This document shows positions 1-64,000 of a DNA stretch of 64,000 nucleotides, piece after piece. Under the pieces are notes generated by a model. It saw only the letters and a program-made list of their open reading frames with translations. It did no database searches and had not been told where the DNA came from. The first letter of the stretch is position 1, and every line of letters starts with the position of its first letter. This stretch comes from Takakia lepidozioides (Eukaryota > Plantae > Bryophyta), in assembly GCA_030704615.1 (NCBI GenBank), contig CM060733.1:17794001-17858000 (forward strand). Direction: 5' to 3'. The position numbers were made by a program, and so were the translations under genes.

Positions 1-357
1 CGATTCCTCACATCTGTTTTTGTTCAATGGAAGACTGCCTGCCCTGAGTTTACATTTCAGTCCAGTGCCAAGGGTAGTTAGGCCCTTCAGATCATCCTTA
101 AGGAGCACACAGAGAGAGGGAGAGAGAGCGTAGCTAAGGTTGACAGATTTCCCAAGGTTCTAATATGGTGTATGTTTTAAAACTTGATGTGGGGTGGTCT
201 CATCTTCTGAGAGAGACTATTTAGTGAGGAACTTTGTAATGTCCACTGGAACCTCTGAAAGAAAGGATTGAGCTTAAGCGGTTATCTCTGCTGGCTTGCA
301 AGGTGAATGTCATATCCAGGTTTTCATGGTTCTTCTTCTCCATTGCTTTGATGCCAG

Positions 358-1257
358 GTGGATGTTGCATATGCGCCTTTTATTGAACGGTTTGAACTTG
401 CCCTCTCTGGGATTAAGAACTATGACATTACAGTTGGGCGACCAAACCTTACCAAGTGGATTGAGGTAAAGAATCTAGTCCTGCCAAAATCGTTGTTGAT
501 AGATACTTCGTCTCTGAACATTTCTCTTTTTTCTCTCTTTCTAATGCTCATGGCTTTAATACAAGAAGGAAAATGCTCTCTTTTCTCTCTTCTTTTACAA
601 TGTCCCCTTCTTTTGTTTCTTTTTCCGGCCCGCTGGACTAGAACCAAGTAATGCCTGGCCCATAGTTTCTGTTTGCATGTGGGCTCTATAACTGCCATGT
701 CAAGCATCAGCTAACTGAACGATTGATCTCTTCTGTGAGTTCTTTCCAGCCCACACTTTCTGTGATGTTGCACTAGGAGTCAGCCTAAGGTCTTGAGAAT
801 GGGGTACTGATGTGGGTGGGAGTATAGGCTGTGAATAAGGTGGAGGCATATACGACCACAAAAGTTGATCGCAACATTCTACTGGATTTGTACAAGAAAA
901 TGCTGGTGAGCTGCCACTAATTTTGGAAGGTGCACATTAGAAAGATGTTTCTATGGATATTGATCTCATTTTGTCGCCTTGTAGTGCCATATGCGATATT
1001 GGAGAGAGAAGACCTGGCGGAGGTGGTGGTGGGGTGAGAGAGGGAGAGAGAGATGTTTTTATCCTGAGGGTTTCTTCATTCTGTTTGCTGAGCGTAGATA
1101 CATATAAACATGTTTGAGATTTTCATGGAGGGGACCTGTGCATGTAAGTTGTTTAAGAAGATATGTTGGGGGCTTGCAGGAAAATGCCTACTTCAAGAAG
1201 GTGGGCATAGTTGAGGACCAAACCCAAACCACCCCAGTACCTGTAGCTAGCACATAA
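358..1257 (+). CDS. GSTL: Lambda-class glutathione S-transferase, copy A (last three exons only; 5' part lies upstream of the window)
   Basis: GT-AG exons 358-465 (VDVAYAPFIERFELALSGIKNYDITVGRPNLTKWIE), 828-905 (AVNKVEAYTTTKVDRNILLDLYKKML) and 1180-1257 (ENAYFKKVGIVEDQTQTTPVPVAST*). Near-identical to exons 8-10 of copy B. Confidence 0.85.
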
Positions 1258-3193
1258 TTCAGATCTTTTGCTGGATTGAGTGGATTGTAGAAAGAAAGTA
1301 AAGTGGGGTGATCATAACCTCGTGGATATGAAAGATCATGGGGAGCTTGCTTTCAAAGGTGGTTTTTAGATAATACCCAGAATGAACTGGGATATGCGAC
1401 CAAACAATTAAGTTGCTTTAGTTAGAAGACCCCAAATATCGTACTTTTGGCCCCCGAGCCTGTGGCTTGTACTTGATTCTGTCTATATGTTGTGTAAAGA
1501 TGGTTAGCTAGCCATGCTAGCAAAAAGGAGATGGTTTCATGGGAAGAGTATTCTGGGCAGAATGTTTGTGGGAGAAGAAATTGTGAGACTGAAAAAGAAG
1601 GTAAGAAAATAGGGAATACAGATAATCATGACTCTTTGTAAACTTTTCACTTCCAAAACAAGTCAAAAGTCTTCGACCAGATTATCTCCCTCGAAGCCCA
1701 GGACATGTTTATCTCGACAATGTGGTGGATTCCACCACCCTCACCTCCCTCATCTGGAAGAGGCTTTACAAAATTGGTGGTTGCTGGCGTGATGGTCCCC
1801 GCATTCAGGCAAGGTGAATAGTTAGTCTTGGTATGCTGTGTAGCACTAGCAAGTGCTGCAGGCTTTGCATGTTTGTTATGGAGGTGGAGACAATGCCCAG
1901 ACAATGGCAAAGGAATTTTGGGATTCTTCCAATTTTTCCACCTCAGATTTGCATCCCAACTCATGCTGTTATGGCAGGAACAGGTAGCACTTTCCTGCAC
2001 GATCTTTGGGGGCCACATGACATATACTCGAGCAAATTGGAGGGCCCTCACGAAACAACCCGCAGCCTTGTCAACTACAAAATCCCGGGCAGTGCCCCCA
2101 TTTTCATTCCATCACGGGTTCAGACGGCCAACCATCAAGGCCAACCATCATGTTTATGCCCAGTCTACAAACTCACATACCCAAGAGCTGAGGGGGATTG
2201 AACATTGAACCCCCTGATCTGCCCAGTATGCAGACAGCTCCCCCCCCCCCGCCCCCGGGGCGCCAAGCAGCCAAGAAACCCAAACAACAGTACCCGCCAC
2301 TGCAACGTGCACCCCATGCCCAAAAGTCATTCAACCAACCAACAATAAAAAGGCAAAACCCAGCCCCCAAGTTTCCCAATCAACAAGACTGGGATCGTAC
2401 ACCTCAGAAAGTCATGACGACATCATGCAGCACCTGACGACGACAGCATGCACACCCCTCGTCATAGTAATCAGAAACAGATCAGCAATCTTCGGCACTA
2501 CTGTTGAAGTAGCTCATGAACCCACAAACAGAACAGACACACCATGCATGTCAATAGCATCTCCCTGCCAACAAGATCACACAAAACAGTGAACAGTTGG
2601 TGCAGAGCACAACCTAACGGTAGGAATAAGTTGTGAGGTAAAAAATAAGGACCCCATGGGCCAGATTGTATGAAATTGTACTTGGAATGTAATTTGACCT
2701 CCCCAATTTCACATGCAAAGGACCCCTAACAAAATTTTGGGGTATGGGGCTCCAGTTTCATTCCTACATCGTGTGAGTGCCCAGGAATCTGAACATGTAA
2801 GTAGGGCATTCCCACAGGAAAATCAAGAACCTGCATTTCAGCTTGGTCAAAGCTTTTTTTTCGATCGAATTGCAGTCCACGTGGTGAAACCACATTTGCA
2901 TTTTCTTATAATCTGCGAATTGCAACCGTGAAAGTCTCTGAAAATCAGGGGCACAACACACCAATAGTGCCAAAAAAAAAAAAAAAAATAGTGCCTTGAC
3001 GTCCTTTCACCACATTTTCTTTCTCCATTGACTTGAACATGATGCATAGTCTCTCTCTACAAAAGAGCCAACAAAGGAAGGAAAAGAACAGAGCAGTGGT
3101 TTTGAAATTTTGAAGAGTGGTAAACGGTAAGTGGGCCACACTGCTACGAAGCTCACCACGAAGCAACGGACACTGTACCCTGTCTACGTCTTC

Positions 3194-6100
3194 ATGGCGT
3201 AAATTACGGGTTGCAGATTAAGTACATATGTAGATGCGAGCAGGCAATGTGATGGCAGCTCTCTTGCACACCCCTCCCCGCCTGTACGTGTGTCGCTATC
3301 TCTTTCCAACTTTGTTTCTGCAAGAATGGATGTGTAGCTTTGCTGCATGAGTGCCGGGATCCGCTTCTTAGAAATATTCCCGGTGCCTTTGCCTTATGGT
3401 CACGGCAATTAAGCTGTGAAGCTTGCTTGGCTGCATTGGGTTCCAGCTCTGTTTTTCATTTCGGGAGAGAATGCTTACTGCTTTTAAAAGTACTCTTCTA
3501 CAGGGTATGCCCAAATGCATGTGCCGTGTTGCAGATTGTGCTTGTGGCAAGTGATAATTTGTACAGGAATGAGCTTAGCTTACTTAGCACAATACAGGCG
3601 TTAAATGGTGGGGTTGCGAAAGGTGCACTGGAGTTAACCATGAAAGAACTTTTGGGGCGGGCAGGGATTACATGCATGCTTCGGACCCCATCCTGTTCCG
3701 TTTTATTTAGATAGTCGAGCTGAAAATTCCAAGAAGGATGTGGTAGACTTAACTTCTTCCCTCCATGCCTGAGTCAGGTGGATTTCTGCATTCGGTTCTC
3801 ATCAAATTTCATACCACTGAAGATCGATGAATAGCACAGTAATTGGTCACTAGACTGATCTATTCTAAACTGGCTGGACAGGGTCAATTTTGTCAAGTCT
3901 CCAGTAATCTTTCGAGGTCCAACGGCAGTGCATTTCTCGACTGTGCAAGATCCCAAGTCCAAGAACATTTTCTCAAAGCAGAGTTCCTTTTATTTTGCGC
4001 AGCATGGCACCCAGGTAGTTGACAACAATTTGGAATAATTTGAGTTCGGTTCAATGGCATAGTACAAGACACAATTTCACAAGAGGGGTAGGCAGGGTTA
4101 GAGAGCAGTACATCGTGCATAGTGTGCTGGCATTTTATAGGGAACTTAAGCAAGTTATGAGGAGGATGTACGTGTAGATATGGACTTCTAAGTAGGGGTA
4201 TTGTGTGGAAAAGATGCTGGATTATGCTGGTGCTGATAATTTTCGAAAACAAGGGGTAAGAGAAGTTGAGGTGAAGCCATACTTGAGTGTGTTAAGCAAA
4301 GATTTGATCTGGCCCTCTACCAAGCAAGGGCATCAGTTCTCAGTTCGGACAATTGCTTTCCGTAAAAATGCTGACCATCAGCCGAGTGTGATTCCTGAAT
4401 AAGCGGTGTGGGTGGATTGACAGCTTGTATCCAAGTCCTCATACGCTCAACTCGAAATCAGAGTGTCCGCCACTTTTTGATGGCACAACCAGGTCAGATA
4501 ATACTTCACCTATTTTTGTTTCATTTTTCAATGGTGCTAACCACGTTGTGAAGGGCAACACACAATTTGGTACTCTTTGTTATTCTTTGCAGACACCGAA
4601 TTTTCTTTGTGTGATAATGTACATCTTCCATCATGTGACATGAAAAGCCGCATCCTTCCCATCTACTGCTTACTTTGGGAGAAGGCATGCGTGATGGTGG
4701 AAAGCTAACTTCTTGGGGTGCGTGTGGGACTAGGCTATACTACAACGACATATCCCCCTATGCACAACGAGTCTGTGTCGCTGTTAACTACAAGGTTTGT
4801 CTTACTTTTCAATTTTGATATGAAGTGAGTGCATACCGAGTGCTATGTTCAATGATTCTCTGAAGACAGGCCTTGGATTTAAGGTTGGTCTCTCCATTAT
4901 TTAGGATAGTTCCAAGGGCTTCCAACTTTGGGAACCTTGGCATTTTGGCACAGTTGAAGTCTACAAAGCTGCTGCATATTGATTAGATGTGCTGTGAAAT
5001 TTTGCTTGCCTTCGTGGAAATTTATGGTATTGTGCTAAGATTAGGTGTGTCAGGCTTGCAAGAAACAGAAGAAGCTGGTATCCAGTGTTCCATTTTCCAG
5101 CTAAATGTGGTTTTGTGAACTGTTGACTTCAAGCAAAGCTTAGATTGCGCTGTAATTATGGACCTCTTAGGCGAATGGACAGTGACAAACAAACACACAC
5201 TGCAATTGTTTCTGAGTACACTTGACAGCTTTTGGAGAAGTAACAATAATGTTGTTTGAAAGCAGTTTACACACCTGAGACTCATGTGGGAAATGTGGGG
5301 ATGGATATAGGGTCTCAAAGACATTGAATTTGTAGAAATCAACCTTGTTGACAAGCCCATTTGGTACAAAGAAAAGGTTTACCCTGTTGGCAAAGTACGC
5401 ACTCTTATCTCTGTTTACATCCCAGTCCGTACTTGTTAGGATCTCAATAGCTGTTCACTTTGCAGTGGCTCTTGTCTCTCTTTACTCTAGAGGAACAATG
5501 GGATAGAGGCAATGGAATGTTTGAGGGAGGGGAAGCTGTGTTGAGCTGTGTGTGTGGATTGGCAGGTTCCAGCACTGGAGCACAATGGCAAAGTGATGGG
5601 TGAGAGCCTTGACTTGCTTCAATACCTGGACAAACATTTTGGAGGGCCACTCTTGTACCCTACAGTACGTAGATGTTCCTGCCTTCCCTTTCGTGGTGAC
5701 TTTTAACACGCTTGTCGTCCTATTGCACCGTTATTTTAAATATGGGTTAAGGTCCTTCTGCTTGGGTGTTCTCAGTCCATCCAGACTGCTGCGAGTACTT
5801 TTGATTTGAGTGGCGATTAATCGAGCAAAGACCAACTGCAAGTTCGGTTGAAACTAAGTTCTTGGAATTGATAACCTCCTTGAAGGCAAGGTTGTTGAAG
5901 AGAGGGGGATATTGGTCGCTCTCTCATTAGAATACCCCTGACATTGTATCAGAAAATAGATATTGTCTTGAACAGGCCGCACGCACATCTGGCATTGACA
6001 ATCCCCCTGTCCTCTCTACATCTATTTACTATACAAAGGTGGACTCCCCTTTCAGTCTATTTCGGAGGGTGGGTAGGCCCTTCAGAGCTCTTGTGTGCAT

Positions 6101-8868
6101 GGTTGGGTGGACAGGAAGAGGCCAAGAAAGAGGCAGCAGCAGAGCTGCTAGAGTACACTGACACGTTTAATAAGGCAGGCTTCACCATCCTGAGCCTGAA
6201 GGATGCTGCACCATTGGAAATACACGAGGCTTTAAGTAAGTTCAGTGTGCTTTCTTCCCTTTTCAGTTTGGTGGATATGTATGTGGAGGACAACTACTAT
6301 CACCTTAGGTGCGAGGGGAGGAACAAACAACCGGACAATATAGACCCTTAAGAAGAACCTTAAACTCGCAGTCAATGCTATTCTTGCTTTCCTTCACTCC
6401 TTGCACCTCACCAAATCAGAACCATCACAGCACTTATCCTCAACAAAGGAAAGTGAAAAGTGGACAAATTGATGTCACATAGTTAGGTCGTTCACAGCAA
6501 GGGGGCAGTACCTGGGAGTGGAAGAGGTTCTCATTTACGCTGGCTCCGGCTGGCGTCATCTCATGCTCTCTCTCTGGAGGACAGCTGTTTGGATGTAGCC
6601 TTTCAAAAGGCTTCGTAAGGAGATGGCGAGTGTGGTTTCTGTTTCTAGTTATTTGGAGCTTAGCTGATTGATGACATCTGCTGTATGTCAGGTCCTGCGC
6701 TTGATTACATAGAAAATACACTTGGGAAATATGCAAATGAAGGACCTTTTTTCCTCGGCAAGTTTGGTGTGGTATGTATGCCATGCCTTCACCTTTGGGA
6801 TATTTCTGAGTTACATTTCCATGGCAAAGTCTAGCAATGTCCTCAATAGGATTGTACGTGCTTAGATGGATTCAAAAACTGTTACTTTAATGCTATTGTG
6901 TTTGCGTTATTTCTTCAGCAATGGGTCATTGTGAACTGCTTTGGAGGTCTCCAAGCATTGTTGTGCAGCATTGTTACGACTGGACACCAAGTTTTTCTAA
7001 AACCTCTCTGCAGCTTAAATTGAAGAACCTGTTGTGTTGCCATCTATGTTAGGAATTGCCAAGCAGGGCCAAAAATATTCATTCCGCAGGATGCAGCCAT
7101 TTGGTAGCTTAGGAGTACACATGCAGGGAAAAACCTGCAAGTTGTTTCCACTTGCTTCCAATTATTATTGAGATAACGTGTAGTTGTAGAGAGAGAGAAG
7201 GAAAGCTATAACATCCACACACATCGAGAATGTACTCATAAGCTGTTGTTTGCTGTAGCCTTTTGGCCGTAGACCCGGTGCCCAGTTTGGGAACCGGCGC
7301 TACCTCTGGTAGGGGCTCACTTGGGACTTGAGGTGATATAACAATAAGTTAGGGCTTTCCAAATTTCCTCTAGAAAGCCCTTTACACAAGCATCAATCTG
7401 CTGTGTGTGAGCTGCTCAGCAAGTAGACCCCAAGAGGGTCAGGGCTTTACACTCAGCCTGGAGATTTTGAAAATTAGGGCACAGAGGTGCAGAGAGTACG
7501 TTCTTGATGGTCCTGAAGAGGGTTGCTCTTTGATGAGAATACCCCTTGCATCAGAAAATGGATATTGTCTTCCGGCAGCCGGCACATTGGGCATTGGCGA
7601 TTCCTCTCTACATCTGTTTTTGTTCAACGGAAGACTGCCTGCCCTGAGTTTACATTTCAGTCCAGTGCCAAGGGTAGTTAGGCCCTTCAGATCATCCTTA
7701 AGGAGCACACAGAGAGAGGTAGAGAGAGAGGGAGAGAGAGCGGAGCTAAGGTTGAGATAATTCCCAAAGCTCTAGTATGGTGTATGTTTTGAAACTTGAT
7801 GTGGGGTGGTCTCATCTTCTGAGAGAGACTATTGAGTGAGAAACTTTGTAACGTCCACTGGAACCTCTGAAAGAAAGGGACGAGCTTAAGCGGTTATCTC
7901 TGCTGGCTTGCAAGGTGAATGTCATATCCAGGTTTTCATGGTCCTTCTTCTCCATTGCTTTGATGCCAGGTGGATGTTGCATATGCGCCATTTATTGAAC
8001 GGTTTGAACTTGCCCTCTCTGGGATTAAGAACTATGACATTACAGTTGGGCGACCAAACCTTACCAAGTGGATTGAGGTTAGTCCTGCCAAAATCGTTGT
8101 TCATAGATACTTCATCTCTGAACATTTCTCTTTTTTGTTCTCTCTAATTTTTATGGCTTTGATACAAGAAGGAAAATGCTCTCTTTTCTCTCTTCTTTTA
8201 CAATGTCCCTTTCTTTTGTTTCTTTTTGCAGCCCGCCGCACTAGAACCAAGTCCCCTAGTTTCTGTTTGCATGTGGGCTCTATAACTGCCATGTCAAGCA
8301 TCAGCTAACTAAACAATTGATCTCTTCTGTGAGTTCTTTCCAGCCCACACTTTCTGTGATGTTGCACTAGGAGGCAGCCTAAGGTCTTGAGAACGGGGTA
8401 CTGATGTGGGTGGGAGTATAGGCTGTGAATAAGGTGGAGGCATATACAACCACAAAAGTTGATCGCAACATTCTACTGGATTTGTACAAGAAAATGCTGG
8501 TGAGCTGCCACTAATTTTGGAAGGTGCACATTAGAAAGATGTTTCTATGGATATTGATCTCATTTTGTCGCCTTGTAGTGCCCATATGCGATATTGGAGA
8601 GAGAAGACCTGGCGGAGGTGGTGGTGGGGTGAGAGAGGGAGAGAGAGATGTTTTTATCCTGAGGGTTTCTTCATTCTGTTTGCTGAGCGTAGATACATAT
8701 AAACCATTGCTTGGTTTATCATGTTTGAGATTTTCATGGAGGGGACCTGTGCATGTAAGTTGTTTAAGAAGATATGTTGGGGGCTTGCAGGAAAATGACT
8801 ACTTCAAGAAGGTGGGCATAGTTGAGGACCAAACCCAAACCACCCCAGTACCTGTAGCTAGCACATAA
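3194..8868 (+). CDS. GSTL: Lambda-class glutathione S-transferase, copy B, 10 coding exons, 260 aa
   Basis: Phase-consistent GT-AG exons 3194-3198 (ATGGC), 4424-4492, 4734-4794, 5311-5394, 5566-5664, 6115-6235, 6692-6771, 7970-8077, 8422-8499, 8791-8868, total 783 nt. GSTL motifs: PPLFDGTTRLY, AQRV..NYKGL, KP.WYKEKVYP.GKVPALEHNGKV.GESLDL, GPFFLGKF..VD.AYAPFIERF, YDIT.GRPNL.KWIE. The 5-nt first exon is inferred from phase and from conservation in copy C. Confidence 0.88.
5830..6090 (-). mobile_element. Degenerate LINE ORF2 C-terminal remnant in GSTL intron 5 (second copy about 12770-13035)
   Basis: Similar to the intron-7 remnant (tcagaaaata/tggatattgtctt, cctctctacatct) and to the reverse complement of 35800-36050. 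Confidence 0.55.
7200..7745 (-). mobile_element. Old LINE 3' remnant in GSTL intron 7 (also at 1-130, 14455-14870 and around 34030-34135)
   Basis: The minus-strand translation LKDDLKGLTTLGTGL resembles ILDDLKGLPTLGTRL of the LINE near 35770. The 3' UTR and tail match 34153-34347. Flanked by GA repeats. Confidence 0.75.
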
Positions 8869-10165
8869 TTCAGATCTTGTGCTGGATTGAGTGGATTGGA
8901 AAGAAAGTAAAGTGGGGTGATCATAACCTCGTGGATATGAAAGATCATGGGGAGCTTGCTTTCAAAGGTGGTTTTTAGATAATACCCAGAATGAACTGGG
9001 ATATGCGACCCAAACAATCAAGTTGCTTTAGTCAGAAGACCCCAAATATTGTACTTTTTGCACCAGAGCCTGTGGCTTGTACTTGATTCTTTGCCTATAT
9101 GTTGTGTAAATATGGTTAGCTAGCCATTGATTGCTAGCAAAAAGGAGAAGGTTTCATGGGAGGAGTATTCTGGGCAGAATGTTTGTGGGAGAAGAAATTA
9201 TGAGACTGAAAAAGAAGGTAAGAAAATAGGGACTAGACAGTATGATAGTGATATGTGGTTGTTATCTTTGCATAAAGATAATCATGACTTTGCGTAAAAC
9301 TTTTCACTTCCAAAACAAGTCAAAGTCTTGCGTCTTGCGTACCCTGGCGTTAAAATCACTCGAGGTGGCCGATTCAGCAGGCCGAATCGGCAGCTGCATA
9401 TATCGACCCCTGAATGACGCAGAATAAGCCTCAACTGCTTTTAACGGGTATATTGACGTGCCCCCAAAGATCAATGCCGGAAAATGTTTCCAATTTTTCC
9501 ACCTCATATGTGAAGTCTTCCCATTTTGGGTTGCATCCCAACTCAGGCTGTTATGGCTGGAGCGTTTATCCCAAAATTCCTTTGCCATTGTCTGGGCATT
9601 GTTGCAGAGCACAACCTAACCGTAGGAATAAGTTGTGAGGTAACCCCATGTGCCAGACTGTATGAAATTGTACTAGGAATGTAATTTAACCTCCCCGATT
9701 TCACATACAAAGGACCCCCAACAAAATTTTGGGGTATGGGGCTCCAGTTTCATTCCTACATCGTGTGAGTGCCCAGGAATCTGAACATGTAAGTAGGGCA
9801 TTCCCACAGGAAAAATCAAGAACCTGCATTTCAGCTTGGTCAAAGCTTTTTTTTCGGTCGAATTGGAGTCCATGTGGAGAAACCACATTTGAATTTTCTT
9901 ATAATCTGCGAATTGCAACCGTGAAAGTCTCTGAAAATCAGGCGCACAACACACCAATAGGTGCCTTGACACGGTGTAAGGTCCTTCGACCACATTTTCT
10001 CCCTTTACTTGAACATGATGCATAGTCTCTCTCTACAAGAGAGCCAACAAAGGAAAGAACAGAGCAGTGGTTTTGAAAGTTTGAAGAGTTGGTAGACGGT
10101 AAGTGGGCCACACTGCTACGAAGCTCACCACGAAGCAACGGACACTGTACCCTGTCTACGTCTTC

Positions 10166-13100
10166 ATGGCGTAAATTACGGGTTGCAGATTAAGTACATA
10201 TGTAGGTGCGAGCAGGCGATGCGATGGCAGCTCTCTTGCACACCCCTCCCCGTTTGTTTCTGCAAGAATGGATGTGTAGCTTTGCTGCATGAGTGCCTGC
10301 TTCTTAGAAATATTCCCGGTGCCTTTGCCTTGTGGTCACGGCAATTAAGCTGTGAAGCTTGCTTGGCTGCATTGGATTCCAGCTCTGTTTTTCATTTCGG
10401 GAGTGAATGCTTACTGCTTTTAAAAGTACTCTTCTACAGGGTATGCCCAAATGCATGTGCCGTGTTGCAGATCGTGGTTGTGGCAAGCGATAATTGGTAC
10501 AGGAATGAGCTTAGCTTTCTTAGCACTATACAGGTGTTAAATGTGGGGTTGCGAAAGGTGCACTGGAATTAACAATGCCAGCATGGCTTTTTGGGCGGGA
10601 AAGGATTACGTGCATGCTTCGGACCCCATCCTGTTCCGTTTTATTTAGATAATGAGCTGAAAATTCCAAGAAGGATGTGGTAGACTTGTAACTTCATCCC
10701 TCCATGCCTGAGTCAGGAGGATTTCTGCATCTTTCGGTTTTCATCAAATTTGATCCCACTGAAGATCGATGAATAGCACAGTAATTGGTCGCTAGACTGA
10801 TCTATTCTAAACTGGCTGGACAGGGTCAATTTTGTCAGGTCTCCAGTAATTCAATCTCTCGAGGTCCAACGGCAGTACATTTCTCGACTGTGCAAGATCC
10901 CAAACATTTTCTCAAAGCAGAGGTTCCTTTTATTTTGCGCAGCATGGCACCCAGGTAGTTTTGAACAATCTTTTTGGAATAATTGAGTTCGGTTCAATGG
11001 CATAGTATTCACAAGAGGGGTAGGCAGGGTGAGAGAGCAGTACATCGTGCATATTGTGCTGGCATTTTACAGGGAACTTAAGCAAGTTATGAGGAGGACG
11101 TACGTATAGATATGGACTTCTAAGTAGGGGTATTGTGTGGAAAAGATGCTGGATTATGCTGGTGCTGATAATTTTCGAAAACAAAGGGTTAGAGAAGTTA
11201 AGGTGAAGCCATACTTGAGTGTGTTAAGCAAGATTTGATCTGGCCCTCTACCAAGCAAGGCATCAGTTCTCAGTTCGGACAATTGCTTTCCGCAAAAATG
11301 CTGACCATCCAGCCGAGTGTGATTCCTGAATAAGAGGTGTGGGTGGATTGACAGCTTGTATCCCAGTCCTCATATGCTCAACTCGAAATCAGAGTGTCCG
11401 CCACTTTTTGATGGCACAACCAGGTCAGATAAAACTTCACCTATTTTCGTTTCATTTTTTCATGGTGCTAACCACGTTGTGAAGGGCAACACCCAACAAT
11501 TTGGTACACTTTGTTATTCTTTGCAGACACCGAATTTTCTGTGTGTGATAATGTACATCTTCCATCACGTGACATGAAAAGCCGCTTCCTTCCCATCTAC
11601 TGCTTACATTTGGGAGAAGGCATGCGTGATGGATGGAAAGCTAACTTCTTGGGGTGCGGGTGGGACTAGGCTATACTACAACGCCTTATCTTCCTATGCA
11701 CAGCGAGTCTGTGTCGCTGTTAACTACAAGGTTTGTCTTACTTTTCAATTTTGATATGAAGTGACTGCATACCGAGTGCTATGTTCAATGATTCTCTGAA
11801 GACAGGCCTTGGATTTAAGGTTGGTCTCTCCATTATTTAGGATAGTTCCAAGGGCTTCCAACTTTGGGAACCTTGGCATTTTGGCACAGTTGAAGTCTAC
11901 AAAGCTGCTGCATATTGATTAGATGTGCTGTGAAATTTTGCTTGCCTTCGTGGAAATTTATGGTATTGTGCTAAGATTAGGTGTGTCAGGCTTCGAGAAA
12001 CAGAAGAAGCTGGTATCCAGTGTTCCATTTTCCAGCTACATATGGTTTTGTGAACTGTTGACTTCAAGCAAAGCTTAGATTGCGCTGTAATTATGGACCT
12101 CTTAGGCGAATGGACAGTGACAAAAAACACACACTGCAATTGTTTCTGAGTACACTTGACAGCTTTGGGAGAAGTAACAATAATGTTGTTTGAAAGCAGT
12201 TTACACACCTGAGACTCATGTGGGAAATGTGGGGATGGATATAGGGTCTCAAAGACATTGAATTTGTAGAAATCAACCTTGATGACAAGCCCATTTGGTT
12301 CCAAGCAAAGGTTTACCCTCTTGGCAAAGTATGCACTCTTATCTCTGTTTTCATCCCAGTCCCCACTTTGTCAGGATCGATAGCTGTTCACTTTGCAGTG
12401 GCTCTTGTCTCTCTTTACTCTAGAGGAACCATGGGATAGAGGCAATGGATGTTTGAGGGAGGGCAAGCTGTGTTTTGAGCTGTGTGTGGATTGGCAGGTT
12501 CCAGCACTGGAGCACGATGGCAAAGTGATGGGTGAGAGCCTTGACTTGCTTCAATACCTGGACAAACATTTTGGAGGGCCACTTCTGTACCCTACAGTAC
12601 GTAGATGTTCCTGCCTTCCCTGTCGTGGTGACTTTTAACACGCTTGTCGTCCTATTGCACCGTTATTTTAAATATGGGTTAAGGTCCTTCTGCTTGGGTG
12701 TTCTCAGTCCATCCAGACTGCTTCTGAGTACTTTTGATTTGAGTGGCGATTAATCGAGCAAAGACCAACTGCAAGTTCGGTTGAAACTAAGTTCTTGGAA
12801 TTGATAACCTCCTTGAAGGCAAGGTTGTTGCAGGAGGGGGATAGTGGTCGTTCTCTCATTAGTATACCCCTGACATTGTGTCAGAAAATAGATATTGTCT
12901 TGAACAGGCTGCGTGCACCTCGGGCTTTGACAATCCCCCTGTCCTCTCTGCATCTATTTACTATACAAAGGTGGACTCCCCGCCCTGAGTGTCAAAATCA
13001 GTCTATTTTGGAGGGTGGGTAGGCCCCTCAGAGTTCTTGTGTGCATGGTTGGGTGCACAGGAAGAGGCCAAGAAAGAGGCAGCAGCAGAGCTGCTAGAGT

Positions 13101-15899
13101 ACACTGACACGTTTAATAAGGCAGGCTTCACCATCCTGAGCCTGAAGGATGCTGCACCATCGCAAATACATGAGGGTATAAGTAAGTTCAGTGTGCTTTC
13201 TTCCCTTTTCAGTTTGGTGGATATGTATGTGGAGGACAACTATTATCACCTTAGGTGCGAGGGGAGGAGCAAACAACCGGGCAATATAGATGCTGAAGAA
13301 GAACCTTAAACTCGCAGTCAATGCTATACTTGCTTTCCTTCACTCCTTGCACCTCACCACAATCAGAACCATCACAGCACTCATCCTCAACAAAGGAAAG
13401 TGAAAAATTGATGTCACATAGTTCGGTCGTTCACAATAAGGGGGTAGTACCTGGGAGTGGAAGAGGTTCTCATTTACGCTGGCTCCGGCTGGCGTCATCT
13501 CATGCTCTCTCTCTGGAGGACAGCTGTTTGGATGTAGCCTTCCAAACGGCTTCGTAAGGAGATGGTAAGTGTGGTTTCTCTTTCTAGTTCTAATGTCAGC
13601 AAATGTGCAGTGGTAGCATTCAACGACAGAGGAGAGGGAGGAAGTGATCTTAAGTGGCAGTGGGGTAGCCAAGAGATCCCGGTCCTCCCTACCTACACTT
13701 ACCTGGGTGTTGAGTTCTCCTCCAATTGTAATTGGGATGCACATATCTGGAAAGTTGTTCAAACTGGCAAGGGCAAAGCTCTGGGGCTCACTAAATTTTT
13801 CCACTGCAGAGGGGTCAACTCTGAGGTTAAGAAAACCATGCTTTGTCGCGTTATTAGACCTGCCTTGGAGTACGGATCTGCTATATGGTTGTTTGATAAC
13901 TCCAACCAGGCTAAGTCTCTAGAATCCATTCAAGTGGGGGTGGCTTAAGGAGTGTATGTCAGCATGCTCCAAAACAGCCAATGTGGCTGTTCGGGGTGAG
14001 TTTGGCATTCCGTCCTTAAGCTCCCGACGAGATGAATTCAAGGTCAGATGGTGGGGTCAGCTGCAACATATGCCCAACACCAGATATCCTAAGTTAATCG
14101 ACTCTATATCTTGGAAACAGGACCGCCCTGTCAAACAGGGTAAGTCCTGGCAGAAGAGAGTAGAAGAGATCTCAAGGACCTGGACCTGGATCCGCAAGTC
14201 TTGACCCTGCTGGATAAATCTGACTTAGAGGCTGTAGGTCCCAGCCATGTCTGTTTCTAGTTATTTGGAGCTTAGCTGATTGATGACATCTGCTGTATGT
14301 CAGGTCCTGCGCTTGATTACATAGAAAATGCACTTGGGAAATATGCAAATGAAGGACCTTTCTTCCTCGGCAAGTTTGGTGTGGTGTGTATGCGATGCCT
14401 TCACCTTTGGGATATTTTTTACTTACATTTCCATGGCAAAGTCTAGCAAGGTCCTGCTGTAGCCTTTTGGCCGTAGACCCGGTGCCCAGTTTGGGAACCG
14501 ACACTACCTTTGGTAGGGGCTCACTTGGGACTTGAGGTGATATAACAATAAGTTAGGGCTTTCCAGATTTCCTCGAGAGAGCCCTTCACACAAGCATCAA
14601 TCTGCTGCATGTGAGCTTCTCAGCAAGTAGACCCTAAGAGGGTCAGGGCTTTACGCTCAGCCTGAAAGTTAGGGAACAGAGGTGCAGTGAGTACGTTCTT
14701 GATGGTCCTGAAGAGGGTTGCTCATTGATGAGAATACCCCTTGTATCAGAAAATGGATATTGTTTTCCTGCAGCCCCCCCGTTCAGTCCAGTGCCAAGGG
14801 TAGTTAGGCCCCCTTCAGCGAGGGAGAGAGGCCCTTCGAGAGAGAGAGGAGAGGGAGGAGAGGTGAAGGTTGAGAGATTTCCCAAGGTTCTGATATGTTG
14901 TTGTTTCAAAACTGGATGTGGGGTGGTTTCATCTTCTCAGAGAGATTATATAGTGAGAAAGTTTGTAACGTCCACTGGAACCTCTGAAAGAAAGGGATGA
15001 GCCGAAGGGGTTATCTCTGCTGGCTTGCAAGGTTAATGTCATATCCAGGTTTTCATGGTCCTTCTCCATTGCTTTGATGCAGGTGGATGTTGCATATGCG
15101 CCATTTATTGAACGGTTTGGAATTGCACTCCCCGGGATTAAAAACTATGACATTGCAGTTGGGCGACCAAACCTTACCAAGTGGATTGAGGTAAGGAATC
15201 TAGTCCTGCCGAAATCGTTGTTGATAGATACTTCATCTCTGAACATTTCTTTTTTCTCTGTCTCTCTTTATGGCTTTGATACAAGAAAGAAAATGCTCTC
15301 ATTTCTCTTTTCTTTTACAATGTGCCCTTCTTTTGTTTCCTTTCCAGCCCGCCGCACTAGAACCAAGTAACGCCTGTCCCCTAGTTTCTGTTTGCATGTG
15401 GGCTCTATAACTGCCATGTCAAGCATCAGATAACTAAACAATTAATCTCTTCTGTGAGTTCTTTCCAGCCCACTCTTTCTGTGATGTTACACTAGGTGTC
15501 AGCCTAAGGTCTTCAGAATGGGGTACTGATGTGGGTGGGAGTATAGGCTGTGAATAAGGTGGAGGCATATACAACCACAAAAGTTGATCGCAACATTCTA
15601 CTGGATTTGTTCAAGAGATTGCTGGTGAGCTGCCACTAAATTTGGAAGGCGCACATTAGAAAGCAGTTTCTAGGATCTCATTTTGTCACCTTGTAGTGCT
15701 CATATGCGATAGAGGAGAGAGAAGACCTGGCCCCCCATTGCTTGGTTTATCATGTTTGAGATTTTCGTGGAGGGGACCTGTGCATGTAAGTTGTTTAAGA
15801 AGATATGTTGAAGGCTTGCAGGAAAATGACTACTTCAAGAAGGCAGGGATGGTTGAGGACCGAACCCAAACCACCCCAGTACCTGTAGCTAGCACATAA
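10166..15899 (+). CDS. GSTL: Lambda-class glutathione S-transferase, copy C, 10 coding exons, 260 aa
   Basis: Exons 10166-10170, 11355-11423, 11670-11730, 12245-12328, 12498-12596, 13061-13181, 14304-14383, 15083-15190, 15547-15624, 15822-15899. Same exon sizes as copy B and an open frame. Confidence 0.88.
13590..14255 (+). mobile_element. Young internal LINE RT fragment inserted in intron 6 of GSTL copy C
   Basis: Nearly identical to 35025-35689 and absent from copy B. 13-bp target duplication TCTCTTTCTAGTT (13577-13589) / TCTGTTTCTAGTT (14250-14262). Confidence 0.9.
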
Positions 15900-16899
15900 T
15901 CCAGATTTTGTGCTGGATTGAGTGGATTGTAGAAAGAAAGTAAGGTGGGGTGATCATAACCTCGTGGATATGAAAGATCATGGCGAGCTTGCTCTCAAAG
16001 GTAGTTTTTAGATACATACCCAGTATGACCCAGTATGAACTGGGATATGCGACCAAACAATCAAGTTGCTTTAGTCAGAAGACCCAAATATCGTACTTTT
16101 TGCTCCAGAGCCTGTGGCTTGTACTTGATTCTTTGTCTTTATGTTGTGTAAACATGGTTAGCTAGCCATTGATTGCTCGAAAAAAGGAGAATGCTTCATG
16201 GGAAGAGTATGCTTGGCAGAATATTTGTGGGAGAAGAAATTAACTTACGTGACTGAAAAAGAAGGTAAGAAAATAGGGACTACACAGCATGATCTTATAT
16301 GTGGTTGTTATCTTTGCAAATGAAGATAATCATGACTCGTGTAAGAATTTTCACTTCCAAAACAAGTCAAGAGTCGTCGACCAGATCATCTCCCTCGACA
16401 GTCCATGTTTATCTTGACGATGTGGTGGACTCCACCACCCTCACCTCCCTCATTTGGAAGAGGCTATACAAAATTGAGAGGAGAGTTGGTCCTGTAATGC
16501 AAAAACGAGGCTCTTAAACGTGCTCACAAAGTCAAGTCAGTAATTTAGACATTGTACTGCCGCAGCGGAAGAGAAAATAACACGACATCTTTCTATTCCG
16601 AGATCTGATCATAAATCTTATAAATGCACATTTCCTACTGAGATGCTCATAATATCTGTTGTGCATGCCTGAGTGTGGTTCATCGGGCACTTTGTCATCT
16701 TTGACATCCTTTTTGGCATTCAGAACGATCAGTCCATCAGTTAGCCTTTCCCAAACTACTTAAACTAACCCCTTTGCGTAATATTCAACAACACAATCTA
16801 ATGTCTTTCTAACTGACCTTTGGTACAGCGTTGAACTGTCATTTTCAGAACTTAATAGCTCTTCGCCAGCAAGACTGTTCTTTCCAATCTGAAGTGTCC

Positions 16900-17340
16900 T
16901 CCACTCAATTATCATAATCCTTTGAGATAACAAGAGCCCTACGGGTGTGATCAGATCTGACGGCCCCCCATATGAAGTTCCGCATGAGAGCCTTAATCTT
17001 TTTGATGATGTCAACCCCAGGAGACCAAACAGAGGCGGTGAACCAGCAGGAAGCCAGAGCACTTGATTGACAATTAGTGCTTTGCCCGCATTGGAAAGGT
17101 CCAGTATGCTAATTTCTTCTTGAGGTTGGACAAGACAGCTTCAGCCCTTAGGCTGTCACTCAGATCATGGCCAATGACGTGGCCCAATGAGCTACCAACT
17201 TGCAGCCAGGAAAGCCCAACATTACCACCCCAGCTCAGGCAATGAGAAGCGCTTGAAGAGTCTTTCAGCCTAACTTAGAGAGGATCCCTTTGGATTTGTT
17301 CCAAATTGATGCTGAGGCTAGAGTTTCGCAGCAGCATATT
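16900..17340 (-). mobile_element. L1-clade LINE ORF2 remnant
   Basis: Frameshifted translation LSNAGKALIVNQVL..SCWFTASVWSPGVDIIKKIKALMRNFIWG, typical of the post-RT region of plant L1 ORF2. Confidence 0.6.
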
Positions 17341-18976
17341 CTCAAGAATCTTCTAGAATATGCAGATATTTCTTTGTGCTCACGCCCGCTAGCGTGAGCA
17401 TGCTCACATGTTACCCCAACCCCTCATGCGAATAGGGTTCTAAAATAGCGAAAATGATGTTAGTTGTGTGCCTATTTGTGTGCCTCTGTCCCTAATTATG
17501 TCCCTAAACCCTAATAAAAATAGGCACACGTAATGTATATCTTCAAGCTCCAAGTTCAACATGTCTACAACTTGGTATCTGTACATAACCCAGAGGAATT
17601 TACTAGGAGTAAATACCAGAAATTACCAAGTTACCATATTATCGAAAATTATCATGATTTATAGTGATTTATCATGATCTTTCATGATTTATCATAAGTT
17701 ACCATTAGTTATCAAGTTATCGAGAGTTTATCAAATTACCGAGAGTAACTTGGAAACTGCTCATGAAGCTTCATTTTGAGGAAAACTTCATCAAGATACT
17801 TCTTTTGTTTAAGGAAACTTCTCCATCAAGAAACCTTTGTTTAACCTTGGAAACTTCTCCATCACGAAAGCTCCATTGGGGAAGCTTCTTGGGAAGCTTC
17901 CTAGTAGCCTGTATATATAGGAGGCGAGACTGGACACTCTTCAGTCTCGCCAACACAAGTTTAAGCTACTCTTGTTTCCAGTCCCAGTACTTCAGTTCAG
18001 CTTCCAGTACTCTAGCCCAGTTTTTCCAATATCTAGCACTCTAGTCCAGTTTCCAGCATTCTAATATTAAAGTCGAGTTCCAGTATCTTGTACTCTTGTC
18101 CATTGTTATAAAGATCATCTTGATTCATGATTACCCATCATGCATTCGGCCACGCCGACCTTGACTTCTTGTCTAGTCTTGTACATCTAGTCTGATCTCT
18201 TGTTTGTGTTCAGTCACGTTCTCGTCTTTGACAGTAGCCTACAAAAGAAAAACACATTAGGAAAAAACAAAGTCACAATAACCAACATCATCCAAAACAC
18301 ACCAATACCAAACAATAATTGAACAATTTAATATAATGAGGCAAACAACGGGTTTCTGTAGCAAAATAAATCAAGGTATCGGGCTTCGTCAGCAAAATAA
18401 TGGGTTTCGCAAGTGAAATAATGGATTTTGCCAGTGAAATTTTTAGGTATCGCTGCGTAGGTCATTATCCAATGGTTTCGTGGGCGAAACAAAATGTGTT
18501 GTGTTTGGTTTTGCATATAAGAGACGACATAAAATTGTTTATTTCTCCAATGAATTGTTATGGGCTTATTGCGGTACGTCGGTACCCATGTTTTCATGAG
18601 CGAAACATAATGAAATAATCTAAGTTTCGCGTATTACTGTTTGCATCGAACGTCACCTGCACTTGACTAAATACGCAACTATTAATCAACGAAAATCCTT
18701 GATAGATACGGCACCTACCAGATATTCTTTATGCCCATACTTCGCGTGGCTTGTGCTCACATGAGCACAAGTCTGCTCACGTGAGCACAAATTGCACATT
18801 TTAGTTTCGTCATCGCATCTTTTCGGGAATATTTTTGGAATTTCCGGTATATCGTCTTCTACTCACGTGAGCAAGCGCACATAGGCGTGAGCCTACTCAC
18901 GTGTTACCCTCAAAGAATGTTGTCAAGTAACTTTGTGAGTGTTATAATTTCATTATATTCAGTTCCCTTCAGATTT

Positions 18977-19702
18977 TTCTTTCAATTTTTCTTTTTCTTT
19001 TTCTTTAAAATTTAAAACATGGGCTAAGGCCATGGAGAAACTTTATTTTTGATCATTTCAAAACCCCCAGGTACTCCATGAGGTACATACACCGTATTCA
19101 GAGTAGGAAGAACTATACCCCTTCATAAGGTACGACCAAAAGAGCTAGCAGGCCCATAGGCCTAAAAACAAAGAATGATCCATACACCGACCAAAGGGCC
19201 ATATGACTAGAGGCCATCATAACATGGTCACACCATAAAACTAAGTGAAGTACAATGAACGCGCGGACACTAATTAGTCTTTATGTTTGAGATTATGACG
19301 AGTGATCAATTAATGAAATTGTAGTATGGAGGCATTTGTGGAGAGCTTATAGAGGTGTTTTCGTTGATACCACACTCAAATTCCGGGGATGCGGTGGATG
19401 GTTGCGCGGGGGTCTCTCCAGCGGGGTGGGGGTTGCTTGGTCCAAACGCAATGGTCCTTCTACGCACTGTAGCAAATGATGCCGAAGTTTCTTGGAAGGC
19501 AACGTAGAGCGAATCTGCATCCCTTTGAGCTATATGGATGTCTGCAGAGAATTCGGCCCAGGCCTTCCTTAAACATTAGGGACAAGTGAGAAGACTCCTG
19601 AAAAAGTCCTAGAGCATTGGGCCTTCCACAAGTGCCAAAGTGTCGAACTTATGAATGTCTCAAAGACCAGACAAGAGATATTTGCTTACTGGTTTCAGTT
19701 CT
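18977..19702 (-). mobile_element. 5'-truncated L1-like LINE 3' end
   Basis: Minus-strand STLWHLWKAQCSRTF (plant L1 C-terminal W.IWK.R motif). T-rich tail at about 18975-19006. Bracketed by the direct repeat ATTATATTCAGTTCCCTTCAGATTT (18952-18976 / 19703-19727). Confidence 0.55.
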
Positions 19703-21354
19703 ATTATATTCAGTTCCCTTCAGATTTATTACTTAGATATATTCACTTCAGCTCTATTATATTCACTTCTCTTCCATTATATTCAGTTTCTCTTCACATT
19801 TATCCCTACGATTTCATCACATTCAATTTTATCTTTTCGCATTTGTTCCCTGCATTTAGTTTATTATTTTTTTCACAGACTTTGCATTACATAATAACAT
19901 TACGGTTTTACAGTCAAACCTAGATAATTGTTATGCTCCAAGAGTATAGAATATATAAAATTTAGGCAGTTATATCAAAAAAACGGTAAAACAGGCTGAA
20001 ATCTTAGAACATAACTATTAGAAATATAACATTAAATGAGGTCAATCAGATGCAAGATAACATTTAATGAGATGGCTGAAAATATGCGTAATGTCTATTT
20101 GCTGGCAGTTCGCCTGCTTAGCAAGATGCAATTTTTTTCTCCATGGATAAATATTTTGAAAGAGCAACAAACCGTTTCTGCAGTCTTTTTGACCTCAGAG
20201 TAGTAAGAGACTGAAGGTACATATCAGGTTACTAATTCTTCTTCATCGTCCTCTTGGATTTCTTCACTTGGTGCGACCATGTCCCATATTTTTTCATCTG
20301 TCGGTTCAAATGGCTTAGATCAAAGTGAAATTGATCTTCAAACTGAAGTAGTGATAAAGATGACGCATCTCTGGGTGGACATCATTTTAAGTGAATGTTA
20401 ACTTAACTTAACTGAGTGCTAAGTGGGTGTGTTACCAACTTGAGGGGCTGTTATTCATGGAGGTGATTTGTTAGTGGTCAAAACAGATTATTCCTTATTT
20501 GATCCAACTAGTTTAGAGGTGTATACTGAATGTAACAATTAGAGAGGTGCTTTAACACAGAGGAGAGTAGGTAGTCAATAATAAATACCACTCTTTTTGT
20601 CATTCTTAGTGTATATTTTTACAGAGTGGGAAATCATAACATTTATGATGATATAACAAAAGAAAAGGTAACATTTATCAGGGTTGACTGTAGTACGCAA
20701 AGTGAAAGCGAGCTTTGTTAAAAGAAAACTGATTGCAAGCCTCATTGCCAACATCTGCAATGAGGCTCTGCAATCTGCAAACTATGACAGTTTGGGAGTT
20801 TACCAAAGTGAGATGTGCGACAAGTCATCCCTACATTTGGACTATAACTTAAAACATTCAATAGTTAGTCATTGCTCGACACTTGTATATTTAAGATTTT
20901 TGTCAAAATGATAGGTAGTATGTTAATGTATGCCCAGTTTGGAAAGATTCATAGTTACTTTATTTCTACTTTTTATACATGCAGCTAGTCGGCGTAAGTA
21001 AGAGCCACTTCACCTTGCAGCTAGTGTCTCCTTGTAGGGGTGGGCCATATGAAGAAAGTGGGCCCGTATCCAAGGTACGTAAGATACCAATGGTGGATAT
21101 GCCACCATAAGATAGTTTTGTATCCGACCATACCAAATTATTATAGTATACAAATTTTCAGTCAATACTCTTACAGAGGTATCATCTAGAAATAGAAACT
21201 ATGTCTGTGGGTCTACCAAAGGCATGTCACACTCTTATCAATCAATATTATTACAGAGGTATCATCTTGAAAATGAATCAATGTTTGTTTCTCCTCTCCC
21301 GGAGGTATATCAAACTCATATCCATTAACACTCCAATAGAGGTACCATATCATA

Positions 21355-21519
21355 TGTTGTGCGCATACATATCGCTACACAACTACATCGCTGTCTAAAA
21401 CCACACAACACATGTGCACGCCACACACTAGTCCACCACTAGTCCAACCACTAGGCTACAACTAATCAGTCACTAGGCTGCCACTATGCTGCCCACTATG
21501 GCAGTCACTAGTCCACACA
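21355..21519 (-). repeat. Terminal repeat B2 (165 bp), 3' end of the element
   Basis: Direct repeat of 21850-22034. Ends ...CA in element sense, next to the TSD CATA. Confidence 0.92.
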
Positions 21520-21520
21520 A

Positions 21521-21847
21521 TGATAAAGAAGCAGAATACAAGCACAAGCTCATGCGAACTCACAAAGCTGAAGCATAAACTCATGCATATATAAACTCAT
21601 CACTCAAATACAAGTCAAGCCAAGTGCACCCCACGCCATGGGGAATCCACACTACGGCGCCATAGCTAGGCGCGGTGAGGCTCAACTCGAGAAAGATGAG
21701 CCTCTCGCGCTTGCCGTGAAGATAACCACTCCAGGGCCTAAATCTGCCTTGACCCCTGGATTGACACTTGGGCCAATCCCAAATGTCAATATGTAAAAGC
21801 TAGCTATTTCTTAGCTAATTTCATACTAGTTGTAAAATAACTCGACA
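21521..21847 (-). repeat. Repeat A2 (327 bp)
   Basis: Direct repeat of 31934-32260. Confidence 0.95.
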
Positions 21848-21849
21848 GC

Positions 21850-22034
21850 TGTCGTACGCATACATATCGCTACACAACTACATCATTGTCCAAAACCACA
21901 CAACACATGTGCACACACACTAGTATACCACTAGTCCACCACTAGTCCAGCCACTAGTCCAACCACTAGGCTACAACTAGTCAGTCACTAGGCTGCCACT
22001 ATGCTGCCCACTATGGCAGTCACTAGTCCACACA
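21850..22034 (-). repeat. Repeat B1 (185 bp), immediately after the polypurine tract
   Basis: Direct repeat of 21355-21519 with extra CCACTAGT units. In element sense it is preceded by AGGGGGGCG-AT and starts TG. Confidence 0.92.
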
Positions 22035-22036
22035 AT

Positions 22037-22045
22037 CGCCCCCCT
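22037..22045 (-). other. Polypurine tract (plus-strand primer)
   Basis: AGGGGGGCG followed by AT and the TG start of repeat B1, downstream of the integrase stop. Confidence 0.75.
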
Positions 22046-22294
22046 AGCTGGTACTTAGGTCCCTCTAAGTCCAGGTAGCCACAAGATGTGATAGTGACCA
22101 TAACCTCACTAAGTCCTCCACCACTGTCCCTATTACACTCAAACTCGATAGATCAAGAGGCCGGGTGCAAGAGTTGCCCCATCGTTAGTCGTCATCTTGC
22201 AACTTGTGAACTTGAACCTGGGATCTCGTGTATTGACTCCTATGAGTTCGGCCTCCTATGTCTTGTTAGCTGCCTCTAGTCATGTCCACTGCCA

Positions 22295-23560
22295 CTATCC
22301 CAAGCAGTGTGGACATAACCAATCTCCATCAGGAACCCTCTCAAGAGGTGATGTCAAGCATCCCATATGCCAACCTCTTGAGCATCGATCACACACCAGC
22401 ATGGTGGCTGCCCCTTTGACAAACCCACAGAGCATGCACCTCAAACCTGCAGGTACCACTTCCAAGTTTGGGTCAACTCTGCCATCGACATTGGGAAGGT
22501 GACATGGCGCACAATTACGCACATGGTCTTTCCAAGTCATGTCATCCCGACCCTCCAAGATCAGGACTCCTGAGGGCAACACCTCTCGAACCCTCAGAAT
22601 AACACGCCCTGCAGTGACATCCAGGGTCATAGGAGCAGTTTGCTGCAAATAAACATAGTCACCCGGGCTAAACCGCCGAACCCCAGGACGATATCCTCCA
22701 CCACGTATAGTGGCATACCTCAACGTATCACGGTGTTGTGCAATGGCAAGGTTCTCAAAAGCCATAGGCATGACTTTCTTGAACAACTCTGCACGCTGAT
22801 CACATGCACGTACCCACACGTCCGGATCGTCAAGGTTAAGGACTTGAGCAGTGTCCCTACGAATGGCTGCAGGCAAATCCGGCTCTCGGCCAAAGAGAAG
22901 GAAATATGGTGAGAAGGAGGCAAGTGATGCTTGTTTGCTGAACCTGTAGCCCATGGCTAACCAATGCACCTGAAGATCCCAATCTCCTAGGTGTCCCTTT
23001 TGCAAGCCATACTTGCGCAAACCCCTCTTCACCGTCTGAACAACTCGCTCTGCCAAGCCATCGGCCTCAGGATGATCCCGAGAAGTGGTGCGGTGGTCTA
23101 TCAAGGCTTTATCATACAAAGCCTCAAACTCCCCCAAAAACTCTCTCCCTTGGTCCGTGAGTATCTCAGCTAGAGCACCGAATCGGCTAAGCACACGATC
23201 CAAGAATGCATACGCAACCCCCTCACTAGCCTTGTCAGGCAATGGAACCAACTCAATCCACTTGGAGAAGTGCTCCACCATTTCCAACACATATCTGTGG
23301 TGGCGCATAGTCAGTGGCAACGGTCCTGCAAAGTCAAGACTCCACCTGTAGCCCAATCCCATGATTGGTAAATGATGCAACTGTGGTGTAGGGGCGTTGA
23401 ATGAAGCACGCACCCTGTCACACACCATGCACCTAGCCACGAACTGTTGCACCTCTGTATGCATACCACGCCACCAATACTGCCCCTACAGTAAACTGTG
23501 AGTACGTCGCACTCCAAAATGCCCCAACTCCTCATGGGCATGTCGTACTAACCGTGCACG
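22295..23560 (-). pseudogene. DDE integrase with C-terminal PHD finger
   Basis: HHCC (HEELGH...CMVC); DDE triad SLDFAG / TDQG / AERVV; PHD C4HC3 CMLC..CDRC..WH..C..VPDGDWLCPHC at 22298-22438. Confidence 0.93.
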
Positions 23561-23852
23561 CTGTGTGGGATGAGGCACAATCCTCACCCCGACCATCCTC
23601 CCATACTCGGAGCAGGTGTATCCTCCCACTTGAACCTCTTGGCTCGTTGCAGGATCCGATCCCTCTTCTTGGCAGTCACAGTGGCTGCCGTGTCTCCAGT
23701 ACGGAGGTAGTCCAACACAGCCGAATCCTCATGTATATCTCGGGTACCACCTGACTCATCACTAGCCTCAGGGTCCTCAGACACTCCGTCATCCCTGTTG
23801 TAGGTCCAACCTGACCTCCCGATGCCAAGATACACAAAAAAACAGATGCATG

Positions 23853-25412
23853 TCATCCCGGCACCATCTCCTCGTCCGTCTCACCATGCCACCAAGCTCC
23901 AGTGTCATCTTGTTGGCTCGTGCATGGATTGCAACTCAATCCATCCACATCCCGATTGACCAAACCCGGTCGATGCACAACTTGAAAGTCATACTCTTGG
24001 AGTATGAGTGCCCACCGTGCAAACTTCCCCGTAAGCTTGTCTGACTCCATCATCCATTTGAGTGGCTGATGATCCGTGACAAGGGTGAAGAGATTTCCAT
24101 ATAGATAGCACCTGAAGTGTGTCACTGCAGCTAAGCACTCTCCCTCATATGAGCTGTACTTAGCCTCTGCAACGTTGTTCGAGCGACTAACATAAGCCAC
24201 TACGAACTCTCTTCCCTCATCATCCACCTGTATGAGCACCGTTCCAAGCCCCAGCATGCTCCAATCCGTATGCAGCTGAAAGGGACGTCCCCTGATAGGT
24301 CGTCTTAGGATAAGCGCCGAGGTCAACCTCGCCTTGAGCTCTTGAAAAGCTCGTTCCTGCTCATCTTCCCACTGCCACTCCTGGTCCACCTTGGTCAGCT
24401 TGGTTAGAGCCTTCGCAATGGCACTAAATCCCTTGATAAACCGTCTATAATAGTTTGCCAACCCCATGAAAGCTCGAACTCGGCTCATATCCGTGGGGCG
24501 TGGAATTTGTGCAATGGCCTCTACCTTAGTCTGCTGTACCCCTAATCCTCTAGGATATATCATGTGACCCAGATACTCAATCTGGTTGTGGAAAAACTTG
24601 CACTTCCCCGGATGCAACTTCAATCCGCGTGCTCTCAAGCGCTCCAATACCACCTGAAGGTGTCTCTCATGCTCCTCCATCATAGCACTAAAGATGATGA
24701 TGTCATCTATGTAGCACCGAGCAAAGTCCACCCCTGCTAGAATCCTATCCATGACTCTCTGAAACTCTGCAGGAGCATTCTTAAGCCCAAATGGTAAGAA
24801 CCGCCACTGATATAGGCAATCATTGCCGTGTTCATTGATCCCCCATAATGTTGTCTTCTGCTTGTCCGCCTCCTTGATCGGCAACTGGTGATATCCAGAT
24901 CGTAAATCCAAAGTGCTAACGACCTTAGCATGCCCGATGACATCAAAAATCTCCTCTGGTGTTGGCATGGCATACTTATCGGACTTGGTCTGACGATTTA
25001 CAGGCCGGTAATCATCGCACATACGTCTCTCCGTCCAATTGCCATAGACACCCTTCTTGGCTGGCATCACTGTGGCTGAAGCATACTCTCCACCAGAGAG
25101 CTCCACCAAACCAGCCTCCCAGAGATCTTGAGTCCTCATCTGAATCAAAGACCTCTCCATGTCACTGTATCTATAGGGTCTCCAAAAGATTGGCGTGTCA
25201 GTGGCCAACTCAATATGAATCTCTTGACCCTTCAGTGCTCCCAAGTCCTTCAAACTGAAGGCAAAGCAATTCCTATAAGCCCTCAGGAACCGCCGTATAC
25301 GTCGTCTCTCTCCTCCGGTGACAATGGGTCCAATGTCAGGCTCCCAATTGTCTTCCGTAACTGCAACCTTAAGTCCAGTGGGCTTAGAGGTAGAGGACGC
25401 ATCCAGTGGTTG
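23853..25412 (-). pseudogene. Reverse transcriptase plus RNase H of the DNMT-gypsy element
   Basis: [38 protein letters not shown]; RNase H LHTDWS, YEGECLA, TDHQPL, DGLS. Confidence 0.95.
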
Positions 25413-25699
25413 TTATATTGCAACCTCTTGAGTAGTACTCCCTGCCTGCTTAGTCAATGACAAAGCCTCATCCTGCCCCATCATCTCATCCTCGAGGACT
25501 TCCTCAACCCGAGAAAAATCCCCAACCTCATCCATCACCGCCGCCCTGGCTGCCAACTCCCTCTGAACCTCGAGCACCTCCCACGTGTGCCACGGATGCC
25601 TGCACCCCGTGGTCCTCTCATGCTCACCCCCACTCACTGCCTGTACCGTCTCGGTAGGCAGAGAGACCATCGAGGGAAGTGTACTCGGCACTCTGCGTT

Positions 25700-26660
25700 G
25701 CTCAGCCATAGCCAAGCTGATAATCCAGGTCAAGCAATTGGGATCCATTGCTGGCCCCAACACCTGACAACGTGATGCCTCAGAAAGAGACGGCACCGCT
25801 ATGGTACCAGTGGTAAAACCCATTGCCCGCTCACGCTCGTCAGCATTAGGCTCCACTAACTGCTGCAACTGAGCATCCCATAGGATGCCAGGTCCACTAT
25901 CCCGGAAAGCATGCGATCCTGGGAAGCTGAGCAGTGTAGGTAATGCTGCTCGTGGTTGACCACTGCCAAAGGCGAACGGTCATCGTGTCTCACACGCTGA
26001 GACTGCCTCCCTGTGTCCAAATTACTATCCACTGTGAGGTGTGCTGGTCACTGCACCCCATCAAATGCACGCTTGAGTAGTGTGGGTGGCATCAAGTTAG
26101 TCCACCATAGCCGGGGACAATGAGCCCGTGACCCCACTGCAGCTGCATCTAGCAACACTGCTGACCCAAGCCACGACCGGACTTGATGCACACTGGCCAT
26201 CACCTTGCCCCGAGAATCGCCCATCAGTGGCACATTCTCCAAGATATGTGCTGGAGATACAGCTTGATGAAGCTGCAAGTGGCGCAAAACCGTACCATCT
26301 CCCAAAGCAGACCCAACCTCAAGTCTCGCAATCCATTGCCATGCCCGGCTGATGAATGCCCTTGGCAGGGCCAACCTACCACTACCACATCAATGGAGCC
26401 AACCCGCTCCAAATCTTGTGCCCCCAGCAACGAAATGTCTACTGGCTAGGCCTGCTGATATCCACGAACTGCAGACACCGGCAACAACTCAAGGTACTGC
26501 TGCACCAACTGAGCAACATGGCGAAGTGAAATGCGTCGTGCAGTCTCATCCCTCTCCACATACAGGTAACGCCGAACTCGTATACTTGCCTGTAACACAG
26601 CAGCCAATCCGGTGCTGATCCCGCCAAACAAGTCCAGAAGACAAATGCCTTCATCCGGAT
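25700..26660 (-). pseudogene. C5 cytosine DNA methyltransferase domain (DNMT3-like) inside the polyprotein, interrupted by stops and frameshifts
   Basis: Motifs in linear order: I LLDLFGGI, II YLYVE, IV DVVVVGWPCQGHS (catalytic PC at about 26365), VI ILENV, VII LLDAA, VIII RAHCPRLWWTNL, IX EPNADERERAMGF, X RCQVLGPAMD. Confidence 0.88.
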
Positions 26661-27165
26661 ACTGCCAGACGATCGGTGTGGTGTCCAATGGTGACAACTG
26701 AGGTGGTCCTGGTGCAATCCCCGCACTGTCCTCCTCTCTTGACGGTACAAAATCCTCTACCCAGGCTTGTTGCACCCGTCGATCAGCAACCCACTGCAAA
26801 TCCTTGCTCGAGCCCCACAATGGAGTCTGAGCAACCATGGCAGACAACTCCGCCATACCATACATGTCAACCTGCTCTCCTAGAGGTGTGTCATCCTCCG
26901 AATGAGCGTTGCCCTCAAGCAACTCTCCAGGCCAACTCACTGCAGCTGTGAATGCTGCTAGTGTCGGCATCTTGCCCCGCTGGGCAACCGCAACTCCTCC
27001 TATGAACGTCACAGGGAGCTGCACACACCGGCCCTCCCCTGACTGCCATCTAGGCCTATAGGAAGCTGACTCCTCCCAAAAATCCAGGGTGAAGCCCATG
27101 GGGTACAACACTGCCCCACCAACCATGACATCGTACGAGACCGCGTCTGTCACAATGGCCTTGGC

Positions 27166-29557
27166 TCACATCACTGAGCCATCTGTAGGGTGATCCGGCC
27201 GTAGTCTGATAGCCAACTCACGCCGTGTCATGCCCCGAGCCTGCTCCGATCCTCCCAGAAACGTCTGTATCTGGAAATGACAAGGCTCCATATCCGCCTC
27301 CGTGAGGCCCAAGCCTGCAATAGCAGCTCTGCCCAACATCAATGGCTGAGCTCCCGAGTCCAACAAGACCTGTAGTGGCCGGTACCTCTTGCCTACCGGT
27401 CCACTCAAACAGAAAATGTCATCCTGGTTGTCTAACATGACAACTCCAGGTGTCACCATGGCACGCTCAATGGCTGGCCTAGCTGGCAGCTCCATCAACC
27501 TGGCAGCTGTAGCTTGCCATGGCGCCGCCGTGGCAGTCTTGACCCTCAAATCTGAGGATCCCTCCGGCACTACACCTCTCACTATCTCCGCAGAAGATGA
27601 AGTAACCTCCCCACTCTCACAGAGTATAGCTGCCAGCCTGAACACCTCAATTGGTCTTACCCCCGGCGTCGCAATCATGGTAGCCGAGAACAATGGAGCC
27701 TGACACACAGATGTGGCCGCTCCCAGCAGCACACTAGCTGCCGTAGCCTTGACAACACTAGGTAGTGGTACTACCCGTGTAGCTCTCCCCAATGGCATGG
27801 TAACCTCCGCCTCGGTAACAGTCGGGCGAGAACTAGGTGCCATGGATGGCGTCGACACTGTCTCCGCCAATGTGAATGATTGAGGAAGCCTAGCCTGACG
27901 ACTTGCCTCCCCACGCTGTGGATCCAACTCCACCTCTGCACCTCGTGGCTTAGGAACTCGTGCTGCTCCTCGAGTCACGGCTGCAGCAGACTCCACCTGC
28001 ACTAGTGGTAGTGCTGCTCCGCACATGAATCCCATGCCTCCCATATCTCCTCCCTCAGGAGCAAGAGGTGGACCATCCGGCCTTGGAGCCGGTACCACCT
28101 GAGCTGTAGCCGTGGCAGCGAGCCTTTGCTCTAGCTGCTGAAGCCGGTTGGCCATGCCTTGGTTAATACCCTGACCTCCGCGTCCTTGGCCATGTTGAGC
28201 TTGCCCTTGGCCTACACCTCGTGCCTGGCCACCTCGTCCTCTCTGGGCTGCCCCACCTCGCCCCCGGCCACCATTGTTCCCTTGGAACTGGCCTGGGCGC
28301 AACTCAGGATGCAAACCATAACACTGGGCCTCTCCATGCCCGTGCTTGCCACAATGCCGACACTGCAGCTGTGCAGGCTGTGCATATGCTAGCCCTTTGC
28401 CTCCCTCTGGGCAATCCTTCTTGACATGGGGTCCTCCACATGTCCAACACACCACCTCTGCCCGTTGTTGGCCTACAAATGAACGGAGAGACCCCTGCAT
28501 CTGAGGTCCTCTCTGTCCTTTCCTGGGCTTCACCTGGGCCCCCTTGTTGTCTTGAGGACGTTGAGGTAGTGGTTGGCTAGGAGCACCACTACTCCGTTGT
28601 GTCTCCTTAGCAAATCCCACCATGACCACTCGTTCCTCTACCATGTTGAGCTCTATCCGCTCTGCCAGCAAAAACACATTTGCTAAAGTGAGTTGGGCCG
28701 CTTGTAGGAGAGTTGCATCCCGCACCCTCCTCCTCAGCTCCTTGTTCAATATCCCATACCAGAATTGGACTGCCTGAGCTTCTGTAACCCCTTGGGTTAC
28801 ATTTATCAAGCGCCTCATGCGAGTGAAAGCCTCCCTCAAGCTCTCAGTAGGCTTCCGTTGGAACTCAAGCTCCGCAACTTCTCTGTCCTCACCCCTTGGT
28901 AGTTCCCTCTCACTCTTCGAAGAACTCCACAACAAGGTTGAAGGCAGGCACGGGTACTTGTGCTGGTGCGGTAGTGGCTTGGGTGGACGTCGTAGCTACG
29001 GTATCACCAGTCCCACTAGTCCCACTGCTACTTGCTGAAGCTGTCGGTGCAGCGGCAGGTGTAGCCACTGCCCTCGTGGCTCTAGTGCCCCTAGTGATGG
29101 AGACATAGTTGGGTGACCAGTACATCCTCCACTCCTCGCTCTCAACCTCATGCCCCCGCCTGAACTCATGGTAATCATCCATAGGCGGCCCCTCAAGGTG
29201 CTGAAACAGCCCCTTCCATGCCATGAAAGGCGTAAATAGTTGTGGATTGCGCATTTGCTGCAAATCACACCAACTATCAAACTCTTGGATAAAATCATCC
29301 AACTCGATGGTGCCCACCGCCCCAGAGTACCTTCGTGGGCCCTTGGTAGCTCCATACATCTTCTCCATTGTGTCCCACAACAATGGCAAGGAAACAACTT
29401 GCACCGCCGGTGCGAGTTCTCCTGATTCACAATCCGAATCAGAACCTTCCGTAGAAGACACAAGAGGTGAAGGTGGCCTAAACCGCACACCTCGTCTCGT
29501 GTACCCACTAGTATCGCTAGTGCTCAAACCGGCACTGTCCCCAGCAACTAGTGGCAC
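27166..29557 (-). pseudogene. gag plus aspartic protease of the DNMT-gypsy element (frameshift near 28920)
   Basis: Retrotransposon-gag-like region (FQRKPTESLREAFTRMRRL), two zinc knuckles CWTCGGPHVKKDC and CRHCGKHGHGEAQC, an RGG-rich tract, and protease motif LLDSGAQ at about 27350. Confidence 0.85.
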
Positions 29558-30254
29558 CTCCGTGTTGACAAACTGTCACTCAACCGGTCGTGAACATGTC
29601 CCTAACCCCCTCTCCACAAGATAACCGGGTAGAGAACCTGTTGCGGCTTATGATTTGGAATACTAGGTTCCTAACATAGCCTACACCTGCACCTGCATCC
29701 ACCGCAAGCACTCCTATGGTTGGCTGGTCATCACCTCCAACCTCACCATAGGAAAAACAATGATGGTCTGACTGGTCATCACCCCAGCCTCACCATCGAC
29801 AGCATGCTCTAGGACTGGCCGGTGATCAAATCCGGACCAATCACCTATAAAAACAAGCGCCCACACAAAACTAACATGGCGCACAGTCAAGCATGCAGGT
29901 ATGGAGGGGATCCAAACACAAGAAATCAGAACGACAACTCCCCCACACCAAAAACAACTTCATGGTGTTGCTTCTGCAAGGACACCCCAGCCCAAACCCG
30001 GACTGACTCTTGCCTCCATCTATGGAAAGGTCTTGGCATAATGAGAGGGTGAAAAACTACGAGGAAGAGAAGCTAAAGCGATGCCTAACCCCAGCATGCC
30101 CTCATCCCAACACTCTTTTTCTCATCTCTTCCCTCACTTGCATGACCATGGGAATATCATGAAGATACTCCTCAAACCGCCCTCCACGAGCTTCAAAATT
30201 CGGCCTTCAAGACCACATGCCAGTCCTTACGCAGTTCACCAGTGCCTCCACGAG

Positions 30255-30685
30255 TCAGCACAGGCCGTCCACAGGTCAACACGGGCCACCACAGACTAGC
30301 ACAGGCCCACACAGGCCACAGCCTGTCACAGCCCTACACAGGTCACAGGGTCACAGCCCCATAGGCCACAGCCTGTCACAGCCCGTCACAGCCCCCAAGG
30401 CCACAGGTCACAGCCCATCACAACCCCAAAGGCCACAGGCACATTCCTACAAAGGTCACAGGGGTCACAGCCCCAAAGGCCACAACCTATCACAGCCCCT
30501 CACAGCCCTACACAGGTCACAGGGGTCACAGCCCCAAAGGCCACAGCCTGTCACAGCCCCACAGGCCACAGGGCACAGCCCCTCACAGCCCATCACAGCC
30601 CCACAGGCCACCTATCATAGCCCATCACAGCCCTACACAGGTCACAGGATCACGGCCCTACCTGCCACAGCCCGTCACAGCCCCA
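30255..30685. repeat. Degenerate short tandem repeat array (CACAGCCC / GGCCACAG / GTCACAG units) in the element's 5' leader
   Basis: Dozens of imperfect CACAG-core units are directly visible. Confidence 0.85.
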
Positions 30686-31933
30686 TCCATATCTGGCCTG
30701 TTTGTGGGCCAATCGCCTATAAAATGTTGGACTGTTCTCTGTCATTTATGGACTTGGAACGCATTGGCGTCTGGGTCCTAATTTGATCCACAGAGGAACT
30801 GAAACAATTACCTGTATCAGAAGTTGTTGTGCAGTGATACGGGATTTTTTGTGCATCAAACAAATAGAGAGGGCCCAGGGGTCAAGTTGTTTGGTAGGTC
30901 CTTGTTGGGGGTAATATTTAATGGGTTGTGATGTTTTGCAGGCTACCACGTAATCAGATTTGAGGTGATATGTAACCAGATGGCAATGTCCGAGCTTCTA
31001 TTTCGAAACATGTTAGATGCTTCATCACTAAACAAGTGTTTGATAATCTCTAGTAATCTCTAAGGGCTAATGATTGACAAATGTGAATGGTCATGACTGG
31101 GACAGATGCGGAGTATTTGGAATGCCCGAAGGGAAGTCAGCCCTTCCCTCTTCCTTGCTTGCCCTCCAAGCTTGAAGATGGAAGCTTCAATGTGCTGCAT
31201 GCATGCTCCACATGCATCCTCTTCACACAAGAGGTAATATCAGCCCCCTATCTTGGCTCCTTGGCTCCTTGATGCTCTCTAAGACAAGACTAAGCACTCC
31301 ACAGCCTTTGCCAAGCTCCTGAAACCCTAAGGCTTACATTTCCAGCCACAAGACACTCCTCTTGTGGTGCAAGAGCTCTTCTTCCAAGCTCTAAAACCCT
31401 AGGTGCACATTCCATGGCCTTACCGCACCTCTTAGCTCTTGTTCCAGCCCTGCTCTTGCCATGACAAGAGCCCTCTCAATGCTGAAGCTCGAGATTGAAA
31501 CCCAATCTCAACATACTCCACAAAGTGCACTGATTTGCCCCAAGCCAAATCAGCCCTTTCGTTTGGTCTTGCAATCCTTCACACAATGAAAGCTCGCATT
31601 TCCAAGTCCAGTTCTCAGCTTTGCCACCAAAGCCACTATAACCTGCTCTTGACTGGTCCTCTTCCCAATCATGCTTGCTCATGCATGAACACAATCTGAA
31701 ATCATCAAGGTGCTCTGGAATTACCTGCAGCATGGTGTTTTCATCTCTGAAGCTGAAGATCGAATGCCAAGGTCTACCATTTCGTAACCTACACTGCCTC
31801 CACTTCTAACAACCAAGAGCTCCACGGTGCTCCTTGCATAACAACCTGGTTTCTCTCATTCTCAAGCAAAAAACACAAGTACTACAACTAACTCGTATCT
31901 GGCACTCACAGATACGAGCTCATCTTTCTCAAG

Positions 31934-32260
31934 TGATAAAGAAGCAGAATACAAGCACAAGCTCATGCGAGCTCACAAAGCCGAAGCATAAACTCATGTA
32001 TATATAAACTCATCACTCAAATACAAGTCAAGCCAAGTGCACCCCACGCCATGGGGAATCCACACTACGGCACCATAGCTAGGCGCGGTGAGGCTCAACT
32101 CGAGAAAGATGAGCCTCCCGCGTTTGCCGTGAAGATAACCACTCCAAGGCCTAAATCTGCCTTGACCCGTGGATTGACACTTGGGCCAATCCCAAATGTC
32201 AATATGTAAAAGCTAGCTATTTCCTAGCTAGTTTCACTCTAGTGGTAAAATAACTTGACA
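31934..32260 (-). repeat. Terminal repeat A1 (327 bp), 5' end of the element
   Basis: Direct repeat of 21521-21847 with about 14 substitutions counted by eye. Confidence 0.95.
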
Positions 32261-33084
32261 CATACAATTTGCGCTGCAGAGTAGCATGGGGAAAAAAAAA
32301 AAAAAAAAAAAAAAAAACTAAATTAAAATTGAAATGAGCGACCGCTGTGGGACCGCTGTGGACCGCTGGGGACGGCGGTGGCAGCTGCCGCCTTGGATAG
32401 ATCGTCTGCTGCACCTGAGAAAAACAACATATAAAAAATATTATTCTAAATTAAGTAGTAAGATTAAAAAAAAAACAAAAAAAAACAAGGCGACCGTTGT
32501 GGCGATCGCCTGGGAAATAATAATAATAAGTTAAATAATTCATAAAACAGATAAAAAGAATTAAAATAAGGAAAAAACAAAATAAATGTTCAGGAAAAAT
32601 AAAACCAAATTATAAAATATACTGGTTTATGTTTATGTTCCATGTATATGCCTGAATGTACATGTATATAACAACGACTTGTTAACAACCAGTAGTGGAG
32701 AAGCATATTTGGGAAGATGCTTTGGTTTGAAGCATCTTTTGGCACATCACGTTGATTTATTGAAGGGTGTAGATGTGGTCTTATGCTAGACACTTAGTGA
32801 ATACTTTTTGACCACATCTACACCCATAACAAACCCTGTCACACCCATAACAACTCGTTGTGAAGAACATCGCGTTGATGTTGTTAGGGTTGTGGCAGGG
32901 CTTGTTATGGGTGTGACAGGGACAACAACAGGTCGGAACAGGGACAGGGTTTGTGGTTAAAAAGTATTCCATACGGTTGCTCTCTGATGATCCCTGTCCT
33001 CCCTTCATCTGTTTGTTGGCCCTGCCTTTGTAAGGTAGAACTACGCAAAGGGTTTTGATGCTTAGCACCGATACTTGCAATTAA

Positions 33085-33633
33085 CCCTTAAACACCCAGT
33101 AGTCAGTTTTGACTTTTGTAAAAAACCTGACCCCTGAGCCAAAAACAGCTGTAATTTTTGGAAAATTTGGAATTTGAAAATTCTGATCGTATGTCAGGTG
33201 CGTACCTACCTGCTGCAGGTACAGGCCAATTTTGAGGGAAATCAGATGAAAATCCGAAAAATGCTCCCCGTTCATCTATGGGATCTCACATCCATTGCAG
33301 AAAACAAAATGCAATTTGGACAAAAAATGGGCTGCTGACACTTGGTTAAAGCAGAGTGGGTCAAAATTGTAGAGTTGAGTGCTCTTTGGAAAAATGGAAT
33401 CCAAACGGCCACCTGCTAGCACACTCCAACTCGTGCAGAAGGCGCGGGACCCAGATCTCATTGCAATCTCCGGAACCCTAACCTTGATCAAGAAAAATCG
33501 TCCGACGGTTCAGATTAGCCCAAGTGGCTGGGCATAACATATCCAAAATTCAGAAATTTTGGCTAAGATCATGATAAGTTATTGCAAATTTTCTGATTTA
33601 AAAGGCCCAAAACGGCTACTGGGCGTTTAAGGG
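33085..33633. mobile_element. piggyBac-like MITE (549 bp)
   Basis: TTAA on both sides (33081-33084, 33634-33637). Imperfect TIR of about 26 bp, CCCTTAAACACCCAGTAGTCAGTTTTG / CAAAACGGCTACTGGGCGTTTAAGGG. No ORF. Confidence 0.8.
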
Positions 33634-34152
33634 TTAAGGGCAGCTTTACACTAGGGCCCAAGCCCAAGAATTCGAATTCAAATTAGAGGTGTAATGGGAA
33701 GATTTCATCCAGACCTACGAATGAATGACCCTGGATGAATAGTTTTAGCATGCGTGTGAGTACCTCTACCAGCCATCACAGGCCGAGCTTCTCTCCCCAA
33801 GGAAGACAACGACTTGTATTTCCTCCTATCCTATTTGCTCTCACTGAAATTTCTGATCCTCATAATAAAAGACCTTTGTGAGGACAGTTGAGTCTCCCAC
33901 GGATCTCATAGGAAAAGAAGAAGTGAAAAAGAGGGAGGGAGAGAGAATGAAGGTACTGTTTTTGGGGCAATCTTGGCATTAAATGATTGGAAAGAACAAG
34001 AAGGCTCCATAACCTCAACTCAACCATCAGGACTTGCGTCACAAGTCACAAGTCACAACCTATATGGCAGGTCTTGTATGGATTACATGCATTTGTTGTT
34101 CAAAGGAAGACTCCATACCCTGAGTTTAAATTGAGGTTAAGGGAGAAAGAGA

Positions 34153-37100
34153 TTGTACTCATAAGACGTTGTTTGCCGTAGCCTTGTGGCCATTGACCCC
34201 GTGCCCAGTTTGAGCGGGAACAAAAGGGACAGAACCTACCTCTGTCAGGGGCTGACGTTGGTAGTAAGACTTACCTCCATATAAAGAATTAATCCGGATT
34301 TTCCAGATATCCTCTAGAAATCCCTTCACACAAGCATCAATCTGCTGAATGATCCCCTTTCGGCGACAGGGGGTCATTGTCAATCTATACAAGAAGGGTG
34401 ACAGAGAAGAACCGGGGAACTACCGTGGCATCACGCTCCTCAATGCTGTTGGCAAGACATTCTGCATAGTTATAAGTACTTGTCTCGAGGTTGATCTGGA
34501 GTCTAGAGGTTCTTTCCACGAAGGCCAAGCTGGCTTTCGGCGAAACAGGGGCTGCGTGGATCATATCTTCACTCTAAGCCAGATTATCCAGGGAAGGAAA
34601 AAAGAAGGGAAACCCACTTATGTCTTTTTCCTGGATGTCAAAAAGGCTTATGACACAGTGTGGAGAGATGGCCTATGGTTCCGCCTCTGGTCTTGTGGGA
34701 TCAAGGGAAAGATGTGGAGAGTTGTCCACAACTTGTATGCTCACACCAAAAGCTGTGTCACTGTTAATGGACAGAAGTCCAACTTCTTTGACATAGACCA
34801 AGGTGTAGCTCAAGGATGTACTCTCTCCCCTCTGCTCTTCAATGTTTTCATCAATCAACTCCTCGAGGATGTGGAAAGTGAGGGATTTGGGTTAAGGGTG
34901 GGTGATACCACCATACCAGCCCTTATGTTTGCGGATGACTTCGCAGGCATAGGGGAGACTCCAACCAATCTCTAGGAGTTGATTGATTGCGCGAAGAGAT
35001 ACTTTGATCTTTGGGGGCTAGAGGCTAATGTCAGCAAATGTGCAGTGGTAGCATTCAACGACAGAGGAGAGGGAGGAAGTGATCTTAAGTGGCAGTGGGG
35101 TAGCCAAGAGATCCCGGTCCTCCCTTCCTACACTTACCTGGGCGTTGAGTTCTCCTCCAATTGTAATTGGGATGCACATATCCGGAAAGTTGTTCAAACT
35201 GGCAAGGGCAAAGCTCTGGGGCTCACTAAATTTTTCCACTGCAGAGGGGTCAACTCTGAGGTTAAGAAAACCATGCTTTGTTGCGTTATTAGACCTGCCT
35301 TGGAGTACGGATGTGCTATATGGGTTGATAACTCCAACCAGGCTAAGTCTCTAGAATCCATTCAAGTGGGGGTGCTTAAGGAGTGTATGTCAGCATGCTC
35401 CAAAACAGCTAATGTGGCTGTTCGGGGTGAGTTTGGCATTCCGTCCTTAAGCTCCCGACGAGATGAATTCAAGGTCAGATGGTGGGGTCAGCTGCAACAT
35501 ATGCCCAACACCAGATATCCTAAGTTAATCGACTCTATATCTTGGAAACAGGACCGCCCTGTCAAACAGGCTAAGTCCTGGCAGAAGAGAGTAGAAGAGA
35601 TCCTCCAGGACCTGGACCTGGATCCGCAAGTCTTGACCCTGCTGGATAAATTTGACTTAGAGGCTGTAGTGTCCTCAGCCATGTCTGTTGCCATGAGATT
35701 GTCTGATGAAAATGAAGTTAGGCAGAAAACTTCCCTGAACTTGTTTCCAGTCTGTGACATGGGGGAGGACATCTTGGATGACCTCAAGGGTCTACCCACT
35801 CTCGGCACTAGACTGAATTTAAACTCAGGGCAGGAAGCCTACCTTTGAACAGCAAACAGAAGCAGAGAGGAAAGGGAAAGTGCAATTGCCCGTTGTGTGG
35901 GCAATTTGAAGACAATATTCATTTTCTGATACACTGTCCGGGGTTCTCTCACTAAAGAGACGCTCTCTTCAAATCTATTAAGGGAATTGTGCCTGTACCC
36001 CTGTTTACCAACTTTGAAAGTCTCGAGGCTGAGCCAAAAGCCCAGGCCCTCCTGAGGCCTAGTTTTTGGGCAAATCACACAGTCTTCCAGATAAGGTTAA
36101 AGAGGAGAACTAGGGCCTCTATCATGCGCCGAAAGGGGATCATTTCAGTCTTCCAGATAAGGTTAAAGAGGAGAACTAGGGCCTCTATCATGGGATCGCC
36201 ACCGTGCTTGATAAGCTCGTTGACAATACCATCAGGTCCACCAGCTTTATATCCATTTAAATGTTCAATTGCTTCCACAATCTCAGAAGAACTAATGGGA
36301 GCATTATAAGCCATTGAAATATACTCCAATTCATCAGGGCTGTTTTGAATCATAGGAACAATTTTTCCAACTGCGTCCCTCCATTCAGCAGAAGACCCCT
36401 CACTGTTAGACCTAGAAGTTCTGCCAAGGATACTGTAGTGAGTTTCAAAGGTTTTGACAATGTCAACCGATGAAGTCACCACTGCACCTTTAGTAGTCTT
36501 CAGCGCTTGTACTTGCTGACCGTTTTTCGGCTTGTACAAACGTTGAAGGGCCAACCAGAATTTCTTGTCATTACCACCATGGTGGTTTGAGTTTATGTCA
36601 CTGTATAACTTGTTCCAGTATAATTTCTTCTGAGACCTAACAAGCTGATTGATATCTTTACGGAGCTGGTAGTACCTCGCCCACAATTCTCTGTTGGTTT
36701 CCAAATTGCAGCACTCTTTATAGAGGGCTCGTCTCTCAGCTATCTTGAGTTTAATCTCATTAGTCCACCAATTAACTGCTCTACCGCAGACAATTAGTTT
36801 CCTCCCAATGATCTTGTCAGCCACGGAGGAAACGAAACTCTCCCAAGAGTCCACTGCTCTTGCGACTTCATTTCTTGCGTTAACAGAGCGTGACTGAAGT
36901 TCTTGGAGCGATTGGACAAAATGAGGGAGAGCCTCTTGCAAGGCCTGGACGTACTCAGCCTTGACCTCCTCATTGTGGAATTTTTCTATGCGCCACTTCC
37001 GAATCGAACGTTTCACAGAACTCTTGGTGGTGGGAAAACACCTTTTGATCTCAGTCCAAACCAGGAAGTGGTCAGAGGTACCAATATCAGTTCTGTCGAT

Positions 37101-38967
37101 CAACACATTGGCACATTGGGGGAACAAAATTTTGTCCATTATGATATAGTCCACAATGGAACGTTCCCAGTTTGGGGTTTCTCACGAGTCCACTGCACTT
37201 GGTCACCTCTTGTCCTGTTATTCAAGGTCAAAAACTGAAGCTCTTCTAGACAGTTAATTAACCGTCTGCCATTAGAATTCAGCTCGTCCTCACCAAAAGG
37301 TCCAATGATATCGTCCTGATGGATCCCTTTGCCCACCCGGGCATTGAAGTCCCCCAATAGTACCACCTGACCTTTGGCAAGGAATGAAGCACAGTCCAGC
37401 TTTACATCTTCGAAGGCCTTGTCTGCGTCAGCACTAAGGGTCCCCTCTGTGGGCATGTAAACACAACCCCAAAGAGGTCCTTTGTACTCATGCCGCCCTT
37501 CAAATTCAGTTTTAGCCAGATACTATGCTCGTACCTCAAACCCTTGTTGATAATTTCACAATTGTCAAACAAGAAATCACGGACAAAGAATCCGACCCCT
37601 TTTTTACCGCGTTTGGCAGAGGCTGCCTTTAGAGTACACATCTTACCTGCCCATTTATAACCAATGACATCTCCAACCAGTTTATCGGACGTTTCCCATG
37701 TTTCTTGCCCAGCACAGATATGAATATCATTAGTCCGAAGAACTTGTCCCACTTCAAGTTGTTTCCTTTGGTTGGTCAACCCTGAGAAGTTGAAAGTGGC
37801 CAGCCGCAAGCCAGCCCTTTGCGTGTGAATTGTTTGTCGTCTAGGTAGCTTGTGATTGCTCCTGGACGGCCAACCGTTCTGCAAAGGGGGGACAGTTACC
37901 CCATGTGTAGATTTTGCTCGTCTTGTGTAAACTTTGAGAATTGGTAAGCCATTCAGGGTAGACTTTGAGGATTGGTAAACCATTTAGAGTACCAAATCCT
38001 TCAGTTACACGACGTTCAGGCTCTGCACACTTAGGGACAGATTGTCCATCTGACGGCTTGGGGACAATTACCCTGTGTATAGAATTTGTTCGTCTTGTGT
38101 AAACCTTGAGGATTGGTAAACCATTCAGAGTACCAAATCCTTCAGATTCAGGACGTTCAGGTTCCGTACACTTAGGGGCATCTTGTCCTTCTGGCTGTTT
38201 GGATTCAACCTCATCCAGAGCATCAAACCGATTAGAAACTCTCAAGTTGAAGTCGTTGCCCTTGGTTGTCTTCCTAGAGCGCCCCATTGAATCACCAATG
38301 TCTAAGACCGCTCTCCAGCTAGTCAAGGGACGAACTTCTTTGAGATTGAATTGATGCGGGACTCTATTAGAAGCACTTTTGGTCATTGCAACCTTCAACG
38401 TACCCCTGTTATCAAGTCTCGAGATGGTACCATTAGCCATGAAATCCAAGCCTAAGCTAGAGCATGTAGTTTTAAAGGACACATCTGGGATTCACCCCCA
38501 AAAACTACACATGAAGCCCTAGATTTGGCATAAGTAACCAATTCCCAGGGATCACCCTGAGGAGTGTTGATGTTGATAGGAGCTAATTTTTTTATTGTTT
38601 TCGCAGGCCATAAGTTTAAGCACAGGAACCAACCCGAGCCCAAGTGCCGAGTATGCTAGACAGAGCATACGACTGCACAATTTGGGCGGAGGGGCTGCCC
38701 CCAAGCGGTAGGAGTCCGCTTGTTACCATTCAGAGATCACACTCCAGGGAGTTGCAGGGAATGGCCCGTGTAGGCATATTCTAAAGAGGGAAAGGCCCCA
38801 AGCTTTCCAACTAAATCCAATGCACTACCTTACCTGAAGCAAAGCGCTTCAGGTCGAAACAAACAAGGACACGAGGTCACAAGGCCGGCATTTAGTCACA
38901 GAGACATTAATGTACTCCCGTTTCAAGTCCACCCAATGTCAATAGGCTTCCTAGAGGACAGGGAGAA
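34153..38967 (-). mobile_element. Near full-length non-LTR retrotransposon (APE endonuclease plus RT; RTE/RTEX- or CR1/L2-like) with an internally inverted RT segment
   Basis: 17-bp TSD GTTAAGGGAGAAAGAGA (34136-34152 / 38968-38984). Minus-strand APE motifs ATFNFSGL, GQETW, LLGDFNARVG, DYII, SDHFLV. Plus-strand RT 34349-35848 (NYRGITLL, QAGFR, FLDVKKAYD, GVAQGCTLSP, FADD). 3' UTR and tail on minus at 34153-34347. Confidence 0.92.
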
Positions 38968-39239
38968 GTTAAGGGAGAAAGAGAGAGGGAGAGAGAGGGA
39001 GAGCAGAGCTAAGATTGAGAGATTTCCAAAGCTCTAATCATGGTGTATGTTTTTAAAACATGATCTGGGGTGGTTTCATCTTCTGAGAGAGACTAGAAGT
39101 GAGAAACTTCGTAACGTCCACTGCAACCTCAGAAAGAAAAGCCTGATGAGTATAAGCAGTTATGTCTGCTGGTTTGTGACGTGCATGCTATTCCCTGAGG
39201 ACTTTATGATCCTTCCTGTCCATTGCTTTGATGCCCCAG

Positions 39240-40094
39240 GTGGATGTCGCATATGCGCCATTTATTGAACGGTCTGAAATTGCCTTCTCTGCGATTAAGA
39301 ACTATGACATTACAGCTGGGCGACCAAAGCTTACCAAGTGGATTGAGGTAAGGAAGGAATCCAGTCCTCCCAAAATCGTTGGTGATAGATACTTCATCTC
39401 TGAACATTTTCTCTTTGTCCTGTCTCTCTCTCTTGCTCGTGGCTTTAAGACATGAAAGAAAATGCTCTCTTTTCTCTCTCTCCTTTTACAATGTTCCCCT
39501 TTTTCTTCCAGCCCACGCCACTAGAACCAATTTTTGCCTGTCCCCCAATGGGCTCTATAACTGCCCGCTATGGCAAGGATCAAATAACTAAACAAGTTAT
39601 ATCTCTTCTGTGAGTACTTTCCAGCCCACACTTGCAGTGATGTTTTGCTAGGAGCTCCTAAGGTCTTCAGAATGGGGTATCGGTGTATAGGCTGTGAATA
39701 AGGTGGAGGCATATGCAACCACCAAACTTGATCGCAGCATTATACTGGATTATTTGAAGAAATGGGTGGTAAGCTGCAAACTGTTTTGCTTTCAAATGTG
39801 GGAAAGGTGGAAGGGGCACATCAGAGAGATGTTCTATTGACATGAAACTACCAGTACACAAAAGAGCAGACAGAAGATGGGGGGGTAGAGAGATGTTTTG
39901 TCCTGAGAATTTCTTCATTTTGTTTGCTGAGAGTAATACACAGAAGGCATTACTTGGCTTATCGTGTTTGACACTTTCGTGGAAGGAACCAGTGAATGTA
40001 AATTATGTCAGATACGGTGGGGAAGTGCTTCCAGCAGGTGGGGCTTGTTGAGGATGAAACCCAAACCACCCCAGTACCTGTGGTTAGCACATAA
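39240..40094 (+). pseudogene. GSTL: Orphan 3' half of a diverged GSTL copy (D): exons 8-10
   Basis: 39240-39347 VDVAYAPFIERSEIAFSAIKNYDITAGRPKLTKWIE; 39691-39768; about 40038-40094 VGLVEDETQTTPVPVVST*. No exons 1-7 found upstream. Its intron 7 is split by the 4.8-kb LINE. Confidence 0.75.
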
Positions 40095-41834
40095 TCCACA
40101 TTGTGTTTCGGATTGATTGGATTCTAGAATCAAGATCGGATGATCATAAGCTTTGTGGTCCACATCAATCAGCTTGCTCTCAAAGGTGGTTTTGAGATGT
40201 ATACCCAGAATGAATTGGGATATTCGACCAAACAATCAATCTGCTTTAGTCAGAGAACATGGATTAGACATTATGACAGCGTATGGACGCATAGATCTTG
40301 CCAAGTTGCTAACTTGGCAACTTTGTAAAGATTTACAAAAGAGACCCAAATGAGGTGATTGTACAAGAGTTAACAAAACCTCAAAGTGGAAGAAGCAAAA
40401 CCCCATAACAAAGGGAAATATAAAGACAAAAGAGAGCAAATCAAACCTATTAAGATCATCTACTGCCTAAAGTAGATCATACAACAAAAAAGAAAGTGGG
40501 TTACAAAGAGCCCGGCCAGGACAGTCATCATACTGTTTATGGGGGTACTTTGACGATACAATGACTGCTATGCATAACTCACAGAAGAGCTATGCCAGGA
40601 GACAAGATTAAAGGAAATGCAATCATCCTATGCACACCTTGAATGGGAACATGCCTGACATCCTCGAGAAACGAAATAAAAGTTGGTAATTGCTCTCACA
40701 GATTGTATACGAGAAAACTATTTCCTTGAGGGAAGTTGAGCCCTTGTTCCTCCCTAAGGAGAGACCAAGCATTCTCCTGATGTACCTTCCACAGTTCATA
40801 CCCACTTGTGAAGGCAACACTATCAAGTGAAAGGCTCCAACATATATCTATATATGTATATATATATATAGTTACATCTGTCTATTATCAGTTTTTCATC
40901 CCTCTAGTGAGTGCTATCATGGTTCCATTAATGTTCAGTTCCCTTCAGTTTCATTATAAAAAGTTCCCTTGAGTTTTATCAGATTGAGTTCCATTACATT
41001 CAGCTCCTTTCAGATTTATTCCTGGATACACATTCCCATTGGTAGGGGCTGAAATCCATGCTCGCTTCCCAAAAACTCTTCTTGTTGGTGTTCTCAGCCA
41101 TTTTCTTATTTCACAGACTGGCCGTGACCCGACACTTGCTAGTATATTTTGTATCCTGCGATGTTGCCACTGCTGGGTCCAGTCAATACAAAGCCAACTA
41201 CCTGTTTCTACAGAGGTCTGGCTATAGTAGTAATTCAGGTGTAATTGACAAGAAATGAAAAGGCCACCAGATGAGAGAAATTTACTGTCCTCTGGCCTGT
41301 GTAAAAGAACTGTACAGAATGGATTCACAGGAGTGCCAAAATTATGTAGTCCTCAGCAGGCTGTGCTGGATTTGTGCAGCCAAAGAATGTTGTTGCTTGC
41401 AATATCATAATTCACATATTGAAATCCTGCAAGAAAACTCAGTAGGGTCAGCAAAGTCGCTTGCTCTCCTATAGTGGTACATACACATTCCGCTAAACAA
41501 AAATCGAGTATGGGCCAGTAAAAAGTACAAAGCAACTGGCCTGCAGGCAGACCCTCAATTGGGTGAGCATCAACTGGAAAACAAACCAAACACATTTGAA
41601 GGCATAAAATGGAGAATCCATTTGCTATGTTACTGCACTCTGTGGCTTAGCAGGACAGAGAGTTTCAAATCTTGAAAAATCAGGATTGAGAATTTTGGCC
41701 ATTATTTTACAGCTTCTCTCTATGCATTCTATGGGTGTGGATTACATCCATGCTGTGGACACTAACAGTGAGTTCAAAACAAATTACCAGGTATAGTAAA
41801 CACAGAGAGGGCACATACTAGGAAGTAGGCAATA

Positions 41835-44800
41835 TTAGTCAGTGTATATGAATTGCCTCTTCCAGATCTTGGCACGCCTCTTGTTCCATATCTTGGGCAA
41901 ATACAATCTGTCATATGCAGTGCGGTCAGGCTTTATTATCTGCACCACACACCGTGTTGCTAGGATTAGTCTCCAGAATTTTGCAGCCCCATACATCAAT
42001 ACAGGAATACAACTAAGCCCACAAGTCAAGAGTACAATTACTTTGTGCAAGGCCCTTCCACAAAGGTGCATGGAAAACTCTTCTCCTCAACCCCAAGCAC
42101 CTTAAGAATGAGTGAAAAACGTATATCTGTTGGAGATGAACATACCAATTTGCAATATTCAAATAAACCAAAGAAAAGGCTTGACATGAGAGACACATGA
42201 AAGGCACGTGCACCCTGAAAATCCAACACAAACACATCCCAAGCATAGTCAGTTAAAACCCAGAAGTTAGTATCAAGATGCTATGAAATCTTCAAAAGCA
42301 AGACAGTTCCACACTCATAAGATACTCGAAGTTTAAGATAAACCAATGTCTCTGCAATTGATATAAGTGAAAAGAGAAAAAAACCTTTCCTGCACAATTG
42401 TGATGGTTTCAAAACTCTTCCTGCAGAAATAAGTCAATGTTGCAACAGGAAAATAGCATACTAACATAAACAATTGTGGCTTCTATACATGCTGTTCCTC
42501 TTTACTAGATTCTACAGCTCATACTGTTGGTTGCAGAATGTACCAAGCCCGTGAATAGACCAGTAGCTCCCTTCTCCTTCACCACCGTCATTGCAATCCT
42601 GATGATACCCTGAGGCACTCCACACTGCTGGCGTGTCTTCACTAGGTCCAGCTGCCAACAGCCAACATCCATGTTCAAACTAACACTCCCTAAGCTTTGA
42701 CAGAGCAGTTCTACTTTGATCAAAGGGGAAATTGACCTCCACATATATCTATTAGACTCACGACGAGAGTAGCGAGAGTCACCATGACGACTGTGGGGCT
42801 ACTTCCTGTACTTACAATGTACAACCTGCTATGCATTCCCCTCCAGAACTATCACTTCCAATTTTGCCACAAAATGTAGGACATGGATGCAGTCAAAAAA
42901 AGAACACCAATAGTAAACTAAAATAGATGTAAGCTTCAGCGCAGGAACCCAGAGAGTACATGATTCCTGGACATCTCAGAAAAGAGCTCGAACAAGTTCT
43001 TACCGGCATGGTGCATGTAGCAGCAATGGCCCCTGCACACGCTCCCAGTAGTAAATGCTCAGGCGTCCTGACAAACAGAATTTTTTTTGTTATTTCTCAT
43101 CCACACAATGCAAAGAAAAAATGTTTGCTCAGCTCAAGCTCTTGATTATTTGAAAATAAAATGCATTTAATGAACATACAATAATGCAGCAGATGACTCT
43201 ATAACTAAGCACCTCAGAAAGATGATGGAGACCAAAGAATAAGACCTTGCAGGTAGAAAGGAAAAGGTTTTAGCCCAAACATAGGCTAAGAGGGCGATTG
43301 GAGAGAGAGAATGTACTCGTAAGACATTGTTTGCCATAGCCTTATGGCCATAGAAACTGGGGAGAGAGAGGGAGACAGAATGTACTCATAACACATTGTT
43401 TGAGATAGAGATTGGAGAGAGAATGTACTCATAAGACGTTGTTTGCCGTAGCCTTGTGGCCATTGGAGATTGGGGGGGGGGAGGGAGAGAGGGAGGGGGG
43501 GGGGGGGGAGAGAGGGGACTCTCTGGTTCAGCTTGTGCAAGCAGATCTACCCCACACATGGTGCACAGTTCTGCAGGGGTAACACAATTGCAGTGGGCAA
43601 ATATGCAAGAGACATACGTAAGCTTCGAAACCTTGCGCTTAGCCTGTACCATGGACCTCATCTTCTCGTACACACTGAACTGCACCCACCGAAACATCCC
43701 ATTAAGCCTTCTGTCTGGCTTCTTTCTTTTGCTCACTATGATTTTCTAGAAGTTTTTCCTGTCTCACTAAGTATCCATGTTTACTTTGGGATACTCCAAC
43801 CACACTGGAACACAGATAAAAGAAGAATACACATCAACAAAGGCAAAAGAGTAGTCTGAACATACTTGTATTGCTATTTCTGGAACATCCCGCATGAGAG
43901 TTGGCCAAAACCCTCTGTACAAGCCACCGAGGCCTTCTGCCATAACAACTGACTGGTACGCTTCAAACACTGCCAGCCAGAAACCCATGTTCAACCAGGA
44001 GTACAATCTATAATTTCCTCTGTTTGAAAGTAGTGGTTTCAAATACGATCAGTACAGAGCATGCTATCATGCCCTTCTATGGTTGTGGTCTTAAGAACTG
44101 CACACGACTAAATCCCTTGGCATGCCACTAAGCTCTCAGATGGTATCAGGAGCTGCAGTGTCACTGTCAACATACAGCCTTTGAATTGAACCCAGGAAAC
44201 AAGGTTGAAGAAACACAGATAGGAAGAGGTGAATTTCACTAAGGGTACCACCAGCCACTAAGCGTCCAGAGGTTAATGAACCAACTTGAAAACATCAAAG
44301 CTATGGGTAACTTCCATGTTTCAACGGTGTCATGTGCTAAGGCTACAAGAAGCATCCAGCTTTGACAAAACAGAAGGAAATGAAAACCAGTCCAGCCCCA
44401 AGAATGTGGCAAATGATAGTATACGGAGACACATCAAAGGCATATTGCAAACTGATAAACTCCCTCAGCTAAAAGTCTAAGAGAGTAGAAAAGAGAGGGG
44501 CAGAAAAATGTACCATTTGAGTGCATATAAGCTTGCACTCGATGCTTCAATGTATCAGCAGGAACCTACAACCAACCCCAAGACCGGTTACTTAGCTCCT
44601 TGCCTACCAGCTGGCAATGGAGAACCGAGAAATACAGAACCTGCGTATACTTTGACGCCCTGACCCTGGTACACATATACAGGAAATTAAAGATCCTGCA
44701 TAAAATTTGTCCTTATGGTGCAGTGCAATCCAGTCACCCCCTGCACTGCATCCAGTCTAGAGCAACACAGGTTACATGTAGAAGCATTAGACACTCCAAA

Positions 44801-46309
44801 TACTTATGCGCATGAGAGTCATAGATGAAGACGAGATCAGCAAAACAGGAGGAAAGTTCTGTACCCGGACTATAGAGGCTGCAATGGTACCCATAGAAGC
44901 AGAGGCCACATGCACCAATCCTGGTGGCAGACATTTCTCCAACTTTTGCTTTGAAGCTGCTCAGCACAATTAACACCATAGCACAATAAAATCTCTCCCT
45001 CACATTTGTACTTCCTCTTATTTCACACTATGCAAACAAACTACTTGCATGTACAACTATTCCTATGTGTGATATTGGCACAAATTTTCGTGTAAAAAAA
45101 CAAATCAATTAGTAAGAAAGAAGCTCACATTCATACACGGCAAAATATAGGAGTGCATTAGGCACAGTGCCAAGGATAGCTCCCATCACTCCACGGTACA
45201 AATCTGCAGGCCCTTTCAAGAACCAATTATCAATGCCAAGAGGGCCTATCCCAATGGCATGTGATGAAATTTTTTGCCTCCATTTCCGAAGCATCTTTGG
45301 TGGATCCTGTATTTGCATTCTTGTCTTCACGGTATCAACAGGATGGCCACCAACCTACAGAATCATGATAGCCCACCACTCAACAACCTAATGCAATAGA
45401 ATTACATAAATCAGCCATCAGCCACACCCAAAAGGCTGAGGAGCAGGGGTCCAGGATAAAGGACCAGTAAGTACTTTCCCAAACTACACTGTGCTTTCTA
45501 ATTTCTGACTTCTGTTTCCAAACATGAAATGCATAAACAGATGAAAGGTGTGTACTCTGCATTTGTACGAACTGCGGTGGAAAGAAGTGACTACAAGATC
45601 AGAAATTTGAGTCAATGAATATCTGCGTCACAAGCCCTGCCAACCATCTTGAATATGGCTGAACCATCTGAGGCAAGTTTCAAATACTAGTCACATGATA
45701 AAAAGTAGTCTTAACACCTAGAGGCAGGTATATATCTGGGGATGATAGATTTTATCATTAAGTTGCACTGTTCTGCTTTCCGTACAGAAGACAAAGGCAT
45801 AGATAGGGAGGTGAAAAAGAGAACGCTAAGACAGACAGTGATGAAGAAAATAACACACAGACAGAAGAGCACAAATTTTAGCAAACAGAGAAATGAAACG
45901 AAATGGTACTTAGAAAACACACCTGAGACAAGGTTCTAGCCATGGTGCCTGCACAGATATGATTGAGAGCAGTCTCCGCTGCAGAAGGGCTCGTGTAATC
46001 AAAGAAAGGAAGCTGCATCTTCCATGTCACCTCAGAACGGACGCTCTCAGTTGGTAATACTTCTGGGCAGCGCACTGAAGAAAAACTGATTTTCACATTA
46101 TTATTCGAGATCTTAGAACCAGGGGGTGTTTTCTGGGGTCGATGTTCAAGTCGATGCTGAATATTCTCGACGAAACCTTTGGAAATCTTAGGGTACACTC
46201 CTTCTGTTGAAAAACAGAGCTCTTCATGCACAAATCTCCAAACCCCATGCATCGGTGAGCCCGATTGGTCATCCACCTCTTTGCCAAGTCTAACCATCCC
46301 TGAAGCCAT
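41835..46309 (-). CDS. Mitochondrial carrier family (SLC25) protein, SAM-carrier-like, about 9-10 exons; N-terminus uncertain
   Basis: Three carrier signatures HPVDTVKTRMQ, VPADTLKHRVQ, PLDLVKTRQQ, plus LYRG and RDVPEIAIQF. Exons approximately 46309-45923, 45354-45129, 44956-44866, 44565-44514, 43970-43867, 43680-43617, 43066-43003, 42652-42545, 42214-42146, 41940-41835. Confidence 0.82.
43290..43475 (-). mobile_element. Cluster of very short LINE 3'-tail copies in an intron of the carrier gene
   Basis: Three copies of GAGAGAATGTACTCATAAGACGTTGTTTG(CCGTAGCCTTGTGGCCAT) matching 34150-34195, embedded in GA tracts. Confidence 0.75.
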
Positions 46310-47266
46310 GGCAATTGAGAAAAGATACGTAGGGGTTGAAGACACCAGTCCAAATGCCTCACCTCCAACAAGAAGCTATATCTGTATGGTGGATGAGATA
46401 TGGCCTTTCAGGAGAGCCCGGACAAGTAAACAGGGAAGACGTGATACCGGGCCCAGAGAGCTGGCCCAGCGAAAGAGAGATGGAGAAGAGTGAAGAATGT
46501 GAAGGCATATAATGTATTTGCCAAAAGCTACAGCCTTCAGTGGACATGTATACACTGAAAGGAAAGATCGAAAACTGGACATATAGGACAAAGTGAACCA
46601 GAATAGAATGCTGGAGTCTGTTTTGGAAGAAAAACACTGGCTTCCGTAGGGGGAAGAGCAAATATTACACGACAAATCGTGATTACAAAGGAGTGATTAC
46701 AAATTGAAGTCTTGTCGACAAATTCTGATGGAAAGAACATACAGCCACTTCCCCTGAAGTGAGACAGAGGAGCCTACGTGGCGGTTAGCACATCAGGCCC
46801 AGCGAAGAACGACTGCAAACCCCTTGCGACATCTGCAGAAACTGATTCACGGTATCCTCCAGCTTTACTTGAATCAATGTACTTGAGGCTTAATCACAAA
46901 GAGTTTCTGTAGTTGCAACCCGATCAGCTCGGCTGTAAACTATTCGGTGTCTCATATGGATCCAAAGAAGCAGCTCCTCTAGTTCATCAACGCTTCAAAT
47001 TCAGCCTCCTGCTGCTCGGGGATTGCTTCCTTGCTTCGTTGCGATAATGAATGTGCCAAATGAGACCGGTCAGCTAAACTGATACTACTTGTAGATGACT
47101 TCTGCCTCGCTTTCAGCGCTAGACACACAGAATATGCAAGATCACATGAAAACAACCTCCAGAGACACAATGCAAGCTGGATAACCTTACAAAACAGCCC
47201 GTCAGACAGAGACGACACCACCGTTGCAGACCGCAGGTTTCTGTTGCAACTCCAGAAATCCTTCGA

Positions 47267-47602
47267 GTATCGATAGAGCGAAAATAAGACGACATCTAAA
47301 TGCTTTCCTTGATAGTGCTTACTGAGAAAGATAAAAGGGCGGATCAGCTGTTGAAAAAGGCTGAAAAAGAGTGTAGCAAGAGAGAGGCAAGCTCAGAAGT
47401 CCCTGACAACGAATCGCATAAACTCCAGATATTCTTCATGTATCCATAGAGCGAAAATAAGACGACGTCTAAATGCTTTCCTTGATAGTGCTTACTGAGA
47501 AAGATAAAAACGCGGATCAGCTGTTGAAAGAGGCTGAAAAAAAGTGTAGCAAGAGAGAGGCAAGCTCAGAAGTCCATGACAACAAATCGCATAAACTCCA
47601 GA
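47267..47602. repeat. Two-copy tandem duplication, unit about 173 bp
   Basis: 47267-47429 matches 47440-47602 (gagcgaaaataagacgac...gcataaactccaga). Confidence 0.9.
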
Positions 47603-48760
47603 AAGCCCCTGCCACACTCTACTCTAATAATACTCTTGCAGGCCAGACCGCGAGGCACAAAATCTGTGCATAGCCTCGCCTCGTAAAACATCACACTCCT
47701 CTCACAACAACGCTACTCATCACAATTCAGGCCCTCCCTCTCCCCACCGACGCTCATTGCCTCACAGTACGCCTGCACGCCCTGCCTGAGAGCACTCACG
47801 GCACGCGGCACACTGTGACTGGACTTGATCCGCGTTACCCCCGTGAAAACCCCAGTGTGGCCTCCAATTATAGGCGGGAATCCTTTCACTCTTACTTTCA
47901 CTCCACCCCTTCGTCAAATTTATCACAGCATATTCTCTCCAGTTATACACACCCTTCGAGTGCCACATGGATGAGGAGCTGGACAACTCGACATCCTTCC
48001 ATACGGATGTAGATGCTGCCTCGTTAATGACAAATATTTATCATCCATCTTGTGGATGTTGGCTAGACTTGTGTTTGGATGATAGATGAATGTTCATTTG
48101 TGTTGTGTTTGGATGCGATGAGGTGGATCGTCGCAGAGCTACAGCGCCGGATAATGACACGTAAAGCGCAGTGCCCGGAATGTTGGCCGGCACTCGCGCG
48201 CAGGCGGCGGGCCGCCAGCGTGCGGCGCTGGTTCGTAGCGTACGTCGGGCAGCAGGCTTGGGGCAGCGGGTGGATGGAGGGGAGGCGGTCAAAACGCCGG
48301 GGGGACCCAGCGGGGAAAAGGTGGTAGATATTTGACAGAAGGCATCGCGCGAGGGATATCCTGCTGTGCGTCTCTCCAAAGATGCTGCCTGCGCTAAAAG
48401 TTGAGCGTGCCCACATGGACGCAACAGAATGCTGCTCTGTCTGCTCGCAGGGTTTACGTGGAGCTGATTGGAACAGTGTGGGAACAGATTTACTGATTGT
48501 AATCTTGATTGATAACCAATCTGTTCAGTGCGAGTTGCTGGGATCATTTTCTTGGAAAGTGCAAAGAGAGTGAACGAATTACAGCCGAAAAGGTGGAAGC
48601 ATTGCATGTAGACTGTAGAGATGGAGGAATTCGTTTGATGTTATTGGGAAGGGAGGGACTTGATGCATGTAGGGCATTGTTGAATCTAGAAGAGCGATCT
48701 GAGTGGGATAGATTTGGGGGAGGAGGAAGCAGGGGGTCATCTGCAGATTTGCCGATCGAC

Positions 48761-49174
48761 ATGGCTATGGGCAGATTGCGCAGCTTGGGTAGCTCTATTC
48801 AGCGTCTCGTAGTTTCCCCCATGCCTGAAGCTGTTTCCTCTTTGCCATTTAGGTCTATGCACAGCAGCGTTCGTGTTTCTCCTGACATTGCTCGTTTCAC
48901 TCGCGGGTTGGTTCTTCCCTTCCGCACAATTGAGACAGCGGCCAATGTACCTCCAGCTCCAGGAAGCTCTCCGATTCCCCCGGAAGAAGAAGGTGGGGGA
49001 GACAAGGGATGGGCTGCGGTGGAAGGGGGAGAAAAGGATGTGGACGATGAGGATGAGGATGGCGATGGGGGAGAGATGAAGAACCCAGTGACAGGAGAGA
49101 TAGGAGGTCCTAGAGGGCCTGAGCCGACGCGCTACGGTGACTGGGAGAAGGGGGGCCGCTGTTCAGATTTTTGA
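48761..49174 (+). CDS. SDHAF4: Succinate dehydrogenase assembly factor 4 (DUF1674), 137 aa, intronless
   Basis: C-terminal [30 protein letters not shown] signature. Arg/Ser-rich presequence-like N-terminus from ATG 48761. Confidence 0.93.
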
Positions 49175-51106
49175 AGTCTGTGCACGGTAAACCTCTGTCT
49201 CTCTCTGTCTCTGTCTCTGTCTCTTTCTCTGGTAATAGTAATTCTCTCCATTTCTTTTCTCCAGTTTAGCTACGTAACAATCTGCCCTGTATATCTCTGT
49301 GATCCAACCTAATGTGCTTGAAGATGCCCTAAAACATTGTCATAGAGTAGTGTCCATGTGATAACTGTCTATGGACACATTAGGTTCGTTTTCTGAACCG
49401 AAAGCTCATTAGCGGGGTTTGCATTACGATAAGAGGTTACGTCCCGTCTTTGTGGTATCACTATGGACTCTCCGGAATACGTTTGGAGCAGTGATAGTAC
49501 TGCAAGCTTATTGCTGGGTTGTGCAATGGCGATGGATGAGGGGCTGAGCTTGTTGTGAGCACTTGCTCTGATGTTGCTCTGATGTTCTCTGATGTTCTCA
49601 AATGGGCACTTTTTCAGCATATGTTCACTAGATCTATGGTGTTGGATTTGTGATCACAAGTCAATTGATTGACTGGTATGCTGACCACAGGAAGTGCAGG
49701 GTCCAGGATTGAGCCACGGGCTGATGAACAACTATTGTGGGGGACCCCAGCAAAAATGTGCATGTGGTGGCTGCAAAATTCCCACTCTAAAGGTGCTCCC
49801 CCCTAAACAGTAATTCAGGAGGGCCATCGGGCCTGTGATATACTCTGGCATGGGGTGGTTGATTCATAACTTCTCTAGTTTCTGTGGACCTCTCCTTGTG
49901 TAGGTGTGGTGTTTGTGTGTGCACCATATACACATGGGAAAGAGCCACAGTCAAATTTTTCAAAGGAACTGCTGTGCTTTCAACTGAAAACCTTTATTGT
50001 TTGACAGGTCCCTCCCACATTTCCTTTACTAATGGACAGCTGGGGTTTTGGCAGTTGCCGGGGCAGAGACAACTTTTTCTTCAGCTCTGGGGTCTCGCCG
50101 ATTTCATTTGGTGGTTCATGTCTTTGAACTTCCACTGGATAAGGGCAGTATATTCATTTCAGCCAGTTACATGTGAATAGTAGAGTTGTTTTGCAGATCG
50201 GTGACAGGCAAATGCCAAATAGCAAATGGCAGAGTATGACGACCAATATTGACATATCAAAAGTAAATCATGTTCGTCTGTATGTTGGGTTGGTAAAACC
50301 TTGTGTTTGGAAGAAGCTTCACCTTAACCGGCCGCCAGGCCCAAAATGAGCTGCTGCGGTTGTTCAATCCACAGATGATTTTTCAGATATGGATAGTTTC
50401 ACAGGATTTTTAGTTGACATGGGAGACCACTTTGCACGCAGTTTGGATTGGATGCTGCCTGTGAGAAGCTAATGTGGAGAGAAGGAGAGTTTCCAGCTTG
50501 TAAATGGGCCATCCTTGTGGAGCTCTGTTTCTCCACGTAAAGCGAATTTGTCCAAATCGCCTCATTTCACGGGCACTGACAGTAATCCTTGAAGATAATA
50601 ATTAGAAAATAAATGTGAAATTTAGAATTGAAACATTTTTTATTTTCACCTCGATGGAAAATAATAATATTAAATTAAATGCAAGGAACAAGAACGAAAA
50701 GATAAGATGGAATTGGAGGATAAATATGAAGAGAACTGAACGTAACAGAATTCAATGTGATAAAACTGAAAGGAATTGAGTATAAGGGAGCTGAATGGAA
50801 GTGTGGACAACCAAGTTGTGAGCCCAGTGGTAATGGGCACAAACCACCTGGGAAGTTGGTGTGGGTTCACCAATTGGTGTTGCAAAGGTGTCAACCAGTG
50901 TTGGACTGGTATACTGATAAAAAACTGGTATATCAAGGGGCCTGATTTGTGAGCTGTCACTCCCAGGTGTTTCCCTTATTATTATTATTATTTTAAAACT
51001 GGTATTAATATTTGTTCATATACTGGTAGGAAGTACCAGAAAAATAATAAAATGTACATGCCTCATGGCCTCTGGTCTTGGTTATTTTTTTCAAGACTCC
51101 TCTTAA

Positions 51107-51930
51107 CCCTTAAGTTCCCAAGCCTTTTTTTGACATTTTACCAATTTTGGGTACCCAGCTGCAGTAAATTTCCCCTAGAAACCTACCAAAAATCATCCAG
51201 AGATTCCAGCCTTATAGCAATGGCCCCAGCTCATTTATGCATGACATACCAAAAAATGAGCCAAGTCCACCGTGGAAATTGTGAGATGATAGCGTTGGCC
51301 CGGACCTCAAATATCAGGTCCCAAAAAAGAAGTGAGAAAGAAATTGGTTTGACCAAATCAAAACCTAGCTTTATCCAATTTTGCTTGCCCCAAGACCCAC
51401 CATTTCCAAATCAATAGTGGAGTGGCTATGACCCCACTAAATTGCAGGTCCAACTGATTTTTTCACCTATGGTTGCTTTGCATGCAATTACATAGGGGTT
51501 GAAATCTCAAAATTGACAAGAAAAAATGTGCCTCCAAATGAAGTACTTTTTTTTCTACAAATTTCTTAAAAGCCAATGGTAGATGTGTGTATGTAATGCT
51601 CACACACCACAAGGTGAAGTGCTTTTTCCAAAATTGCTAATTTTCTGCCAAAAATGGCCTTTGGAGTGCAATCTGTTTTGGGCTTGTTTACCTGCTACGT
51701 CAGCGGTCAACAAGCCCTTTTCAGGCCCCAAAACGTAAATGAGAGATCTAAGATATTTTTTGTAGGTCGAGCTTTTGTTTTTTTTTTAATTTTGTTTTTT
51801 GCATCATACTCGAGACAAATCCCTTCTCATTAAAGCTTCAGGAGTGGGCCCCATCAGATTAGATCTGCAAAAATTAGGTCGAACTGCAAATTCAAAGTGA
51901 CCCGATTCAGGTCTCTTGGGAACTTAAGGG
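51107..51930. mobile_element. piggyBac-like MITE, second family (824 bp)
   Basis: TTAA flanks (51103-51106, 51931-51934). Perfect 16-bp TIR CCCTTAAGTTCCCAAG / CTTGGGAACTTAAGGG. Confidence 0.82.
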
Positions 51931-52953
51931 TTAATATGAGTTAAAGGACCTCCGTCCCCTTTCTTAAAAACCAGAAAAAAAATAAAAAAATCAGACCAGT
52001 CTGGTATCACCTCACGCCAAAGCCCACAATGCCAAGTATTCGGTAAGGAGCCGAGGGAAAGACCGATGGCTCCGCGAAAGGCGGTGAGGAGGCTGAGGGA
52101 CTTAGAAAAATTCCGCTCTCCTCCTTGACCTCACCTAGCGCTGAGTACCCGTCCGGCTGGCTCTCGATGCCTCTGGTTTCCAAGACAATGATGTTCTTTG
52201 CAAGAACGCCGCCCTAAACAAGCTCTGCATTCATTCGAGCCATTCTAAATTCATGATCTAAATTCATTTCCCCATCTTCCCCCCCCAAAAGCACCTGAGT
52301 GCAGGCATTGTGATGTTCTCCCCCCTTTTTTCTTCCCTACTTATCTTTGGCAAGTGTGCCCAGCATTAACCCCATTCTCTGGCTCCCCCCTTTGCGTGTT
52401 CTGCAGCTTGTCGGCCTTGGAAGGTTCCAGTTGGATGAATTGCCCCCGTTGGGGGAATGCCTCCGCGTGAGCCTGGACGCATGAGCGTGTGAGCACGTGA
52501 GCGCAATCAGGCTCACGCCACGTCAGCAGTTCTCGCCACATTGGTTCACGGGTGTTCAGCACGTCAGCAGTCCTTGCCAGTGTAGTTGACGCCACGTCAC
52601 GTCATGCCACGTCATTTCCATAGGCACGGACCTATAACCGCGGACAGAACAGGCGGAAGGGGAGAATGCTAGATTGTGAGCCCAAAGGCGTGAGGTAGGT
52701 GTCTATTTCCGCGGAATGATTTATCTTTTCCAGTCATTGCAGACTGCATCTTTAACATCCATCCCACCGCCGCCCCTCGTGTCATAAACTGCAATTTAAT
52801 AAGTATGCGATTGCCGAAATGAGACCTTTATCCCTCCCATAAAAAGGAGAATGAGTGTGCTAGTTTCAATATGCTTTTGTATCAGACGATAACAAGGTGT
52901 GGTAGCAGTTCCCAGTGCAGATCCCCAACCATCAAAGTTAGCCGGAGTGGAAT

Positions 52954-55900
52954 TGTCGCGGCCCTTTTGCCTTGAGGGCAAGGGGTCGGGACACGAGAGG
53001 GGCTGCCCCTGTGGTGGGGGCAGTGGCAACAATAGATGCGGGGGCTGAAGCACCCTTGAGTGCCCAAGGCACTCGAGGAGGCGGAGGCGCTCACTAGGTG
53101 GAGCCCCGCACACCGGGTTGCGGTGGGGGTGGCTCCACAAGGGGGTGGCGGTAGCTTAGTGGGACTTAGTGGGACTTAGTGGGGGTGGCATAGGACTCAC
53201 CATGGGGTGGAGACCTTGTGGTGGGAGTCGTGGGGAGTCTTGGGACTCATCACGGTCCAATGGGGCCGTGGTGGGTGGGCCAAGACTCACCGCGACTCAT
53301 CACCGGGAATCGAGGGTCTTCGTGGTGGTTCGCCATAAAATGGCATGGTTGTTTGTGAAACCCCCGCGGACAGTCACAGAAGTATATATAGGGGAGTAGT
53401 AACCCCGAGAACGGTGCAAGCCCGTTGGTGACCAAAAACTAGTGAGTAAGCGAGCGAGCCGGAAAGCGACCAAGGAGTGGGGAGCTATTCCGGACTGCCA
53501 TCTACCAAAGGGAATTTCCACTAAACCCAAATTGGTGGAGGGTCTGTTGGAAGAGTAAAGGGGGACCGTTATGTCCCGGTGAGCAGCCGAAGCTCCGAGT
53601 TGGCCTGGCGGCCAGGTTGGGAGTTAGGCGCACGCATCAAAGCGAGTAACTATGACTTGAAGGGGAGCTTACCGAAGTGAGGTGCGGGACACTTGGTATT
53701 AGAGCCTAGAGTTCAGTACGCGATCGTCCTTGAGATCGACCTCATCATGGGGTCGGGCAAGCCAAAGCGGAAGCTGAACGGCCCGAAAGATGATGATCCT
53801 GGTGAGCCCGATGGGGGCGACGTGTCACCAAAGCGGCCATTTGAGGATGCATGCTTTTGAAAGCGAGGCCGCTCAAGAACGGGAGGAATCTGAGGAGTCG
53901 GAGCCCGAGGAATTCCTGAGAGCTCCGACAGATCAACAGATGCCTCCCATGCCAACAGCCTTTTGGGAAGGGTTGTTGGCGCAGGTTGGCGGGACGTTGA
54001 AAGACGTGTTGAAGACGACTAATGTCACTTCCACTAAGACAAAGTTTAAGGTGAAGCCTAAGGAACCCGACACCTTCGAGGGCGTCCGAAATCGGAAAGC
54101 ACTCAAGCTCTAGCTCTTGGAGCTAGAGCAGTACTTCCGGGCGGCCAAGTTGAGTGACGAGGATCGGGTGGAAGTGGCTCCCACCTATTTGAGGGGCTAT
54201 GCTCAACAATGGTGGCAGAAACGCCTTCACGACCAAGGTCCAAACCCAGAAACCTTGAACTGGAGTGGGTTCAAGGAACTTATGAAGAGACAGTTTGTGC
54301 CCCTCAACGCGTCCTGGCTCGCCCGGGACAAGATGAGGAATTTGAAGCAAACGGATGACATTTGGGGATATGTTCAGGCCTTCAATGTGCTGTTGCTCGA
54401 AGTCGCGGATATGGCAGAACCAGAAATGGTCTTCAACTTTGTGGCGGGACTGGCCCCATGGGCTAGGCGGGGAGGAAAAGCCACCTAAGACTTTGAACGA
54501 GGCAATTAGGGCTGAATGTTTCTCGGATGTCTCTAAGGGCGAAAAACAAGGCCGTACGGAGCTGAACCACAAGAAAACCCGGCGGGAGGGTGACTCATTT
54601 CGACCGGAAAAGAAGTGGGATAGGCCACGCGACAACAATGGCACGTGGAAATCGAAGGGAGGGCCTTCACACGCCAAGACGACACCCGGTGTTCCGAAAG
54701 GAAAATCAGGTACGACGGCTTATGGCGGACAAAAGGCGACCTTTGAATGAGTGTGCTTTAATTGCGGGGAGCCCGGGCACATGGCTAAGAAGTGCGCAAA
54801 ACCCCGACAATGGAACATGACTCGGGCGACCACAGAGCTGTCGGAAGATTCCATCAGCCGCTTGGTGGAAGCGATGGTCGCCAAGACTTGCAAGGTAGGC
54901 AACTACTCTTGTGAGTTGTATCAGGAAACTGGCGCCCTACGTAAAGGGAGTCAGTTATTGTTCGTTAGTGGGATAATTTCCGGATTAATGTCAAAGGGGT
55001 ACATCCGGCCGAGTAAGACAGAGCCCCGTTGCTATTCGCAGACAAGAAGGATGGGATGTTGCGGATGTGTGTCGATTACAGGGCTCTGAATAAGGTGACT
55101 ATCAAGAACCGGTACCATTTGCCAAGGATCGACGACCTCTTCTATCGGTTGGCAGGAGCCAAGTATTTCAGCCGGATCGATTTGCGCTCCGGGTATCATC
55201 AGATCCGATTGGCGGAAGGAGATGAGGAGAAGACCGCGTGCATGACAAGATATGGTTCGTATGAGTTCTTGGTGATGCCTTTTGGGCTCACCAACGCACC
55301 CGCGACCTTTAGCACGCTAATGAACAGCCTTTTCCAGGAGTGGTTGGATGACTTTGTGATCGTATACATCGACGACATACTGGTGTACTCGAAAATAAAG
55401 GAAGAGCACTTGGAGCACCTCAAAAGGATGTTCCGGAAATTGCGGGAAGGGAAGCTGTTTGCCAAAGCTTCAAAGTGTGAATTCGAGGTCACCAAAGTGG
55501 AGTTCCTGGGGCATGTGATTACACAGGATGGGATCAAAATGGATGACAGAATGGTGAAAGCGATCTTGGACTGGGAGCCTCCGACTTCGGTCCCGGGAGT
55601 GCGATCCTTCCTAGGACTCGCCTCCTATTACCGGAAGTATGTGAGAAATTTCGCCAAGATCGCGGGGCCGCTGTCAGACCTTCTGTGTAAATCCAAAGTC
55701 TGGGTATGGAACACCTTTTGTGGCCAAGCTTTTGCCGAGTTGAAGCAGCGGATGGCGGAAGCTGCAGTCCTCAAAATCCCGGAGTTCGACCGTCCATTTG
55801 AGATTCATACGGATGCGTCGGACTTCGCAATAGGGGGTGTACTCATGCAGGATGGACGTCCAGTGGTTTACAAAAGTAAGAAACTGAATGAAGTGGAGCG

Positions 55901-55993
55901 ACGGTGGCCTACGCATAAGAAGGAAATGAAGGCGGTGGTGCATTGCCTTGAGCTTTGGCGCCACTATGTTGGTTCCAACCTGGTGAAGGTGTT
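52954..55993 (+). mobile_element. Truncated Ty3/gypsy chromovirus-like (Galadriel-like) element: 5' LTR, PBS, gag, RT, partial RNase H
   Basis: LTR TGTCGCGG..GCGGGACA (52954-53691; start inferred) with TATATATA; tRNAi-Met PBS at 53694; gag with CFNCGEPGHMAKKC; protease deleted; [29 protein letters not shown] and YIDD; RNase [11 protein letters not shown]; breaks off at about 55993. Confidence 0.88.
53694..53705 (+). other. Primer-binding site, tRNAi-Met type
   Basis: TGGTATTAGAGC, one mismatch to canonical TGGTATCAGAGC, 2 nt after the LTR-terminal CA. Confidence 0.85.
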
Positions 55994-56171
55994 GTGTCAC
56001 CAATTGCTGAGGGGAGTGCCGGTACGAGCACCAACAATACTAATGGGTACACAAGACGAGGTGTGCGGTTTAGGCCACCTTCACCTTCAGTGTCTTCTGA
56101 GGAAGGTTCAGACTCGGAGTCAGGAGGATTCTCGCCGAGGGCGCAAGCCATTTCCATACCATTGTTGTGGG
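55994..56171 (+). mobile_element. Fragment of a second, diverged member of the DNMT-gypsy family (gag N-terminal region)
   Basis: Translates [49 protein letters not shown] versus [51 protein letters not shown] at 29557-29374. Confidence 0.85.
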
Positions 56172-56209
56172 GGAGATTTTTTTCAAGTTCCTTCTAAGAG
56201 GTCTCTCTT

Positions 56210-56565
56210 GTGATGTCGGGGAGTTGCAACCTTCACAGCCTTAGTGCCCAGCCCTAGTGTCGTCGTCGTTGTTATAGCCCTAGCGTCAGGCGTTGGGCGC
56301 CCCAACGACGCTTTTGCGACGCCGGGGCGTCGCAACGCCAAAAAATAAAATAAAATTGGTATTGCAAACCCCCGACGTCGCAAGAAAAAAAAACCCGTCG
56401 TAACCCTCCGTGGCGACGCACCTCTTTCCCCATTCATAGCCACCTTGCGACGGCTAGGCGTCGTAGCGAGGGATTGCGACGCCGGGGCGTCGAAAAAAAA
56501 AAAAGGGCCGCGGGGGTGGCGTCGCTAATGCCCCCCCCCCCCCCCCCACCCCTTTTCCTGTAGTG
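56210..56565. mobile_element. One end of a CACTA/EnSpm-type DNA transposon
   Basis: Terminus TTTTCCTGTAGTG (reverse complement CACTACAGGAAAA) at 56553-56565, with palindromic subterminal repeats GCGACGCCGGGGCGTCG. The other end was not found. Confidence 0.65.
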
Positions 56566-58480
56566 GTGCAACCCCAGCCAGCCCCCAACCTCTCGCAAAG
56601 AATGCCTGGGATCTTTAAGGAGGCCATTCGTCAGCCTATCTTTGGGAATTATAACATTGACTCGTCTCAGCTGCTACCCCTCATTCCTAAATGGGCGAGC
56701 TGGGAGAAAGAAGGCTTCGTGCATGTAGCCAACATATGGGAAGTTTCATTCCAACCCCTCTTGTTGCTTCTGCTATGCGTAGTCGCCGGTCCAGAACCTC
56801 TTGGCCGGTTATTACTTCGCAGATTCCTGACTACCTTCGGTCCTTGCTGCTAAATTATAACAGGGACAGTTCCTTGCCTGCCTGGTTTGGTACAGCTGGG
56901 GGGAACTCAAATAGAGTGTTGCTTGGCCTTTCCTATTCTGTGGATGCAAGTACTGTGGATGGCCTGGGTTTTGAAATGCTAAAGTCTAGGAGTCTGGCTT
57001 TATTGGGGGAGAGGTCATCTCCCAAAGCTGACCTCTTCAAGGTCAGGCTCATTGACTGCTCATCAGGGATGGCTAATCCTTTGCCCCCGATGGGCCAAGA
57101 AACTGATTGGGCCATACATTCTCATTTTAATTGCTTTCTTTCTCTGCCCTTGGCTGGATTGCAGTTTGACCCCAGTGAGTGGTCTTAGATGGATAGGGCT
57201 CATTCCCCTTTCTTTGCCTATACTATTAAGCTTGGCTAATCTCTTATCTTTCCAGCTCAGTCTTTCTCCACTAAGTGGGTGAACAAGTGGGGCTTATCTC
57301 TGGGAGGGCAGGTGAACTGGACTCAGATTTGGAAGGAAATCTGGCGCAAAGATAGAGCTTCCAAGCTCTCTGCTTTTCTATGGAAAGTTGCGCATCATAT
57401 CCTACCAGTCAAGGTGTTCATGAGAACTGATAACGTGGACTGTGATCGGGGCTCATAAAACCCTGGAACATTGCCTGGTTGCCTGTCCTTTGGCAAAGAG
57501 AGTCTGGTCCCTAGTCATCAGTTTCTATTCGAACTGGGAATCTCTTCCCTCTCCTACCCCTACCCCCCTCCTTCTTCTTAATTGTGGGCAGGGTAGGAGT
57601 ATGCTTAAATGCCCGGTGTCGGGTTGTTTGCGTGCTCGTTCCCTGTGGGCAATCTGGAAGGCCAAATGTGCCTGGATTTTTAGGGAGGGAAATCGCCCAG
57701 TCTCAGGTCCATTCTGTTTAATGTATATATAGATTGAGAACTGAGGGGAGGAAAGCCTGGTTGGCTTTGTGTGCAGCTCTTCCCCGAGCTTCAGAATGCG
57801 GGCGCAGGGCGAAGTTTCTCAAGAGCTCCTAGTGCAAGAATGGCCTCCTCGGCACCAGACTGTCCGACACAACAATGCGCTGGAAAGACACCTTCCCCCC
57901 CCCCCCAATGGGAAATCTCTGGTTGATGGGAAGGAGTCCGACTTCAATTGGAGGCACAAGCACGCTAGGGATTCTAAATCTAGGGCTCACCTTAAGTTTT
58001 AGTGTTCAGCTTTAGTGCTCACAGCTTTGCTTGGACGTTATTGGGTTCTATCGTTTCAAGGCTCTATTGTTTTCAGGCACTGCTGTTATTTGTTGTGCTG
58101 GCTGTAGGTAGGTTATTTTCAGCTTTTAGGCTTGCTTGCTCTTTGACTTGGCAGTTCTGATTGTTGGTTGGCATCTTGCTATCCGCTTTCAGCTTCTGCT
58201 CTAGCTTTTGTTTCCAGGCTCGCAGCCCATCACCTCGCATTTGCTTTATCTGGGCTCTGCGGTGCTTCTTACTCTTTCATGGCCTCTCATTCAGACATTT
58301 CTCTTTCCTTCTCTTGGTCTCTCGGAATTATGGTCACGGGTGGTTATCCCCCCAGTAAGCCTTCACGGTCCCAGGGTGATTATTTTTTTCACTTCATTGT
58401 ACCTTCATCAATCCTTTAATAAATTTCCAGGGCCTCTGTCCCTGTTCTGTAATTTGTTTTTAAAAGAAAAAAAAAAAACA
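56566..58480 (+). mobile_element. L1-clade LINE 3' remnant
   Basis: zf-RVT-like WKEIWRKDRASKLSAFLWKVAHHILP..TLEHCLVACPLAKRVW..LWAIWKAKC; AATAAA at about 58418; A-rich tail 58461-58478. Confidence 0.75.
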
Positions 58481-60237
58481 ATGCCATTTTGTTTTTCCCC
58501 TCATTGCCAAAATGGCAGGTGATAAGGTATGAATGGGGACAAAATGTAATATGAAGATATATGTGTAGTATGCTCTTCCTCTATATTCACTTCAGCTCTA
58601 TTATATTCACATTATATTCAGTTCATTCTCTTCAGATTTATCCCTCCAATTTAATCACATTTGGCAATTTTATCTTTTCGCTTTTGTTCCCTGCATTTAA
58701 TTTATTATTATTATTTTCTATCGAGGTGAGAACACAAAATATTTTGATTCTAAGTATTATATTTGGTTCTTAATTATTATCCTCAGGAATTACTGTCTCT
58801 GCGAGGGCCACTGATGGTTCCGATGTTGTATTTAAATATTTATATTTTTATTGGCTCTGTCCCACAAGGGATAGCATTGTGGAGACATCTCACCTAGGCA
58901 GAGAACTAGGCTTATCCATTAAGCCTAGTCTATGGAGGGTTGATGGGCATGATTCATGAAGCCGTGGAAAAAGTTTCAAACAACAAACCCAAAATCACCC
59001 AAGGAAAGAGCAAGGACAAAGCCTCTTGTGGCGGAGCCGCTTGTTTCAATAATATCACCACAGCCTTTCAGTCAGTTTTATAATTAGGGTGGAGCCCTTA
59101 TGCCACTAGCTGCTTGTTTCAATAGAATTGAATGGACTTCCGTATTCTGTGTACCTCCCAAGAAAAAATAAAAAATGCAGGAAACCTCAAACAAACATCA
59201 TACCAAAATTGAATGCTGGCTTAATATATAGAGCAGTTTCATTGGGGCCTGTTCATTCTAGAGTGGTCTAGGAATTACTGTGGCCCAGGAATTAGAGTGG
59301 GGGGCTTATGTAGTAAGGCCAAGTGCAATAAGGAATGAGATCAAGGGGTCCAGAAAAAGAAGGGAGAATCGCGTGATGTATTAAATTGGCAAAATTTAGA
59401 TAGGGAGTCTTGTAGGGCTGACATGTGTCCATGGCCTTCTAGAAGGGTCCCAAGGTGGGGGGGCTTCTAGAAGGGTCTCACCACCCTGGGGGGGTATATA
59501 AGAGAGAGCCCCCCTTCTTACTACCTACTTACTACTTACTAATTTAGTAAGTAGTGGCCTCTGCACTTACTACTTACTAAATTAGTAAATAGTGGCCTCT
59601 GCAGAGGCAGGCCCCCCCCCCCCAAAAAAAAGCAAACATGAATCTATTAATTAATAGAAACCACAATACCCACAACAACATGCTGAGGTTGAGAATTTAA
59701 TATACATTATACTTCAAGATACTTCAAGAAGATGGAATAGGGACTACTACCATATCTAACCGCACTTGCACCTCGATGTGTAATATGTAGAGCTATTCAG
59801 TATTATTGGATTGAGCATTTGAGCATTGGAATGTGGCACTCCTCTGCCCCGATAGAAATGGAGGACTACTGTCAAACTGGACTATAACTAGAAATATACA
59901 AATTTATGATGATGTAAGCCATTCCTGTCCTATGCCTGAGATGTAGGGAGATGTTTTGATGTCCCCCATGAAGGAATGAAAGGGGAGGTTGTGTGTTTCC
60001 CCCCCAATGTGGCTAACCAAATCCACAGGAGTCTAGTCTTTTTTCACACCTCTCTCTCTCCCCTAATTGCTTGCTTGCTTGATTAAGCTACCCAAGGACT
60101 GATTGAACTTTGCTCTATCCCATTCTGCATGAATGACTACCAGTATGCCAGCCTGGCTCTGCATCCGTGCCTCAATGTGAGGACCTACCTGTCTCTTGCA
60201 ACTCTGAAGCTCTTACTTCTGACATATGGAAGCTTAT

Positions 60238-63085
60238 CTACCAAGAAATGGCCCTCATGACAGGGAAGAGTTGGTGGTAGCCGTCAGGATTTGCTTGACG
60301 CCATTTCCACGCCACTGCCAAAGTCTCCTTCAAGTCCAGGTGTTTGGCTGTCCAGTTGAGCTCATGCTGTATCTTTGAGGGGTCACTGTAGACTTCAGCA
60401 TAGTCACCAGGACGCCTGTCGAAATACGTGACATTCATGTTCACCCCCGTGGCTTCCTTGCACGCTTCAACAAACTCTTTTACGGATTTGCCTGCCAGCA
60501 CTCCCACTCCCCTTGAGTGTGATTCCAAAGCTCATTTCAGTGTGCTTCATGCCCTTTATAACGTCCATGTTAAAACATTCTCACGTAGTTTGAGACATGC
60601 AGCAGGGCAACTTGACTAATGTAACTTTGCTGTTCAGCCAGTATCCTTCTCATGGACATTGCACCATTCATTCAGTTCATCTCTGCATTATGTTTCAATG
60701 GAGATCCTGCCGTCGCTAAGGATGACCATAAGGTGACTCTAGCACCAAAGAATGTGAAGCCACAGATCACATGCTTCACAAGAGCTTAACAGGCAAGATT
60801 TGTCGAGCAATTTCAGATCCAAATCACTAAGGCCAACAAAACACTGGAAAGGATGGTTGGATTCCCACCAACAAACCAAACAGATGACAGATGGGATCAA
60901 GGTGTCTGACCTTGGCCTGTTCCCACATTGTATATTAACCACTTTGCTGGAATTTGCATGTGCCAAGGCCTTGACATGGGCATCTACCAGGTCTGTGACA
61001 TGGATGTAATCACGTATACATGTCCCGTCCTTTGTACTGTAGTTTGTCCCATGCACCTGTCATCCCATCCCGTAACATAGGAATCAGGCCACCAAGACCG
61101 CAACACGTTCAGCCCACTGGGACACACCGACTCCCCATCTGGCCCTTAACACAAGCTATGGGTACTTGAGGTGCTGCACATACCTTCAGCCCTGGAATGT
61201 GATGCATCGCAGCATCAAAGCAGGCTCCTGATATTCGCCCATGAGATCGAAGCTCCGGTCTTGGTGCTTCTCCAAGTCTACCTTCTGGATCTGAGCCAAT
61301 CACGTTGAAGTACCTGAAACCACAGTTCAGTGCAGATACCATGTTCTTAGTGTGCCAGAACGCAAAGCAGAAGGAGCTGCAGTCAGACATTGAAGAATCC
61401 TCCCTTGCATGAAAGTAGGTTTCAACTTGAAAATGTTCACATGTTTCTTATGCTAAAGGTTCAGTCCATTGCCCTGAACACAGAACAGAGATGGAAAGGG
61501 AGAGACAGGAGGGAGAGGGGACATACCTAAGGATCATCACAGCTAAATTAGAGTTTGTATGCGCAAAATCCAAGATTATATCCTCTGCCATCTTCTTTGC
61601 CTTCCCATATGGATTGATTGGCACCTACACTCATGCATAGACTGCACATTCTTAAGCCACTCAAAGGGCAGCCTCAGCATTTCACTATTTCCTGCTGAAC
61701 CAACCATCTTATTACAATAGAGTACCAATGTATCTGTTAGTGAGTAGTCTTGCTTGTTGAAATTAGCTGACCATGCTTACAGGTGGTTTTATACATTCAT
61801 TCAAGCAACTGCTTTGAAAAGGAGATAAAGAGGTTGTCTGCAGCAACCACTGGTAGCACCATCATCTCTGTGGCTTTGCGGGGTCACTTTTTGCACATCT
61901 TTGTTAACACTTTGAGCACCAAGCATATTAATCAACAATGACAACCTCCTACAGAAACCTGAACCTACCCTACATTCATGTAATTAGGCAGCAATTGTGG
62001 ATGACAATGCCCCGACAAATTTTGTCTTCTATGGCAGCATTAGGTTTCATTTCTGGATATGACACCCAAATCTTGGGACAAGAACAGGGCAGGCATGGGA
62101 AAACCATGCTCATACTGGCCTTACCTGCAGCGTGCTCTCCCTGATTGGCATGGTCTCGGGTTCTCCATAAGTGGCACAGGTGCTGGAATAAATGAGCGTG
62201 TTTATGTCATGCTTAACCATGGCTTCCAACAATGTCAAGGTATTTGAAGTGATATTGTGGTAATATCTGTATCAAGTTAAACACCATATTTGATGTGTTA
62301 GTGACGAGGAATTCGACTACATGCTCTCTGAAATCCCATGGTATTATTTGCACATTGGCTGAAGCTGGCACGGGGTAGAGATTCTGGAACTTCGTGCTCT
62401 GAGACAAGTACTTGCGACAACCATACTATTTGCACATTTACTGAAACTGGTGCAGGGAAAAACTCTGCTATTTTCTACATGCGGGACAATTACTTCCAGA
62501 GGTGCAAAAACCTAGCATAGTATCGACGGCCTTAGTGAATGTAGGCTTTTGCTAAGCTGGAATCACTCTGGCACAAAAAAAGTACTTTCCTCTTATGGAG
62601 AGCAGGCTCAATCATCTACTACAAAGTCAGCTATGCTTACAACTTCGAATGACTTAGACTCAGATTCTACTTATGCCAAACTAAATCTGTATTACATTAC
62701 TTTTGGGCAGTCACTAGTAATCAGGGACCACTGATGCATCATGATTAGTTGTCATGTATCTCATTTCAGGATCAGTGCTTGTTTGCAATGGCAAACCAGA
62801 CAGGATAAAATATTCCAGTCATTTGTGACAAACCCATGTGCTTAGCAGAGGAGTGATAGAAGGGATCTGTGGTAAGGACTAGTGAACATACTAGGATGAT
62901 ACCGAACTGATAAACATTAAGTTCCAACTCACCGAAGGGGCTCAGCCATACTCTCTCCAACATAAGCCACAGCTGCAAAATGCATGACTGCATCTATAGC
63001 ATTCTTGCTGAACATTTCATGAACCTGTATAGTATCAGTCAAGGAAAACATTCTCTCTCACCTTTTGACCATAAAAACGGGCAAC

Positions 63086-63117
<32 letters not shown>

Positions 63118-64000
63118 AACATTCCCGCTCAAACTGGCCGCGGGGTCAATGGCCACAAGGCTACGGCAAACAACGTCTTATGAGTACAATCTCTCTCTCT
63201 AACATCCTGGGCTTTAGGTAACTTCCAGGAAGATTCACTTTCTATAACCTGGAATTTTTTGAACTACTGGGAAGATCACACAGCACATTGATGCTTGTGT
63301 GAAGGGATTTCTAGAGGAAATCTGGAAAGCAAAGCACGAACAAATTGAGGTTAGTCCCACTCCTTGAGTGAGCCCCTCACAAAGGTAATGTCTGTTCCCT
63401 CTTGTTCCACCCCAAACTGGGCACCGGGTCTATCACCACAAAGCTACGGCAAACAATGTCTTGTGAGAACTTTCTCTCACCTTCGCTCAAATATATGAAT
63501 GACAGTCAATCCCAGCCACATTTGCATGCTAGAGGACTACAATCAACCTCACACTGTGACAAAGGATGCCAATGCCAACTTATAAATCAAGCAGTCAAAT
63601 ACCTATGGTCGGACTGCTGTAGGCTCCGGAAATTTTTTGAGTTGAGTTTTACGTACCCTGGTGGTCTGAAACCTCATAACCAGCTTCAGGGCTTAGAATC
63701 CCCCAGGAACCATGCCCGTCAGGTCCGCCGTCAATAGCCAGAGTGGTCATGAGAAGATTCTCTATATCTACATCTCCCCCTCCTCTCTCTCTTTACATCT
63801 CCAAGGGCTATCAAATGTGCACAGCTCTCAATAAGTGCACTTCTCCTATAATCCTGTGTATTCATGAGCATGGGAATGAAACAAGTGGGGATACAGCCTT
63901 GCTGTCACCAAGGTCGAGAAAGAGAAACTGCAGCCGGCCTGCCTCTGGGAACAAGCGCCGCAACACATCAACAGCTCCCATATTACCTCTTGACAAGTTA
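60238..64000 (-). CDS. UXE: UDP-D-xylose/UDP-L-arabinose 4-epimerase (MUR4-like), 3' seven exons; 5' end outside the window; apparent 1-nt frameshift
   Basis: Exons >64000-63895, 63024-62933 ([12 protein letters not shown]), 62266-62125 ([21 protein letters not shown]), 61624-61527 ([10 protein letters not shown]), 61313-61184 ([21 protein letters not shown]), 61056-60911 ([18 protein letters not shown]), 60491-60238 ([16 protein letters not shown]). Confidence 0.88.
63089..63480 (+). mobile_element. Short LINE 3'-end copies at a (CT)n microsatellite in a UXE intron
   Basis: 63121-63200 matches the reverse complement of 34150-34220 and ends GTCTTATGAGTACAATCTCTCTCT. An older copy lies at about 63270-63480. 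Confidence 0.8.

Follow-up and report, generated by a model that had tools for sequence, protein, structure and literature searches.

A DNMT3-like cytosine methyltransferase closes ORF1, ahead of a conserved and predicted leaky stop codon, in a split-repeat Ty3/gypsy retrotransposon family of land plants

The window analysed here, a 64,000-nucleotide stretch of Takakia lepidozioides DNA, contains a 10.9-kb retrotransposon that spans 32260 to 21355 on the minus strand, extending beyond the 22295..29557 stretch first flagged. Comparison with related sequences identifies a DNMT3-like methyltransferase (DNMT) domain as a fixed, selected component of the Ty3/gypsy family to which it belongs. The element itself is dead and belongs to an abundant plant retrotransposon family, for which summed contig depth should not be equated with copy number. 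In the reading we favour, at a probability of roughly 0.58, it is a decayed copy whose ORF1 encoded Gag, protease and methyltransferase up to a conserved stop, with the enzyme being packaged at Gag levels, Pol arising by readthrough and the element's own cDNA being methylated. The observed part of this explanation comprises the domain order, the conserved stop and its context, purifying selection, split repeats, 4-bp target duplications, a polypurine tract and priming complementarity.

The element shows the Ty3/gypsy order of Gag, protease, reverse transcriptase (RT), RNase H and DDE integrase, and its leader and coding part are laid out as follows.

30244..30684, minus strand: tandem-repeat array in the 5' non-coding leader
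27463..29575, minus strand: Gag with two CCHC knuckles; start approximate, frameshifted at about 29087 to 28866 in this copy
27030..27462, minus strand: aspartic protease (LLDSGA); weak Pfam matches (E 0.03-0.1), premature stop at 27168-27166 in this copy
25700..26661, minus strand: DNMT3-like C5-cytosine methyltransferase domain with motifs I-X in unpermuted order, interrupted here by two stops and two frameshifts
25416..25699, minus strand: variable tail closing ORF1, from comparison with related loci and ORF1 protein ends
25407..25415, minus strand: family-wide stop codon plus CAA CCA, the predicted leaky (readthrough) ORF1/Pol stop, from related loci and the motif in PMC2754532
23853..25412, minus strand: RT and RNase H (start of ORF2); downstream, this copy has a stop at 23855 and is frameshifted at about 23787-23587
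22500..23587, minus strand: DDE integrase with HHCC zinc finger, broken in this copy by a stop at 23488
22304..22438, minus strand: PHD finger, C-terminal on the integrase (PF00628, 36 bits)

The methyltransferase motifs lie on the minus strand where the first-pass annotation had placed them: I (LLDLFGG) at about 26640, IV (GWPCQ) at about 26375, VI (ENV) at about 26237, VIII (..PRLWWTNL) at about 26115, IX (ERERAMGF) at about 25835 and X (LG.AMD) at about 25760. They are scattered over three frames, with frameshifts near 26290 and 25955-25961 and stops at 26448 and 26050, and this copy has lost the first arginine of motif VIII to a substitution. Scored with X at its internal stop, the piece covering motifs I-IV passed the proposed Pfam check, reaching 29.9 bits on PF00145 (cutoff 22, E 5e-7), and six intact relatives scored 35-54 bits on the same profile. 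The two other pieces gave no match when searched alone against Pfam and reached 184 and 149 bits on a profile built from relatives. The enzyme had also been called unpermuted and DNMT3-like rather than DRM-like, and this holds: the motif order is intact, and DNMT3A is the top solved structure on both family profiles (67 bits on the first, with DRM at 43 and HhaI at 25; 91.5 bits on the second, with DRM at 57 and HhaI at 41). Five phage methylases come close, at 57-65 bits on the first profile and 67-80 on the second, and have the same motif VIII pattern; the family domain may descend from a eukaryotic host DNMT3 or from related phage enzymes. The predicted structure of an intact relative, P0001 (not the window copy), has a pLDDT of 92.7 and matches DNMT3A in Foldseek with E 3.6e-19 and a TM of 0.83 by target length; it was used in place of an earlier model from 15 sequences, which was poor (pLDDT 49.7). 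Overall, the methyltransferase domain of this family is real, and modelling gives it a DNMT3A-like fold in the intact relative.

A one-off capture of the domain, which would have undercut the first-pass annotation, is not what we found, as related loci and more distant relatives carry it. We find relatives in Marchantia, Calypogeia, Sphagnum and Closterium, with annotated Gag-protease-DNMT genes of Marchantia polymorpha (for example Mp_4g09160, P0007) being close ones, and also in chlorophytes, where the domain follows RNase H; this chlorophyte-type placement between RNase H and integrase accounts for 112 of the 302 domain-bearing proteins. Klebsormidium RTs, which may or may not belong to KnitGypsy-Dnmt3, are among the nearest named relatives (43-49% identity) and fall near Closterium and land-plant RTs in a tree with three outgroup sequences, at weakly supported nodes. 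The proposed dN/dS check shows purifying selection between subfamilies, with median dN/dS values for the window against 20 related loci (dS near saturation) of 0.10 for the methyltransferase, 0.06 for RT-RNase H, 0.10 for integrase and 0.43 for the tail, but among decayed peat-type copies the methyltransferase stands at 0.64 against 0.42 for RT-RNase H, which counts against our main explanation.

As had been noted, the protease frame continues through the stop at 27168-27166 into the N-terminal part of the methyltransferase, and the frame of the C-terminal part continues through the stop at 25415-25413 into RT. The single continuous Gag-Pol that was drawn from this is nevertheless contradicted, for this lineage, by the second of these stops. 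In all 48 informative related loci the corresponding codon, read in the frame of RT, is TAG or TAA; the informative loci are those of the 80 retrieved in which motif IX and the start of RT are both visible. These loci form 39 clusters and include three subfamilies besides that of the window, and because most of them belong to one subfamily we count them as about four DNA lineages, to which the protein ends add, as independent observations. The host's own contigs keep the stop as well: across the 195 of run X1, neither the stop nor its next six bases have a variant that reaches 3%. In Marchantia and Calypogeia, named ORF1 proteins terminate 107-124 residues past motif IX, matching the position of the stop, while 15 more distant Gag-protease-DNMT proteins end 128-213 residues past that motif, without RT. 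By these comparisons, the stop at 25413 is a family feature and not decay. That it is a chance lesion in one continuous Gag-Pol might be thought from the ruin of this copy (with five frameshift zones and no fewer than five stops besides this one), from the shared frame on both sides and from the fusion of the two parts in some distant relatives; it is hardly credible, being refuted for this lineage by the related loci and host contigs. The stop at 26448, by contrast, is not common to other contigs, and intact relatives read straight through the other breaks.

The sequence after the stop suggests how Pol may be made. The window has CAA CCA here, and CAA-C(C/T)N follows the stop in 39 of 41 distinct junction strings; CAR YYA is the leaky-stop signal of TMV, where UAA is also read through (PMC2754532). 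Because the stop is kept in every informative locus and its context is TMV-like, we take ORF1 to encode Gag-protease-DNMT, with Pol (RT, RNase H, integrase and PHD) as the likely, predicted readthrough product, made perhaps at the few-per-cent level of the TMV stop. The junction differs from that of TMV in lying between Gag-protease-DNMT and RT, and the exact CAR YYA occurs in only 4 of the 41 strings, the main peat-type subfamily having CAA CCC, which counts against this reading. Folding of the RNA after the stop gave z values of -2.2 and -0.1, which do not establish a stable structure. Closterium-type relatives carry the methyltransferase and RT in one frame, so a fused product would be a natural one.

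Alternatively, ORF1 may simply end at the stop and Pol be made separately, by re-initiation just downstream or from a spliced RNA that lacks the stop; we consider this unlikely. Removal of a stop by RNA splicing is known from Ogre elements, and Marchantia gene models that join the methyltransferase to RT do skip the junction, but the borders of the skip differ between models. Re-initiation is possible because the third codon past the stop reads ATG in 40-odd peat-type loci, and in the window, L024, L025 and L068 it is a near-cognate NTG (CTG, GTG or TTG); this ATG, however, varies across subfamilies, whereas the CAA directly after the stop is kept. A Pol made without Gag would also require another route into the particle, and in sister lineages the two parts are fused in frame. 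There is nonetheless precedent for a separate Pol in REXdb, which describes lineages whose ORF1 encodes GAG-PROT and whose ORF2 encodes the remaining domains (PMC6317226). The conserved stop would make the enzyme a high-copy component of the particle and not a minor domain of Pol, and it was likely produced in bulk with the particle, at Gag levels.

The first-pass annotation had not mentioned the split repeats, the target duplication or the self-priming site, and did not dwell on the PHD finger. Two like LTRs, one per end, are not seen in these elements; the repeats are split instead, as listed here for the window.

32261..32264, minus strand: 5' copy of the 4-bp target-site duplication (TATG)
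31934..32260, minus strand: repeat A1, 327 bp, TGTC...TCA, 96% identical to A2
32099..32115, minus strand: self-primer stretch within A1, complementary to the primer-binding site and predicted to form the 5' end of the RNA, with an inferred transcription start; evidence from pairing and an RNA fold
31917..31933, minus strand: predicted self-priming primer-binding site, directly after A1, lacking a TGG tRNA-type start
22036..22045, minus strand: polypurine tract adjoining repeat B1, the same tract preceding B in most related loci
21850..22035, minus strand: repeat B1, ending in GACA, which with the following GC and A2 forms the palindrome GACA-GC-TGTC
21521..21847, minus strand: repeat A2
21355..21520, minus strand: repeat B2, the right terminus; A2/B2 is the putative joint of two cDNA ends
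21351..21354, minus strand: 3' copy of the target-site duplication (TATG)

The layout A-coding-B-A-B is found in the window, L033 and L052, and B-A-B 3' ends in L010 and L061. All seven elements with both ends have TG...CA termini and a 4-bp target duplication (TATG, AAGG, TCTC, TTCA, CACA, TGTG and RGTA; six exact, one with one mismatch), and divergence is alike for A1/A2 (0.044) and B1/B2 (0.045). The predicted self-priming pairing of the window has 15 Watson-Crick pairs in 17 nt, which none of 100 shuffles reached, and no tRNA genes were found within the 64-kb window. Of 16 elements, 7 pair better than all 100 shuffles, and the pairing is kept in two families whose sequences differ; the other 9 fail to beat all shuffles, which counts against self-priming.

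The A2/B2 joints retain a remnant of the primer site (L039/L040) or of the tract end (L033), and because this A/B joint resembles joined cDNA ends, the sequences suggest integration from a circular intermediate. Tf1-type self-primed reverse transcription would yield a linear [B-A]-coding-[B-A] cDNA, whose ends would join as A2/B2; cleavage of the internal palindrome GACA-GC-TGTC by integrase would then give A-coding-B-A-B flanked by a target duplication. From a symmetric circle one would expect A-B-A-coding-B insertions too, but none of 18 loci with A1 shows B upstream, which counts against this scheme. The single orientation seen, together with an A1-B1-A2-B2 layout as in PAT and Ngaro (PMC4157794), would fit a scheme like that of PAT/Ngaro, with both ends templated by the internal B1-A2 joint, or a polar step outside the two-LTR-circle model. 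We regard this as rather doubtful, as the polypurine tract, priming site, target duplications and imprecise A2/B2 joints with remnants are LTR-type marks, and no tyrosine recombinase was matched in the 9 ORFs scanned, the integrase being of the rve type. The repeat anatomy points to a DDE integrase that uses a circular intermediate, normally a dead end. Short A-coding-B copies were also considered as one-LTR-circle insertions, which was not established: short L020 and full L061 share one 3' flank, which means that the short form may arise after insertion or in assembly.

If the enzyme is packaged as we propose, it would methylate CG sites of the cDNA inside the particle, and the PHD finger may then guide the selection of a chromatin site for insertion. 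Several observations favour a different target, with the enzyme, once freed from the polyprotein, acting on host chromatin or at the insertion site, or else a role as a DNA-binding module. The element shows no extra CpG depletion as a sign of self-methylation (observed/expected 0.49, against 0.29-0.44 in neighbouring repeats); chlorophyte-type relatives have the domain adjoining the PHD-bearing integrase; the motif IV proline is replaced by E in 87 of 192 non-redundant domains; and the Klebsormidium retrotransposon enzyme gave no methylation in yeast, a result its authors judged inconclusive (PMC5890265). A binding-only role is argued against by the catalytic Cys, present in all 192 domains, and by the nearly invariant motif VI Glu and motif VIII Arg, while expression at Gag levels would put the enzyme where cDNA is made. 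We therefore hold a host target or binding role to be the less probable one, though of some weight, and retain methylation of the element's own cDNA as the preferred function. More tentatively still, the family may represent an ancient green-plant Ty3/gypsy lineage, from chlorophytes to liverworts and mosses, with a de novo methyltransferase at capsid stoichiometry, readthrough Pol, self-priming and integration of end-joined circles through a repeat-internal attachment site, its copies arriving already methylated.

Retrotransposons bearing a DNMT have been described in print only for algae and protists (PMC5890265). The close relatives in the genetic model Marchantia polymorpha make the benefit of the enzyme to the element a testable question in a land plant. 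They also mean that DNMT counts in bryophyte annotations are inflated by these retrotransposon genes. We found no report of the family from land plants in the open-access literature; subscription papers, Repbase or bioRxiv supplements may describe it.

Among known systems, several share single features with this family. SymbioDIRS-Dnmt3 of Symbiodinium has split repeats and a Dnmt3-like domain that methylates CG de novo in yeast, but it uses a tyrosine recombinase and carries its DNMT within Pol, in contrast to the DDE integrase, 4-bp duplication and PHD finger seen here (PMC5890265). The EpiLTRs/DAM-LTRs are likewise LTR elements with a DNA methyltransferase and a chromatin reader; theirs is a DNMT4-related domain with DAM and a chromodomain, found in Cymbomonas and Euglena and stated to be absent from streptophytes (bioRxiv 10.64898/2026.05.21.726589). 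In Tf1/Sushi and plant Tcn1, the primer site after the 5' repeat also pairs with the predicted RNA 5' end, but these have ordinary LTRs and a chromodomain where our family has split repeats, a DNMT and, in place of the chromodomain on the integrase, a PHD finger (PMC7175516, PMC6317226). Foamy virus integrase cleaves a palindrome in a circular intermediate as well; there the palindrome is the LTR-LTR joint and normal LTRs result, whereas in our family it would sit within the repeat unit and give a permuted product (PMC1180852). The DIRS order (PAT, Ngaro) has split direct repeats (PMC4157794) with a tyrosine recombinase instead of a DDE integrase. Phygy, judged by its REXdb description, is set apart by an NCGN target duplication that the family's duplications do not match, and Troyka by CG...CG termini, a 3-bp duplication and restriction to animals (PMC12440569), none of which fits; split repeats in Odin or Troyka were not borne out, the available text of PMC9040795 and PMC12440569 making no mention of them.

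The closest published element is KnitGypsy-Dnmt3 of Klebsormidium nitens (de Mendoza et al. 2018, PMC5890265), which, like the family described here, combines gypsy domains, an unpermuted Dnmt3-like domain under purifying selection and DIRS-like A-coding-B-A-B repeats; its authors regard the acquisition as peculiar to the K. nitens lineage. They place its DNMT in the Pol ORF, whereas here the domain ends ORF1 before a conserved stop; the available text mentions no PHD finger, target site or Marchantia (PMC5890265), and its host is Klebsormidium rather than a land plant.

The methyltransferase carried by this retrotransposon family is real, selected and widespread, even though the copy in the window is itself a ruin. 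The copy is a decayed Ty3/gypsy element in which Pfam recognizes reverse transcriptase (RT), RNase H, integrase and a PHD finger. The methyltransferase (DNMT) motifs described in the first-pass annotation are all present between protease and RT, spread over three frames, and the piece holding motifs I-IV, with X placed at its stop, scores 29.9 bits against PF00145 (cutoff 22). Since stops occur at 27168, 26448, 26050, 23855 and 23488, together with several frameshifts, this copy is dead; the reading frame of intact relatives continues through these breaks. The element and the other features of the window are as follows.

32260 to 21355, minus strand: DNMT-bearing Ty3/gypsy element
1-16000 and 39200-40130: unit of 7.0-7.6 kb in three copies plus a partial fourth, 93-98% identical in many blocks, six of its ORFs without a Pfam match
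34349-34975, plus strand: another reverse transcriptase (PF00078, 93 bits)
48509-49174, plus strand: ORF with DUF1674 at its end (PF07896, 63 bits), possibly a host gene
53800-56000, plus strand: further element of gypsy type, showing Gag, knuckle, RT and RNase H but no methyltransferase, and higher in CpG (the second element)
55994-56171, plus strand: remnant (180 nt) that matches the 5' end of the DNMT family's gag at 79% identity, sitting where the RNase H of the second element breaks off

A search with the N-terminal DNMT piece yielded 60 proteins out of 973 candidates, the best of them at 64-76% identity, so that the domain is not a one-off capture. Marchantia polymorpha contributes 19 of the 60, Calypogeia fissa 3 and Sphagnum troendelagicum 1, and the rest number 37. 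Its proposed DNMT3 likeness also held: family profiles rank solved structures in the order DNMT3A, DRM, HhaI, and a structure model of the related protein P0001 (pLDDT 92.7) matches DNMT3A with an E value of 3.6e-19. Some phage methylases approach DNMT3A in score on these profiles, and host DNMT3 is therefore only a candidate source of the capture. The catalytic Cys is kept in 192 of 192 non-redundant domains, including the 87 in which E replaces the motif IV proline. When the window is compared with 20 related loci, the median dN/dS is 0.10 for DNMT, 0.06 for RT-RNase H (RT-RH) and 0.10 for integrase, synonymous changes being close to saturated; for decayed copies within one subfamily the values are 0.64, 0.42 and 0.51.

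The first-pass annotation had placed this domain in a single continuous Gag-Pol, a claim that gave way at the stop at 25413. Among 80 metagenome loci, 48 were informative in having both motif IX and the RT start (39 clusters, three subfamilies), and in all 48 the corresponding codon, read in frame with RT, is TAG or TAA. The spacing on either side varies between subfamilies, with the frame always kept. ORF1 (Gag-protease-DNMT) proteins of Marchantia and Calypogeia terminate at the matching position, and 15 more distant Gag-protease-DNMT proteins terminate without RT. Unlike the stop at 26448, which is not common to other contigs, the stop at 25413 is thus a family feature and not a lesion. Across 41 distinct junction strings, the window's included, the stop is followed by CAACCC (34), CAACCA (3), CAACTA (1) or CAACTC (1), the first base being altered in 2; in 195 contigs of one sequencing run neither the stop nor the six bases behind it showed a variant of at least 3%, although contigs drop rare variants. 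The window's context fits CAR YYA, described in PMC2754532 as the TMV readthrough signal, which works on UAA as well. From this context we infer that Pol would be made by stop-codon readthrough. Re-initiation, for which an ATG or NTG lies two codons past the stop, and production from a spliced RNA remain rivals; whether by readthrough, re-initiation or splicing, the methyltransferase is part of the Gag-level reading frame.

In the RT tree the window groups with Calypogeia, Marchantia and metagenome loci (support 0.94-1.0), and Closterium-type and Klebsormidium RTs come next on weaker nodes, a placement that makes a non-seed land plant the likely host; in the Closterium relatives DNMT and RT share one frame. 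A larger set (112 of 302 domain-bearing proteins) has the order RT-RH-DNMT-INT-PHD, its named members being Haematococcus and the EukProt label Chrzof1, which we take to be Chromochloris. This chlorophyte-type family, in which the same DNMT3-like domain follows RNase H and precedes integrase and a PHD finger is also present, comprises proteins P0076-P0132 and many of P0196-P0328. One protein, P0131, combines PF00145 with PF05869, presumably a Dam-type adenine methylase, and a weak RT match. In a profile search 434 clusters matched with an E value of 1e-30 or lower. The midpoint-rooted DNMT tree splits 49 pre-RT and related unplaced domains from 143 post-RH and related ones (support 0.97), and a single capture followed by movement of the domain within the element would be a plausible history, the outgroups in these trees being few.

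The element has the layout A1-coding-B1-A2-B2, A and B being its split repeats, with TATG duplicated on either side. Two related metagenome loci (L033, L052) share this layout, two more (L010, L061) agree with it at the 3' end, and a 4-bp target duplication flanks all seven elements with both ends, one with a mismatch. A polypurine tract lies directly upstream of B1. The bases just past A1 are complementary to a stretch inside A, with 15 Watson-Crick pairs in the window and up to 20, in different sequence, in another family; the pairing beats all of 100 shuffles in 7 of 16 elements. This predicted self-priming layout is of the Tf1 type described in PMC7175516 and PMC6317226, here from sequence alone. 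The B1/A2 joint is a palindrome, GACA-GC-TGTC, whose halves are the element termini, and the A2/B2 joint is imprecise: L039/L040, which represent a single rearranged insertion, keep part of the primer site there, and L033 keeps part of the tract end. Divergence is equal for A1/A2 (0.044) and B1/B2 (0.045). In the simplest reading, B plus A would form the true LTR, linear cDNA would be joined end to end, and integrase would cleave the internal palindrome; we infer these steps of the mechanism. The mirror product, A-B-A-coding-B, occurs in 0 of 18 loci, which counts against a circle-type integration scheme and is unexplained by it. Many copies end in a single B repeat (L017, L020, L022, L025, L028, L031, L047), and three single-B copies with both ends retain the target duplication; recombination may have produced the short forms, or the assembly may have collapsed the repeats.

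Because the DNMT lies in ORF1 and its catalytic residues are invariant, an enzyme active in the particle, the site of cDNA synthesis, is favoured. By analogy with DNMT3 and with SymbioDIRS-Dnmt3, reported in PMC5890265 to be active in yeast, it may methylate CG; the same source reports no activity for the Klebsormidium enzyme in the yeast assay. The element (CpG o/e 0.49) is not CpG-poorer than its neighbours (0.29-0.44), and another gypsy element stands at 0.75.

In the open-access literature we found no land-plant description of a DNMT-bearing family; later papers ascribe such elements to 'streptophytes', in the passages concerned on the strength of PMC5890265. KnitGypsy-Dnmt3, described there, has the same domain set and DIRS-like repeats as our element, and the text of that paper says nothing of Marchantia, PHD or target sites. 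What is new here is the occurrence in land plants, the conserved and predicted leaky stop, and the integration anatomy.
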